Part shown: one piece after another, positions 1 to 44,346 of the stretch
Layout of the letters: each line of letters opens with the position of its first letter
Position numbering within the stretch: position 1 is the first letter of the stretch
Assembly (NCBI GenBank): GCA_964230865.1
Contig: CAXRJK010000128.1
Coordinates: 1-44,346 of the forward strand
Length of the DNA: 44,346 nucleotides
DNA from: Winogradskyella sp.
GTDB lineage: Bacteria > Fidelibacterota > Marinisomatia > Marinisomatales > AB-629-J13
Reading direction: 5' to 3'
The notes under the pieces: generated by a model
The model's input: the letters and a program-made list of their open reading frames with translations, nothing else
Database searches by the model: none
Told to the model about the DNA's origin: nothing
Position numbers and translations under genes: made by a program

Positions 1-598
1 ACAAGATCGGAAATGCAATCAAGAGAGATATAGACATGATAAGTCCATTGCCCACATCGGTATAAGCAACACTGAACAAACCAGCCAACATAGTGTAGGC
101 AATAATAAAAATTGCAGCTATGATTGTAGCTGTTTCCAAACTGATAAGACCTGTTCCAGATTTATCTGTGAGAATTGTATGTAACACTGCTCCTCCTGCA
201 TTATATTGATAACTTACAATAACCATATAAGCCATCACCAAAGCAATGACACTCAAAATTCTTGCAGTAGACCCATAGCGATCGCCAATAATTTCAGGTA
301 CAGTAAATTTTTTGTAAGAACGAACTTTACCTGCAATTTTAGTTAAAAGAAAAATTCCAAAAACACTTCCAATGGGAAGAATAAGTGCAGCCATTCCTGT
401 TGAGTATGTTTTACCTGCATTTCCTAAAATAGATCCGGTCCCAATCCAAGTTGCTAGCATAGTTCCAACCAGCACCCATGGGGTAAGGCTTCTCCCTGCT
501 ATCGCAAAGTCTGCTTGGGTTTTAATTTTACCTGCTTTGTATAATCCCACTCCAATAAGGATTATTAAATAAACTGATATAGTAACTAAATAAATCAA
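1..598 (-). CDS. Sodium:solute symporter (SSS) family transporter, 5' part only (gene runs off the left edge of the window)
   Basis: My own reverse-strand translation starts at a TTG at 598, with an in-frame stop upstream at 614-616. It reads LIYLVTISVYLIILIGVGLYKAGKIKTQADFAIAGRSLTPWVLVGTMLATWIGTGSILGNAGKTYSTGMAAL..., a typical SSS N-terminus (TM1, basic loop, AGRSL, glycine-rich TM2). It is absent from the ORF track because it is truncated. The listed + ORF 372..572 is its antisense shadow. Confidence 0.7.
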   Translation of the reverse strand, partial: MIYLVTISVYLIILIGVGLYKAGKIKTQADFAIAGRSLTPWVLVGTMLATWIGTGSILGNAGKTYSTGMAALILPIGSVFGIFLLTKIAGKVRSYKKFTVPEIIGDRYGSTARILSVIALVMAYMVIVSYQYNAGGAVLHTILTDKSGTGLISLETATIIAAIFIIAYTMLAGLFSVAYTDVGNGLIMSISLLIAFPIL

Positions 599-620
599 AC
601 TCTGAAGAATATTTCAGTAA

Positions 621-2378
621 TTAAAATTTGTCTAGCATCAACCGCCGCAGGTGGCGAATGGGGACTGACCCATGTGAGAGCAATTCTTCATGAAATTCTT
701 TCAGGTTAAAATTACTGCCCTTATCTTGTTCAACGTCTCGTCTCAAATCCAACATAAGTTCGCTTCCTACAAAATAAGTAGATAGCTGGCCAAATGATAA
801 CTGCGCTCTCCTCCATTTTGCAGAGGCCTCCGCTTCCTCTTGAAATGTCTCCTTAACCATCAGCTCTATAGCTTCCTCTTCTGTCATTGTACCAGCGTGA
901 ATTTTTTGGTCAATGATTGCGTTTGCTATCCCCCTCAGCTTCCACTTCATCTGTACCAAACTATATCTAGGGTCACCATTTCCAAAACCTTCATCGATCA
1001 TCATCCCCTCCGTATAATGTGCCCAACCTTCAATCATTACTCCACTTCCCAAAATAGATCGAATAATTGATGGGTGTCTATTTGCATAATATAGCTGTAC
1101 ATAATGTCCCGGGAGTGCTTCATGTATAGATAATATTTTCACAGAAATCCGATTATATTCTCTTAGGAATGATTCTGCTTTATTTTCAGACCAATCTTCA
1201 GGAATAGGAGACACATTGTAGTATGTTTTCAGATTATCTTCCAATGGCCCAGGAGCCTGAAGTGATGCTATTGAGAATCCACGCTGGTATTCAGGTGTTT
1301 CTCTGATCTCAAGGGGTTTAGATGGGTCTAGAGTTAACAAATCCTTCTCCAATATAAACTGGTTTAATTCATCAATAGTTTCCCGTGCATTTTTCACTAC
1401 TTCGTGTCGCTCAACATGGTCATCAGCTATCTTATTTAACACTTTTTCAATTACAAAGAGTTGGTCATCGTGTGATTCAATTTTTGGTTTGGTTTTAAAG
1501 AACTTTTCGTGCATTGGAACTGCTAAATCCAGCATCTCTAACTGAACTGACTTCAGCTCTGAGTGAGCACGACTCAATACCTCCTCTGCAGAGATACCTT
1601 CATTCAAAGTGTAGGGAAGTAATTTATTGTACAAACTTTCACCTAATCTAAAATTTCTGTGAGGTCCAGTATCAAGTTTATTTTCCAAAAATGCTTGATA
1701 TTTTTTTATGGCTTTGGATGCACTTTTCCCAGATTGGATTAAATCTTTTGAGAGGGTTGAGTCCAGATCTTCAATAAATAATAATAAATCTTCCTCTATA
1801 ACATTAATAAGGCCCTCACATTGATTGATGGCCGTTTCAAGATGAGGTTTAGGCATTTCGTCGAGTAATTTCTCAGCATTTTCAAGGAACAAAGATGTCC
1901 CTTGAATTCTCCCACTTAAACTCTTGGCTCTTTCATTCTTCGGAGAAAAATTATATCCCATTAGAGTTTCATATCCTGAACCAAGAGTCCAAACAGGTCC
2001 AGTTGGATCCCAGGTATAGCTCTTAATTTCACTCAAATAGAACACCGTTGCGTTCAAAGAGTGAACCATTAAATCATAATCTACCTGATCATTCAAATTT
2101 AAAAATTTTGGATTTATATTTCTTAGTTGGGAGAGAAAAGATTGGGTTATCGATTTTTCTTTAAGATAATCTTCCTTTTGGTTTAAAGGAAGTTTAGAGT
2201 CATATGTATGGATACCAATCCAGGTAGCGGTAACAGGATTTGATCTGAAATACCACTCCAGATATGATTCTCTTATTTTCCCAAATTTCTTTTCATCACT
2301 ATTATACATAATAACCAAAATAAAAAAGATTACAATTAATCCCACAAATGATATAGTTTTAGCCGGAGATATTTTCAT
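621..2378 (-). CDS. DUF885 family protein (putative metallopeptidase-like), N-terminally membrane anchored
   Basis: 585-aa ORF with an N-terminal hydrophobic anchor ([16 protein letters not shown]). It carries the family hallmark [10 protein letters not shown] followed by [11 protein letters not shown] in the C-terminal third. The assignment comes from motif recognition, not a search. Confidence 0.75.
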
Positions 2379-2379
2379 C

Positions 2380-4617
2380 TTGAATTGTAAAATTAACCCG
2401 ATTTACCCCAAATTACAACGTCAACTATGTTTATTATTCAAATTTCTAATATTTTTATTTATTTTTTATGGATGTACAAAAAAATCAAATACTAAATCAT
2501 CAAACGAAATTGAAGTTAAAACCTTACAGAAGGGTTCCAAAATGAATCGACTTTCTAAAGAAAAAAGTCCTTATCTATTACAGCATGCAACCAATCCGGT
2601 AGACTGGTACCCTTGGAGTGAGGAGGCTTTTCAGGAAGCTCACAGTCAGGACAAACCGATATTCCTATCTATTGGATATTCCACATGTCACTGGTGCCAC
2701 GTGATGGAGCATGAATCTTTTGAGGACGAGGAAGTAGCAAACCTCATGAATGAACATTTTATTTCTATAAAGGTTGACCGAGAAGAACGTCCTGAAATTG
2801 ATCATGTGTATATGTCTGTCTGTCAAGCAATGACCGGAAGGGGTGGTTGGCCTCTGACAATTATTATGACACCTAACAAAGAACCATTTTTTTCTGGAAC
2901 CTATTTTCCAAAACACGGAAGAGCTAATCGACCAGGTATGATGCAGCTACTACCTGCAATTGCCAGCAATTGGCAAAACGATAGAGAAAAACTTACTGGA
3001 AATATATCTAAAATAAAAGACTACCTGGAACAAACCAATACCAAGGCTATCGGAGATTTCCCTGATCAATCTATTTTGAATGATGGGTTTGCCCAATTTC
3101 AGCAAAGATATGACCACGAGTTTGGAGGATTCAGTACCGCTCCCAAATTTCCTTCTCCTCAGGATTTTATATTTTTACTGAGATATTACTATGAGACAAA
3201 AGATGAAGCTCCACTCCAAATGGTTGAGAATACACTGCAACACATGAGACAAGGTGGGATTTGGGATCATATTGGGTTTGGATTTCATCGTTATTCTACA
3301 GATAAACACTGGCTTGTACCTCATTTTGAGAAAATGCTATACGATCAGGCAATGCTGGCAATGGCTTATCTAGAAACTTATCAGGTTACAAAAAAAGAGT
3401 TTTACGCTGAAACTGCACGTGAAATATTTACATATGTTTTAAGGGATATGACCAGCCCTGAGGGAGGATTTTACTCCGCTGAAGATGCTGATAGCGAGGG
3501 GGAGGAGGGACTATTTTATCTTTGGACTGTTGAGGAAATTAAATCTATACTGGGAGAGGAACAGGGAAATAAATTTATTTCACTATACAATATGAATGAA
3601 AAGGGAAATTTTCGCGATGAAGCAACACATCAGTTTAACGGAAAAAATATTTTACATCACAAAGGCTCTAAAAAAGAAATCAGCAGGTCACTAAATTTAA
3701 GTGAAGAAAATCTGATTGGATTTATTGAAAATACTAGAATCACACTTATGGAAGAAAGAAAAAAACGGATTCACCCATTGAAAGATGATAAAATTCTCAC
3801 AGATTGGAACGGTTTAATGATTGCTGCAATGGCTAAAGGAGCTTCTGTTTTGCAAGAACCGTTCTATTTAAAAGCTGCTGAAAAAGCAGCAGATTTTGTT
3901 TTAAAAAAATTGATAAATAATAAAGGAAGACTTTTAAAACGTTATAGGACTGGTGATTCCGCTCTAATTGGACACTTAGATGATTACGCGTTTATGATCT
4001 GGGGATTGTTAAACCTTTATGAGGTTGAATTCAAAACTAAATATCTTAAATCTGCTATTGCGCTTGCGACTGTCATGGATGATGATTTCAGCGATGAAAA
4101 AAATGGAGGGTTCTTCCTTGGAAGTGACACCGCTGAAAAACTTATCATTAGAGCAAAAACAGGGTACGATGGTGCAATTCCCTCTGGAAATTCAATTGCT
4201 GTTTTAGTATTAAATCGTTTGTACCGAATGACAGGAGATTCTAAGTGGGCCGCTTTAGCTGAAAAAACCCTAAGAGCTTTTTCAAAAGACCTGAAAAGAG
4301 TTCCCTCCGGATATACAGCTATGTTGTTAGGGTTCATGTTTGAATCATATGGCTCTAAGGAAATTGTGGTAGTGGGAAGCAGCAAACAAAAAGAAACAAA
4401 GTCAGTTATAAAAATCTTTCAAACTCTTTACATTCCTCAGCGTATTTTGATTTATAAAGATACAAATAAAGAACATAATTCCATTTCTCAGCTTGCGCCT
4501 TGGACAAAGTATCACGAATCTAAGAATGGCAAACCCACCGTTTACATTTGTGAAGATTTTGCCTGCAATTTGCCAACCACAGACTTGGAAAAAGCCGTAA
4601 ATATGATTAATAAATAA
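2380..4617 (+). CDS. Thioredoxin-domain protein of the YyaL/SSP411 (DUF255) type with a C-terminal six-hairpin (alpha/alpha)6 domain
   Basis: [65 protein letters not shown] is the canonical DUF255 N-terminus, including the CxxC-like CHWC. The start is ambiguous. TTG at 2380 gives a lipoprotein-like leader ([22 protein letters not shown]), whereas ATG at 2542 (preceded by gaaggg) gives a leaderless protein. Confidence 0.85.
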
Positions 4618-4640
4618 CTTAAAACATTCGGACGATTAAT

Positions 4641-5876
4641 ATGAAAAAAATACAACTTCACTGGCAGGTTTTAGGGGCTATGGTTCTGGGAGTAATCTTT
4701 GCCTTGATCTTTAAAGAAAAATCAATAATTGTTGCACCACTAGGAACAATTTTTATGCGATTATTGAAAATGATAATAGTACCCTTAGTTTTCTTTTCAA
4801 TCTCAAGTGGAGTAGCCAGTCTTTCTGATAGTCGAACATTAGGTAGAATCGGGTTAAAAACTTTCGGATACTATTTTTTATCATCAATCCTTGCAATTCT
4901 AATAGGATTGACTCTTACCAACATTATCCAACCTGGAGTTGGCCTCAATTTACCCTCTCAATCAAGTTCATTTGACCCTGAATCCCTTTCAAAACCCAAT
5001 TCTCTAGGTGAGATAATTATTCGAATGATACCTACAAATCCACTTTCTGCTGCGGTAAATGGGGATATGCTAGCACTGATTTTTTGGTCAATTGTATTCG
5101 GTTTTTCAGTGACTCGAATTAGAGGAAAACATCAAGAATTCTTAAATAATTTTCTTAATGCTGGATTCAGTGCCATGATGAAATTAACACAAGGGATTAT
5201 TCGATTACTCCCAATAGGAGTTTTTGGACTGATCACAAAAGCAGTTTCCTCAACAGGATTCGAATTATTTAAAGCTGTGGGGCAATATATGCTAACAATT
5301 GTATTTGGACTTTCAATCCATTGGTTGATTATCCTACCACTATTGTTTTATCTTTTTTCAAGAGTAAATCCAATTCTGCATTATCGAGCGATGGCGTCTG
5401 CATTTGCTACCGCATTTTCTACTAGCAGCTCTGGAGCAACATTACCGGTTACTATGGATTGCATCGAAAATAAAGTAGGTGTTTCAAACAAAACATCTAG
5501 TTTTGTACTACCGCTTGGAGCCACTATCAATATGGATGGTACTGCCCTCTATGAGTGTGCCGGGGTATTATTTATATCGCAGGTCATCCTTCCAGAACCC
5601 TTGACACTTGGGGCCCAAGCACTTGTTGTCATCACAGCTTTTCTTGCTTCTGTCGGTGCCGCAGCTATCCCATCTGCCGGATTGGTGATGATTTTTATTG
5701 TGTTGGACGCGGTTGGCCTGGGTGACCATCCTGGTGCTGCGATGATTGTAGGAACCATGCTGGCAGTTGACAGGCCTCTCGATATGTTCCGTACCATGGT
5801 AAATATCACCAGCGATAGCATAGGAGCTTCGATCATTGCAAAAAGTGAAGGTGAAACTAACTTATATAAAGGTTAA
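4641..5876 (+). CDS. Dicarboxylate/amino acid:cation symporter (DAACS, GltP/SstT-like)
   Basis: 411-aa polytopic membrane ORF with DAACS signatures (AFSTSSSGATLPVT, PLGATINMDGTALYE, DMFRTMVNITSDS). Confidence 0.85.
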   Translation: MKKIQLHWQVLGAMVLGVIFALIFKEKSIIVAPLGTIFMRLLKMIIVPLVFFSISSGVASLSDSRTLGRIGLKTFGYYFLSSILAILIGLTLTNIIQPGVGLNLPSQSSSFDPESLSKPNSLGEIIIRMIPTNPLSAAVNGDMLALIFWSIVFGFSVTRIRGKHQEFLNNFLNAGFSAMMKLTQGIIRLLPIGVFGLITKAVSSTGFELFKAVGQYMLTIVFGLSIHWLIILPLLFYLFSRVNPILHYRAMASAFATAFSTSSSGATLPVTMDCIENKVGVSNKTSSFVLPLGATINMDGTALYECAGVLFISQVILPEPLTLGAQALVVITAFLASVGAAAIPSAGLVMIFIVLDAVGLGDHPGAAMIVGTMLAVDRPLDMFRTMVNITSDSIGASIIAKSEGETNLYKG

Positions 5877-6415
5877 TTTTTATCAAGAAAGCAAAGCCAT
5901 AATAGTCCAATCACAGTTTTAACATCAGTGATCTCTCCGTTTTTTACCATATTTATTGCTTTTTCAGGGGTAGTTTGAATAAGCTCCAAAAATTCATCCT
6001 CATCTTTTTTCTCTGATGTTTTGGTCAAATCTTCTGCAAGATATATCCACATTTTTTCGTTGCAAAATCCAATAGCAGGATGAATGTTAGTCAGGAATGT
6101 AAGGGTTTTTGCAGTATATCCAATTTCCTCTTCTAGCTCCCTCTTTGCGCAAGATTCGGGTGATTCTCCTTTATCAAGTTTACCTGCAGGAAACTCGATA
6201 AATTCATTTTTTGCGGCATAGCGATATTGACGTATGAGCCCCAGTTTACCATTAGGAAAAACAGGAATAATACAGGCTGCTCCAGGATGATCAATCCACT
6301 CTCGAGTGCTTGTTTTACCATTCGGCAGTAAGACTTTATCGATATAAACTTCCAATAATCGACCTGAAAATAATTGTTTAGATGAGAGCTCTTTTTCGGT
6401 CAGATCAACTTTCAA
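5873..6415 (-). CDS. NUDIX hydrolase, ADP-ribose pyrophosphatase-like
   Basis: Nudix box GKLDKGESPESCAKRELEEEIGY (Gx5Ex7REUxEExGU) in a 180-aa ORF. It has a TTG start and overlaps the convergent DAACS gene by 4 bp. Confidence 0.85.
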   Translation of the reverse strand: MKVDLTEKELSSKQLFSGRLLEVYIDKVLLPNGKTSTREWIDHPGAACIIPVFPNGKLGLIRQYRYAAKNEFIEFPAGKLDKGESPESCAKRELEEEIGYTAKTLTFLTNIHPAIGFCNEKMWIYLAEDLTKTSEKKDEDEFLELIQTTPEKAINMVKNGEITDVKTVIGLLWLCFLDKN

Positions 6416-6420
6416 AAGGA

Positions 6421-6939
6421 TTACTGGAGAGCTATGATCGACTGGAGAGCTTCTTTCATGTCTGCTTCGGTCATCTTTCCTTTGTATAAACCTCTGACAA
6501 TTCTCTCTCTGTCTAAAATGATAACGTTATAACTGTCCTCTCGAAGATTCCAGCTATCTCTTAAGGCTGCGTTAAAATCAAACAAAACGGTCGTATCAAA
6601 CTTTTTTGCTTTTTTCCCTCCAATGGCACGAATTAAAAAATCTGGTTTCCATGAGCTAGCACAATCAGCAATACCGATTCCCTTGTATGAATCCCTTACA
6701 ATGAGACTGTCAATATCAATGGCTTTTTTAACACGGTCATTAAATTCTTCATTCATCTCAGATTCATCTGGATCTACATAGTTAATTTGTAAGACCATCC
6801 CCTCCCAGCTATCCATTGTAAATAGAGATCCATCAGCATCAGGGAGTTGCCAATCTGGTGCTTTCATTCCTACTACAAGTGAGGTTTGTGAGATTAAAAT
6901 TGAAAAACAAAAAAGAATGATACGTAATATTGATTTCAT
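6421..6939 (-). CDS. Secreted thioredoxin-fold protein without CxxC, YtfJ-like
   Basis: Signal peptide (...SILIS/QTS). It shows redoxin-like spacing (MKAPDWQLPDADGSLFTMDSWEGMVLQINYVD) with the Cys pair absent. The C-terminal half (VLFDFNAALRDSWNLREDSYNVIILDRERIV...MTEADMKEAL) resembles E. coli YtfJ as I recall it. Confidence 0.5.
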   Translation of the reverse strand: MKSILRIILFCFSILISQTSLVVGMKAPDWQLPDADGSLFTMDSWEGMVLQINYVDPDESEMNEEFNDRVKKAIDIDSLIVRDSYKGIGIADCASSWKPDFLIRAIGGKKAKKFDTTVLFDFNAALRDSWNLREDSYNVIILDRERIVRGLYKGKMTEADMKEALQSIIALQ

Positions 6940-7713
6940 CTAAAAATATTCAATGTAAGTAATCTTGAGTTCTCGATTGAAATAATTTACTTTGTCCTCA
7001 TCAAAGAGAAGATTATTAAAATCTAGTTCAATGTGGAGATGATCCACAAATGTCCATCGCAAAGCTGCATTTAAATATCCACCCTTATTGAGAGCAAGAT
7101 TCTTCGCTGTCATATCATTTTCATTTAATGCAGCATTATATTCAAATAAAAGTGATATCTCTGGGTTGATTTCCATATCCAAACCAAAAAACAAATTTGG
7201 GTCATCATCGCCATCCCTATCTTCTAAGAAATTATATCCTATTCCCGCGTGTAATCCAGCATTCCCCAGGGGAGTTTTCCAGTTTTTGCTTGATGAGATA
7301 TAGGCACCATATGCTTTAATATCATACCTTTGTAGTGTATCTACATCAGTATAATCTCCAAACCCCTGCGTATTTAATCCAATAGCACAACCAGGAGCAG
7401 AATCAGTTTCATCTAACAAATGGTATTTTAAATTGACCTCTGGACGCGGATACCAGTGAAGTGTGTCATCTCCAATAAGATTTCCTGCACCATAAGAAAG
7501 TCCAAATTGAAAACGGTCGGTAATTCCAACAGTAAGCCCTGTGGTTAAACCACCTCTTTTCTGAACCCGCATTTCCATGGAAAAACTTCCACGAACCAAT
7601 GTCCCCGCAGTTGGTACTGTAATTAAATTAGTAGGAGGTGGGTAGGTAGTCCCCTGAGAGAAAATTAAATTAAAAAATAATGCAATGATTAATATTCGGT
7701 ATGTGTTTTTCAT
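6940..7713 (-). CDS. Small outer-membrane beta-barrel protein, function unknown
   Basis: Signal peptide (...NLIFS/QGT), alternating amphipathic beta pattern, and a C-terminal aromatic residue (..ITYIEYF). Confidence 0.5.
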   Translation of the reverse strand: MKNTYRILIIALFFNLIFSQGTTYPPPTNLITVPTAGTLVRGSFSMEMRVQKRGGLTTGLTVGITDRFQFGLSYGAGNLIGDDTLHWYPRPEVNLKYHLLDETDSAPGCAIGLNTQGFGDYTDVDTLQRYDIKAYGAYISSSKNWKTPLGNAGLHAGIGYNFLEDRDGDDDPNLFFGLDMEINPEISLLFEYNAALNENDMTAKNLALNKGGYLNAALRWTFVDHLHIELDFNNLLFDEDKVNYFNRELKITYIEYF

Positions 7714-7779
7714 AGTGTTTTTGATTTTAATTAAAAGTCAATTTAGCTGAAGATTTTTATTAAACCAACAGAGAGTTTT

Positions 7780-9159
7780 TCATTTTATAGGGTTTAGATT
7801 CTCATCCAATTGATTAGATAATCTGAACCTAAAAATTGAACTTACACTTGGGTCACAAACGTAAATTACGCCCTTAGGGTCTACTGCAATCCCTGAAGGT
7901 GAATTTAAAAGATCCTTTTTCTCTAATACCATAAAAGTATCCGTCATTGTGGAATCTAGTCCATCATATAGCCATATAGATGTATCAACCGTAACATATT
8001 CTATTCCCGCTTTTTTGAAAAACTGACCGATATTATTAAAAATCTGTATTTCCCTCTCATAGGTGTTAGCCACATAAATATATTGGTATTTGTCTACAGC
8101 TACATCCGAAGGGTCTTCAAAACGGTATAAATCCATGATATCATTTACACCTTGCTGAAACACAGAAGGATAGACAGGATATGTTCCGCTTATTATTGGT
8201 TGAATTTTATGAATCTGAAAATAATCACCCCACTGAGCATAATAAATGTTTCCTTCATCATCAGAATCTATTCCCATTGGTTGATTTACTGTCCCAGCTC
8301 CTGTGCCGTATTCTGACACGGTATGATCATATACTAAGTCATGAGACCAGATTTCTTCTCCAGAAGACAATCTGATTAATTGTGACCTTACCAAACTCAA
8401 AGCAAGAATACGGTCATACGTTTTATCGGTTACATATATATTTTTTGATTCGCTTTTTATTGAAGTAATAGCTGAAAAAGAAGAGTGAGTACTGGAATAC
8501 CAAATATCACCGATTGTATCATTAGAAAATCCGTCATATATACAATGTATGCCAATTAGAGAATCAATCGTGACTTGGTCTGTTGACCATTCAATTTCGA
8601 TTAATTCCCAATCTGGGTTGTTTACTGCTGTCAACCATAAATCGCTTTGAGAAACAATAAAACTATCTTCATTTGTATCTGTTAGAAACCTCCCTCCAGC
8701 TGCAAAAGAATCAACTCCTTTCTGATTCCAAAGCTGATTCCAACGATAAACCTTTTCATTCCCATCAATAAAAAAAACATTCATACGACTGTCAATATCC
8801 ACATCAATTGGTGAGATGAATTCATCTCCTGTATGCACATTCTCCAGAGCCTCAAATCCAGTTTGTTTTATACCACCTTGGTTAAATACAAAAATGGATC
8901 TTGCTGATGAATCAGCAATAAAAATTAACCCATCGTGTGAAATAGAAATTTCAACGGGAGATTGTAATCCTTTTTCTTGGTTCCACAGCGGATTCACCAA
9001 TAAATATGTTGTGTCGCCCGCAGAAAATTCAGCATTCGTATGTATTTCAGATGGCAGAGACATTTTATCAATACAACCGTAACTATTCCATATACAAAAC
9101 ACTAACACAAAAAGAATCTTAGTAGAAAAATTTTCAATCAGACTTTTGCTTTTAAACAT
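7780..9159 (-). CDS. Lipoprotein with NHL-like six-bladed beta-propeller repeats
   Basis: Lipobox NSYG/C. It has repeated blades of the form PxGIAVDxxGxIYVxDxxxxxIxxF (PSGIAVDPKGVIYVCDPSVSSIFRF; PMGIDSDDEGNIYYAQ; PSDVAVDKYQYIYVANTYEREIQIFN; PVEISISHDGLIFIADSSARSIFVFN). Confidence 0.5.
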   Translation of the reverse strand: MFKSKSLIENFSTKILFVLVFCIWNSYGCIDKMSLPSEIHTNAEFSAGDTTYLLVNPLWNQEKGLQSPVEISISHDGLIFIADSSARSIFVFNQGGIKQTGFEALENVHTGDEFISPIDVDIDSRMNVFFIDGNEKVYRWNQLWNQKGVDSFAAGGRFLTDTNEDSFIVSQSDLWLTAVNNPDWELIEIEWSTDQVTIDSLIGIHCIYDGFSNDTIGDIWYSSTHSSFSAITSIKSESKNIYVTDKTYDRILALSLVRSQLIRLSSGEEIWSHDLVYDHTVSEYGTGAGTVNQPMGIDSDDEGNIYYAQWGDYFQIHKIQPIISGTYPVYPSVFQQGVNDIMDLYRFEDPSDVAVDKYQYIYVANTYEREIQIFNNIGQFFKKAGIEYVTVDTSIWLYDGLDSTMTDTFMVLEKKDLLNSPSGIAVDPKGVIYVCDPSVSSIFRFRLSNQLDENLNPIK

Positions 9160-9164
9160 ATAAT

Positions 9165-10166
9165 TTAAAAAGACAGGCCCAGTGAGAATCTGCTGGGCGG
9201 TGATAAATGTTGAAAGTGAGTGTAAGCATAATCTGCTTCTATTATAATTAATCCTATTTTTTTTCTCACCCCAAACCCAAATGAATAATCTACTTCATCC
9301 TTATTTAGTTTATATCCACCCCTAAGAAACAAAGAACGCAGTAATGAATATTCCATCCCCAATGAAATATTTTCTGAATTATCTACAGGATGATTTAGCT
9401 GAACAGATACGGTTAAATTCTGTTCAGATAATTCAAGAATATCCATTGCCACTCCAACTCTAAACACTGTGGGTGGTGAAAATAATTCAAATTCAGTTTC
9501 AATTTCTACTTCCTCTCCTGTATCCATATCCAGAATACGTTTTATAAATGTACCCTCTGGTTTTGTCTGAGGCCCAAAGTGTAATAAGGACGCTGAGAAT
9601 CTCAATGACCTGAAACCTGTCCAGTAAAAGGTACCCATATCTAGCAAGAATGTGGACATATTATGGCCAGCTAAATCTTCAGTTACACTTTTGAGTGTAA
9701 CTCCAAAACTAAATCTGTCTGTCATCTTTGATCCATAGGTTAATCCGATGAATCTATCTTGAAATACAAAATATTTACCTGTGCCATGGGGATTGTATTC
9801 CGTGGTTTCAAGCATGGGCTTCATATGAAGAACCCCTGCAGAAACCCCAATGTGATGTCTTTGATTTATTGATGTAGCAACAGAAAAATAATCATATTGA
9901 ATATCTGCTGGCCACTGAATCCGTGAAACGGAAATTTGTGTTTGACTGAACTGAGCAACTGTAGCAGGATTATAAAATATTGATGACGCATTTTGATGGT
10001 GAGCGACAACCGCTTCTGCCATCCCCTCCGCTTTTGCACTTACACCAATTTTTAAAAATGTGAAAACCGAGGTACCAGCTCTTTGACCACCAAGAATAGG
10101 GAATAAATTCTGACTATACAAAAGAGAAGAAAATAGAAAAAGTATATGCGCTATTTTTAGCTTCAA
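9165..10166 (-). CDS. PorV/PorQ-family (FadL-like) outer-membrane barrel
   Basis: After the signal peptide (..LLYS/QNL) the sequence reads GTSVFTFLKIGVSAKAEGMAEAVVAHHQNASSIFYNPATVAQ. This matches the PorV/PorQ N-terminal pattern (FLxIGxxARaxGMGxAxxA...NPAg). The TTG start overlaps the stop of the TonB-dependent receptor gene (TTGA). Confidence 0.6.
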   Translation of the reverse strand: MKLKIAHILFLFSSLLYSQNLFPILGGQRAGTSVFTFLKIGVSAKAEGMAEAVVAHHQNASSIFYNPATVAQFSQTQISVSRIQWPADIQYDYFSVATSINQRHHIGVSAGVLHMKPMLETTEYNPHGTGKYFVFQDRFIGLTYGSKMTDRFSFGVTLKSVTEDLAGHNMSTFLLDMGTFYWTGFRSLRFSASLLHFGPQTKPEGTFIKRILDMDTGEEVEIETEFELFSPPTVFRVGVAMDILELSEQNLTVSVQLNHPVDNSENISLGMEYSLLRSLFLRGGYKLNKDEVDYSFGFGVRKKIGLIIIEADYAYTHFQHLSPPSRFSLGLSF

Positions 10167-12979
10167 AAGAATAATTGAACTCCTAAAACTGTCTTTCGAG
10201 GGCTTCCGTTTCTAGATGGGTCTTGATTAGGATCGGGGTTTTCAATTAGATAATATGGTATTATTTCTCCAGTATTATAGCCCCTTCCTGTAAAGGGATT
10301 TATACGCCGGGGAATAGCCTCATTAAATAAGTTTTCAGTTTCAATAAATATCTTACATGTGATGTTATTCAGCTTAATGGATTTAAACAATTTCAAATCA
10401 ACAGAACTGGAACCAGGGATGTTGTTAATCCCAATAAATTTCAATAACTTGGGGTAATATTCACTTAAGTAATAATAGGGCTTGTCATCTTCCCGTGTTC
10501 CAATGTAATAGGGTGTACTGTCCACATAGATTATTCCATCTGGATAGTCATTGGTACCAGGAATAGAGCGGGTATATCGTCTCCCAGAAGAAAACTCTAT
10601 TCTTAGAGAACCACCAATTCCAGATGGGTGTCGATAATTCAAATTGGTGAAAAATTGAAAGGGTCTATCCCATACCATAAAATTTTCATCCAGAGGTTTC
10701 TCTCTTAATTGACCTGCATCTACCAATAGATTATCATAAGGGGTTGAACTTTTACCTGTGACTATTGAATAGTTTGCGTTTAAATCGATATACCAATTTT
10801 TATAGAGTCTGCTTTTTAAGATTGTCTCAATTCCTCTCGCCCTTGCGTAGTCAGCATTAAAATACATATTGAACGAAAGGTGAGAGTATTTTGGATTGGA
10901 AGGCACAACAGATTGTGATGTTTCATAGTCAAACATATCTTTCCAATATGCTTTAATCTCCATTACCTGGTCTGGATTAAACCGGTGTTTTATCCCCAAT
11001 TCATATTGAACTGTTGTTTTTGGGTTTAAGTTAGGATTTCCAAATATTTGATAAGTTGATTGTGCAGTAGAATTCAATTTTGCATACACATATTGAAACG
11101 TAGGTAACTGCGAAAAATGTCCATAGTAAAAATATAAAACGTCATTATCAGTGACCGGATGGGAAATTCCAAACCGTGGACTTAATCGGCCCTTGCCTCG
11201 ATAACCAAATATTGAGAATGTCTCATCTTGGAATTTATCTCTGGCCTCTTCGGTTATGATGACAGCGTTAGTATCGTTGACCGCATTTTCGACATATTTC
11301 CCGGGAAACCAATAGTCATATCTTAATCCCATATTTATTGTCATACCCTCAAAAATAATTTGATCTTGAATATAAAATGCCCCAAACATGGTACGGGCTT
11401 TATAAGAGTCATAATTCACACCTAGTCCTGAGGTCCCCGCCCATGGTTCATCAATATCCAGTACCTGTATATCTGACCATGTATTTTCAATTCCAAATTT
11501 GAGTTTATGTCTTGGAGGTAAATGATATGTCCCATCCAAGTCAAATCTAAAATTATCACTGTACATATCATACCATTCCGGAGCAAATCCTGAATCATAA
11601 AATTCATCACCATAGCTAATCCGGACATTTCCATCCCAATCTGTTATTACATAGTGCGCAGGCTCTAAATCCAACCTCTCTTCATATTCACTCCAGTTCA
11701 GGTCTTGTACAGCGCTGTGTTCCAGAGTGATGAATCGACCAATCGCAAGAGTATAAAATGACTGACTTCCAAGAGAATGAGTCCAATTAAGGTTAAACAG
11801 TCTTGATTCTCGCGTGATCGTATTATAATGATCAAGAATATTTTGATATCGAAATGGATAATAGGTATTTGAAAATGCTCTGGGCATGAAATATCCTTGG
11901 TTTATATTTAGCGATCCATCATAAGAAATAGTCAATTTTTTTTGCGGATTTATTTCCCACAATAATTTATACATGAAGTGCCAGTCATTATTTCCCCGAA
12001 CAGCAAAATTTTTCATTATTTTATCTGCAGATGAATCTTCTAATACAGGAATATTCCAGTTACGGTGAGGAAACAATTCGTTAGCAACAGGAAGATGCCC
12101 ATCAAACAGATTACCAAACCCCGATAAATAAAACGAAACTTTTCCAATTGGAACAAGGTGACCAAAAAAATAATCGGGGCCACCTAAGTTAAATTCAAAT
12201 CTGTCAGAATAACTGACAGCTGATTCCCTGTCAATGATTCCCCAGTGGTCACTTAAATATTTAAACGCACCTTCAAATTTATCTGAACCACTTTTTAAGC
12301 TCACATTAATTATACCCGACATCGCCTGTCCATATTCAGCATTATATCCTCCGGTTATAACCTCCAACTCTTCAATAGCTTCTGCATTTATGTATAAATT
12401 TCCAGAATATCCTGTAAGGGGATCTTTTACTGACATCCCATCTATAATAAACAAACTCTCATCAATTCTTCCCCCTCTTATATGAATTTCATTATCTTGT
12501 TTGGTTACCCCAATCTGTTCTGCTAGGATATCTTCAACTCCTGAAACAAGTTTATCTTGAATTTCGTCGCTTCTAATACGAGAAACAGAAGCCGTTTCAT
12601 CCACATCAAAGAGAGGTTTATTCCCTATAACTAGTACTTCCTCTCCAAAAGAGAGGACAGTCTTATCTAGTTGAAAATCAATACGTGTTCTTTCGCCCTC
12701 CTTCACCCAAACTCCCGTTTGCAATAATACCTTATATCCCATCATAGACACTTGAATGTCGTAATTACCGGCACGAATGTTTTCAATTAGGTACTCTCCA
12801 TTTTCATTGGATGCTGACCCATAGTAGGTCCCCTTTATAATAATATTGACTCCCGGTAAACTGTTATTGGTTTCACTTTCAGCAATCAACCCAAAAATGC
12901 TTCCAGTTTTCTCCTGCGCACTAGTATATCCAATCATCAGGATACAACCAATCACTAATTTATATATTAGATTATTCAT
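10163..12979 (-). CDS. TonB-dependent receptor with an N-terminal carboxypeptidase-regulatory-like domain
   Basis: CarboxypepD_reg-like N-terminus (GSIFGLIAESETNNSLPGVNIIIKGTYYGSASNENGEYLIENIRAGNYDIQVSMMGYK). Plug motif (IHIRGGRIDESLFIIDGMSVKDPLTG). A long beta-barrel ends in ..GVQLFF. No SusD-like gene lies adjacent. Confidence 0.85.
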   Translation of the reverse strand: MNNLIYKLVIGCILMIGYTSAQEKTGSIFGLIAESETNNSLPGVNIIIKGTYYGSASNENGEYLIENIRAGNYDIQVSMMGYKVLLQTGVWVKEGERTRIDFQLDKTVLSFGEEVLVIGNKPLFDVDETASVSRIRSDEIQDKLVSGVEDILAEQIGVTKQDNEIHIRGGRIDESLFIIDGMSVKDPLTGYSGNLYINAEAIEELEVITGGYNAEYGQAMSGIINVSLKSGSDKFEGAFKYLSDHWGIIDRESAVSYSDRFEFNLGGPDYFFGHLVPIGKVSFYLSGFGNLFDGHLPVANELFPHRNWNIPVLEDSSADKIMKNFAVRGNNDWHFMYKLLWEINPQKKLTISYDGSLNINQGYFMPRAFSNTYYPFRYQNILDHYNTITRESRLFNLNWTHSLGSQSFYTLAIGRFITLEHSAVQDLNWSEYEERLDLEPAHYVITDWDGNVRISYGDEFYDSGFAPEWYDMYSDNFRFDLDGTYHLPPRHKLKFGIENTWSDIQVLDIDEPWAGTSGLGVNYDSYKARTMFGAFYIQDQIIFEGMTINMGLRYDYWFPGKYVENAVNDTNAVIITEEARDKFQDETFSIFGYRGKGRLSPRFGISHPVTDNDVLYFYYGHFSQLPTFQYVYAKLNSTAQSTYQIFGNPNLNPKTTVQYELGIKHRFNPDQVMEIKAYWKDMFDYETSQSVVPSNPKYSHLSFNMYFNADYARARGIETILKSRLYKNWYIDLNANYSIVTGKSSTPYDNLLVDAGQLREKPLDENFMVWDRPFQFFTNLNYRHPSGIGGSLRIEFSSGRRYTRSIPGTNDYPDGIIYVDSTPYYIGTREDDKPYYYLSEYYPKLLKFIGINNIPGSSSVDLKLFKSIKLNNITCKIFIETENLFNEAIPRRINPFTGRGYNTGEIIPYYLIENPDPNQDPSRNGSPRKTVLGVQLFF

Positions 12980-15407
12980 TAAATAAATTATTCAGAATAA
13001 AGTCAAACAATGCCCCTGAATTTCCGCTTGAGCTCCTTTGTAAGATGACTCCTTTTTGGAATGGCTGTGTATTTCCTCCTGCAATTATTCCCTTTTTACT
13101 GCTTATCATTGATAATGAACGCAAATCCTCACCAACACCGCTGTAAATAGAATTCCAAGTTTCTCCTCCATCATAGGTGGTCAAAATATTCCCTCCGCTT
13201 CCAACTGAAAATCCTATTGACTCATTCAAAAAGAAAATATCATAAAGAGTAGCTACTATTGGAGTTTCTTGAAATTCCCAATTTATTCCTCCATCATTTG
13301 TTTTTAGTATTGTTCCGTCGCTTCCACAAATCCATCCCATATTCGTTTGATTAAAATGAACACCATAAAACCATGGATATGAGTCTTCTTGTAAACTAGA
13401 TTCAACAGCATCCCAACTCTCACCACCATTTTCTGTACGGAGAATTGTACCATTTGATCCGACAACCCATCCGTAAAGAGAATCTGAAAACCATATATCT
13501 TCAAGACGACTGCTGTTTCCTATATCAATCTGATGCCATATTTCTCCTCCATCCATAGAATGAAGTAAGGTTCCGCTTTTTCCTACTATCCATATAGTAT
13601 TTTCACTGATTGCAGTCACTGAGTATAGCGTTCTAGTTGTCCCGCTATTTTGTGAAATCCAACTCTCACCACCATTAATAGTTTTGAGAATAGTTCCTGT
13701 CTTCCCGATAATCCAGCCCGTACTTTCATTTGCAAATGCAACATCTCTTAAATCTTTATCCGTAGGACCTATAATGTTTTCCCATTCATTTCCACTATCT
13801 GATGATTTTAAAATCATACCATCTTCTCCAACAGCCCAAATAATTTCACTTTCGCTATAGTTTATTGCATATAAAACACTTGTAAAATTCTGATCCACAG
13901 TTTCCCACTCAAGATCGAGAACAGGTGTATATCCTTTGAAAAGTGGAAGAGACATAAGTATAGCAGTACCACTGTTTGGAATTCCAGGATATTGATAAGA
14001 TCCAGAGATTGTAGGGGATCCACTCCATAGATCAAAGGAGTCTTCTGGTTCTTGTAGATTATATAGTGATTGATATCCCTCATTATAACTATTAAATCCT
14101 TTAACAGCAACAGAGATAGGGCTTCCGATTCTAAGAGTGTCTGCACCTGTCACTTGTGGCAAAAGTAGCTTTTGAGATTGTATGTCACCCCCCGGGTTCA
14201 AGGGAAATGTCTGATTCAGTGGGAACCAAGAAATATCCGCTGTATCTGGGAATACCGCAAAATTAAGAAACAAATTTCCACCCCGTTCAATAAATGATTG
14301 TATGCTGATTTCTGCTTCAGGATAGGTATAGTTACCAGTATAGCCCGCATACCAAATAACGTGATCAAAAAATAATAAAGTTGCTGTGATATCGCTTATA
14401 GAGTAGGGAAGTTTTTCTCCGACTTCCCAATAAGAGTAGCCATCGATTTCAAGTGAATCCATAACTCCCATATACCAGTTAAGAGCATTATTTGGAGTAT
14501 CTTGAGGATAATCATCTACGATTAAAAATGACCCATTTGGCTCTTTCACAACCCATAAATTGGGAGTGTTTTCATCAGTTTCATCTGGAAATTGAATCAC
14601 CGGACTAAATTTACCTGCAATATCTTGAGCTTTAAGATAAAAAGTGTGCTCTCCAGATGTCAATGCATTAAGCGTTACTGATGAGTGAGCTGCAGCATCC
14701 AATTGATACCAGCATGTCTCACACGTGTCGTCCAAAGCATAATAAATAGATATAATTGTTTCAATTCCGTCAAGGTCAGTTACATCCCAAATAAATGTAC
14801 GTGTTGGAAAAGTATAATGTATATTTTTTGGCTCTGGTAAATCAATTGAAAGGGGGTTGCTAAGGTATCTAAAATTTATATGAGGGGGTGAATTGTAGAT
14901 TGGGAGAACTAGTTTTGCGGGCGACTGGTCTATGTTTCCCATATTATCAACTGATTTTACCTCAAACTGGAATACATCAAATTCTTTTTTAATGGGAACA
15001 AAAAATATTGCTGATTCATCGTTGGTTTCTGTCCAGGAAGAGTCAGTATTCCACCGATACTTATATCCTATAACATCTCCATCCGGGTCTTCTCCCCACC
15101 AATGCAATTCCTGTCTGCTCGTCGTTATGGTTGTAAATGCGTGTGGTAATGTGTCAACAATTATTGAAGTATCAAGTAGTGGCTCATCAAATTCATAATT
15201 CCACAGAGTATCACTGATAATTTCACCATTTTGGGGGTCTTCTGAAATAATAACATCAGTCACAACAGCAAATATTGTATCTGATGCAATTAGAGATAAA
15301 TAGGTTTCAGGATGTTGATTTCCATAGGGTAATGACTGATCTTCATATTCCCACATTGAGCAGGAAAAGACAAGAAGTACCGGTAAATATTTTAGAAAAG
15401 ATTGCAT
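12972..15407 (-). CDS. Lipoprotein with an N-terminal Ig-like/unknown region and a C-terminal BNR (Asp-box) Ycf48-like beta-propeller
   Basis: Lipobox LVFS/C. There are six or more SxDxGxxW Asp-boxes (SSDSGNEWE, TINGGESWI, SMDGGEIWH, TENGGESWD, TNDGGINWE, TYDGGETWN). It overlaps the receptor gene by 8 bp. Confidence 0.6.
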   Translation of the reverse strand: MQSFLKYLPVLLVFSCSMWEYEDQSLPYGNQHPETYLSLIASDTIFAVVTDVIISEDPQNGEIISDTLWNYEFDEPLLDTSIIVDTLPHAFTTITTSRQELHWWGEDPDGDVIGYKYRWNTDSSWTETNDESAIFFVPIKKEFDVFQFEVKSVDNMGNIDQSPAKLVLPIYNSPPHINFRYLSNPLSIDLPEPKNIHYTFPTRTFIWDVTDLDGIETIISIYYALDDTCETCWYQLDAAAHSSVTLNALTSGEHTFYLKAQDIAGKFSPVIQFPDETDENTPNLWVVKEPNGSFLIVDDYPQDTPNNALNWYMGVMDSLEIDGYSYWEVGEKLPYSISDITATLLFFDHVIWYAGYTGNYTYPEAEISIQSFIERGGNLFLNFAVFPDTADISWFPLNQTFPLNPGGDIQSQKLLLPQVTGADTLRIGSPISVAVKGFNSYNEGYQSLYNLQEPEDSFDLWSGSPTISGSYQYPGIPNSGTAILMSLPLFKGYTPVLDLEWETVDQNFTSVLYAINYSESEIIWAVGEDGMILKSSDSGNEWENIIGPTDKDLRDVAFANESTGWIIGKTGTILKTINGGESWISQNSGTTRTLYSVTAISENTIWIVGKSGTLLHSMDGGEIWHQIDIGNSSRLEDIWFSDSLYGWVVGSNGTILRTENGGESWDAVESSLQEDSYPWFYGVHFNQTNMGWICGSDGTILKTNDGGINWEFQETPIVATLYDIFFLNESIGFSVGSGGNILTTYDGGETWNSIYSGVGEDLRSLSMISSKKGIIAGGNTQPFQKGVILQRSSSGNSGALFDFILNNLFNE

Positions 15408-15419
15408 AATAGAGGGGGT

Positions 15420-15451
15420 ATCGGCAGGAGCACTCAGGTACTCCTGCCGAT
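15420..15451 (-). terminator. GC-rich hairpin (11-bp perfect stem, 10-nt loop) in the 52-nt gap between the 1419-aa gene and the next gene. Possible terminator/attenuator or RNA-stabilising stem, with no U-tract.
   Basis: atcggcaggag (15420-15430) and ctcctgccgat (15441-15451) are perfect reverse complements. The hairpin starts 9 nt after the stop at 15460 and ends 12 nt before the ATG at 15407. It is conspicuous in AT-rich surroundings. Confidence 0.4.
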
Positions 15452-15459
15452 TAATTTAG

Positions 15460-18400
15460 CTATCGGATCAACATCATTTTTTTCTGGTTGATATAATTAC
15501 CTGCATCAATTCGATAGAAATATATACCTGAACCTACCTGAGCTCCTGAAGATGAGGTGCCATCCCAAACAACCTTGTGAATTCCCGGCTTCATGAAAGA
15601 ATGAACTATCAGGTTAACTTCTTTACCCATTATATCATAAATAACAATGGAGACTTCATTTTCCTCCGGTATTGAAAAAAGGATTTCTGTCTCGGGGTTA
15701 AAAGGATTGGGATAGTTTTGTGATAGTGAATAGTCCACCGGAATTTGAGATTCTTCTTTCAATCTCAATCCATGAACAGCTCCCAATATGATCTCTCCAG
15801 ACCCTGAAAGAATAATCCTATCACCAAGCTCAGAAGATAATATCCAATCCATGCCATCTTTAGCTGGAGTTTTTATTTCATATGAAATATGAACTTGTTC
15901 CATAGAATGCTGTAAAGATATACTGCCTCCGTCCTTTGATAATTTACTATCACCTTTAAACCGAAAATCCTGAGCGCCTGCAGGAGGAAGGGGAGGGAGC
16001 ATATATCTAACTAGCTCTTCTGCTGGAACATCCACACCAAAGTAAATTGATTGACTATCCATTGTTAGAACACTTGCATCTTCTGTATAATCATTTAAAA
16101 CAGAAGCAGTAAGTGAGCGTGCAAGCCCGCCCAATGACAGAGTAATATCTCCATCATCATTTGCATTCATCCAATATCCCTTACCCGGTTCAAGTATTGA
16201 AGAGTTTTGATAGGTCCCATCAAAACCATAAATGGTTCCAGAAACAATAATTGAGTTTACATCAACGATTTCTTCAACTGATAGATTGCTTGAAAGTCCG
16301 CTGACTAAGTTCCACCCAGATGAAAGAGATATGGTGATATTTGTGATTGGATCTCCATTTAATATATCACTCCCTGAAGATGGGAAATTCAACCAATATC
16401 CAATGCCCGGAACCAATTCAGTCTCCCCTACATAGGTTCCATCAAAAGAATATAATGTACCCGAAGTTGCCTCGGGATAAATCACATTATAATCTGAGTT
16501 CTCTAATTCAAATGGAAACCCAACCAAATTCCAACCATCACTGTGATCGACGGTTAATCCTTCTGAAATTTCATAAACCAAATCTGAAACATATAGAGGA
16601 CATAATTTATAGGTTGTGGAATCACTATAACTTCCAAAATGGTGATAGACCCAACCTCGAGCAGATTCAATCAGTGTTCCAACCGGTGGAGGTCCAACGA
16701 CATCAAAATAAACCTCAACACTATCTGAGTCGTCGTCAACCAACACGGAACCTGAACCATCATCCATTGCAAATAGATCATATGGAAAATCATTCGCTGT
16801 TATAACCGCATTTTCTACTATAACCATTACCGTTCCCCACTGTTCTGCTTCTGTAGGCCATCTTAAATCACCTGATGAAACTGTTGGTTCCGGAGGGACT
16901 TCAACGTTATTTCCAAGAATCTCTATGGGTTGAGTTATAAATAATTCAGTCATATTTGATCCACCTGTGGAGTATTCGTAAATATATCCTGTAGCGCGTA
17001 TGAAATCTCCTTCAACCAAATTAGGAAATGCCGAACTATCAGGGTCATAAGAGAGAATTCCACTCCAGGGACCCCCGTGGGGATCAGCAAAAATAAATTT
17101 CACACCATCGCCTGCATAGCTCAGACCGGTTGGCATAGTTACAATTCCGGAAATTGTAACTGTATCCCCAAGCATATATGACATATCCGACTCAGAGTCT
17201 TCGCCGGCTTTAATTAGGTCGCTATATAGCACTTGCTGAATCCGCTGAATTCTTACATCTCCTGCTTCCACAACGTCTTTTGCAAGTCTTGGCTGGATTT
17301 TGAAATTGCTGTAGGTGTAGTCTAACACACCAGTAATAGATATCAGCTCTGCATCTTCTTCTGGCCAGTAATAATAATCCCAATTATCATCCACCATCAC
17401 TGAGTTTACACCATCTGTTATCGACCATTCTCCATAACCAAGATCCTCTTCATCTACAATTACATTGGAAACCCTTACCAAAACTCCTTCATATGCTTCA
17501 GACTCATCTCCGTCTGTCATAATCTGTTCAATCGAAACATCCAATGGTTCAATAGTGTTAACAGCAGGTCCGTAAACTGTAACAGCGGAGACATTCGTAA
17601 TTTCTGTTTTTCCGTAATATTCTATTACTTCTCCAGTTACAACCACGCTATCTCCTTCTGCTAATGTGTAAACAGTTTCACCGATAGGGGTATCAAATCC
17701 AAACTCGTTCCAACCATCATAGTTAAATACAACTATACCACCGTAAGGTGCCTGTTCATCCTGAACATAAAAATTCCGATTGGATGAGCCGCCCCAAAAT
17801 TCTGCTGTAACCACACCTCCTATTGTTACTATCTGACCTTCTAATGCAGGGTTAGTTTGTACATCATAGATTGATGTCAGTGCTTCCGGGGAGCTAACCA
17901 AATAAAACATAGTATCAGAATTTACTATTTCATTTACTCCATCATCTGCGCTTACAAAGTAGTGTACCATATCTCCGTCATTTTGGGGAGGGATGGTGCC
18001 GGAAAATGTATTGGATTCTTCAGAAAACATATCGTTGGAACTAAATCCACCGCCATTAATCTGAAAATATAAACCTACCTCTATTTCTCCGTCATCAATC
18101 ACTTGAACACTTACGCTTACTTCATCTTCAGGGGTAGGATTTTCAGGAAGATGCATAAGATTTGAAATGTAAGGAGAGACATCTCCCAACACTTCAATGT
18201 CAGAATAAAACCTTGGCAATATCTGATACCCTTCATCTGCCGGGTCTGAAGAATCATATTGGCCCACTATTCCCGTGACATTAAACGTGCCTTGAGGTTC
18301 CAATCCTTCATCCACATCTGTGTCTTTGTCTACTCTCATCGTTATAGTTGTATCGCTTAAATCAGTAATTGTTAAATTACTGTTATCCCCCTCAGAGGGC

Positions 18401-19719
18401 CAATCACCATCAACTATATTTGCGGTTTGAACAGTTACTATTTCAGATTCATACGATTCTGGAGATGAAAGTATTTGAGCAATGGAGAGGACTTGAGATG
18501 CTGGAACTACATTACCGCTGCTTACAACTGATATATCGGATATATCTGCTGGAACTATTTCCAATTTACCGTTATAGACCTCGATTTCTCCTGTAACTTG
18601 GATATAATCTCCAACTGAGAGCTCTGCATCAGCAGAATAATTAAATAAAACTATACCACCTGTCGCATCTTGAATTCCATAATCTGTTCTACCGCTTAGT
18701 AAGCCATAATTAGGCGTAGTAACAAATCCTGCGGTTGTTACTGTTTCTCCAATCATTGTATTTCTTACCTCTAATATGGGTAAAATATCCTCATTAGGTT
18801 CTTCTATATCTGTTTGAAAACGTGGAAGAATTTGGTATCCCTCATCCTGAGGTTCAGTGTAATCATACTGACCTACTATACCTTTTAAATCAAATAACCC
18901 TTCCGGAGCGGGGCCATCATCTACATCTGAATGACGGTCAACCCTCAATATGAGGGTAGTAGCACCTCCATCATCGGATATCGTAAGATTTTGATTATTC
19001 CCCGGTTCGGGCCAATCACCATCAATAATCTCAACTCCAAAGACTTGAACCAGCTCTGACTCAAATGATTCCGCCATTGTTAACAACCCTGAAAGGGTCA
19101 TATATTGAAATGCTGGTAGATCATTGCCCTGACTTACTACAGTTATATCCGTTTCTGTCGAGGGAACTATTTCTAATTTACCGTTATAATTTAAAATCTC
19201 GCCCGTAACTGTCACCAGATCACCAATAGATAAGCCTGCATCAAAATCACCGTTATAGATAACAATTGCTGCTGTTTCATCCTGAATAACAAAATCACTT
19301 TGACCAGAGCTAGCTAGATTTGGGGTGGTAACAATACCGCTGGTGGTGACTGTGAGTCCATCCTGTTCTCTCGCTTCCTGAATTGTAATTGATAAGGATT
19401 CTAAAGCACCTTCATTGATCCACTGTGCGATAAGCTCTACTTGTTCACTTGGGAGATCCGGATTGTTTCCCGGAGGCATAGAGCCATCATTTACCTTTTG
19501 CCAGAGGTAGCTTTCAGAATGGTTTCCAGCAACAATTGCAGCACCGCTGTTTCCACCTTCCATCAGACTTGAATACGTTGATAAATTTAATCCTCCGGAA
19601 TTCCCGTGGCAGCCGGTACAATTATCATTTAATATTGGTTGAATCTCAGTATAATAATCGACCTGTGCAAAAAGAAACACACTGAGAAACGGAATAAGAG
19701 CTAACATTTTATTTTTCAT
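15460..19719 (-). CDS. Giant T9SS-sorted surface protein: PSCyt1-like CxxCH domain, four OB-fold-like ExeM/NucH-type modules, tandem GWNL/GYW module, type-A T9SS C-terminal domain
   Basis: 1419-aa intact ORF with signal peptide ..FLFA/QVD and an AAGGAG Shine-Dalgarno about 12 nt upstream. Repeated modules follow the pattern VTTSGIVTTP...DFVIQDETAAIVIY...GDLVTVTGEILNYNGKLEIVP...YESELV...DGDWP...YQILPRF. The C-terminal 87 aa (15463-15723), NYPNPFNPETEILFSIP...GIYFYRIDAG...KKMMLIR, is a classic T9SS type-A sorting domain. Confidence 0.8.
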   Translation of the reverse strand: MKNKMLALIPFLSVFLFAQVDYYTEIQPILNDNCTGCHGNSGGLNLSTYSSLMEGGNSGAAIVAGNHSESYLWQKVNDGSMPPGNNPDLPSEQVELIAQWINEGALESLSITIQEAREQDGLTVTTSGIVTTPNLASSGQSDFVIQDETAAIVIYNGDFDAGLSIGDLVTVTGEILNYNGKLEIVPSTETDITVVSQGNDLPAFQYMTLSGLLTMAESFESELVQVFGVEIIDGDWPEPGNNQNLTISDDGGATTLILRVDRHSDVDDGPAPEGLFDLKGIVGQYDYTEPQDEGYQILPRFQTDIEEPNEDILPILEVRNTMIGETVTTAGFVTTPNYGLLSGRTDYGIQDATGGIVLFNYSADAELSVGDYIQVTGEIEVYNGKLEIVPADISDISVVSSGNVVPASQVLSIAQILSSPESYESEIVTVQTANIVDGDWPSEGDNSNLTITDLSDTTITMRVDKDTDVDEGLEPQGTFNVTGIVGQYDSSDPADEGYQILPRFYSDIEVLGDVSPYISNLMHLPENPTPEDEVSVSVQVIDDGEIEVGLYFQINGGGFSSNDMFSEESNTFSGTIPPQNDGDMVHYFVSADDGVNEIVNSDTMFYLVSSPEALTSIYDVQTNPALEGQIVTIGGVVTAEFWGGSSNRNFYVQDEQAPYGGIVVFNYDGWNEFGFDTPIGETVYTLAEGDSVVVTGEVIEYYGKTEITNVSAVTVYGPAVNTIEPLDVSIEQIMTDGDESEAYEGVLVRVSNVIVDEEDLGYGEWSITDGVNSVMVDDNWDYYYWPEEDAELISITGVLDYTYSNFKIQPRLAKDVVEAGDVRIQRIQQVLYSDLIKAGEDSESDMSYMLGDTVTISGIVTMPTGLSYAGDGVKFIFADPHGGPWSGILSYDPDSSAFPNLVEGDFIRATGYIYEYSTGGSNMTELFITQPIEILGNNVEVPPEPTVSSGDLRWPTEAEQWGTVMVIVENAVITANDFPYDLFAMDDGSGSVLVDDDSDSVEVYFDVVGPPPVGTLIESARGWVYHHFGSYSDSTTYKLCPLYVSDLVYEISEGLTVDHSDGWNLVGFPFELENSDYNVIYPEATSGTLYSFDGTYVGETELVPGIGYWLNFPSSGSDILNGDPITNITISLSSGWNLVSGLSSNLSVEEIVDVNSIIVSGTIYGFDGTYQNSSILEPGKGYWMNANDDGDITLSLGGLARSLTASVLNDYTEDASVLTMDSQSIYFGVDVPAEELVRYMLPPLPPAGAQDFRFKGDSKLSKDGGSISLQHSMEQVHISYEIKTPAKDGMDWILSSELGDRIILSGSGEIILGAVHGLRLKEESQIPVDYSLSQNYPNPFNPETEILFSIPEENEVSIVIYDIMGKEVNLIVHSFMKPGIHKVVWDGTSSSGAQVGSGIYFYRIDAGNYINQKKMMLIR
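19404..19662 (-). other. PSCyt1-like (planctomycete cytochrome c-type) domain with a single CxxCH motif, within the 1419-aa protein
   Basis: YYTEIQPILNDNCTGCHGNSGGLNLSTYSSLMEGGNSGAAIVAGNHSESYLWQKVNDGSMPPGNNPDLPSEQVELIAQWINEGA fits the PSCyt1 consensus as I recall it (PIL..C..CHG...GGL.L......GG.SG....PG....S.L.......MPP....L......I..WI..GA). Confidence 0.6.
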
Positions 19720-19738
19720 TTTTTATTTACTCCTTTTA

Positions 19739-21886
19739 TTATTTAATAACTAAAAATTTTCCTTCTTTAATCTTTCCATAAGAATTGCTTTGAGAATCTA
19801 AATTTTCTACTGTAAAAAGGTAGAGCCCCGATGCAATCGCTTGATCATTTTGGGTAATCAAATCCCAAGCGTGCTGACCTCCACTTAACACGGGATTTTG
19901 ATTTGAATTTATATTTCTTACATCTCCACCTATATAATCTTGGTCATGAAATAGGATATCTATTGGATCACCGGAAAGAGTGAAAATCCGAATCTCGGCT
20001 TTCTGTGGAAGACCCTGAAACCATATCATCCTTTCACGGCTTCCATAATCATCCCACTTTGCCTGTCCACGGTAGGGGTTTGGATAGACTGTGGGTTGCC
20101 ATGTCGATTCTTCACTTTGTGACTGAATCCCAGGATATACATAAACTCGATTTCCATATTTTGAGCTTTCAAGTGAACCGAGATTTGCTGCAGGATCTCC
20201 CCGATCAAATGCTGTAACGGAATAATAGTTTAGCCATCCATTTTTTACTCCCTCATTCACAAATTTATAATGATAGTAATTTCCATCAATTAAAATACTA
20301 TCAGGATCTCCAAACTCATTAACAATTTTTACAGGTTCAAACCCTGTATTATAGCCAATTTCTAATGATTCTTCATCTGCCCTATCAAACTCAGCTAACA
20401 AAGAAAATTCTTCGGTATCGTCTCCAACAGTTCTCTTTGCTCCATATATCCGATAGCCCTCAAAATCTTGTTCTCTACTAATTGGATCAATGAATGGTTC
20501 TGAGTTCTTCTGCCAGAAAATAGTCACCTTTTGGTCTCCTACTTCCACTGCCATATTTGGAATTGGTGGGGGCTCAGGAAGAATATAGCGATCTATTTCT
20601 CCGTTATTGTTTAAATCTTCACCTTCATCTAGAATATTGTTTCTGTTTTTATCCTCTCCATCATAAGCTCTCTGTGCCCAGTCTGCATTCACTATAAGAT
20701 TTGACCTTCTTTCCGGAGAGTCAGAGCCAGAGCCCTTCCACAGCCCACACACAACTGCAAATGCGATTGTACAGGATTCACCGGGGGGTAGGACTGATGT
20801 GGAATCCTCTCTTATTTGACTGCCGAATGGTCCAGCAGACAACATGAATAGCCAACTGTTCGTTTTGGAAGGGTAACCATCTGAATTATATAAATCTGAA
20901 TCGCTACCTTTTGGGACACTTGAACTTAAAAGCTCATATCTATCATCATCATTCAATGCCATAGAGTAATTAGGATAATCTTGATTATTTGAATTAGTCC
21001 AGACCCATTGATTATAATAGGAATTAATAATAGGTCGGGATATTGTACTGCCCAATAATGAAATCCCTATGTAAGACTCTGCCCAACCGTCATCACCATC
21101 TGCATCATACTGGTAAGCGATATCCCTTGAGAATCCAGATTCATCTAAAGATTCATCAAAGCCATCCAAATTATCGTACCAGGTAAATCCACTTCCTGGT
21201 TCGTATTTATTGGTATAGTTCATATTGGCTACGGAAGCGTCTGTCCAAATTCCAGCATATAGATCATCAATTGTCTCAGTGGAGTGGTTTGTTATTGTAT
21301 AATTCAAAATAACAAAAGCATCAGCAAACGAAAAATTCCAGGCATAGGTTTCCAGATGAACAGAAATTCCCAGTGGAGTGTGATCGGTAATATTATTATC
21401 ATCTTCGGTTGTTGAGCCATAATCTCTAAAATTTGTCATAAAATCCTGATGAGATACAGCGAAAGGGGAATAAAATTGCGCCATAGAATCCTGAGATGTA
21501 GAGCTAATGGAAGACCGAATATCCATACCGGATGTTGCAAAAAACTCAAACCCTACATCTCCTGCTTCAAACACACCGTCCACTATTGAGGTGGACACTC
21601 GTGGAATTCCATTGACTTTACCTCCTATCCATAATCCCGCAAAAGAGAAATGCTCTACTTGGTCACGTTGAATCGAGGTGTGCTGTTTATATTGACAGGA
21701 AGGAAGAATACGCTCATTTATTGGGTTCCAACCATTGCCAAGAACACCAAAGTTAGTAACGGTCATCCCCAACTGTCCAACAGTAGTAACTTTATCAAAA
21801 ATATCTGGTGATAGCTGTGCTCTAGAGTGAGTAATAAGATTAAATGCTAATATCCATATTGTAAAATTGGAAGCACGAATCCTCAT
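19739..21886 (-). CDS. T9SS-sorted secreted protein of unknown function (FN3-like region, Ca-binding-like acidic loop, C-terminal sorting domain)
   Basis: Signal peptide ..HSRA/QLS and an acidic loop DKNRNNILDEGEDLNNNGEIDRY. The C-terminus VYPNPYRGQ...AEIRIFTLSGDPI...GLYLFTVENL...GKFLVIK is T9SS/FlgD-Ig-like. I saw no catalytic motif. Confidence 0.6.
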   Translation of the reverse strand: MRIRASNFTIWILAFNLITHSRAQLSPDIFDKVTTVGQLGMTVTNFGVLGNGWNPINERILPSCQYKQHTSIQRDQVEHFSFAGLWIGGKVNGIPRVSTSIVDGVFEAGDVGFEFFATSGMDIRSSISSTSQDSMAQFYSPFAVSHQDFMTNFRDYGSTTEDDNNITDHTPLGISVHLETYAWNFSFADAFVILNYTITNHSTETIDDLYAGIWTDASVANMNYTNKYEPGSGFTWYDNLDGFDESLDESGFSRDIAYQYDADGDDGWAESYIGISLLGSTISRPIINSYYNQWVWTNSNNQDYPNYSMALNDDDRYELLSSSVPKGSDSDLYNSDGYPSKTNSWLFMLSAGPFGSQIREDSTSVLPPGESCTIAFAVVCGLWKGSGSDSPERRSNLIVNADWAQRAYDGEDKNRNNILDEGEDLNNNGEIDRYILPEPPPIPNMAVEVGDQKVTIFWQKNSEPFIDPISREQDFEGYRIYGAKRTVGDDTEEFSLLAEFDRADEESLEIGYNTGFEPVKIVNEFGDPDSILIDGNYYHYKFVNEGVKNGWLNYYSVTAFDRGDPAANLGSLESSKYGNRVYVYPGIQSQSEESTWQPTVYPNPYRGQAKWDDYGSRERMIWFQGLPQKAEIRIFTLSGDPIDILFHDQDYIGGDVRNINSNQNPVLSGGQHAWDLITQNDQAIASGLYLFTVENLDSQSNSYGKIKEGKFLVIK

Positions 21887-21985
21887 GTTATTTTAATTCT
21901 TTTCAATAGGAACACCTTGGCTTTTTAAACAAGCGTGGTTCGGAATGTAAAAAGGGAATTGATTTATTTCAATACTAAAACAAGA

Positions 21986-22969
21986 TCAGAAAGAAAACTT
22001 CCAAACCACGGGTCTGTGATCTGAGACCAATGCATCATAATCTGTCCACCCATTTGGAAAGTAATCTTCAATTCTAATAGTAGTTACTGTTGAAGCATTA
22101 CCTTCAAATTCATCAAATAGATTATTGGTAATAAGGATATGATCAATATGACTAGGCCACGTGGGATAGGACCAGTGGGCCCAGTGCTGACCATTTTTCC
22201 CACTAATCGCTAATTCCATATCAATAAATTTAAAGTTGCTTGAGTTTTTAATAAAATTTGAAAACACATTGGAGACCTCGGGTTCATGGATATCATCATT
22301 AAAATCCCCTAATATAATGGTATTAGAATCCCAAAAATTGTTCAATACATAATCTTCTAAAAGTAGTGATGCTGCTTGTCTGCGAGCTTCTTCATCATCA
22401 TCATCAGGTATATCCATGATCCCATCCATATCAATATCAATGCTATCAATCTCGTCGTTCCCACAGCATTTTAAATGGTTATTGATGAGGATAATTGAAT
22501 TTTCATTAAAATCGCCTTTAAATATGAAAGGCTCACGCGGAAATGCAGAATTCTCATCGTGATATATTTCAAATACATCCGTGAAATCTATAGTATTAGA
22601 TTTATAGATATATGCCAACCCATAGCTACCACCTAGAGTCTTAACTCCTACCCAATCGTTTTCCCCATCTAGCTGATTGCAACGGTTAACCAAAGCAGTA
22701 AAGTATGATCCAGAGTTAATTTCCTGTAACCCAGCTATATCACAATCTAATTCGACTAGTATTTGAGCAACATATTCGACCGTATTATCTTCTGCTTTGG
22801 GAAAGGTCTCAAGGTTCCAAGTTAATACCTCAAATGTATCATCTGTTCCAAACGATAAACCAGAAAATTGAGAATTTGAAATTGAATTAAGTTTGTCTTC
22901 TGCGCAGGAATAAAACAAAAGAATAAAAAAGACAATTTGAACCTTCCATTGGTTAATCAAATGGAACAA
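21986..22969 (-). CDS. Endonuclease/exonuclease/phosphatase (EEP) family lipoprotein, likely a secreted nuclease
   Basis: Lipobox LFYS/C. The EEP motifs are intact: LTWNLETFP, DIAGLQEI, INNHLKCCG, ILGDFNDD, IDHILIT, VSDHRPVVWKF. The RRQAASLL helix after the HLK motif resembles ExeM/NucH-type EEP domains. An acidic insert reads DIDMDGIMDIPDDDDEE. Confidence 0.75.
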   Translation of the reverse strand: MFHLINQWKVQIVFFILLFYSCAEDKLNSISNSQFSGLSFGTDDTFEVLTWNLETFPKAEDNTVEYVAQILVELDCDIAGLQEINSGSYFTALVNRCNQLDGENDWVGVKTLGGSYGLAYIYKSNTIDFTDVFEIYHDENSAFPREPFIFKGDFNENSIILINNHLKCCGNDEIDSIDIDMDGIMDIPDDDDEEARRQAASLLLEDYVLNNFWDSNTIILGDFNDDIHEPEVSNVFSNFIKNSSNFKFIDMELAISGKNGQHWAHWSYPTWPSHIDHILITNNLFDEFEGNASTVTTIRIEDYFPNGWTDYDALVSDHRPVVWKFSF

Positions 22970-24872
22970 AGCCCAACATCACCGGACGGTGGTCAGAAAT
23001 ATACTTTTCATAAATCGAAAATCCGCCAAGGTAATCTTCAATGAACAAAGTTTCAGCACGATTGATTTTTGATCTTGGAATCATGTGTTTTGAAACAAGA
23101 ATATGATCCAAAAAACTTATATAAGGTTCTTTAGGATATGATGCCTTTGACCTATCATAAACTAGCTCTTGGTTAATAAAATAAAATCGATTGTCATCAA
23201 TAAATGGATGAAAACAATGTTCTGAATCTTTATCCTTTAAGTCATCATTCCAGTCCCCAAGCACTATAAAGTTATTATACCCTGATTCCATTTCCTCATC
23301 TAAATATTTATGAAGCATAAGAGCTGCTTTCTGCCTGCGCTTCAATCCCGAGTCACAACACTTCATATGGAGGTTTATAACCGAAAAGTTCAACACCTCT
23401 TCCCCACATCGGTATTGAAAGTCTCCTCGTAAGGGAGGCCTACCCGCAAAATTATAATCATCCTCGGCAAATATTTCTGACTGATTCACTAGTGTAAACA
23501 TATCTTTTTTATAAATAATGGCCTGATCCATAAAAGATGACTGCTGGGATACAATAAAATCATAATTTGGTAGGCGACTCATAAGACTGCTGAAAAACCC
23601 TGTGAATCGTATTTCCTGAAATGCAATCATATCAGCATCCATTCCATCAATAACACTTGCTAATACTGGAACTGTAGAGTCCGGATGAGCAGGGAAAAAT
23701 TCTGTGTTCCATGTAATTATTTCTATTTCGTCTTGTTTATTTACATTTAAGGTAGGATTAGTGTGAATTAAATTTGAAGTTTTTTCACATTGAGTTGATA
23801 TTTCATAAGGGATCTTCCATTTTGGAGGACCGTAAACTTTTTTCAAAGACCAGTCTAAATGAGACTGAATCCACTTACTCATGTGTGTATCATAGGTAAA
23901 ATCATCTGCCAGAAGTGTTTGCCCTACCCTTCCATCAACAACAGATTCATACCCTATGAAATGATGTGATTTTTCATCAAAGTGTAATTGAATATGCCCA
24001 AACTCAGTACCCCCGCCATAATTTTGAAAAATATACACATGGCTGTGGGGATCGTACCAGGGCGTAGGATACCCCTTACTAACTCCCCCTGAAACGATAA
24101 GATCCACACCTTCAGAAAAATATCCTAACTCCAGGGCATTGTTTATGTTTTCCTGAGATTTTGATTTTACTCTTACTGAATCAAGAAATTCTTTATATAC
24201 CTCTTCTCTATCCCAAGGAACCCCCAAGCTAGTAAGAACGATTATGATATCTGCTCCATTTTTTTTCATTTTGGGGACCCAGTAATCTAAAGTTTCTATT
24301 TCCGATTGAAATGTAAATCCTAATCTGTTTTGTTCTAACACAACCTCGTCCAACTTTTTGGGGACTATCCCTATAATACCAACTTGAACTCCCGATTTTG
24401 GAATTATTGTATAAGGCTTTATATTATCAAAGTTTTTTCTATTTTTTAAATTTGATATAAGAAAAGGAAAATCTGCGAGCTCATTTAGTTTCAATAAATT
24501 ACTTGCCCCCCCTATAAAATCATATCCCCCTGGAACCAGCGCATCGTATTTGATGTGGTTCATCCATTCAATCATTGTCCTTCCGCTGTCTGCAAGTCCA
24601 AAAGGGTGTCCCTGAAAAAAGTTTCCACCCTCTAACAAAAGAACATCCTCATTTGTGGAGCTAACATCCTGCCTTAGTTTTTGGATATAAGAATAGAGAG
24701 CTGAACCATCCAAAATATCTGGAGGATATTCGGGATTCATAAACCATGCTTTTTGACCCACTATTTGACCATGAAGATCATTTGTAGTAATGAGATTGAC
24801 CACTATCTGATCTTCGGAAGCCGAAGCACTTAAAACTACAAAACTACAAAATAAAAAAAAATTATTTTTCAA
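22953..24872 (-). CDS. Fusion protein: degenerate 5'-nucleotidase/metallophosphoesterase-like N-domain plus an intact EEP nuclease-like C-domain
   Basis: The N-domain aligns by eye to UshA but keeps only the first motif (TTNDLHG). The others are changed: GGDxxTG becomes EGGNFFQG, GNHEFD becomes PGGYDF, THMGH becomes LTSLGV, and GGHSQ becomes SGGVSK. The C-domain is intact (ITWNTEFFP, MIAFQEI, NLHMKCC, VLGDWNDD, LDHILVS, ISDHRPVMLGF). Confidence 0.75.
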   Translation of the reverse strand: MKNNFFLFCSFVVLSASASEDQIVVNLITTNDLHGQIVGQKAWFMNPEYPPDILDGSALYSYIQKLRQDVSSTNEDVLLLEGGNFFQGHPFGLADSGRTMIEWMNHIKYDALVPGGYDFIGGASNLLKLNELADFPFLISNLKNRKNFDNIKPYTIIPKSGVQVGIIGIVPKKLDEVVLEQNRLGFTFQSEIETLDYWVPKMKKNGADIIIVLTSLGVPWDREEVYKEFLDSVRVKSKSQENINNALELGYFSEGVDLIVSGGVSKGYPTPWYDPHSHVYIFQNYGGGTEFGHIQLHFDEKSHHFIGYESVVDGRVGQTLLADDFTYDTHMSKWIQSHLDWSLKKVYGPPKWKIPYEISTQCEKTSNLIHTNPTLNVNKQDEIEIITWNTEFFPAHPDSTVPVLASVIDGMDADMIAFQEIRFTGFFSSLMSRLPNYDFIVSQQSSFMDQAIIYKKDMFTLVNQSEIFAEDDYNFAGRPPLRGDFQYRCGEEVLNFSVINLHMKCCDSGLKRRQKAALMLHKYLDEEMESGYNNFIVLGDWNDDLKDKDSEHCFHPFIDDNRFYFINQELVYDRSKASYPKEPYISFLDHILVSKHMIPRSKINRAETLFIEDYLGGFSIYEKYISDHRPVMLGFVPFD

Positions 24873-24880
24873 TTAATAAG

Positions 24881-26206
24881 TCAGATTGTATAGGAAATTG
24901 ACAGCATAAAATTGAATTTAGATTCTGTAACTCTATCAAGAGAGGGACGAACATCATTTTCAACAGGGAAGAGGTCAGGATATTTATATTGTCCGGATTG
25001 AAATCCAAGCCCTACATCAACCTGCAATTCATCAAATGATTTCCCTGTTCCTACAGTAATGGTTGTTTGTGGATCCATTACCTGGAATGGTGATTGATTA
25101 TATACCATCCCAACTCTCACAGGAATTTTATTTGTAGCCATATATTCAATCCCTAGGTGCCATGAATTGGTTTCATTTATTTGAAAAATTTCATCATTCT
25201 TTAAGGCAATTGAATAGCCATCGGTAGTCGTAAAATCAGCCACAACATACACAGGCGTCCTGCCATAGGTAGTATATGAAATTCCAAAAGATTTTCGAGC
25301 CGGTTTTACATAGCTGATTCCAGCTAAATGATAGCTCAATGTATCACCACTAAAAAAACCTGGGAGGCCTGAAGTAACATCCAACAGTGGAGGGTTGTAG
25401 GAGTCAGATTCAATTTTTAGTTCTGTATCTATGGAAAATGAAAAATGAATATTCTTCCATGTATTCAATTCAATGCTATAACTGAGGAATCCACCCTTTG
25501 GAGTAAAAACAATCTCACTAATGGGATTAATAGTTGCTAGGTATCCGTCCATATTTCTCAATGTATCAACCTGAAAAACATCATGGATCGATGATTCTGA
25601 AACCTTATGATATGCTAATCCCCAATTCATTGTAAATTTTTCATCCATCAAATATCTGATTCCTAATCCAATAGAAATTTTATCTAATTGTCCATGTACC
25701 TCATAATAGTGAAACCCTAATAAGGGATCTTTATTCCCAATTATTCCATCATCAAAACTTAAGCTTCCTCTAATCTCCTCCTCATATTTGTATGCGAAAG
25801 ACGTTAGCGGGTCTGAAGAAATAGCAGCTGTTAACCTATATAATCCCATCGTCTTAGATCCAGATATGCCTATCCCTTGGAAAAATCTGTTAGTTTGATT
25901 TACTACATAATCTGATGTGGTAAGATAATCACCAAAAAAATCTTTTAAATCAAACCCTCTACGCTCCAAAATTGAATTTCCACTTAAATGATATTCAAAC
26001 GAAAAGTCAGCGGGGAGCCTCCATAATCCTGCAGGGTTTAGCAGCAGTAATCGAGTGGATCTATCACTGTGTACAGTATTACCCATTCCAAATGAACGGG
26101 CTGAACCAAGATAGGGATTGGACCCTGTGATTCGATTAAAATATGATTGAGAGATTCCCACTGAGACACAAAAGAATAAAACCAGAAGAAAAACTTTTTC
26201 TCTCAT
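24881..26206 (-). CDS. PorV/FadL-like outer-membrane barrel paralogue
   Basis: I prefer the ATG at 26206 (MREKVFLLVLFFCVSVGIS/QSY) over the track start at 26287, which would overlap the upstream gene by 77 bp. The N-terminus PYLGSARSFGMGNTVHSDRSTRLLLLNPAGLW fits the PorV-type pattern. The C-terminus ..MLSISYTI is beta-barrel-like. Confidence 0.55.
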   Translation of the reverse strand: MREKVFLLVLFFCVSVGISQSYFNRITGSNPYLGSARSFGMGNTVHSDRSTRLLLLNPAGLWRLPADFSFEYHLSGNSILERRGFDLKDFFGDYLTTSDYVVNQTNRFFQGIGISGSKTMGLYRLTAAISSDPLTSFAYKYEEEIRGSLSFDDGIIGNKDPLLGFHYYEVHGQLDKISIGLGIRYLMDEKFTMNWGLAYHKVSESSIHDVFQVDTLRNMDGYLATINPISEIVFTPKGGFLSYSIELNTWKNIHFSFSIDTELKIESDSYNPPLLDVTSGLPGFFSGDTLSYHLAGISYVKPARKSFGISYTTYGRTPVYVVADFTTTDGYSIALKNDEIFQINETNSWHLGIEYMATNKIPVRVGMVYNQSPFQVMDPQTTITVGTGKSFDELQVDVGLGFQSGQYKYPDLFPVENDVRPSLDRVTESKFNFMLSISYTI

Positions 26207-26210
26207 TAAT

Positions 26211-28688
26211 CTATATTGCATAGTCAATCTGAAGTCTAAAGTCTGATTCACTTTCATTGACCACCGGTCTAGAGATCCATCTTCCACTATCAGATTTTCC
26301 CGAAGTGATAGATGAATAAGAGTCGTATCCGGTGAAGCTGACTTTTAATTTTATTGTAAAATTATTAACGGGTGAACACTGCCAAGAGACCCAAGAATGC
26401 ATTGCACCATGTTGTGCTGAAAATATTCGAAAATCTGTATCTTCAAAATTCCATAAAAATCCCTGAATGAACAAAACACCACCTTTCAATGTCATTGCAT
26501 CAGAAAAATTATGAGTACCGCTTATGCCAATTGTCTCATCAGGAGAACCAATATCTCCAACCTTCATTTCTGCACCAGAACTTACTGATTCAGTGAGTCT
26601 TGGCCTTGGGGAAAATGTTGTATATCCCCGGGAGTACAATAGCTCTAGCTGATTAAAGCGAGACAACCTGAGACGAAAACGAATTCGTGTTTCTCTGGAA
26701 TCAAAAGGACTTGGGTGAAATATATCAAAAGAGCCACGCTCCTGCCATTTCTGGCGGATGTTAATTCTGTAATTAAATACCGGTCTCCAATCAACAGACA
26801 AAACAGTACGATAGTATTTAGCATCATCTGCTTTTCGTGTCCAGGTATCCCAATTTATATAGCTTACTAATGATCTGTGAAATTGATATCGAGTGAAAAA
26901 ATAAAAACCCTGTTCAGACTGAGGTTGTGGATTTCCTGAGTACAGGAAACTATACACAGGATCTTCCAGCCAATAACCATCTTCAAAAATGGATGTTTTA
27001 AATCTCTGATAGTTTGAAAATGATCTCTGGTAAGGGTTATCAAATTCCAGATCGTAATCACGATACAACACTAAAAAGTTTAAATTATCAAATTGCGCAT
27101 AAAGGCTGGTTACAAATGCATTTGGCACTTCATTAAATTTAAAAAAGTTAGAGCCTTTTGATATTTCGCCGTACTCCCCCTGAATGGACATATTTCCTAA
27201 TACAAAACCATAATCAAAACCCAAAACCCTTCGATAGCTTTGGGCATCTTTCCAGATTGGAGAGGAACCGTTTGATTGATACATTGCTGCAATTTCCGGG
27301 TCTGCAGAGTTAGACATGTAAGAGAGATAAAAAGCATCCCCCGAATACTCGTCATAATCATTGGTATTGGAAGCTAAATCAAAATCAGGTTCATTATCAT
27401 CTGCACCACCGGTAACTGACTGAACAACCTGAGGGGATAGAATCCGATCATATAGACTTTCATACACGGTAATCCCAACATGCAGTCCGACAATCGGCAT
27501 AACTCTTACATTTCCACCCCAAGTCATTTCGGTCACCGATGAAGTAAGCGGAGAAATAATTTTTAGGGAATCATTGTTAGCTCCCATTGGAAGCCTAGGT
27601 TGCATGACAATCAATGATGTAAAAGAACTGTCTCTGTTAATAATTGCATCTCGGGGGGCCTTGGATATAAAAAATGCGGTACGAAACAACGAATTGGAAA
27701 ATTGAACTGCTAAACCATTTAAGATATATTGGCTAGATCTAGTCACATCCGCATTAACTCCATTAGCTTTTTTTGTAAATCCAAATCCTGTTCGTCGTGG
27801 AGTAAAATAATCCCCCGTTTCAAAAACAACTCCCTGTCCAAAAGCTGCAGAAAAGTTTCCTAAAATAAATTTATCTAATCGAATAGCACCCAAATCTATA
27901 TTTTCTACAAGGCCATATATTTTTTTTGTATAAATACCTTTGGGATTCCCCATATTCTGATAATGTGATAATCCCATTTTAATATGGTTACCATATTGTA
28001 AAGATAACTTCTGAAATAGTTCAGGTCGACTTGAGTTTTTGAAAGCTAATATAGTACCTTCATTATCAGGGTTTGTTGTAACGGGTACCGTCCGAATTAA
28101 TTGGGAGTATCGACCATGAAGTTGGGGCTTACTTTCAGTTCGCGACTCAAAATCTACAAAATCAATCAAATTTCTATATCCCCAATAGCTAATTCCTGGA
28201 GCATTCCTTAATTCAAAAGAACCTTTTATTTCTCCTATTCTCTGTTGTTTCATCACTGCTGCGACATCAATGGGACTCAAATTGGGCAAAGCGCTCAGCT
28301 CATCATACGACATTTCATTTATATTCCCCGGTTTGAAAATTCTATCCAACCATATATCTGAAAGACCTTCCTTGCTTCCCTCAGATGCCAACCACTGCTT
28401 GACTTTGTATGAGGATAAATTCTGTTCCCGAATAAAGGATGATTGCTCCCGAGGGAAGATCTCAACTAAAGGTTTTATTTTATTTATATCAATGATTGTA
28501 AGACTTTCAATTTCTAATAAATCATAAATAGTATCAATTCCATTTCTCTGACTTATAAATATTCGTATATCCTCTTTTTGTTTTTCAGATAGAGGTAAAC
28601 TATTTAATTGTTCTCCGTCAGTATTATTTAAATCAATATCTGCCAAAAGTAAAACAGGCAGAAGTAAAATTATTTCAATCCTTTTCAT
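26211..28688 (-). CDS. Large outer-membrane beta-barrel protein with two N-terminal ComEA-like helix-hairpin-helix domains
   Basis: Signal peptide ..LLLA/DID with two HhH units at aa 17-75 and 120-180. The remaining ~640 aa are rich in alternating aromatic/small residues and Y/F/W-ended strands, and end ..FRLQIDYAI. Confidence 0.65.
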   Translation of the reverse strand: MKRIEIILLLPVLLLADIDLNNTDGEQLNSLPLSEKQKEDIRIFISQRNGIDTIYDLLEIESLTIIDINKIKPLVEIFPREQSSFIREQNLSSYKVKQWLASEGSKEGLSDIWLDRIFKPGNINEMSYDELSALPNLSPIDVAAVMKQQRIGEIKGSFELRNAPGISYWGYRNLIDFVDFESRTESKPQLHGRYSQLIRTVPVTTNPDNEGTILAFKNSSRPELFQKLSLQYGNHIKMGLSHYQNMGNPKGIYTKKIYGLVENIDLGAIRLDKFILGNFSAAFGQGVVFETGDYFTPRRTGFGFTKKANGVNADVTRSSQYILNGLAVQFSNSLFRTAFFISKAPRDAIINRDSSFTSLIVMQPRLPMGANNDSLKIISPLTSSVTEMTWGGNVRVMPIVGLHVGITVYESLYDRILSPQVVQSVTGGADDNEPDFDLASNTNDYDEYSGDAFYLSYMSNSADPEIAAMYQSNGSSPIWKDAQSYRRVLGFDYGFVLGNMSIQGEYGEISKGSNFFKFNEVPNAFVTSLYAQFDNLNFLVLYRDYDLEFDNPYQRSFSNYQRFKTSIFEDGYWLEDPVYSFLYSGNPQPQSEQGFYFFTRYQFHRSLVSYINWDTWTRKADDAKYYRTVLSVDWRPVFNYRINIRQKWQERGSFDIFHPSPFDSRETRIRFRLRLSRFNQLELLYSRGYTTFSPRPRLTESVSSGAEMKVGDIGSPDETIGISGTHNFSDAMTLKGGVLFIQGFLWNFEDTDFRIFSAQHGAMHSWVSWQCSPVNNFTIKLKVSFTGYDSYSSITSGKSDSGRWISRPVVNESESDFRLQIDYAI
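28148..28640 (-). other. Two ComEA-type helix-hairpin-helix (HHH_3-like) DNA-binding units within the 825-aa barrel protein
   Basis: The units are IDLNNTDGEQLNSLPLSEKQKEDIRIFISQRNGIDTIYDLLEIESLTIIDINKIKPLV and NINEMSYDELSALPNLSPIDVAAVMKQQRIGEIKGSFELRNAPGISYWGYRNLIDFV. Both follow the ComEA layout: (I/V)N(I/L)N, then xxxL..LP(G/N)(I/L)..., then a short region ending in F/I..DLL..., then G(I) and (L)..(V/I). Confidence 0.6.
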
Positions 28689-28694
28689 AAAATA

Positions 28695-29582
28695 CTAATC
28701 ACTAAAATTATATATCAAGCCGGTCTGGTGTACTATTGGCAATACTGGATGGGTAAGCAGTGCATACCCGATTTTAATTTTTGAAACTGATAGAAAACCA
28801 CCAATCCCCAGTCGGTTGGGATTAGATTGTACACCTGCGATTAAATGTATAGAGGGACTTACATCAAAGTGAATGCTACCTTTAATTTGAATGTCTTCGC
28901 CCAATGCTCTCTCAAAAAGAAACGATGTCATGAGCCCCTTAAATGGTGTATAGGAAACTCCAGCTGAGAGCCTTTTTGGCAGGGATTGTTCTGTCCCTCC
29001 TGAACCTATGGTGGATGAAACAGCATTTTTAATCATGGCACCTACTCTGTGCTTGTCACGCAGCGACCCTATAACACCTATATCCAATCCCCACGAATTT
29101 GACATTCCCCCTGGTATCCCATCTGACCCATCTCCTGCTGTACCTGCTGAATGTCCCAAAATCCATGAAAAATGGTTAAGCGTCACCCCCAAAGCCAAAG
29201 TAGAATTCTTATCCTTTTGCAAATTAAATCCATGGGAGATACCAATCCTCTGTTCTGTAGAGAGCTCTACCTTTTCAAAAGTGACTTTTGAAATCTCTGT
29301 AGAAACACCAATTACACCCAACCCTTTAAAGCTCTGAATCCATCCCGCATGCGTATAGGGAATACCATAGAGCTCAGCAGTCCCAACATTTAAAACTTTA
29401 TCAGAGACCTCTGATAAAGTTGCGGGGTTATGAAACAAACTATGAATTCCACCGGTAGTGGGAGTCATAGTTCCAACCGATGCGCTCCCAGAAACTCCTG
29501 TATAAGTATAATCACTCACAGACTGACCTAAAATAACATTGGTCATAAATAGAAAAAATAAAATTGAAATTATATGATTCAA
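28695..29582 (-). CDS. Small PorV/FadL-like outer-membrane barrel paralogue
   Basis: Signal peptide ..VILG/QSV, then GVSGSASVGTMTPTTGGIHSLFHNPATLSE (NPA motif) and a beta-strand periodicity to the end. It is overlapped by 4 bp by the upstream LTD gene. Confidence 0.5.
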   Translation of the reverse strand: MNHIISILFFLFMTNVILGQSVSDYTYTGVSGSASVGTMTPTTGGIHSLFHNPATLSEVSDKVLNVGTAELYGIPYTHAGWIQSFKGLGVIGVSTEISKVTFEKVELSTEQRIGISHGFNLQKDKNSTLALGVTLNHFSWILGHSAGTAGDGSDGIPGGMSNSWGLDIGVIGSLRDKHRVGAMIKNAVSSTIGSGGTEQSLPKRLSAGVSYTPFKGLMTSFLFERALGEDIQIKGSIHFDVSPSIHLIAGVQSNPNRLGIGGFLSVSKIKIGYALLTHPVLPIVHQTGLIYNFSD

Positions 29583-31021
29583 TTTGATTTAACTCCTACA
29601 ACTACCGGAGCATAATCAGTGAATGTTTTTCCTGAATGAAACTGGTTCACTTCAATATGCATTAGGTAAGTACCTGGATTAACTATTTCACCCAGATGGT
29701 TTCTACCATCCCAATCTGATTTATCTTCAACTCTGATTACAGTTCCCGCATTTTCAAAATATCGATCTACCAACGTGGTAACAAATCTACCACTTAAGTC
29801 AAATACCCGAACCACTACCCGTGAATCATCGGGAAATGAATATGTAAAGTCAAGTCTTTCTCCCAGTGTTGGGATCAAAACAAAAGGCGCTGGCTTTATT
29901 TTTGCAGATATTGTCTCCGGATTGGGCTCATACACTCCCTCCTTAAGATAAACATCTGCCTCTAAAATATTATTTGCAGAAGAGATCTCAACCTGCCAGT
30001 TTCCTCTGTAATTATCAACTATACCTCTTGCCTGTATAACATATTCTGCGGGGTTGTAATAATCCACCATATATCCAATAGATGACTGTGCCACATCCCA
30101 ATCCCATATGGTAAGATCCATTCTGAATCCTTCATTATCCTCAATTGTGATCACCTGAGGCCCATTTGAAGATCGCTTATCTCCAAATTCAATAATTAAG
30201 CCCATAATGGTAACATCAAAACCAACGTCATTTTCGGGGTCTCCCTGAATAATGTCTGAGATTTTCCAGAGAGTTTTGGGATTAAACAATATTGCCCAAC
30301 TTTCCAGAAAGTTTTCACTGGTTTCATCATGTCCGGTAATTCCATTCCCTTGAACCAATATTTCATCCACCTCTGAAAAACGGCGTCTCTGATAAATTTG
30401 GTCTCCTGAAATTGAAGGTATTACAGATTGTAATGAAAGTGGGGTATCTGTGTTATAGCCCGGGATATCTGTTTTTGAAACTCCATAGGTTGTATCGCCC
30501 CATAAAAAATAGTCCACATCCTGTACTACTGATTCTCCTTCTGACCATCTGAATAAAATAAGTACTTCAGGATTCTGAAGTATTTCTATGGATGCAAGAT
30601 GATCCCCATATGAAATAGTAGTTTCACCCTCTACTGCCTGTTTCATATTTCCAAATAAGGTAAAATCAGGATATTCATCATAATAGTTGAAATACCTGGA
30701 GCTGTCATGAAAACTCAAAGTAAAACTGCTCCCTGCAGCGATGGTTGTATCTGGAAATCGTGCTATAAAATCATTGATTGAATTACTCCAAAAGTTTTCA
30801 CCTGAGGGAAGGTTGTAATAATAAGAACCTGCTGTTGGCTTGGAAGCATCTGTAATATAATAATCTCCGAGATTTATATCATCTGAAGTAGGATTATATA
30901 TTTCTACCGCTTCACCGTTTGATTCACCAGGACTTATTTTATAAAATATTAAATGATCCGGAGTTTGACAAATAGCAATCACTCCACATAAAGTTACAAT
31001 GAAAATGCTCCGGAAAATCAT
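29579..31021 (-). CDS. Secreted lamin-tail-domain (LTD) protein with an OB-fold-like module and a FlgD-Ig/T9SS-like C-terminal domain
   Basis: LTD signature LIFYKISPGESNGEAVEIYNPTSDDINLGDYYITD. OB-like segment VTIMGLIIEFGD...VITIEDNEGFRMDLTIWDWD...IQARGIVDNYRGNWQVEI. C-terminus RVVVRVFDLSGRFVTTL...WDGRNHLGEIVNPGTYLMHIEV. Confidence 0.65.
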   Translation of the reverse strand: MIFRSIFIVTLCGVIAICQTPDHLIFYKISPGESNGEAVEIYNPTSDDINLGDYYITDASKPTAGSYYYNLPSGENFWSNSINDFIARFPDTTIAAGSSFTLSFHDSSRYFNYYDEYPDFTLFGNMKQAVEGETTISYGDHLASIEILQNPEVLILFRWSEGESVVQDVDYFLWGDTTYGVSKTDIPGYNTDTPLSLQSVIPSISGDQIYQRRRFSEVDEILVQGNGITGHDETSENFLESWAILFNPKTLWKISDIIQGDPENDVGFDVTIMGLIIEFGDKRSSNGPQVITIEDNEGFRMDLTIWDWDVAQSSIGYMVDYYNPAEYVIQARGIVDNYRGNWQVEISSANNILEADVYLKEGVYEPNPETISAKIKPAPFVLIPTLGERLDFTYSFPDDSRVVVRVFDLSGRFVTTLVDRYFENAGTVIRVEDKSDWDGRNHLGEIVNPGTYLMHIEVNQFHSGKTFTDYAPVVVGVKSN

Positions 31022-31079
31022 AAGCGATCTTATAAAAACCTGTATAAGTAAAAACTAGATAGTAAAATGAGAGATTAAC

Positions 31080-34000
31080 TTACTTGATTAGAACCATCTT
31101 TCTCAGCTCAGAATAAGAACCTACCGATAGGTGATACATATATACACCACTTGAAATGTTGGTTCCTCTCTCGTCCGTTCCATTCCACTGAATCGAATGA
31201 ATACCTGGATTTACAAAATCATCAATTAAGGTAAAAACCTTTTTCCCATCTAAGCTAAAAATATGGAGTGAAGTATATGATTCCACTGGCACTCCAAATG
31301 TAATTGTTGTTGTTGAGTTAAATGGGTTGGGGAAGTTCTGATCTAAAGTAATATGATTTGGTATAGTATTAACCTTTTTAAGGTGATAGGCACTGGAAAC
31401 AGGGGAAACCACGACCTCCCCAGATCCTGATAATGAAATAGCCTTTCCAAATTCATCTATCAACTGCCACTGGTCATTTCCAAAGTTCGGATTTATGGAC
31501 CATGATAGCTTAATCTCCGAATTTGTACCCGTTACCATAATTTTATCATCTGAAATCAGGACCTTTTTATCATCTGCAAAACGAACATCAAAAAAATCTG
31601 CTCCTCCATCAGATAAATTTATAGGTGGAAGAGGTGGAAGTGAAAACATATCAAACTTGTCCTGTGAAATTTCAACCCCAAAATATAGCGGGACACCATT
31701 CATAGTCAAGAGAGAAGCATCCGACAAATAGTTTGAGTTAGATATTTTCTCTGAACTTCTATTTTCTGTTGTCAGTGTTATTTCACCAGCACTGTCGGCA
31801 TTCAGCCAGTAGCCTTTTCCTGGCTCAATATCATTTGCCGAAAAATAGGTTGACTCAAAGCCATAAAGAGTACCAGAAACTATTATGTTATCTGGGTCAA
31901 TTACATCGCCAATATTCACGGATACCGAAGGCCCAGATATCAAGTTCCACCCTTCAGAAAGGGTGACTGAGACTGATTCAATTGGTTGCCCAGCAATAAC
32001 CTGGGAACCTGTATTATCGAAATAAAGCCAGTAGCCATTTCCGGGGCTAAACACAGACTCAGAGCTATAGGTATTGCTAAACCCATACATAGTTCCATTC
32101 ACAGATTCAGTAAACACATCAGTATACAAAAAGGATTCCACATTCATAGAAACCCCAACCAGGTTCCAGCCTGACTGAAAGTCAACGTTAATGCTGGACT
32201 CTCCAGATCCTGTGGTAAAATCATTTTCATTTCGGGGATAGAGCTTAAACTCACTATAACTATATCCGATAACTCCGGTAATACTATCATAATAATCACC
32301 TACAGAGATGGTCGGCCAGTTACCATCAAAATAATAATCATCTACCATTGCTGTGCCTGTCCCGTCACTTATTGTCCAATTTCCATACTCATCAACAGAC
32401 TCAAATGTTACATTCGAATAGCTTACCAACATACTCTCATACATCTCCCCAGACTCTGAACACTCAATACCTATTTCGTCCGCAGTAACTGAAGTAGGAG
32501 ATAAATCATTTCCTGAAGATATCAAAGAAGTTGATGACACACTTATTAATTGTGTAAAGCTATAGTATTCATTTACAGTTGCAGTTATCTGTAACTCATC
32601 TCCAACCGATGGAACCACCAATGTATCATAAACAAAAATACCGCTCCAGGTTTCTGTGCTTGGGTCTTGCAAAAAGAAATTTGGATTGTCAGCTGATTTA
32701 ACATGGGTAACTATCCCAGATGTTGTAACAAGTTGACCTGCCATAGGTGTTTCATAGCAATAGTCGCCCTGCTCTGTAGTATACTGTAAATCATATATAC
32801 TTATCTCACTGGGACCTGTGTCTCCACCCATGTCTCCACTATTACGAGGATAAAGCTTAAACTCACTATAACTATATCCGATAACTCCGGTAATACTATC
32901 ATAATAATCACCTACAGAGATGGTCGGCCAGTTACCATCAAAATAATAATCATCTACCATTGCTGTGCCTGTACCATCACTTATTGTCCAATTTCCATAC
33001 TCATCAACAGACTCAAATGTTACATTCGAATAGCTTACCAACATGCTCTCATACATCTCTCCTGATTCGGAGCACTCAATCCCGATATCAATAGCTGAAA
33101 CTGGAATAGGAGAGATAGTATTTTCCGAAGAAACTACCGTAGAGGATACCACATCTATTAACTGTGTAAAACTATAAAATTCATTTACAGTTGCAGTTAT
33201 CTGTAGTTCATCGCCAACCGATGGCGAGACCGATGTGTCATAAACATAAATACCGCTCCATGTAGCTCCATTTGGATCCTGCAAAAAGAAATTTGGACTG
33301 CTGGCTGAATTAACATGAGTAACTATTCCAGATGTTGTAACAAGTTGGCCAGCCAAAGGTGTCTCATAGCAATAGGCACCTTGCTCTGTAGTGTACTGTA
33401 AATCATATATAGTTTGATCTGCCATTAAAATTAAAATAGAAACCTCATCCGTATCCATAGCGCCTTGGTCATCAAATACGGTTAATCTAAATACCATCGT
33501 TGTACTCACATCTGGCGCAGTAAAGGTAACAATTGCTTCTTCATAATCACTGAGGGTGACAGCCTCACCTGAAATCTGCTCCCACAAAAATCCTGAAATT
33601 GTACCATCAGGATCTGAACTCCCACTACCATCTAGGGTAACGACAGCTCCGTGCTCGACCATCTGATCTTCTCCAGCATTTGCGATCGGGAGCTGGTTTC
33701 CGCCCGTTGCGACAAAGTCACTTGTAAAACAAGGTAAAAGCTGATATCCTTCAGTGTAGGGTTCAGACGAATCATATTGACCAGCAACTCCTGTTACGTT
33801 TGCAGGCCACGATGGTTCATCAGTTCCATCAATCTCAGTATCGCTATCTATCCGCATGGTCGCTGTACCTGAACCTCCATCAACAATAGTTAAATTTTCA
33901 GAAGACCCCTCAGAGGGCCAAACGCCATCGATAACTGTCACACTTTGAATTGTTATCAGTTCACTTTCATAAGATTCACCATTTATTGATAAATCAGAAA

Positions 34001-35144
34001 CAGTTACCAGCTGAGCTTCTGGGAGAGCCCCCTGTCCCATAACCGCTATATCATTTTCTGAAGAAACCAGAACTTCAAATTTTCCATTGAATTCATCTGT
34101 TAATCCTGAGACCTGTATCAAATCACCGTAGCTCAAATCAACATCAAAACCAACTCCAAAAACCACAAGCCCTGCCGTATCATCCTGAATTACATATTCT
34201 GTATTCCCATTTCCCTCTTGAAAATTAATCGAGATAACAACTCCTTGGACCATTACCGCTGCCCCAACACCCATATTCCTTGCGCTTAAAATTGACATTT
34301 GATCTATGACATTTACTGACGTTACGTCTGTGGCTGAATTGCCTTCGCTATCGTAAACTGTCAACTCAAATTCTAGCGCTCCTCCCTCGCTTGGAGCAGT
34401 AAATGTCGCTTCCGCACTCTCAGAACCACTTATTGAAACAGATGTACCAGAGATCTGAGTCCATATATAAGCTATGATATCACCTGCAGATCCAGAGCCA
34501 TCAAGAGAAACCAATTCCCCTGGTAATACCAGCTGGTCATCCCCCGCATCTACAATTAAAACAGTTCCACCATAATCGTGTGAGCCTAAATAATCAAAAG
34601 TGTTTTGTGGATATACCAACCACTCTGAGTTAGATGCTGTTGTGCCAGCAGAGGAATCCCAATCTGTGTTCCCTTGAGAAACATTTGGCATTCTAACCAG
34701 CGTATGCTCTTTTGTTCCATTTGTCACGCCAGCCACATCCCAACCGCTTCCAGGGTCATCACCTGACTCCCCTATAGCATCAATCAAAATAAAGTTTCCA
34801 GACCCATCATTTTTTGCCAATCCTTGAGCATCATCACCATTATGATAGAGTGTAATAAGTAAATCTGCATGAGCTGTCATAGCTGGGTCAGCATCCTCAT
34901 GGCACACAACAAAAACATCGCCAGGTGCTAATTGTCCACTGATATCCACTGTATACTCAGGCCAATCTCCCCCATTTGAGATTTGCCAAAGCTGATATTC
35001 ACTTAAATCAATTGTTGCGTCAGTGGGGTTATAAATCTCCAGAGCTTTATTATAGCTGCTTCCTTCAATATATTCTGAAAAAAATAAATCCTGAGCTAAT
35101 AGGGTAGATAGCAATAATAGTGGAAATAAGACATAATTTTTCAT
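31080..35144 (-). CDS. Giant T9SS-sorted surface protein: ExeM/NucH-type LTD, two PKD-like domains, three OB-fold-like modules (two as a tandem duplicate), GWNL/GYW module, type-A T9SS C-terminal domain. No nuclease domain.
   Basis: Signal peptide ..TLLA/QDL. The N-terminus LFFSEYIEGSSYNKALEIYNPTDATIDLSEYQLWQISNGG...GDVFVV...HNGDDAQGL...DAIGESGDDPGSGW...TLVR is the ExeM/NucH-style LTD. PKD-like units include DAGDDQLVLPGELVSLDGSGS and ANAGEDQMVEHGAVVTLDGSGSSDPDG. The C-terminal 87 aa (31083-31343), NFPNPFNSTTTITFGVP...GVYMYHLSVG...RKMVLIK, form the sorting domain. Confidence 0.8.
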   Translation of the reverse strand: MKNYVLFPLLLLSTLLAQDLFFSEYIEGSSYNKALEIYNPTDATIDLSEYQLWQISNGGDWPEYTVDISGQLAPGDVFVVCHEDADPAMTAHADLLITLYHNGDDAQGLAKNDGSGNFILIDAIGESGDDPGSGWDVAGVTNGTKEHTLVRMPNVSQGNTDWDSSAGTTASNSEWLVYPQNTFDYLGSHDYGGTVLIVDAGDDQLVLPGELVSLDGSGSAGDIIAYIWTQISGTSVSISGSESAEATFTAPSEGGALEFELTVYDSEGNSATDVTSVNVIDQMSILSARNMGVGAAVMVQGVVISINFQEGNGNTEYVIQDDTAGLVVFGVGFDVDLSYGDLIQVSGLTDEFNGKFEVLVSSENDIAVMGQGALPEAQLVTVSDLSINGESYESELITIQSVTVIDGVWPSEGSSENLTIVDGGSGTATMRIDSDTEIDGTDEPSWPANVTGVAGQYDSSEPYTEGYQLLPCFTSDFVATGGNQLPIANAGEDQMVEHGAVVTLDGSGSSDPDGTISGFLWEQISGEAVTLSDYEEAIVTFTAPDVSTTMVFRLTVFDDQGAMDTDEVSILILMADQTIYDLQYTTEQGAYCYETPLAGQLVTTSGIVTHVNSASSPNFFLQDPNGATWSGIYVYDTSVSPSVGDELQITATVNEFYSFTQLIDVVSSTVVSSENTISPIPVSAIDIGIECSESGEMYESMLVSYSNVTFESVDEYGNWTISDGTGTAMVDDYYFDGNWPTISVGDYYDSITGVIGYSYSEFKLYPRNSGDMGGDTGPSEISIYDLQYTTEQGDYCYETPMAGQLVTTSGIVTHVKSADNPNFFLQDPSTETWSGIFVYDTLVVPSVGDELQITATVNEYYSFTQLISVSSTSLISSGNDLSPTSVTADEIGIECSESGEMYESMLVSYSNVTFESVDEYGNWTISDGTGTAMVDDYYFDGNWPTISVGDYYDSITGVIGYSYSEFKLYPRNENDFTTGSGESSINVDFQSGWNLVGVSMNVESFLYTDVFTESVNGTMYGFSNTYSSESVFSPGNGYWLYFDNTGSQVIAGQPIESVSVTLSEGWNLISGPSVSVNIGDVIDPDNIIVSGTLYGFESTYFSANDIEPGKGYWLNADSAGEITLTTENRSSEKISNSNYLSDASLLTMNGVPLYFGVEISQDKFDMFSLPPLPPINLSDGGADFFDVRFADDKKVLISDDKIMVTGTNSEIKLSWSINPNFGNDQWQLIDEFGKAISLSGSGEVVVSPVSSAYHLKKVNTIPNHITLDQNFPNPFNSTTTITFGVPVESYTSLHIFSLDGKKVFTLIDDFVNPGIHSIQWNGTDERGTNISSGVYMYHLSVGSYSELRKMVLIK
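32231..33410 (-). repeat. Intragenic tandem direct duplication: two 568-bp units with a 612-bp (204-codon) period, each encoding one OB-like module of the 1354-aa protein
   Basis: gcttaaactcactataactatatccgataactccggtaatactatcataataatcacc... occurs at 32243 and again at 32855. The first ~200 bp of each unit differ at about 3 positions. The rest is clearly diverged while staying in frame. Confidence 0.9.
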
Positions 35145-35276
35145 AATTAATAATTCCTGTTTTATATTTATAAAATCAAATGTAAATAATATAAATTAAG
35201 TTGAACTGAAGTGCTGTCGAACAATGGTTCAAAATTCCGCAATTCTTCTTCTGGAAATTAAGGAATAATATATTTA

Positions 35277-35438
35277 AAATGCAGAAAATGTGAGTGTTTT
35301 TATTCCCAACGAACCTGTCTTGATCCAGTACCCCTCCCAAGGTTTTAGGTCAGAAATTAAAACATAGGTATCGTCAAAAGTGTAAAATGTTCCTAGAGTA
35401 ATGATTCCTTCAGAATCACTAATATCCGGGTATAAATT
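35277..35438 (-). pseudogene. Relic fragment of the GWNL/GYW surface-protein module. It has no start codon and no signal peptide, and is open for 54 codons immediately after, and in frame with, the asparaginase stop.
   Basis: My translation is NLYPDISDSEGIITLGTFYTFDDTYVLISDLKPWEGYWIKTGSLGIKTLTFSAF*. Ungapped against EIVDVNSIIVSGTIYGFDGTYQNSSILEPGKGYWMNANDDGDITLSL of the 1419-aa protein, it gives about 20/47 identities, including G-T-x-Y-x-F-D-x-T-Y and P-x-x-G-Y-W. Confidence 0.45.
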
Positions 35439-36419
35439 TTATCGTTGAATTGAACCACTAATTTTACCAACCATAATTTTCCTGTAATTAAATAATTCAA
35501 CTGTTTCATAGCTGGACAACTTACTCAATTCATTGTCTTCTAATAGTCCCATTTCTTTTAAAAAAGCTATGGTTCCCGATGGGTTTGCCCTTTGACTTCC
35601 ATCAAGAACCTTCACCGCAATTCCTATGGGGTTACCATTTTTTTGTCTAATACCTACACCTCTCACTGCTTCAGCTCCTACCTTGGTCACTGCCCTTCCA
35701 GACATCACTTGCATAAAATCTGTATCAAATCGCTTACGTCCTGCAACTAAATATGGATAGCTTACCATGGCACTATATAGTCTGGATAAAATTGGATAAT
35801 TCTCTGAAGCTAACTTTTGAAACATAACCGCGATTTGATAAAGTGACATAAATGGAGTAGGAGCGCTGCATCCATCAGTGGTTAGGATAAAATCACTCTC
35901 ACCTGTAATCTCTTTTACGGTAGAGAGTATTTTCTGCTGAATCGGATGTTGAACATGAATATAATCTTTAAGGTCATGTCCTAATCGTTTTGCTGTAGCT
36001 AACATTCCAGCATGCTTCCCGCTGCAGTTATTATGTAATGGAGATAGTTTTACTTTTTCCTTTAATAAAGACTGTCTTGTATTTTTATCATAAGGAGGGT
36101 GCGACCCACATTGATAATATGAAGAATCTATTCCTATTTTTTTTAACATCCTGGAAACGGTAGATGTGTGAATCTCTTCTCCATTATGAGAGGCACACAT
36201 AACCGCTAATTCTTCTTCATCAAAACCAAATTCATCCGCAGCTCCTGATTCAACACATACAGAGGCCTGAAAAGGTTTTAAAGAGGAGCGAATACAAGTT
36301 TTGTACTGAGGGTCTCCTGACGAGAGGAGAATATCTCCATTAGAATCCACCGCTACAGCGTAAACTTGGTGTACACTCTCAACTTCGCTACCCCTGTAAA
36401 CATTACAAAAAATATCCAA
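35439..36419 (-). CDS. L-asparaginase II family protein (Rhizobium-type asparaginase)
   Basis: VYRGSEVESVHQVYAVAVDSNGD...IRSSLKPFQA...MCASHNGEEIH...QCGSHPP...NNCSGKHAGMLA...TDGCSAPT are the conserved blocks of the Asparaginase_II family. TTG start and no signal peptide. Confidence 0.85.
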   Translation of the reverse strand: MDIFCNVYRGSEVESVHQVYAVAVDSNGDILLSSGDPQYKTCIRSSLKPFQASVCVESGAADEFGFDEEELAVMCASHNGEEIHTSTVSRMLKKIGIDSSYYQCGSHPPYDKNTRQSLLKEKVKLSPLHNNCSGKHAGMLATAKRLGHDLKDYIHVQHPIQQKILSTVKEITGESDFILTTDGCSAPTPFMSLYQIAVMFQKLASENYPILSRLYSAMVSYPYLVAGRKRFDTDFMQVMSGRAVTKVGAEAVRGVGIRQKNGNPIGIAVKVLDGSQRANPSGTIAFLKEMGLLEDNELSKLSSYETVELFNYRKIMVGKISGSIQR

Positions 36420-36435
36420 AAATATACCTCAGTTT

Positions 36436-37242
36436 CTATTTATCTAACACTTCAGAAACTAAGCAGAAGTGATAACCATTTTTCAATAGTTCAGGAATTT
36501 TTTTTTCTAAAACTTCAAGAGTTAGTTCCTTCGCATGACCAATTCCAATTGCAAACCCCTGAGCTTTAGCCAGAGCTGCTATTTTCTTCAACTGATTTTC
36601 TATATAATTTCTCTCCTCTTTATTATCTAAAAATATATTTCGATGTCCAGTTTTTACCTGATTTTTTTTTATTGTCTCTTCTGCTTTTGTATGGGGACTT
36701 GTTCTGGAATCCAGAAAATACAAGTTCTCCCTTTTTAAAATACCTCCAACAATATTCATCATCCAATTGATCTCAGTTGCTTTTGATCCTTGATGGTTGT
36801 TCATACCCACTGCCTCAGGAATCTCATGAAAAGCTGCTAATATCGCATTTTCAATCTCAAAACTATTCATAGATGATGTAAGTATAAGGGGCTCTACTCT
36901 CTCTGGCTTTTCATGAGATTCCATAGGCATGTGTATTAAAATCTCAAAGCCTTTCGAATGGGCCTCCCTTGCAAAATCACTGCTATAATTATGTCCGGGT
37001 ATAACCGCATAACTCATGGGAACTTCCAACGATAAAAACCCATCTACTATGTGGTCATTTCTATATCCAAAATCATCAATTACAATTGCAATACAGGGTT
37101 TATTTATTGAAACTGATGTGGAGCTTTGTCCCTTTTCAGTCCACCAAAATAAAATCCAACCAAAAATTATTATTAAGACCAAACCACCTAAAGCATTGTA
37201 AAAGATCCGTTCACGGAACAAACGGTTATTTACAAAACTCAT
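36436..37242 (-). CDS. Divergent polysaccharide deacetylase (YibQ family), membrane anchored
   Basis: N-terminal TM helix followed by IAIVIDDFGY...AVIPGHNYS...EILIHMPME...GMNNHQGSKAT...FLDSRTS, the YibQ-type blocks. Confidence 0.8.
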   Translation of the reverse strand: MSFVNNRLFRERIFYNALGGLVLIIIFGWILFWWTEKGQSSTSVSINKPCIAIVIDDFGYRNDHIVDGFLSLEVPMSYAVIPGHNYSSDFAREAHSKGFEILIHMPMESHEKPERVEPLILTSSMNSFEIENAILAAFHEIPEAVGMNNHQGSKATEINWMMNIVGGILKRENLYFLDSRTSPHTKAEETIKKNQVKTGHRNIFLDNKEERNYIENQLKKIAALAKAQGFAIGIGHAKELTLEVLEKKIPELLKNGYHFCLVSEVLDK

Positions 37243-38102
37243 GGTAATATAACAGTTAGCTCTAGAACCTGGGGAATCCCCAGTTTGTGGTCTGCAATTC
37301 TAAACCCATATTCTATCTGATAAATCCCCAATAAAAAAGATACTCCTCCTGATATCTCAGTTACATTTTTTGATATGTGAGATGCCAAAGATAGATCTAC
37401 ATTTTTCCATTTAATAGAATTGGTTGCAGAAAAAATATAATTATCGGTGGCTGAAATAGCTCCACCGGTAAACGAAAAGAAATTTCGAAATTGTTTAAAA
37501 TCTGTTTTGTGAATTAGTAAAATATTTGCGCTCACAGGTAAATTAGATTTATTTTCGATAAAAGGTGACATGTATCCAAATTGAGCCACTGAAAACCCAA
37601 ATCCCCAATCTCTACTCATTTTTTTCAATATGGAAATACATCCCGTCATACCCGTTGATGAATGAGTATAAATTCTCAATTTCATCATCCGTAAGAGTGC
37701 AGCTATCTGATAATCATGATATTGAATTTGAAAACCGCTCGTTATATCTAAGCCAAAAGCAGAATAAATACCTAGAGGATTATCTGAAGGGGCCTCGCTC
37801 CTCAGTTCAAGGTTCTCAAAGCCCCCATATTTTAATCTTATAATTCCTTGACCACCCAAAATAGGGTTTGAGATTTTCATAGAAAAGACTGAAAAACCTC
37901 CATACCAGTCGTTATGACTGATGGAAACACTTGTTTTTCCCAATTGATTTACAGGGAATTGAATTATTGCATTTTGTGTCCCATATTTTATTTCATCCAC
38001 CGAGGCAGGGACATTTACAAACTGCGTACCAATACCTGAAATTTTTGCTACACAGATCGCAAATATTAAACTTATTATATATATTTTTTCTAACCTGAAC
38101 AC
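37239..38102 (-). CDS. Putative outer-membrane beta-barrel protein, function unknown
   Basis: 287-aa ORF with a GTG start 1 nt after the upstream stop and signal peptide ..ICVA/KIS. It has alternating beta pattern and lacks the NPA motif of the neighbouring barrels. Confidence 0.4.
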   Translation of the reverse strand: MFRLEKIYIISLIFAICVAKISGIGTQFVNVPASVDEIKYGTQNAIIQFPVNQLGKTSVSISHNDWYGGFSVFSMKISNPILGGQGIIRLKYGGFENLELRSEAPSDNPLGIYSAFGLDITSGFQIQYHDYQIAALLRMMKLRIYTHSSTGMTGCISILKKMSRDWGFGFSVAQFGYMSPFIENKSNLPVSANILLIHKTDFKQFRNFFSFTGGAISATDNYIFSATNSIKWKNVDLSLASHISKNVTEISGGVSFLLGIYQIEYGFRIADHKLGIPQVLELTVILP

Positions 38103-38103
38103 T

Positions 38104-39066
38104 TTAATAAAAAGTAATTGATGATGTAATTACATGTGCTATGTTATTGAATTTTTGTACTTCATTAAATACTGAAGAATAGTCAACGGTAATCTCATAT
38201 CCTTGAAATTTATTAAAAGTATGCCCAAATCCCATACCAATTTTTCCCTTTCCAAGTCCTGCTCTTAATTTTATGGTTTCATTTATAGAATACTCTATCC
38301 CGCCATTTAAACGCTTACCCAATAAATATGAATCATCTGTAATAAGCTCACTTTCACATAAAAAATTTAAATTTTCATATCTAGCTTTCACTCCCAATCT
38401 AAAAATCACCGGGAAATTATCGTAGTTAATTGTTCCGGTTTCCTCAAAGATTGAATTTGTTTTCCATTTATACTTGGCATTGAGATTTTGGACAACTCCG
38501 CCTATTTGAACATAATCGTTTATCTTATAATAAAAGCCTAAATCAAATCCAACAGCAGAACCGTTTAATGTCTCTCCATAAACAGGGAGAGCGTGAGACA
38601 AAATTTTTACATTAAGCCCAGCAGAAAATATCCCTTTATAATTTTGGGCAAAACTGATTATAAATGCATCCTCTCCTGTACTTAATCTTCCGGAATACTC
38701 TCCCAATGAGTTTCTCTCTTCGATATTATCTACTCCTGCATGAATCCACGCAATTCCAATCCCTGCCGTAGGAGGAAGTTTCATTGAAACACCAACACTA
38801 GACAGCTGCCTATCCAAAGATAACATTTGATGACCTACAGTCCCATGTTTTTGTTCCAAAAATGCTGTCCCCGCAGGATTAGACACCCCTATAACTCCAC
38901 CATAAATGTCCGCAACAAGTGCACTCCCCATACTCACTTCTCTGGCGGTAATTCCCATTCGCAAAAATGCACCAGGAAACCGCGCAAAATCTTGAGCGTT
39001 AATCATCGTCATTATAAATAAAAGTATACCTAAACTTGTTGAGAAAATAGAGGATATATTTTTCAT
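38104..39066 (-). CDS. PorV/PorQ-family T9SS outer-membrane barrel
   Basis: After ..MINA/QDF comes FPGAFLRMGITAREVSMGSALVADIYGGVIGVSNPAGTAFLE, a good match to the PorV/PorQ N-terminal signature. It ends ..SSITFY, shares an ATGA overlap with the upstream gene, and lies in the same operon as the SprA-like gene. Confidence 0.65.
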   Translation of the reverse strand: MKNISSIFSTSLGILLFIMTMINAQDFARFPGAFLRMGITAREVSMGSALVADIYGGVIGVSNPAGTAFLEQKHGTVGHQMLSLDRQLSSVGVSMKLPPTAGIGIAWIHAGVDNIEERNSLGEYSGRLSTGEDAFIISFAQNYKGIFSAGLNVKILSHALPVYGETLNGSAVGFDLGFYYKINDYVQIGGVVQNLNAKYKWKTNSIFEETGTINYDNFPVIFRLGVKARYENLNFLCESELITDDSYLLGKRLNGGIEYSINETIKLRAGLGKGKIGMGFGHTFNKFQGYEITVDYSSVFNEVQKFNNIAHVITSSITFY

Positions 39067-40700
39067 TGAACCACAATCACCTTCATCCAGTGTTCACTCC
39101 ACTTTCCACCTCCAGATAGTTCTAAGTTCACAAAATAAACCCCATTTGATACTGATTTACCTAAATTATCCTTTCCGTTCCACTTTAGCTCTCCTGTATT
39201 TATATTTACATCAAATGATTTGGACAAAACTTCCTCCATAGCAAAGCTATAGATAAACATATTTGCTTTTTCAATTACCTGGCTCCCTGTTGAAAAGCGA
39301 ACGTATCCGTCTCCATTTACTACATTATCTACAGATGGGGAAAAGGGGTTTGGATAGGCAAAAACTGAATTCTGTTCTAGAGCAGTTCGATAAATTTTCC
39401 AATTCATTCCATCTTGACTATTAAGTTTTGCAAGACCATCAGAGGTCCCTACCCACAGTGTCATTTTTTGGAGGTAGGGTCTATTATCTGCGACTGCAGT
39501 AAATACTCCATTTGAAAGTATTTCTAGATTGTAAAATTCCGTTTGTTCAACCATTGGCTCATACTTTGCCCACACTAAAGGATCATTAGGATAATGGATA
39601 ATAGTCTTCCACAATCCACTCTCAGAGCTTACCAAAACCAGAGAGTCCATTGCTGAAATATTATAAACTCTCTCTCCTATCAAGGTAGTTTGCCAATTTT
39701 CTCCATCATCAATCGTATAGCTTACACCCCTTTGTTCTCCGGGGTTATTTGCATTCATACTCGCTGCCCAGATTATCCGGTGGTTGTTCCAATTTTGATA
39801 CGCTAGCCCTACAACAAAATTACCGGATAAGTTATGATGGTGAAATGAATAATGATTCCAATCTATACAGCCATTTTCTCCTAATATCCCACGGTTAATT
39901 CCGTTTGCTGTGCCGACCCAAACAGTATCACTATATGAAAGAACTGAGAAAGCCTTGTGATTGTGATTCCCTCCGTCAAATGGATCTCGTGGATTCAGAA
40001 AATATCCAGCGATAACATTCAGACTGTCATCAAATATATTTTCATCACATGTAAATAAATTCAGCTGATCATCCTCAGGCAGAGGAATGGGAAACCACTG
40101 CGCATTATCATTGCGAAGAGAGTCTAGTTCAATCCTTCTAAGTCCACCTGCCCAACTTGTAATCCATGCATAGTCTTGTGTAACTGATAAATCATACGAA
40201 ATATTGCTATAATGAGTTGTAATGGGCAACATTTCAAAATATCCATTTCCTATGGGTTGAAGAATGGAAGATTCCTCTGAATATTCAGTGGGCTGTGCGT
40301 GATGAACCCACTCCCCCGAGCCATCATTATAAAATATTCCAGTACCAAAATCACCCAGCTCATCTCCAGATGCACCTGCAAACATAATATGATCATTAAA
40401 ATTAGCAATCCCTGAAATTCCATCATACATGAGATATGTATTCCCTGTATTTAAAAGTAACGTATCTAAGGTATAAATAGAAACTGAATCCACCAAATAA
40501 GAAATCCCTCTACCAGTACCAAACCAAACCTTTGAGTCGCCCTGAAATACAATTTCACTGATGCTGTTACTTTTTAATCCTAACGAAAATGTTTTGGTTA
40601 AAATTGAATCTTCATCTAATTCAAATTTATCAGGTAAAATTGACTGAGAATAAGATGAGGCAAAAAATAAAATAATGGTAAATCTTAAATATAATTTCAC
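39063..40700 (-). CDS. T9SS-sorted beta-propeller protein (two-component-regulator-propeller-like repeats), function unknown
   Basis: Signal peptide ..SSYS/QSI. Repeats include WFGTGRGISY, WVGTANGINRG, WVGTSDGLAKL and an Asp-box DDGENW. The C-terminus AYPNPFSPS...NGVYFVNLELSGG...MKVIVVQ is sorting-domain-like. Confidence 0.6.
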   Translation of the reverse strand: MKLYLRFTIILFFASSYSQSILPDKFELDEDSILTKTFSLGLKSNSISEIVFQGDSKVWFGTGRGISYLVDSVSIYTLDTLLLNTGNTYLMYDGISGIANFNDHIMFAGASGDELGDFGTGIFYNDGSGEWVHHAQPTEYSEESSILQPIGNGYFEMLPITTHYSNISYDLSVTQDYAWITSWAGGLRRIELDSLRNDNAQWFPIPLPEDDQLNLFTCDENIFDDSLNVIAGYFLNPRDPFDGGNHNHKAFSVLSYSDTVWVGTANGINRGILGENGCIDWNHYSFHHHNLSGNFVVGLAYQNWNNHRIIWAASMNANNPGEQRGVSYTIDDGENWQTTLIGERVYNISAMDSLVLVSSESGLWKTIIHYPNDPLVWAKYEPMVEQTEFYNLEILSNGVFTAVADNRPYLQKMTLWVGTSDGLAKLNSQDGMNWKIYRTALEQNSVFAYPNPFSPSVDNVVNGDGYVRFSTGSQVIEKANMFIYSFAMEEVLSKSFDVNINTGELKWNGKDNLGKSVSNGVYFVNLELSGGGKWSEHWMKVIVVQ

Positions 40701-41554
40701 TCTACCACTACCCTATGCTCTATCGGAAAACTATAGTCATTTGACTGATCCTTGGCTCTGAAAGTCCATAAAAATGTTCCTGTTTTTGTTTGTTGTGCAG
40801 GGTTTGTGTTTCCGGACCCAAAAATTGGTATTTGAATACTAAATCTTCCGTCACCTTCCATTTCATCTCCGCTAAAATAGCTAGGGAAAATTTCAACTGT
40901 ACCCCCATCATCATACATTAGGATTTGATCGCCGTTATTTAATAAAGTATCCGGCTCTATATGGAGGGAGGTGAACCCGCAGGAAAATATATCTTCAGGC
41001 CCATTTTCATCAAATACTTCAGCAGCAATAATGATAAAATCTATTTCTGTTCCCACGGGCCTTTGAATTGTATCCGGAGCGGTAACAGATAAAATTACCG
41101 GATGTATATTTTGAATAAATGATGTCTGAAATATTTCAAACTTTCTTGCTCCGTAATTCCCTGATATTTTATATAAAACCTCTCCAACAATATCTGGCTG
41201 AATAATATTAATAATTGAATTGGTTTCATTGGAGATTTTACGGGAGTATAATCCATCATTTGAAATCAGGTCCCCAAAGTATCCATCATCATTTAACCAG
41301 ATAGAGTCTTTATATGTAGAGTCCTGCCCATACCACTCTACCAAAACAGAGGAGATCAACTCACCTTCAAATTCTTCTTCACAGGAGACAGCAAAGTAAA
41401 GGAGGTTAGATTCCCTCATAAACACAAACTGAGGATCTCTAATAGGGTTCTTTACTTCCTCTTCTACTGGTATTTGTTTTTCGCAAGAAGGCAAAATTAA
41501 CAGTCCCCATAAAAGAAAAATCCATGTTATCTTATTTTTCATTTTAACGGTCAT
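40697..41554 (-). CDS. Lipoprotein with two Ig-like domains, function unknown
   Basis: Lipobox ILPS/C and repeated LNDDG..GD...NDGLYS / YDDGG...GDE..GDGRFS motifs. An alternative ATG at 41542 would remove the 11-bp overlap with the upstream gene. Confidence 0.55.
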   Translation of the reverse strand: MTVKMKNKITWIFLLWGLLILPSCEKQIPVEEEVKNPIRDPQFVFMRESNLLYFAVSCEEEFEGELISSVLVEWYGQDSTYKDSIWLNDDGYFGDLISNDGLYSRKISNETNSIINIIQPDIVGEVLYKISGNYGARKFEIFQTSFIQNIHPVILSVTAPDTIQRPVGTEIDFIIIAAEVFDENGPEDIFSCGFTSLHIEPDTLLNNGDQILMYDDGGTVEIFPSYFSGDEMEGDGRFSIQIPIFGSGNTNPAQQTKTGTFLWTFRAKDQSNDYSFPIEHRVVVE

Positions 41555-42470
41555 AAATGTAATGTACCAGCAAAGTACCTACCTGATTTAAACTTTCCGC
41601 AGAACAGTTTTCGGGGACATCATCGTGAGTGTGCCAGAAATTGGACCATCTATTTGGATAATTGAAATCTATGATATCAATAGCAGGAATATTAGCGTTT
41701 TCCCATAAAGGGACATGGTCATCATAGATCTCATATCCCAAATTTTTTTCAAAAGCTGTCAGCCCAATTTCATCTGCTAAATTCCACAAATATTTTACTA
41801 ACTGAGGGTTTTGATAGTAAGAGTTTCTTTCTATAGGCAATTCTAAATTTGCATCCCCCACCATATCCAATATAATTGCCAACTCTGGCTTGCTGATTGG
41901 AAGATTTTTGGCAAAATACTGGGCTCCCAGGGCATAGGAACGGTGCTCACCTTCTATACCTAAATCTTCGGCATCAAAAAAGACAATATAAACAGTTTCA
42001 TCATGAGGATATTGAGATAAAACACGTGCAATCTCCAAAAGTACTGCAACCCCACTGGCACCATCATTCGCCCCTAAGATTGGCTTATCTCTCTTTTCAG
42101 GGTTTGCATCATGGTCAGCAGTTGGACGGGTGTCCCAATGAGCTCCCAGCAAAATTGGTCGGGCTCCGCTTCCGCTGAGTTTTCCAATGATATTTGTCAT
42201 TTCCATTGTATGATTAGTGCCTGGAATGAGCTGGTTGAATTTTTGAGTAAATACAGAATCCGAGAATTTTGAAAGCTCATCTATAAGAAAACTTTTACAC
42301 AGCTCATATCCTTCCGAACCTGGATTTCGTGGACCAAAGGAACATTGTTTTTCAAGATATTGAAAAGCAGATTCTCCTGAAAAACTTGGGACTTGAGAAA
42401 TACATCCAAAATTTATCAGGATAGAAAAAAATGCTAACAGCTTGGGAAAAAATATTTTCATTTCAATCAT
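41544..42470 (-). CDS. M28-family zinc enzyme lipoprotein resembling Bacteroidetes animal-type glutaminyl-peptide cyclotransferase
   Basis: Lipobox INFG/C. Metal-site blocks ILLGAHWDTRPTADHD, GANDGASGVAVLLEIARVL, IVFFDAEDLG, ILDMVGD and WHTHDD are present. The HWD(S/T)RP..DHD and GANDGASG combination matches what I recall of PgQC-type cyclases. Aminopeptidase activity cannot be excluded. Confidence 0.55.
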   Translation of the reverse strand: MIEMKIFFPKLLAFFSILINFGCISQVPSFSGESAFQYLEKQCSFGPRNPGSEGYELCKSFLIDELSKFSDSVFTQKFNQLIPGTNHTMEMTNIIGKLSGSGARPILLGAHWDTRPTADHDANPEKRDKPILGANDGASGVAVLLEIARVLSQYPHDETVYIVFFDAEDLGIEGEHRSYALGAQYFAKNLPISKPELAIILDMVGDANLELPIERNSYYQNPQLVKYLWNLADEIGLTAFEKNLGYEIYDDHVPLWENANIPAIDIIDFNYPNRWSNFWHTHDDVPENCSAESLNQVGTLLVHYIYDR

Positions 42471-42515
42471 ACTCTGAATAGATACTAAAATTTAAAAATA
42501 TCTCATGAACATTAA

Positions 42516-44346
42516 TTATCCGCTGATTGAGATATTGATATCAAACCCAAAGTCTTTATCAATTTTTCGGCCTGTGGTTTTAGTTTCATTCTCACGATAT
42601 TCATAGATAATACCACCACTCACATTTCGATTAAATGAATAGGATATCCGACTTCCTATCTTCCAGCTTGAAGATAGAGCTTGCTGAGCTAATTCTGTTT
42701 TATTTTTTGTCCCCCACGTTTCGCTGTTATTCATATCAAAGTTCAATGTAAAGTTCACATTGTTCTGTATATCCATATCTTCAAAATAGGGTAGAGGAAT
42801 TGTAAATCCTCCTTTGTGGTTGTAGCTAGCGCTCGCTGTAAGAGATCGTTCTTTCTTCAAGGTCAGGCCTGTTGGCATTTCATCTACAGACTGGCTCATG
42901 TTTTGACGAATTTGTACTGAAATTCCCTTATTTAATGATAGAGACATCCCCACCAGTGGAGAGAAACTGGCGTTTACTTTCCCCTGTTTTTCATAGTCCT
43001 TATTTGAATCAATAAATGTGCTCAGATCCATCAGGTTCACTGTCCCCGGCTCAATATCTTCAAACTGCCAAGAACGGCTCTCTTTTCCGCTAAAGGAGTG
43101 GTCTAGAGATGCAGACCTTACAAATTTATTTAAAATGGGCCATTTTTCAAGCCCAGACATTCGCAAACTCCATCCAAAAAAAGGCAGTCCCTGGTCTAAC
43201 TTTTCTCCCCACGGAAGGTAGTCCCTCTGTATAGATAATTGCTGTACTCCTGAACCGCCAATAGTCTGAGATACATTTTCACCGAAAGAAAGATTAACAC
43301 TTGTTTTTTTTGTTAATTTAAAGCCCGAGCGAAGGGAAACATCCTGCTTATGATCAAAACTGCCTAAGTTAGATCCAATACTTGCTGAATCTTGACTTAA
43401 GCCATGTTCGGATTGCCAGCCAAATCTATATCCAATAGGGACATCTCCCTGAACACCTTTTGCCGTACGATTAACAGTTTCAGTATATGTAAGGTTTAGT
43501 GGGTCGAACCTATTGAAAAAACCATGTACTACATTCAAAATTAAATTTCCTTTTTTATCCTTTTCACCTTTATCCTCTTGTTTATTCTCCGATTCAACCC
43601 GAGTACGGGTTCTACCTCTACTACGTGAAGAACCAGATTTTTGGCTGGAAGGCGGCTTATATACCGATTCAAATATCTGTACCGGACTAAGTGAAAAATT
43701 TGTAGAGAAACGTAGCTGAGTACCAATATCTGCCCCATCAATTGTACTGCTGAGGGGTTTGTCCCAGCGGTATCCTGCGGAATAGGTAATATTTGGTTTG
43801 AAGAATGAGGAAAGTTGTGGACTAAAATTTGTAGTGAGGTTTTCTGTGATATTGGTGACTGTTCCAGGATTCATTTCTTTTACTGCTGTCCATATATATC
43901 CACGAAATTCATCCATATTGGATTTTGCTGATTGGTTATACTTTACAGTTAAATTACTAAATACTTTATAGTCCAATCCAAATGAACGGTTCAATCCCAA
44001 ATTATATACATCAGGAGATTCAAGCCCTGCCCTTGATAATTTCTCAGTTAACTTTTCACTAAAATCCATATTCGCAGATACAGAGGAGGGCGTGTAAAAT
44101 GTCTGAAAATCACTCACTTTTTTACCGATAATTGGAACATCTTTCATCCAGCTAAATGGTTTAACAAAGTTCTCCCTTCCGAAAGAATAACCATAGCTCA
44201 ATTTCCCTGTGTAGCTCTGACTTTCTTCCCTCTCCATAATTTCACTGGACTTTAGAGAACGTGACACGCTAAAGTTACCTTTTAATCCATCTAAAGTTAT
44301 TCTAACCAATTTATTATCAGACTTACTTGACTTTGAAATAGAAGAA
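42516..44346 (-). CDS. sprA: C-terminal ~610 codons of a SprA-like T9SS translocon protein (ORF is open to the right edge of the window)
   Basis: I checked that the frame stays open upstream of the track's TTG at 44309 (..SSISKSSKSDNKLVRITLDG). It is a long beta-rich sequence with a basic/acidic low-complexity loop (SGSSRSRGRTRTRVESENKQEDKGEKDKK). The block WSLRMSGLEKWPILNKFVRSASLDHSFSG is reminiscent of the SprA C-terminal barrel. The assignment is from memory and from context (PorV-like gene and cargo genes nearby). Confidence 0.5.
   Translation of the reverse strand, partial: SSISKSSKSDNKLVRITLDGLKGNFSVSRSLKSSEIMEREESQSYTGKLSYGYSFGRENFVKPFSWMKDVPIIGKKVSDFQTFYTPSSVSANMDFSEKLTEKLSRAGLESPDVYNLGLNRSFGLDYKVFSNLTVKYNQSAKSNMDEFRGYIWTAVKEMNPGTVTNITENLTTNFSPQLSSFFKPNITYSAGYRWDKPLSSTIDGADIGTQLRFSTNFSLSPVQIFESVYKPPSSQKSGSSRSRGRTRTRVESENKQEDKGEKDKKGNLILNVVHGFFNRFDPLNLTYTETVNRTAKGVQGDVPIGYRFGWQSEHGLSQDSASIGSNLGSFDHKQDVSLRSGFKLTKKTSVNLSFGENVSQTIGGSGVQQLSIQRDYLPWGEKLDQGLPFFGWSLRMSGLEKWPILNKFVRSASLDHSFSGKESRSWQFEDIEPGTVNLMDLSTFIDSNKDYEKQGKVNASFSPLVGMSLSLNKGISVQIRQNMSQSVDEMPTGLTLKKERSLTASASYNHKGGFTIPLPYFEDMDIQNNVNFTLNFDMNNSETWGTKNKTELAQQALSSSWKIGSRISYSFNRNVSGGIIYEYRENETKTTGRKIDKDFGFDINISISG

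Follow-up and report, generated by a model that had tools for sequence, protein, structure and literature searches.

The building blocks of ExeM/NucH/Xds-type extracellular nucleases, namely an LTD, a YhcR-like OB region and an EEP domain (NF033681/NF033680), lie on separate chains in a stretch of Marinimicrobia DNA (the window, 44,346 nucleotides), and the question raised by this locus is whether the genes carrying them, together with the outer-membrane barrels encoded among them, form a system for the use of extracellular nucleic acid. Dissolved DNA is a major organic phosphorus pool in the ocean, and the Marinimicrobia (SAR406) are abundant, with almost no member in culture; a locus of such a kind, syntenic throughout the phylum, would name concrete genes for DNA use by this phylum, which could be followed in metatranscriptomes and metaproteomes.

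Two tandem modules and their parts

All genes from 35144 to 5873 lie on the minus strand, closely packed or overlapping, as a sequence-only reading of this DNA had described. Profile searches recovered most of the parts named in that reading (LTD, PKD, three plus four OB-like modules, T9SS type-A domains, two EEP genes of which one encodes a lipoprotein, an HhH-bearing barrel, FadL/PorV-like barrels and a TonB receptor). It missed that the window holds two tandem modules (A to G and H to M), each conserved separately and the two adjacent here, and its gene order needs correction: three barrel genes (C, D, E) intervene between the 480-aa gene B and the first EEP gene F, which had been placed straight after B, and the 715-aa gene H sits between the second EEP gene G and the 1419-aa gene I. 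Module 1 and the sequence before it contain the following features.

35277..35438 (-): relic of a deleted third EEP nuclease gene, last 54 codons
31080..35144 (-): A, 1354-aa T9SS cargo
34566..35096 (-): A residues 17-193, ExeM-type lamin-tail domain (LTD; PF00932, 45 bits, cutoff 34.3)
33720..34292 (-): A residues 285-475, type-1 OB module (DUF5689; PF18942, 34 bits, cutoff 28.6)
32160..33422 (-): A residues 575-995, pair of type-2 OB modules in tandem (ExeM N-terminal type)
31092..31334 (-): A residues 1271-1351, T9SS type-A C-terminal sorting domain (CTD; TIGR04183, 29.3 bits, cutoff 23)
29579..31021 (-): B, secreted LTD protein of 480 aa whose C-terminus is CTD-like
28695..29582 (-): C, 295-aa small outer-membrane barrel, predicted FadL/PorP/TraF_2 superfamily
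26211..28688 (-): D, 825 aa, a pair of probable ComEA/EEPD1-type HhH units joined to a large beta-barrel
28149..28637 (-): D residues 18-180, two probable HhH_3-type units (profile versus PDB)
26214..28121 (-): D residues 190-825, beta-barrel of ~24-26 strands (AlphaFold pLDDT 71, pTM 0.69)
24881..26206 (-): E, ~441-aa barrel, predicted FadL/TodX/PorV superfamily
22953..24872 (-): F, 639 aa, a degenerate 5'-nucleotidase-like metallophosphatase followed by an intact EEP domain, with an SPI signal peptide and without a CTD
23955..24809 (-): F residues 22-306, pseudo-phosphatase (alignment to 3ivd/CD73, 53 orthologs)
22989..23717 (-): F residues 386-628, EEP domain (none of its catalytic motifs varies among 53 orthologs)
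21986..22969 (-): G, 327-aa lipoprotein EEP nuclease candidate

Protein A runs from a signal peptide through the ExeM-type LTD, a PKD domain, the DUF5689/OB module, a second PKD domain (both K319L-type), two ExeM-type OB modules and a GYW-repeat region to the type-A CTD. Residues 17-193 match the ExeM N-terminus NF033680 at E 2e-28, and profile searches found no EEP or nuclease domain in A. The three modules were delimited by phmmer at 285-475, 575-790 and 792-995; the ortholog profile of the type-1 module weakly matches RPA/STN1 OB folds, and the type-2 pair (89% nucleotide identity over 300 nt) is evidently a recent duplication. Protein B had been read as LTD/OB; its LTD scores above cutoff, but its OB match is weak (PF01336 at 16.9 bits, under the cutoff), and HMMs built from the OB modules found no match in it.

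Acidity is extreme in the OB modules of A and I, with Lys and Arg making up 0.9-3.6% of residues and each module carrying a net charge of -25 to -33, and only one or two basic positions are conserved across orthologs. These values weaken the earlier picture of OB 'DNA fishing' and point toward the lack of a basic groove; nucleic-acid binding by these modules is suggested by homology. As for display by the T9SS, the CTDs of A and I exceed their cutoff, and sprA (a T9SS translocon gene) and a PorV/PorQ-family gene lie within the same window as the locus. That part of the earlier proposal stands; covalent display at the surface would be one fate of these proteins, release instead of anchoring also being possible for type-A CTD cargo.

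The N-terminal profile of D matches human EEPD1 (9yi2; two HhH plus EEP) at E 2.6e-13 and ComEA (8dfk/8dss) at E 1e-6/1e-5. PF12836 is precomputed on many D homologs, D of the window by itself giving no Pfam match; its HhH region is acidic (pI 4.7), and most of the canonical G-h-G hairpin glycines are lost. A Foldseek search with the barrel returned no close solved relative, only generic large barrels at a TM of about 0.3. D is a candidate nucleic-acid conduit. The smaller barrel C, with conserved loop motifs SAGxSGDGSDG and SNPNRFG, gives only scattered weak matches to FadL/TodX/PorV families, and E (probable start ATG 26206, the listed ORF beginning at GTG 26287) falls as a single sequence below the Pfam cutoff for FadL/TodX/PorV-type barrels. 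The ortholog profile of E reaches about 1e-6 against TodX, FadL and PorV, and Toluene_X is matched by five of eight E orthologs (best 7e-11); at the level of ortholog profiles C and E would both belong to the FadL/TodX/PorV/PorP superfamily.

The EEP motifs (WN..E, QE, H, GD(W/F)N, DH, SDH) do not vary among 53 F orthologs and also occur in G; both proteins are candidate nucleases, with 9sf8/9sf9, DNase1L3, APE, TDP2 and DNase I as their closest EEP relatives. G carries an SPII signal with a lipobox conserved in orthologs (...LLFYSC|AEDK) and is probably surface-exposed; F carries an SPI signal and is probably periplasmic. The N-terminal metallophosphatase-like domain of F and its degeneration had been overlooked: DxH alone is kept, GD has become GN (N84 in place of Asp in 52 of 53 orthologs), and the Asn-His of GNHE and GHxH are lost (the His after GNHE is Ser in 40 of the 53 and kept in 11). 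F also has no 5_nucleotid_C domain. Judged by these motifs against 5'-nucleotidase, UshA and CD73, the domain is catalytically dead, whereas its relatives in other phyla (loci L087 and L090) keep all 5'-nucleotidase motifs intact. The relic upstream of A is 54% identical (E 9e-13) to the C-terminus of a 623-aa EEP gene at the same position in another locus (L009).

Module 2 follows directly downstream.

19739..21886 (-): H, 715-aa conserved hypothetical protein, beta-rich, with a CTD-like C-terminus; opens module 2
15460..19719 (-): I, 1419 aa, PSCyt1, two DUF5689 and two ExeM-type OB modules, type-A CTD
12972..15407 (-): J, 811-aa lipoprotein
10163..12979 (-): K, 938-aa TonB-dependent receptor (CarboxypepD_reg, Plug, barrel)
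9165..10166 (-): L, PorV/PorQ-family barrel (NF033709, 179 bits, cutoff 90)
7780..9159 (-): M, NHL-repeat beta-propeller; closes the conserved part of module 2

Protein I is a paralog of A (35% identity over 1149 aa), with modules at 113-303, 315-506, 612-836 and 827-1041 (phmmer), DUF5689 at 71.7 bits (PF18942) and a type-A CTD at 36.5 bits (TIGR04183, cutoff 23); its N-terminal PSCyt1 cytochrome-c motif (CTGCH) had escaped the earlier reading. The N-terminal 500 aa of J are conserved in module 2, and its C-terminal BNR/Ycf48-like propeller is lineage-specific. In K the Plug domain scores 46.9 bits (cutoff 23.9), the barrel matches TonB-receptor NCBIfam models, and the top homologs are all from Marinimicrobia. 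The receptor had been noted as lying downstream; it is present, in the separately conserved module H-M, outside the A-G core.

The split of the ExeM/NucH architecture over separate proteins, proposed from the sequence alone, is borne out by two comparisons. In the single EEP protein of PDB 9sf8/9sf9 the N-terminal region matches the type-2 modules of A and I (E 5e-9) and the C-terminal region the EEP domains of F and G (E 4e-8). Likewise, positions 1-112 of the ExeM/NucH NCBIfam model are the only ones to match A (twice) and I, and positions 280-497 are the only ones to match F and G. Scores against NF033681 (A 106.5, I 77.3, G 35.7 and F 26 bits) all lie below its cutoff of 300 bits, placing none of the four within that family.

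Conservation and phyletic spread

When the best 80 of 232 species genomes of Marinimicrobia are compared, essentially all loci that are long enough show the order A-B-C-D-E-F-second EEP, with D identities of 38-78% and differing flanks; the gene set is syntenic, so that a lack of synteny, which the earlier reading had named as grounds for rejection, does not apply, and its order is kept in dozens of species-level genomes, indicating that the arrangement is not due to chance. The second nuclease is still an EEP+LTD fusion in many related Marinimicrobia, and in one Marinimicrobia locus a class-B acid phosphatase gene is inserted between E and F. Reduced cassettes occur beyond the phylum, as an OB protein, C, D, E and an intact 5'-nucleotidase in Fermentibacterota, as a DUF5689/OB protein, C, D and E in WOR-3, and as D, E and an intact 5'-nucleotidase in a third lineage. 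The order H-I-J-K-L-M is also retained elsewhere, I and K being split by J alone in the window as in loci L085 and L086. Upstream of module 2 stands an EEP+LTD+CTD nuclease in L091, which shares its contig with L085, and a related LTD+CTD protein in L086.

Comparison with known systems

The sequence-only reading knew of no described system of this kind, a statement now outdated, because the ddbABCDEF genes (PMC12478041) and Riemerella genes (PMC8459023) pair DUF5689 proteins with a TonB transporter. In Bacteroides thetaiotaomicron, ddbABCDEF encode a DUF5689 (OB/HIN-like) surface protein of the DdbD family, a TonB-dependent transporter, and secreted and periplasmic nucleases (Sharan et al., PNAS 2025, PMC12478041); they have relatives in the genes RA0C_RS04915/04920/02645, which serve natural transformation in Riemerella anatipestifer (PMC12478041, PMC8459023), and transformation there requires DUF5689 and CarboxypepD_reg-barrel proteins and an HhH protein (PMC8459023). 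By domain content the loci share a PUL-like set of DUF5689 surface protein, CarboxypepD_reg outer-membrane transporter, and SPII surface and SPI periplasmic nucleases (candidates in the window), with the DUF5689 protein I beside the TonB receptor K in module 2. They differ in that the DUF5689 modules here are multiplied (three to four per protein), fused to LTD, PKD or cytochrome-c parts, and T9SS-exported rather than lipidated; in that module 1 has, instead of a TonB transporter, the HhH-fused large barrel and two FadL/PorP-type barrels; in the EEP type of the candidate nucleases (the family of DdbA/B/F is not named in the text of PMC12478041); and in phylum, Marinimicrobia as against Bacteroidales.

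In Shewanella ExeM, deletion of either the OB-like region or the EEP domain abolishes nuclease activity (PMC6085458), whereas the corresponding blocks here are divided between A/B/I and F/G. Where ExeM has a GlyGly-CTERM/rhombosortase signal, none was found here, A and I ending in a T9SS CTD, the C-termini of F and G being plain, and G carrying a lipobox. The HhH units of D match those of ComEA and EEPD1 at profile level, and in EEPD1 the HhH-EEP partnership exists as a fusion; in D, however, they are fused to a ~640-aa outer-membrane barrel, are acidic, and have most hairpin glycines replaced. The 'DNA-degradation loci' of the marine DNA degraders Ca. Izemoplasmatales (Wasmund et al. 2021, PMC8289736) likewise co-locate secreted nucleases, a large LTD/nucleic-acid-binding/nuclease protein, nucleotidases and transporters, but those organisms lack an outer membrane, barrels and T9SS, and use ABC transporters (PMC8289736).

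Proposed function and alternatives

On balance, the two modules probably handle extracellular nucleic acid (capture, cleavage and uptake), which would most likely supply P, N and C; what we infer in the scheme that follows is the substrate, the topology, the transport direction and the nutritional purpose. At the cell surface the T9SS-exported LTD/OB proteins A and B and the lipoprotein EEP G would act on DNA or RNA, and the barrel of D would let fragments pass the outer membrane while its ComEA-type HhH units, periplasmic by usual outer-membrane protein topology, keep hold of the polymer or ratchet it. C and E, as smaller barrels of FadL/PorP type, may help transport or anchor T9SS cargo. In the periplasm F, with a signal peptide and no sorting domain, would complete degradation by means of the intact EEP domain, and the dead 5'-nucleotidase domain has probably kept the ability to bind nucleotide ends. 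In module 2, the multi-OB protein I may be paired with K in the manner of DdbD-DdbC in Bacteroidales.

Relatives acting on nucleic acids or nucleotides exist for each non-barrel part of module 1 (LTD/OB, DUF5689, HhH, EEP and 5'-nucleotidase-like), which argues for such a function, as do the invariant EEP motifs, the kept gene order, the cassette beyond the phylum, the acid phosphatase insertion, the nuclease or LTD+CTD protein preceding module 2 elsewhere, and a division between surface (lipoprotein or T9SS CTD) and signal-peptide-only nucleases that mirrors ddb/PUL logic. Against it speak the acidic OB modules, the acidic and degenerate HhH region of D, the lack of a close solved relative of its barrel, the breadth of the EEP family (which also comprises phosphatases and sphingomyelinases), nuclease-family scores that are all far under curated cutoffs, and FadL-type channels, whose known substrates are hydrophobic and not nucleotides. 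Moreover, B. thetaiotaomicron ddb supports only poor growth when DNA is the sole source of C, N or P (PMC12478041), so that a nutritional role does not follow automatically from homology.

The Riemerella precedent (PMC8459023), the match of the D N-terminus to ComEA and the IMG label of D relatives, 'DNA uptake protein ComE-like', would also fit natural transformation, with OB/DUF5689 proteins capturing double-stranded DNA, D or K importing it to the periplasm for a ComEA-like HhH step and then ComEC, and nucleases that only trim it or make it single-stranded. We consider this unlikely: two EEP enzymes with intact catalytic motifs per locus, the relic of a third, and the pairing of the cassette with an intact 5'-nucleotidase in other phyla and once with an acid phosphatase suggest complete breakdown of DNA rather than its preservation; comEC, dprA and comF were not found within the window, and DNA uptake is not consistent for the related Bacteroidales ddb loci (PMC12478041). 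The extreme acidity of A and I, with almost no Lys or Arg, the heme-c motif of I, the placement of C, E and L in the FadL/PorV/PorP superfamily, and the adjoining sprA and further PorV/PorQ-like gene could instead indicate a T9SS surface coat or cation/particle binders, with C, E and L as PorV/PorP-type shuttles or anchors and EEPs remodelling a matrix of eDNA or another phosphodiester polymer, nothing being imported. Such an arrangement is improbable in our estimate, leaving unexplained a ComEA-type HhH fused to a large barrel, the signal-peptide-only F, and the conserved pairing of D and E with an intact 5'-nucleotidase in phyla that have no large T9SS protein alongside. That the genes are unrelated neighbours whose common theme is an artefact of weak domain matches is very improbable; several single-sequence matches are indeed sub-threshold (the OB match of B, the barrels C and E taken singly, and ExeM model scores of 26-106 bits versus 300), but ortholog-level profiles lift weak matches to E 1e-6 to 1e-13, and the order persists, with changing flanks, through dozens of species genomes and in no fewer than three other phylum-level lineages.

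It is possible, though tentative, that D and its constant companions C and E form a novel kind of outer-membrane nucleic-acid importer, a large barrel with a built-in ComEA-like ratchet, independent of type IV pilus/secretin or TonB; it would then feed nucleotide catabolism or transformation, and would add a third outer-membrane route beside pilus/secretin and the TonB-dependent ddb/Riemerella systems. We found no description of the HhH-barrel module, and the family, which has no described function, comprises 154 clusters at E<=1e-30 among 1.84 billion representatives and extends over several phyla, with members also named from Gemmatimonadota, TA06 and Riflebacteria. A smaller observation concerns F, in which an intact 5'-nucleotidase has given way to a pseudo-phosphatase fused to an EEP nuclease, a clean domain replacement at a fixed operon position.

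Gene order and the two modules

The window is a 100% match to contig DEAI01000040.1 of Candidatus Marinimicrobia bacterium UBA2986. All genes between 35144 and 5873 lie on the minus strand, neighbors either overlapping slightly or standing 0-99 nt apart. A scan for sigma-70 promoters and terminators performed no better than the chance level, and Rfam gave zero matches within the window.

Labelled genes of the locus (position, strand, length, product)
A: 35144..31080, minus, 1354 aa, multi-OB T9SS protein
B: 31021..29579, minus, 480 aa, LTD protein
C: 29582..28695, minus, 295 aa, small barrel
D: 28688..26211, minus, 825 aa, HhH barrel
E: 26206..24881, minus, about 441 aa counted from the probable ATG, barrel
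F: 24872..22953, minus, 639 aa, EEP protein
G: 22969..21986, minus, 327 aa, lipoprotein EEP
H: 21886..19739, minus, 715 aa, beta-rich protein
I: 19719..15460, minus, 1419 aa, multi-OB T9SS protein
J: 15407..12972, minus, 811 aa
K: 12979..10163, minus, 938 aa, TonB-dependent receptor
L: 10166..9165, minus, 333 aa, barrel
M: 9159..7780, minus, 459 aa
N: 7713..6940, minus, 257 aa, small barrel

Close homologs of barrel D number more than 369, and a relative of it is encoded in 232 GTDB species genomes. We compared the ORFs of the loci in the best 80 of these 232 genomes (titled as Marinimicrobia-type or 'uncultured bacterium' MAGs, two being labelled Flavobacteriales) with the window proteins. 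The order A-B-C-D-E-F-second EEP gene recurs at essentially every long-enough locus in this sample, although D identity varies between 38% and 78% and the flanks differ; the synteny survey that the sequence-only reading had proposed thus came out in its favor. Locus L002, from a Marinimicrobia genome, has an additional gene at 13925-14578, for a class-B acid phosphatase, which separates the gene of the FadL-like barrel from that of the F ortholog. Small barrel N lies directly after the second nuclease in most genomes (in the window, at 6940-7713 on the minus strand, it is parted from G by the inserted module H-M), and is about 65% identical where D is about 41%; being conserved far more than the rest, it was set aside as a neighbor.

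The locus consists of two modules, A-G and H-M, rather than one. The order H-I-J-K-L-M is kept in other Marinimicrobia, in which K is 64-66% identical and the module takes the same place in the chromosome, following asparaginase II downstream; upstream of it lies an EEP+LTD+CTD nuclease (L091, the L085 contig) or a related LTD+CTD protein (L086). In the window lineage the two modules stand in tandem. The downstream TonB receptor of the sequence-only reading is real as an identification (K), but it belongs to module 2 and was rejected as part of the conserved core, since it is found near D just in this lineage and, as a 37%-identity paralog, at one further locus (L067). Both H and K (in 7780-21886, minus) stand out for their conservation, at 62-81% identity over the whole phylum, and for their great number of database sequences, 750 in one cluster of K homologs and 471 in one of H homologs. 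Module 2 may be a core system that SAR406 uses heavily. Residues 500-811 of J (12972-15407, minus) form a BNR/Ycf48-like beta-propeller that is missing from the roughly 500-aa orthologs of other Marinimicrobia (L085 and L086).

The far end of the window (42516-44346, minus) encodes the C-terminal part of the SprA/Sov T9SS translocon (TIGR04189, E 4e-28, model positions 1578-1899 of 2319), in a gene that extends past the window end. The order SprA, M28 peptidase, four unknowns, deacetylase, asparaginase II, nuclease locus is also present in the 2.14-Mb Marinimicrobia contig L091. Between sprA and the nuclease locus, a second PorV/PorQ-like barrel (38104-39066, minus; NF033709 75.8 bits, below the cutoff of 90) adjoins a 545-aa protein with a CTD-like C-terminus (39063-40700, minus). 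A 54-codon relic (35277-35438, minus) lies in frame directly after the asparaginase II stop codon. At the same position a related genome (L009) has a gene for an EEP nuclease of 623 aa, whose final 50 residues the relic matches (54% identity, E 9e-13); the window has lost this third nuclease gene by deletion.

Domains of the OB and EEP proteins

In Pfam and NCBIfam scans A shows a lamin-tail domain, for which the ExeM N-terminus is a second match (NF033680, E 2e-28), together with two K319L-type PKD domains and one of DUF5689. Two segments match ExeM/NucH model positions 1-112, the T9SS type-A sorting domain scores above cutoff, and an EEP domain is absent. With A's own modules as queries, phmmer delimits three OB-like modules in A and four in I, in agreement with the counts first made by eye. 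The modules fall into two kinds that are related to each other, one corresponding to DUF5689 and the other to the ExeM N-terminus, and A and I are paralogs (35% identity across 1149 residues). Between them, the ortholog profiles of the two kinds match a solved EEP protein in its N-terminal region (9sf8/9sf9, E 5e-9) and, with weak matches only, the OB folds of RPA, STN1 and RPA32; with 52 bits, I scores above the cutoff of the nucleic-acid OB model PF01336. Protein B, proposed as LTD/OB, has a clear LTD but weak OB content. Within A, two 300-nt copies (32229-32528 and 32841-33140) are 89% identical and 612 nt apart, the product of a recent duplication in tandem of one OB module. The N-terminus of I (residues 34-83; 19471-19620, minus) carries a PSCyt1 planctomycete-type cytochrome-c domain with a CTGCH heme motif, which is also present in the I-like protein of L086.

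The OB modules contain 0.9-3.6% Lys+Arg and about 15% Asp+Glu, for a net charge of -25 to -33; their orthologs are equally acidic, with one or two conserved basic positions. Secreted proteins of this organism are acidic throughout, A and I being the most extreme. The HhH region of D is acidic as well, and most of its hairpin glycines are gone. With such a composition, direct binding of DNA would require cation bridges or base stacking.

Pfam and NCBIfam find the two expected EEP domains, in F and G; all nuclease-family scores are well below the curated cutoffs. Protein F, whose one sorting feature is a signal peptide, consists of two domains, and its residues 22-306 align with the 5'-nucleotidases 3ivd, CD73 and UshA (E 2e-20). 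Of its metallophosphatase motifs DxH alone survives: GD reads GN in 52 of 53 orthologs, GNHE has lost its Asn-His, the next His is replaced by Ser in 40 of the 53 (and kept in 11), and GHxH reads GG(V/I/N)S. The EEP motifs are invariant across the same 53 orthologs. A working 5'-nucleotidase is thereby ruled out, and the good conservation of residues 22-306 despite the lost motifs marks the domain as a pseudo-enzyme that has kept a role. The second nuclease of the locus takes two forms and is a predicted surface enzyme in both. One is a short G-like lipoprotein with a conserved lipobox; the other, of 527-600 aa, joins EEP to LTD and has, besides its signal peptide, either a dockerin or a T9SS CTD. 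Most of the domains named in the sequence-only reading were thus confirmed, but the phosphatase-like domain of F, the cytochrome-c domain of I and the two-module layout had been overlooked.

The barrels and their cassette beyond the phylum

As single sequences C, D, E and H gave nothing usable in Pfam at E<=10, so that ortholog profiles were required. The profile of the N-terminal 185 residues of D matches human EEPD1 (two HhH units plus an EEP domain; E 2.6e-13) and ComEA (E 1e-6), and many D homologs carry PF12836, of which D itself has no match. The AlphaFold model of D (35 sequences; pLDDT 71, pTM 0.69) has a helical region at about 20-175 and, over residues 190-825, about 24-26 strands that form a barrel, in accord with the proposed HhH-bearing barrel. 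Foldseek returned no solved relative for this model; generic large barrels (FimD, MtrB, SlpA, TonB receptors) at TM about 0.3 do not assign it to a specific fold family. PorV/FadL-like barrels had been proposed as well. The ortholog profile of E matches FadL/TodX/PorV at about 1e-6, making E a predicted barrel of that type, and small barrel C has scattered TraF_2, FadL and PorP matches. In module 2, L is well above cutoff as a PorV/PorQ-family protein. For H the AlphaFold model is poor (pLDDT 60.6), and its Foldseek matches, beta-supersandwich N-domains of GH116/GH65/GH63 at TM about 0.23, allow no interpretation.

When 1.84 billion representatives were searched with a D-family HMM, 154 clusters matched at E<=1e-30. 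Those members that are named belong to Gemmatimonadota, WOR-3, TA06, Fermentibacteraceae and Riflebacteria, and their annotations go no further than HhH protein or 'ComE-like'. Family HMMs were used to check contexts outside Marinimicrobia.

Cassette contexts at related loci outside Marinimicrobia
L087 (Fermentibacterota): OB protein - C - D - E - 5'-nucleotidase
L088 (WOR-3): DUF5689/OB protein - C - D - E
L090: D - E - 5'-nucleotidase

Its presence at these three loci indicates that the cassette is old. The 5'-nucleotidases of L087 and L090 match the F HMM at 1e-79 to 1e-97 and retain every catalytic motif and the 5_nucleotid_C domain; in Marinimicrobia the active nucleotidase has given way to a dead one fused to a nuclease.

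Proposed mechanism and comparison with known systems

The mechanism that we favor, with somewhat better than even confidence, is a surface-to-periplasm line for nucleic-acid breakdown. The T9SS-exported LTD/OB proteins and the surface EEP enzyme would act outside the cell, passage would be through the large barrel with its ComEA-like units, and a periplasmic EEP enzyme, joined in relatives by nucleotidases or phosphatases, would act downstream. Domain identities, motif states and synteny are direct results; the substrate, topology, transport direction and purpose we infer. The acidity of the OB modules and of the HhH region of D and the low nuclease-family scores count against this reading. 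A natural-transformation machine seems unlikely, since so many of the degradative enzymes are intact and since nucleotidases occur as partners. We give similarly little credence to a T9SS surface coat served by matrix-remodelling enzymes and PorV/PorP-type shuttles, which leaves D, F and the nucleotidase pairing unaccounted for, and hardly any to chance neighbors, a reading that the synteny contradicts.

The breakdown line shares its logic with polysaccharide-utilization loci and with ddbABCDEF of B. thetaiotaomicron, which comprises three nucleases, the TonB-dependent transporter DdbC and the DUF5689 protein DdbD, a predicted DNA binder (PMC12478041). The ddb genes are homologous to Riemerella natural-transformation genes (PMC12478041, PMC8459023), and an HhH protein is also essential for Riemerella transformation (PMC8459023). 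The view that no such system had been described therefore does not hold, although literature searches on HhH-barrel fusions, Marinimicrobia nucleases and LTD with T9SS found neither this locus nor a paper on a D-type barrel. Module 2 resembles ddb in its DUF5689-TonB pairing, whereas module 1 lacks a TonB transporter, has multiplied, T9SS-exported DUF5689/OB modules, and offers the HhH barrel as its candidate conduit; the HhH-barrel cassette could be the part that is new in kind.

Follow-up and report, generated by a model that had tools for sequence, protein, structure and literature searches.

An uncharacterised Marinimicrobia outer-membrane barrel with two ComEA-type HhH modules, probably periplasmic, encoded among nuclease genes

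We analysed a gene for an 825-residue protein on the minus strand of a 44,346-nucleotide stretch of DNA, hereafter called the window. The protein is secreted and combines two ComEA-type HhH units (residues ~17-75 and ~120-180) with a predicted 24-strand barrel (residues 190-825), and its gene is translationally packed between those of two FadL/PorV-type barrels. It represents an uncharacterised outer-membrane barrel of Marinimicrobia (SAR406), whose two ComEA-type modules lie probably on the periplasmic side. We give even chances to the reading in which this HhH barrel is the TonB-independent outer-membrane component of a DNA-scavenging operon, with a built-in periplasmic ComEA-like capture domain, and it is a good candidate for a new route of bacterial uptake of DNA fragments as food. 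In the literature, we found no description of an HhH/ComEA-barrel fusion or of a Marinimicrobia DNA-uptake system. Dissolved DNA is a major reservoir of phosphorus and nitrogen in the ocean, and Marinimicrobia are abundant, uncultivated deep-water heterotrophs. If the scavenging reading is true, a phylum-wide operon for the capture, import and dismantling of DNA would define part of their niche.

The gene and the features of its product are the following:

26211..28688, minus strand: HhH-barrel gene, 825 aa, from the ORF list and translation; stop codon 26211-26213
28641..28688, minus strand: signal peptide, aa 1-16 (MKRIEIILLLPVLLLA), type I, no lipobox Cys, read from sequence
28464..28640, minus strand: HhH unit 1, aa 17-75, a ComEA-type (HhH)2 module, from the family profile and predicted helices at aa 25-71
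28332..28463, minus strand: conserved inter-unit linker, aa 76-119 (SYK..W...EG..EGLS..WLDR), from the alignment and AF2
28149..28331, minus strand: HhH unit 2, aa 120-180, from HHH_3 (16.5 bits) and column identity (0.78)
26214..28121, minus strand: predicted 24-strand outer-membrane beta-barrel, aa 190-825, from AF2 secondary structure and Foldseek
26883..27068, minus strand: superfamily signature, aa 541-602 (YRDYDLEFDNPYQRSFSNYQRFK...PQPQSEQGFYFFTRYQ), covering strand 13, loop 7 and strand 14, from the alignment

The ORF starts with ATG and its translation ends in ...FRLQIDYAI, as given in the preliminary description of this DNA. A 100% identical protein is found in Ca. Marinimicrobia bacterium UBA2986 (contig DEAI01000040.1). 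Cleavage of the signal peptide was read as MKRIEIILLLPVLLLA followed by D, with no Cys, and the AF2 model has a helix at residues 2-13 within it.

The combination of two ComEA-type HhH units with a very large outer-membrane barrel, first read from the letters, is borne out by family profiles, AF2 models and Foldseek searches. The HhH assignment, which draws on family profiles and on the predicted fold, is solid at the level of the family and sub-threshold for the window protein by itself. Thus, the HHH_3 scan proposed as a check was positive for the family, with 29 of 29 N-termini matching at E<=0.01 (best 1.3e-13), and negative for the window protein: the full-length Pfam scan gave no HHH_3 match at E<=0.1, and the N-terminus alone reached 16.2-16.5 bits, in unit 2 only, below the Pfam gathering threshold of 27 bits. 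Distant relatives harbour two HHH_3 stretches each, with E-values from 1e-6 to 1e-20 (lowest 1.5e-20). Searched against the PDB, the family profile matched ComEA structures (E 9e-7) and, as the best match of the N-terminal units, the HhH repeats of human EEPD1 (9yi2; two HhH units and an EEP nuclease) at E 5e-11; its portion over unit 1 matches ComEA 8dfk and 8dss as well as EEPD1. The AF2 model of residues 17-185 (pLDDT 78) shows the (HhH)2 fold, with a four-helix pattern per unit and pLDDT values of about 80-90. This fold, that of Pfam HHH_3, is common to the protein and to ComEA (8dfk, 8dss, 2duy), and ComEA 8dss_B was the top Foldseek match (prob 1.0, rmsd 2.1 A over 65 columns), followed by ComEA 2duy and then by PsbU, RuvA, XPF and DisA; for this small domain the Foldseek E-values are weak (0.02 or more). 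HHH_3 domains occur also in proteins not known as DNA binders, and PsbU is among these fold matches.

The two units differ in their conservation. Unit 1 is variable across the family (mean column identity 0.49), and its hairpins, P-L-S and S-L-T, are degenerate. Unit 2 displays the near-invariant pattern NINxMxYDxLxxLPNLSPIDVxAV...PGISYWGYRNLxDF, with N-L-S and G-I-S as hairpins. The linker between them is modelled with low pLDDT and contains the invariant residues Y94, K95 and W99 and a near-invariant W113. A census of the hairpins revealed none of the G-h-G type in the window protein or across the family; distant relatives have G-h-S/T, whereas ComEA has G-I-G. The preliminary description had named HhH units below profile threshold, or devoid of such hairpins, as grounds for rejecting the assignment, and taken literally both are what the window protein displays. 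The hairpins of EEPD1 (G-V-T and G-L-S) are likewise not G-h-G. EEPD1 also couples HhH units with an EEP domain, in one polypeptide in its case and within one operon here; however, it is a soluble eukaryotic repair nuclease, whereas in the operon studied here a membrane barrel bears the HhH units, and EEP domains belong to separate proteins.

The K62/K63 pair of ComEA is replaced by I140-D141 in unit 2 and by K36-Q37 in unit 1. D141 is near-invariant at the position equivalent to K63, an equivalence based on motif register and spacing, not on structural superposition. In Vibrio cholerae ComEA, the K63E substitution abolished both DNA binding and uptake (PMC3879209). Canonical DNA contact by the HhH units is doubtful because of this near-invariant Asp, and, judging from the sequences, their DNA binding may be lost or non-canonical. 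Net charge (-6 and -3 for the HhH units of the window protein, -2 for the HhH domains of ComEA) was discarded as a proxy for DNA binding, as the ComEA domains are themselves negative.

As anticipated, the C-terminal region is predicted to form a membrane barrel. Its AF2 model (pTM 0.70, pLDDT 73) has 24 strands between residues 190 and 824, and eleven turns of 2-5 residues alternate with mostly long loops of up to 70 residues. The signal peptide, the even number of strands, the short turns and the long loops are all features of outer-membrane barrels. The top Foldseek barrel matches in the PDB were outer-membrane barrels without exception, with TM values of only 0.2-0.3. They include proteins of similar size or strand number, namely the 24-strand PapC/FimD ushers, MtrB, SlpA/SDBC and TonB-dependent transporters, but none has a sequence relation to the HhH barrel, which is devoid of usher, plug and SLH domains. 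The barrel matched no Pfam or NCBIfam family in the window protein and no Pfam family in six distant relatives, and the family profile matched PDB sequences in the HhH region only. Membership of the usher and FadL families was rejected. A TonB-dependent transporter was set aside for want of a Plug or TonB_dep_Rec match, given the HhH N-terminus and 24 predicted strands instead of 22. The Pfam and NCBIfam scans contained no secretin family, in keeping with the earlier view that the protein is distinct from PilQ: the predicted fold is a monomeric beta-barrel, whereas PilQ is a multimeric secretin. The HhH barrel and the PilQ/type IV pilus system would putatively share the task of bringing DNA across the outer membrane to a ComEA-type binder.

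The most conserved segment of the whole protein is the signature at residues 541-602, in which R543, P552, R555, E592 and G594 are invariant across phyla. Loop 7, with aromatic residues at 11 of its 45 positions, is conserved at an identity of 0.86 within Marinimicrobia and 0.60 across phyla. Within the barrel, conservation peaks in loops 7 and 3, both of which are rich in aromatic and Arg residues. The C-terminal beta-signal of BAM substrates ends in an aromatic residue; the last residue is I in the window protein (...QIDYAI), I, L, Y or F in other Marinimicrobia, and W or F in all distant relatives.

The segment that follows strand 1 is modelled as a 23-residue loop, and the pattern of strands, loops and turns places the HhH units probably on the periplasmic side. 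AlphaFold modelling, suggested earlier for counting the strands and locating these units, thus yielded 24 strands, with the side read from the loop/turn pattern. Of the two roles first put forward, that of a DNA-tethering anchor at the cell surface is unlikely because this pattern puts the N-terminus in the periplasm; a conduit with a periplasmic capture domain is possible.

The genes that surround the HhH-barrel gene encode the following proteins:

28695..29582, minus strand: small barrel, 295 aa, upstream partner, from weak PorQ / PorP-SprF matches and hhalign
24881..26206, minus strand: FadL/TodX/PorV-family barrel, downstream partner, from the family profile
29579..31021, minus strand: LTD + OB-fold protein with a T9SS-type C-terminal tail, from domain scans
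31080..35144, minus strand: 1354-aa LTD + DUF5689 + PKD + ExeM/NucH-like protein with a T9SS C-terminal domain, from domain scans
22953..24872, minus strand: 639-aa fusion of a 5'-nucleotidase-type metallophosphatase and an EEP nuclease, from domain scans
21986..22969, minus strand: 327-aa EEP nuclease (ExeM/NucH- and MnuA-like) with a possible lipoprotein signal, from domain scans

The stop codon of the small barrel is 6 nt from the start of the HhH barrel, and the FadL-like barrel, which probably starts at M28 of its listed ORF, begins 4 nt past the HhH-barrel stop codon. The FadL-like family profile matches TbuX, FadL, TodX and PorV structures (E 1e-9). The small-barrel family has no match among PDB sequences, and the nature of this protein was deduced from the weak PorQ and PorP matches and from hhalign to its FadL-like neighbour. 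The gene had been described as lying between barrel paralogues. However, the flanking barrels are paralogous to each other (hhalign 97%) and not to the HhH barrel, a relationship that was ruled out as the HhH-barrel family gave hhalign scores below 1% with either flanking family and nothing with BLASTP.

The proximity to nuclease genes noted earlier is confirmed, with EEP, 5'-nucleotidase, LTD/OB and ExeM/NucH-like genes adjoining. The LTD/OB protein is a predicted surface DNA binder and the 1354-residue protein a predicted secreted or surface nuclease, whereas the 639-residue fusion, with a signal peptide and no T9SS tail, is predicted to be periplasmic. Hallmarks of DNA-utilization loci are found together, namely secreted nucleases, a DUF5689/OB binder, an outer-membrane barrel and a predicted periplasmic nuclease. 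In the same window, the ORF at 10163-12979 harbours CarboxypepD_reg and Plug domains and corresponds to a DdbC-type TonB-dependent receptor. Pfam scans of window ORFs of at least 100 residues revealed neither the competence families ComEC, DprA and ComF nor pilus families. Scans for sigma-70 promoters and intrinsic terminators between 19000 and 36500 gave counts not above those of shuffled sequences.

We compared 80 related Marinimicrobia loci, with identities of 38-100%. The order LTD/OB binder, small barrel, HhH barrel, FadL-like barrel and 5'-nucleotidase/EEP nuclease is near-invariant among them: the small barrel is present in 70 of 71 loci, the FadL-like barrel in 67 of 67, the LTD/OB protein in 62 of 62, the 5'-nucleotidase/EEP fusion in 59 of 60, the EEP nuclease in 47 of 54 and the LTD nuclease in 45 of 46. 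The co-occurrence with LTD/OB and nuclease genes, raised as a point to verify, hence holds in Marinimicrobia and recurs in other phyla, as the cassette is also found in WOR-3, Edwardsbacteria and Fermentibacteraceae with different, non-orthologous enzymes. In WOR-3 (L088) and in GCA_054040215.1 (L084), an OB/DUF5689 protein and a ~285-residue protein precede the HhH barrel, and a 362-392-residue protein, a PLD-type nuclease and a ~300-residue protein follow it; the last of these resembles the metallophosphatase half of the 5'-nucleotidase/EEP fusion in L084 and has no family match in L088. The Edwardsbacteria locus comprises a Big_5/OB protein, the small barrel, the HhH barrel, a 405-residue protein and a 5'-nucleotidase, with a DHH phosphoesterase close by, and that of Fermentibacteraceae a small protein, the HhH barrel, a 382-residue protein and a 5'-nucleotidase. 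The Caldipriscus homologue has no nuclease neighbours at its locus, and none were seen at the truncated Gemmatimonadota locus.

In the scavenging reading, T9SS-exported LTD/OB proteins would catch and cut DNA at the cell surface, and the 24-strand barrel would pass the fragments across the outer membrane, with the conserved aromatic- and Arg-rich loops 3 and 7 as a putative gate or binding site. The HhH modules, on the periplasmic rim, would grip the incoming strand or the enzymes that digest it, blocking back-diffusion in the manner of the ComEA ratchet. The periplasmic EEP nuclease and 5'-nucleotidase would then receive the strand and release nucleosides and phosphate. Directionality would come from binding and hydrolysis and not from TonB, the barrel having no plug domain.

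ComEA, a periplasmic or membrane-anchored competence DNA receptor, shares with the HhH units their inferred compartment, the periplasm, and the role proposed for them, retention of incoming DNA, is that of the ratchet model of ComEA (PMC3879209). In contrast with ComEA, the two units are covalently fused to an outer-membrane barrel, in a gene context that is catabolic and not related to competence. The ddbABCDEF DNA-utilization loci of Bacteroidota and the related transformation genes of Riemerella anatipestifer rely on nucleases that are secreted, on a DUF5689 binder, on a barrel in the outer membrane and on an HhH protein in the periplasm (10.1101/2025.03.18.642099; PMC8459023). The same logic of surface nucleases, DUF5689/OB binder, outer-membrane barrel and periplasmic nucleases applies here, and DUF5689 proteins and a DdbC-type receptor, as in Ddb loci, are also encoded in the window. 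R. anatipestifer also requires its periplasmic HhH protein, but this is a separate protein of ~300 residues, whereas the HhH units are fused to the barrel here. DdbC is a TonB-dependent transporter with CarboxypepD_reg and plug domains, unlike the plugless HhH barrel with its 24 predicted strands, and the HhH barrel differs further in having two FadL/PorV-type barrels as obligatory partners. Several observations weigh against the scavenging reading: the DdbC-type receptor at 10163-12979 could be the real importer of DNA or oligonucleotides, the HhH units lack both the G-h-G hairpins and the Lys pair of ComEA, HHH_3 domains such as that of PsbU are not all known DNA binders, and nuclease genes are missing next to the Caldipriscus homologue and from the truncated Gemmatimonadota locus.

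The HhH barrel might instead be the platform of a three-barrel complex that holds T9SS-delivered surface nucleases and binders, as PorV, PorQ and PorP do, its degenerate HhH units making periplasmic contacts with proteins or the cell wall. We regard this as unlikely. It would account for the membership of the flanking genes in the FadL/PorV/PorQ/PorP superfamily, for the T9SS C-terminal domains of the operon's surface proteins, for the degenerate hairpins with Asp at the K63-equivalent position, and for the strict conservation of unit 2 and the linker, far beyond the needs of a non-specific DNA binder; nor are PsbU-type HHH_3 domains known as DNA binders. However, 24 strands are many more than an anchor needs, the most conserved segments are the barrel's own long loops, suggesting a functional pore or binding site, the HhH barrel has no detectable relation to the PorV/PorQ/PorP-type flanking barrels, and close linkage to predicted periplasmic nucleotidases, which have a signal peptide only, fits transport. 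OprP and Tsx are phosphate- and nucleoside-selective porins with Arg- and aromatic-rich loops. The similar conserved loops of the HhH barrel, together with the 5'-nucleotidase that adjoins in nearly all Marinimicrobia loci and also in Edwardsbacteria and Fermentibacteraceae, could point to a channel for nucleotides, nucleosides or phosphate only, DNA being fully digested outside and the HhH units having no role in translocation. Such a channel is improbable: small solutes do not call for 24 strands, a channel for small molecules would more naturally be the FadL-like neighbour, and a periplasmic location seems likely for those nucleases and the nucleotidase that carry no T9SS tail, which implies that a polymeric or oligomeric substrate reaches the periplasm.

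A role in natural transformation, as an entry port independent of pilus and secretin whose fused ComEA-like domain passes long DNA to ComEC, appears about as improbable, or slightly more so. Relatives are named 'DNA uptake protein ComE-like' or 'ComEA family DNA-binding protein' by the IMG and NCBI pipelines, but these automatic names stem from the HhH match only. Transformation of R. anatipestifer depends on an outer-membrane barrel and on a periplasmic HhH protein that is separate from it, and the Ddb loci are evolutionarily linked to this system. Nevertheless, degradative enzymes dominate the operon (two EEP nucleases and a 5'-nucleotidase; among relatives also a PLD nuclease and a DHH phosphoesterase) and would destroy any transforming DNA, and ComEC, DprA and ComF are missing from the Pfam scans of the window ORFs. 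A pore releasing DNA or another polymer outward is very improbable. Although polymer export is common among large barrels that have accessory domains in the periplasm, and Wzi, BcsC and ushers are among the fold matches, the cassette has no synthesis or export genes and all partners are nucleic-acid hydrolases and binders.

To return to DNA scavenging, a broader proposal is more doubtful: the HhH barrel, the two FadL/PorV-type barrels and the surface OB/DUF5689 binder might form a third machine for nucleic acids across the Gram-negative outer membrane, independent of the type IV pilus/secretin and of the TonB-dependent DdbCD, drawing its power from a ComEA-like ratchet, built in on the periplasmic side and coupled to hydrolysis, and occurring widely among uncultivated FCB-related phyla, the abundant ocean clade SAR406 among them. 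The HhH barrel bears on how nucleic acids may cross the outer membrane without pilus/secretin or TonB, and a barrel with a covalent ComEA-type domain makes the idea of a periplasmic ratchet directly testable in one polypeptide. As for annotation, the barrel lacks a model in Pfam and NCBIfam, and the family owes its names solely to the HhH match in at least seven lineages, namely Marinimicrobia/Fidelibacterota, WOR-3, TA06, Edwardsbacteria, Fermentibacteraceae, Gemmatimonadota and Caldipriscus.

The gene at 26211-28688 of the window (minus strand) starts with ATG, encodes 825 residues and is the sole ORF at these coordinates; the translation of the plus strand is riddled with stops. Its product begins with a predicted short type I signal peptide, MKRIEIILLLPVLLLA, and carries the C-terminus ...FRLQIDYAI reported in the preliminary description. 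Contig DEAI01000040.1 (Candidatus Marinimicrobia bacterium UBA2986) matches the gene with 100% identity, and a public protein collection includes an identical protein. The architecture first proposed, i.e. two ComEA-like helix-hairpin-helix (HhH) units (unit 1, residues ~17-75; unit 2, ~120-180) preceding a very large beta-barrel (190-825), was borne out by the HHH_3 matches of the family and by AlphaFold2 models. The gene of this HhH barrel lies within a tight minus-strand array:

31080-35144, minus strand, LTD + DUF5689 + PKD + ExeM/NucH-like protein with a T9SS tail
29579-31021, minus strand, LTD + OB protein with a T9SS-like tail
28695-29582, minus strand, small barrel of 295 residues
26211-28688, minus strand, HhH barrel
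24881-26206, minus strand, FadL-like barrel, starting 4 nt past the HhH barrel stop
22953-24872, minus strand, 5'-nucleotidase/EEP fusion
21986-22969, minus strand, EEP nuclease

The proximity of nuclease genes was thus correctly noted, with the EEP nuclease, the 5'-nucleotidase/EEP fusion and the ExeM/NucH-like protein all in the array. The placement of the gene between barrel paralogues holds in part: the flanking barrels are paralogous to each other (hhalign 97%), but sequence and profile comparisons found no relation to the HhH barrel. Both flanking barrels are assigned to the FadL/TodX/PorV superfamily, solved structures of which are matched by the profile of the FadL-like family (E 1e-9).

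Taken alone, the sequence of the HhH barrel falls below the HHH_3 cutoff: the full-length protein has no HHH_3 match in Pfam at E<=0.1, and in a scan of its isolated N-terminus unit 2 reached only 16.2-16.5 bits for a cutoff of 27, with no match for unit 1. At the family level, all 29 aligned N-termini match HHH_3 at E<=0.01 (best 1.3e-13), and distant relatives harbour two separate HHH_3 stretches (E 1e-6 to 1.5e-20). Via unit 1, the family profile also matches the ComEA structures 8dfk and 8dss (E about 1e-6) and both HhH repeats in human EEPD1 (E 5e-11). An AlphaFold2 model of residues 17-185 (pLDDT 78) consists of two four-helix modules, for which the best Foldseek match is Geobacillus stearothermophilus ComEA (probability 1.0, rmsd 2.1 A over 65 columns); a ComEA-related protein of Thermus thermophilus is also among the best, followed by PsbU, RuvA, XPF and DisA. 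From these profiles and models, the predicted HhH assignment is firm for the family.

The hairpins are degenerate across the whole clade, with P-L-S and S-L-T in unit 1 and N-L-S and G-I-S in unit 2. The pair that follows the first hairpin, placed by motif register, reads K36-Q37 for unit 1 and I140-D141 for unit 2; D141 is near-invariant across phyla. In Vibrio cholerae ComEA this position is occupied by K62/K63, which is required for DNA binding, and the K63E variant is null (PMC3879209). Thus, the fold matches indicate a ComEA-like fold, yet the degenerate hairpins and D141 at the K63-equivalent position make canonical DNA contact doubtful. Any DNA binding by the HhH units is hypothetical.

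A full-length AlphaFold2 model built from a 50-sequence alignment (pLDDT 73, pTM 0.70) shows 24 strands within residues 190-824, in line with the very large barrel initially claimed. Eleven connections are 2-5 residues long, and the alternate ones are mostly long (23, 40, 38, 70, 45, 25 and 26 residues). With standard outer-membrane topology, this pattern would place both barrel termini in the periplasm, and with them the HhH units, since only about 10 residues lie between their end and strand 1. Foldseek searches of the PDB with this model retrieved outer-membrane barrels only (SlpA/SDBC, Occ porins, Wzi, MtrB, FimD/PapC ushers and TonB-dependent transporters), with TM-scores of just 0.2-0.3, indicating that the barrel has no close structural relative there. 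No Pfam or NCBIfam model matches it, no Pfam model matches the barrels of six distant relatives, and no plug, secretin or usher domain was found in the protein.

Column identities showed that conservation peaks outside the strands. Loop 7 stands at 0.86 within Marinimicrobia and 0.60 across phyla, with 11 aromatic residues out of 45 and the motif YRxYDxxYDNPYxRxF...PxPKxExG; loop 3 (motif SPRRTGFGF) and HhH unit 2 both stand at 0.78, and the acidic linker bears an invariant Trp. AlphaFold2 models the conserved loops with low certainty. Such a distribution of conserved segments is suggestive of a gate, a substrate-binding site or an interface with a partner.

A word-indexed search yielded 369 relatives, the best 120 of which are all full-length (about 800-880 residues) and originate in marine metagenomes and in MAGs of Marinimicrobia/FCB. 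Across the set of species-representative genomes, relatives are encoded by 232 stretches; among the 80 kept, the named records are nearly all Marinimicrobia/Neomarinimicrobiota/Fidelibacterota. An exhaustive profile search gave 155 clusters at E<=1e-30, and sampled distant members of identical architecture belong to WOR-3, TA06, Candidatus Edwardsbacteria, Fermentibacteraceae, Gemmatimonadota and Candidatus Caldipriscus. They terminate in W or F, as is typical of the beta-signal of outer-membrane proteins. Two loci in MAGs titled 'Flavobacteriales bacterium' (NZUB01000052.1, L023; NZRO01000045.1, L034) harbour a Marinimicrobia-type gene set with 49-53% identity and full synteny; these contigs are probably mislabelled or mis-binned. 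In the superfamily alignment, distant relatives carry, after HhH unit 2 and ahead of strand 1, a helical insert of ~40-70 residues in which a 'GW' motif (L..GW......L) is conserved; the Marinimicrobia clade lacks this insert. One relative from an NCBI MAG (P0205, 1251 residues) has an extra N-terminal TPR region of ~430 residues before the HhH units and barrel, which gives the same barrel another type of periplasmic accessory domain.

Gene order and strand are preserved at related loci. Among those with sufficient flank, the small barrel is in place in 70 of 71, the FadL-like barrel in 67/67, the LTD/OB protein in 62/62, the nucleotidase/EEP fusion in 59/60, the LTD nuclease in 45/46 and the EEP nuclease in 47/54. 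In other lineages, the EEP nucleases are replaced. A WOR-3 locus (L088) and one in the NCBI MAG assembly GCA_054040215.1 (L084) share the order DUF5689/OB protein, ~285-residue protein, HhH barrel, 362-392-residue protein, small PLD-type (PLDc_2) nuclease (11505-12086 and 13621-14199, respectively) and ~300-residue protein. In L084 the last of these resembles the metallophosphatase part of the 5'-nucleotidase/EEP fusion encoded in the window; in L088 it has no family match. The Edwardsbacteria locus (L086) encodes a Big_5/OB protein, the small barrel, the HhH barrel, a 405-residue protein, a 5'-nucleotidase and a DHH phosphoesterase (15581-17074), and that of Fermentibacteraceae a small protein, the HhH barrel, a 382-residue protein and a 5'-nucleotidase. 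No nuclease was found among the neighbours in Caldipriscus or seen in the truncated Gemmatimonadota locus. The non-orthologous swapping of hydrolases around a constant trio of small, HhH and FadL-like barrels is strong evidence that the trio acts on nucleic acids or nucleotides.

Among known systems, the nearest is the Bacteroidota ddbABCDEF DNA-utilization locus, with the related transformation genes of Riemerella anatipestifer, which encode secreted nucleases, a DUF5689 binder (DdbD) and an outer-membrane barrel (DdbC); Riemerella also has a separate, essential periplasmic protein with three HhH (bioRxiv 10.1101/2025.03.18.642099; PMC8459023). The window operon shares this logic, but its barrel is another kind, unclassified and devoid of a plug; the HhH modules form one polypeptide with this barrel, and two FadL/PorV-type barrels are its constant partners. 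At the domain level, the HhH units come closest to ComEA and to the HhH repeats in EEPD1, a protein that likewise couples HhH units with an EEP nuclease. In the literature searched, we found no account of an HhH/barrel fusion or of a comparable Marinimicrobia system. HhH barrels form an uncharacterised protein family and would represent a variant form of nucleic-acid utilization/DNA-uptake system.

We propose a DNA-scavenging mechanism in which T9SS-exported surface LTD/OB/DUF5689 proteins would bind and cut extracellular DNA, fragments would traverse the 24-strand barrel, the periplasmic HhH modules would hold the strand or dock enzymes, and the EEP nuclease/5'-nucleotidase, which have signal peptides only, would break it down, releasing nucleosides and phosphate. 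Binding and hydrolysis, as in the ComEA ratchet (PMC3879209), would give the transfer its direction, and not TonB. Of the two roles initially envisaged, DNA conduit is plausible, but surface tether is unlikely, as the modelled strand/loop topology would put the HhH units in the periplasm. We give the model as a whole an even chance. Against it stand the degenerate hairpins and the conserved Asp at the K63-equivalent position. Moreover, a TonB-dependent receptor (10163-12979, minus strand; CarboxypepD_reg + Plug), with the domain make-up of DdbC and of R. anatipestifer RA0C_RS04915, could be the true importer.

Alternatively, the HhH barrel might be a scaffold or anchor for a T9SS-delivered nuclease complex, with the HhH units as protein-contact modules; we regard this as unlikely. 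That the barrel serves as a pore for small end-products only seems improbable, and a transformation pore feeding ComEC, a role that the Riemerella genes bring to mind, a shade more so. Export through the barrel is very hard to credit.

Several other genes deserve mention. The TonB-dependent receptor gene is followed by one for a FadL/PorV-like barrel (9165-10166, minus strand), and such a pair is directly upstream of the conserved gene set in a Fidelibacterota locus (L064); weaker receptor matches occur <10 kb from it in L023, L036 and L045. The EEP nuclease begins ...FFILLFYSCAEDK, a possible lipoprotein signal with acidic residues right after the Cys that recalls the Bacteroidota surface-export signal. 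The enzyme could thus sit on the cell surface instead of in the periplasm. A 715-residue protein (19739-21886, minus strand) with a T9SS-like tail and no family assignment except a weak PorZ-like C-terminus is kept beside the gene set in close relatives, and a 320-residue protein (38104-39066, minus strand) weakly matches DUF5723. Finally, a 1419-residue protein (15460-19719, minus strand) combines an N-terminal c-type cytochrome domain (PSCyt1/Cytochrome_CBB3) with three DUF5689 stretches, an OB fold and a T9SS C-terminal sorting domain, an odd pairing of a haem domain with a predicted surface DNA binder.
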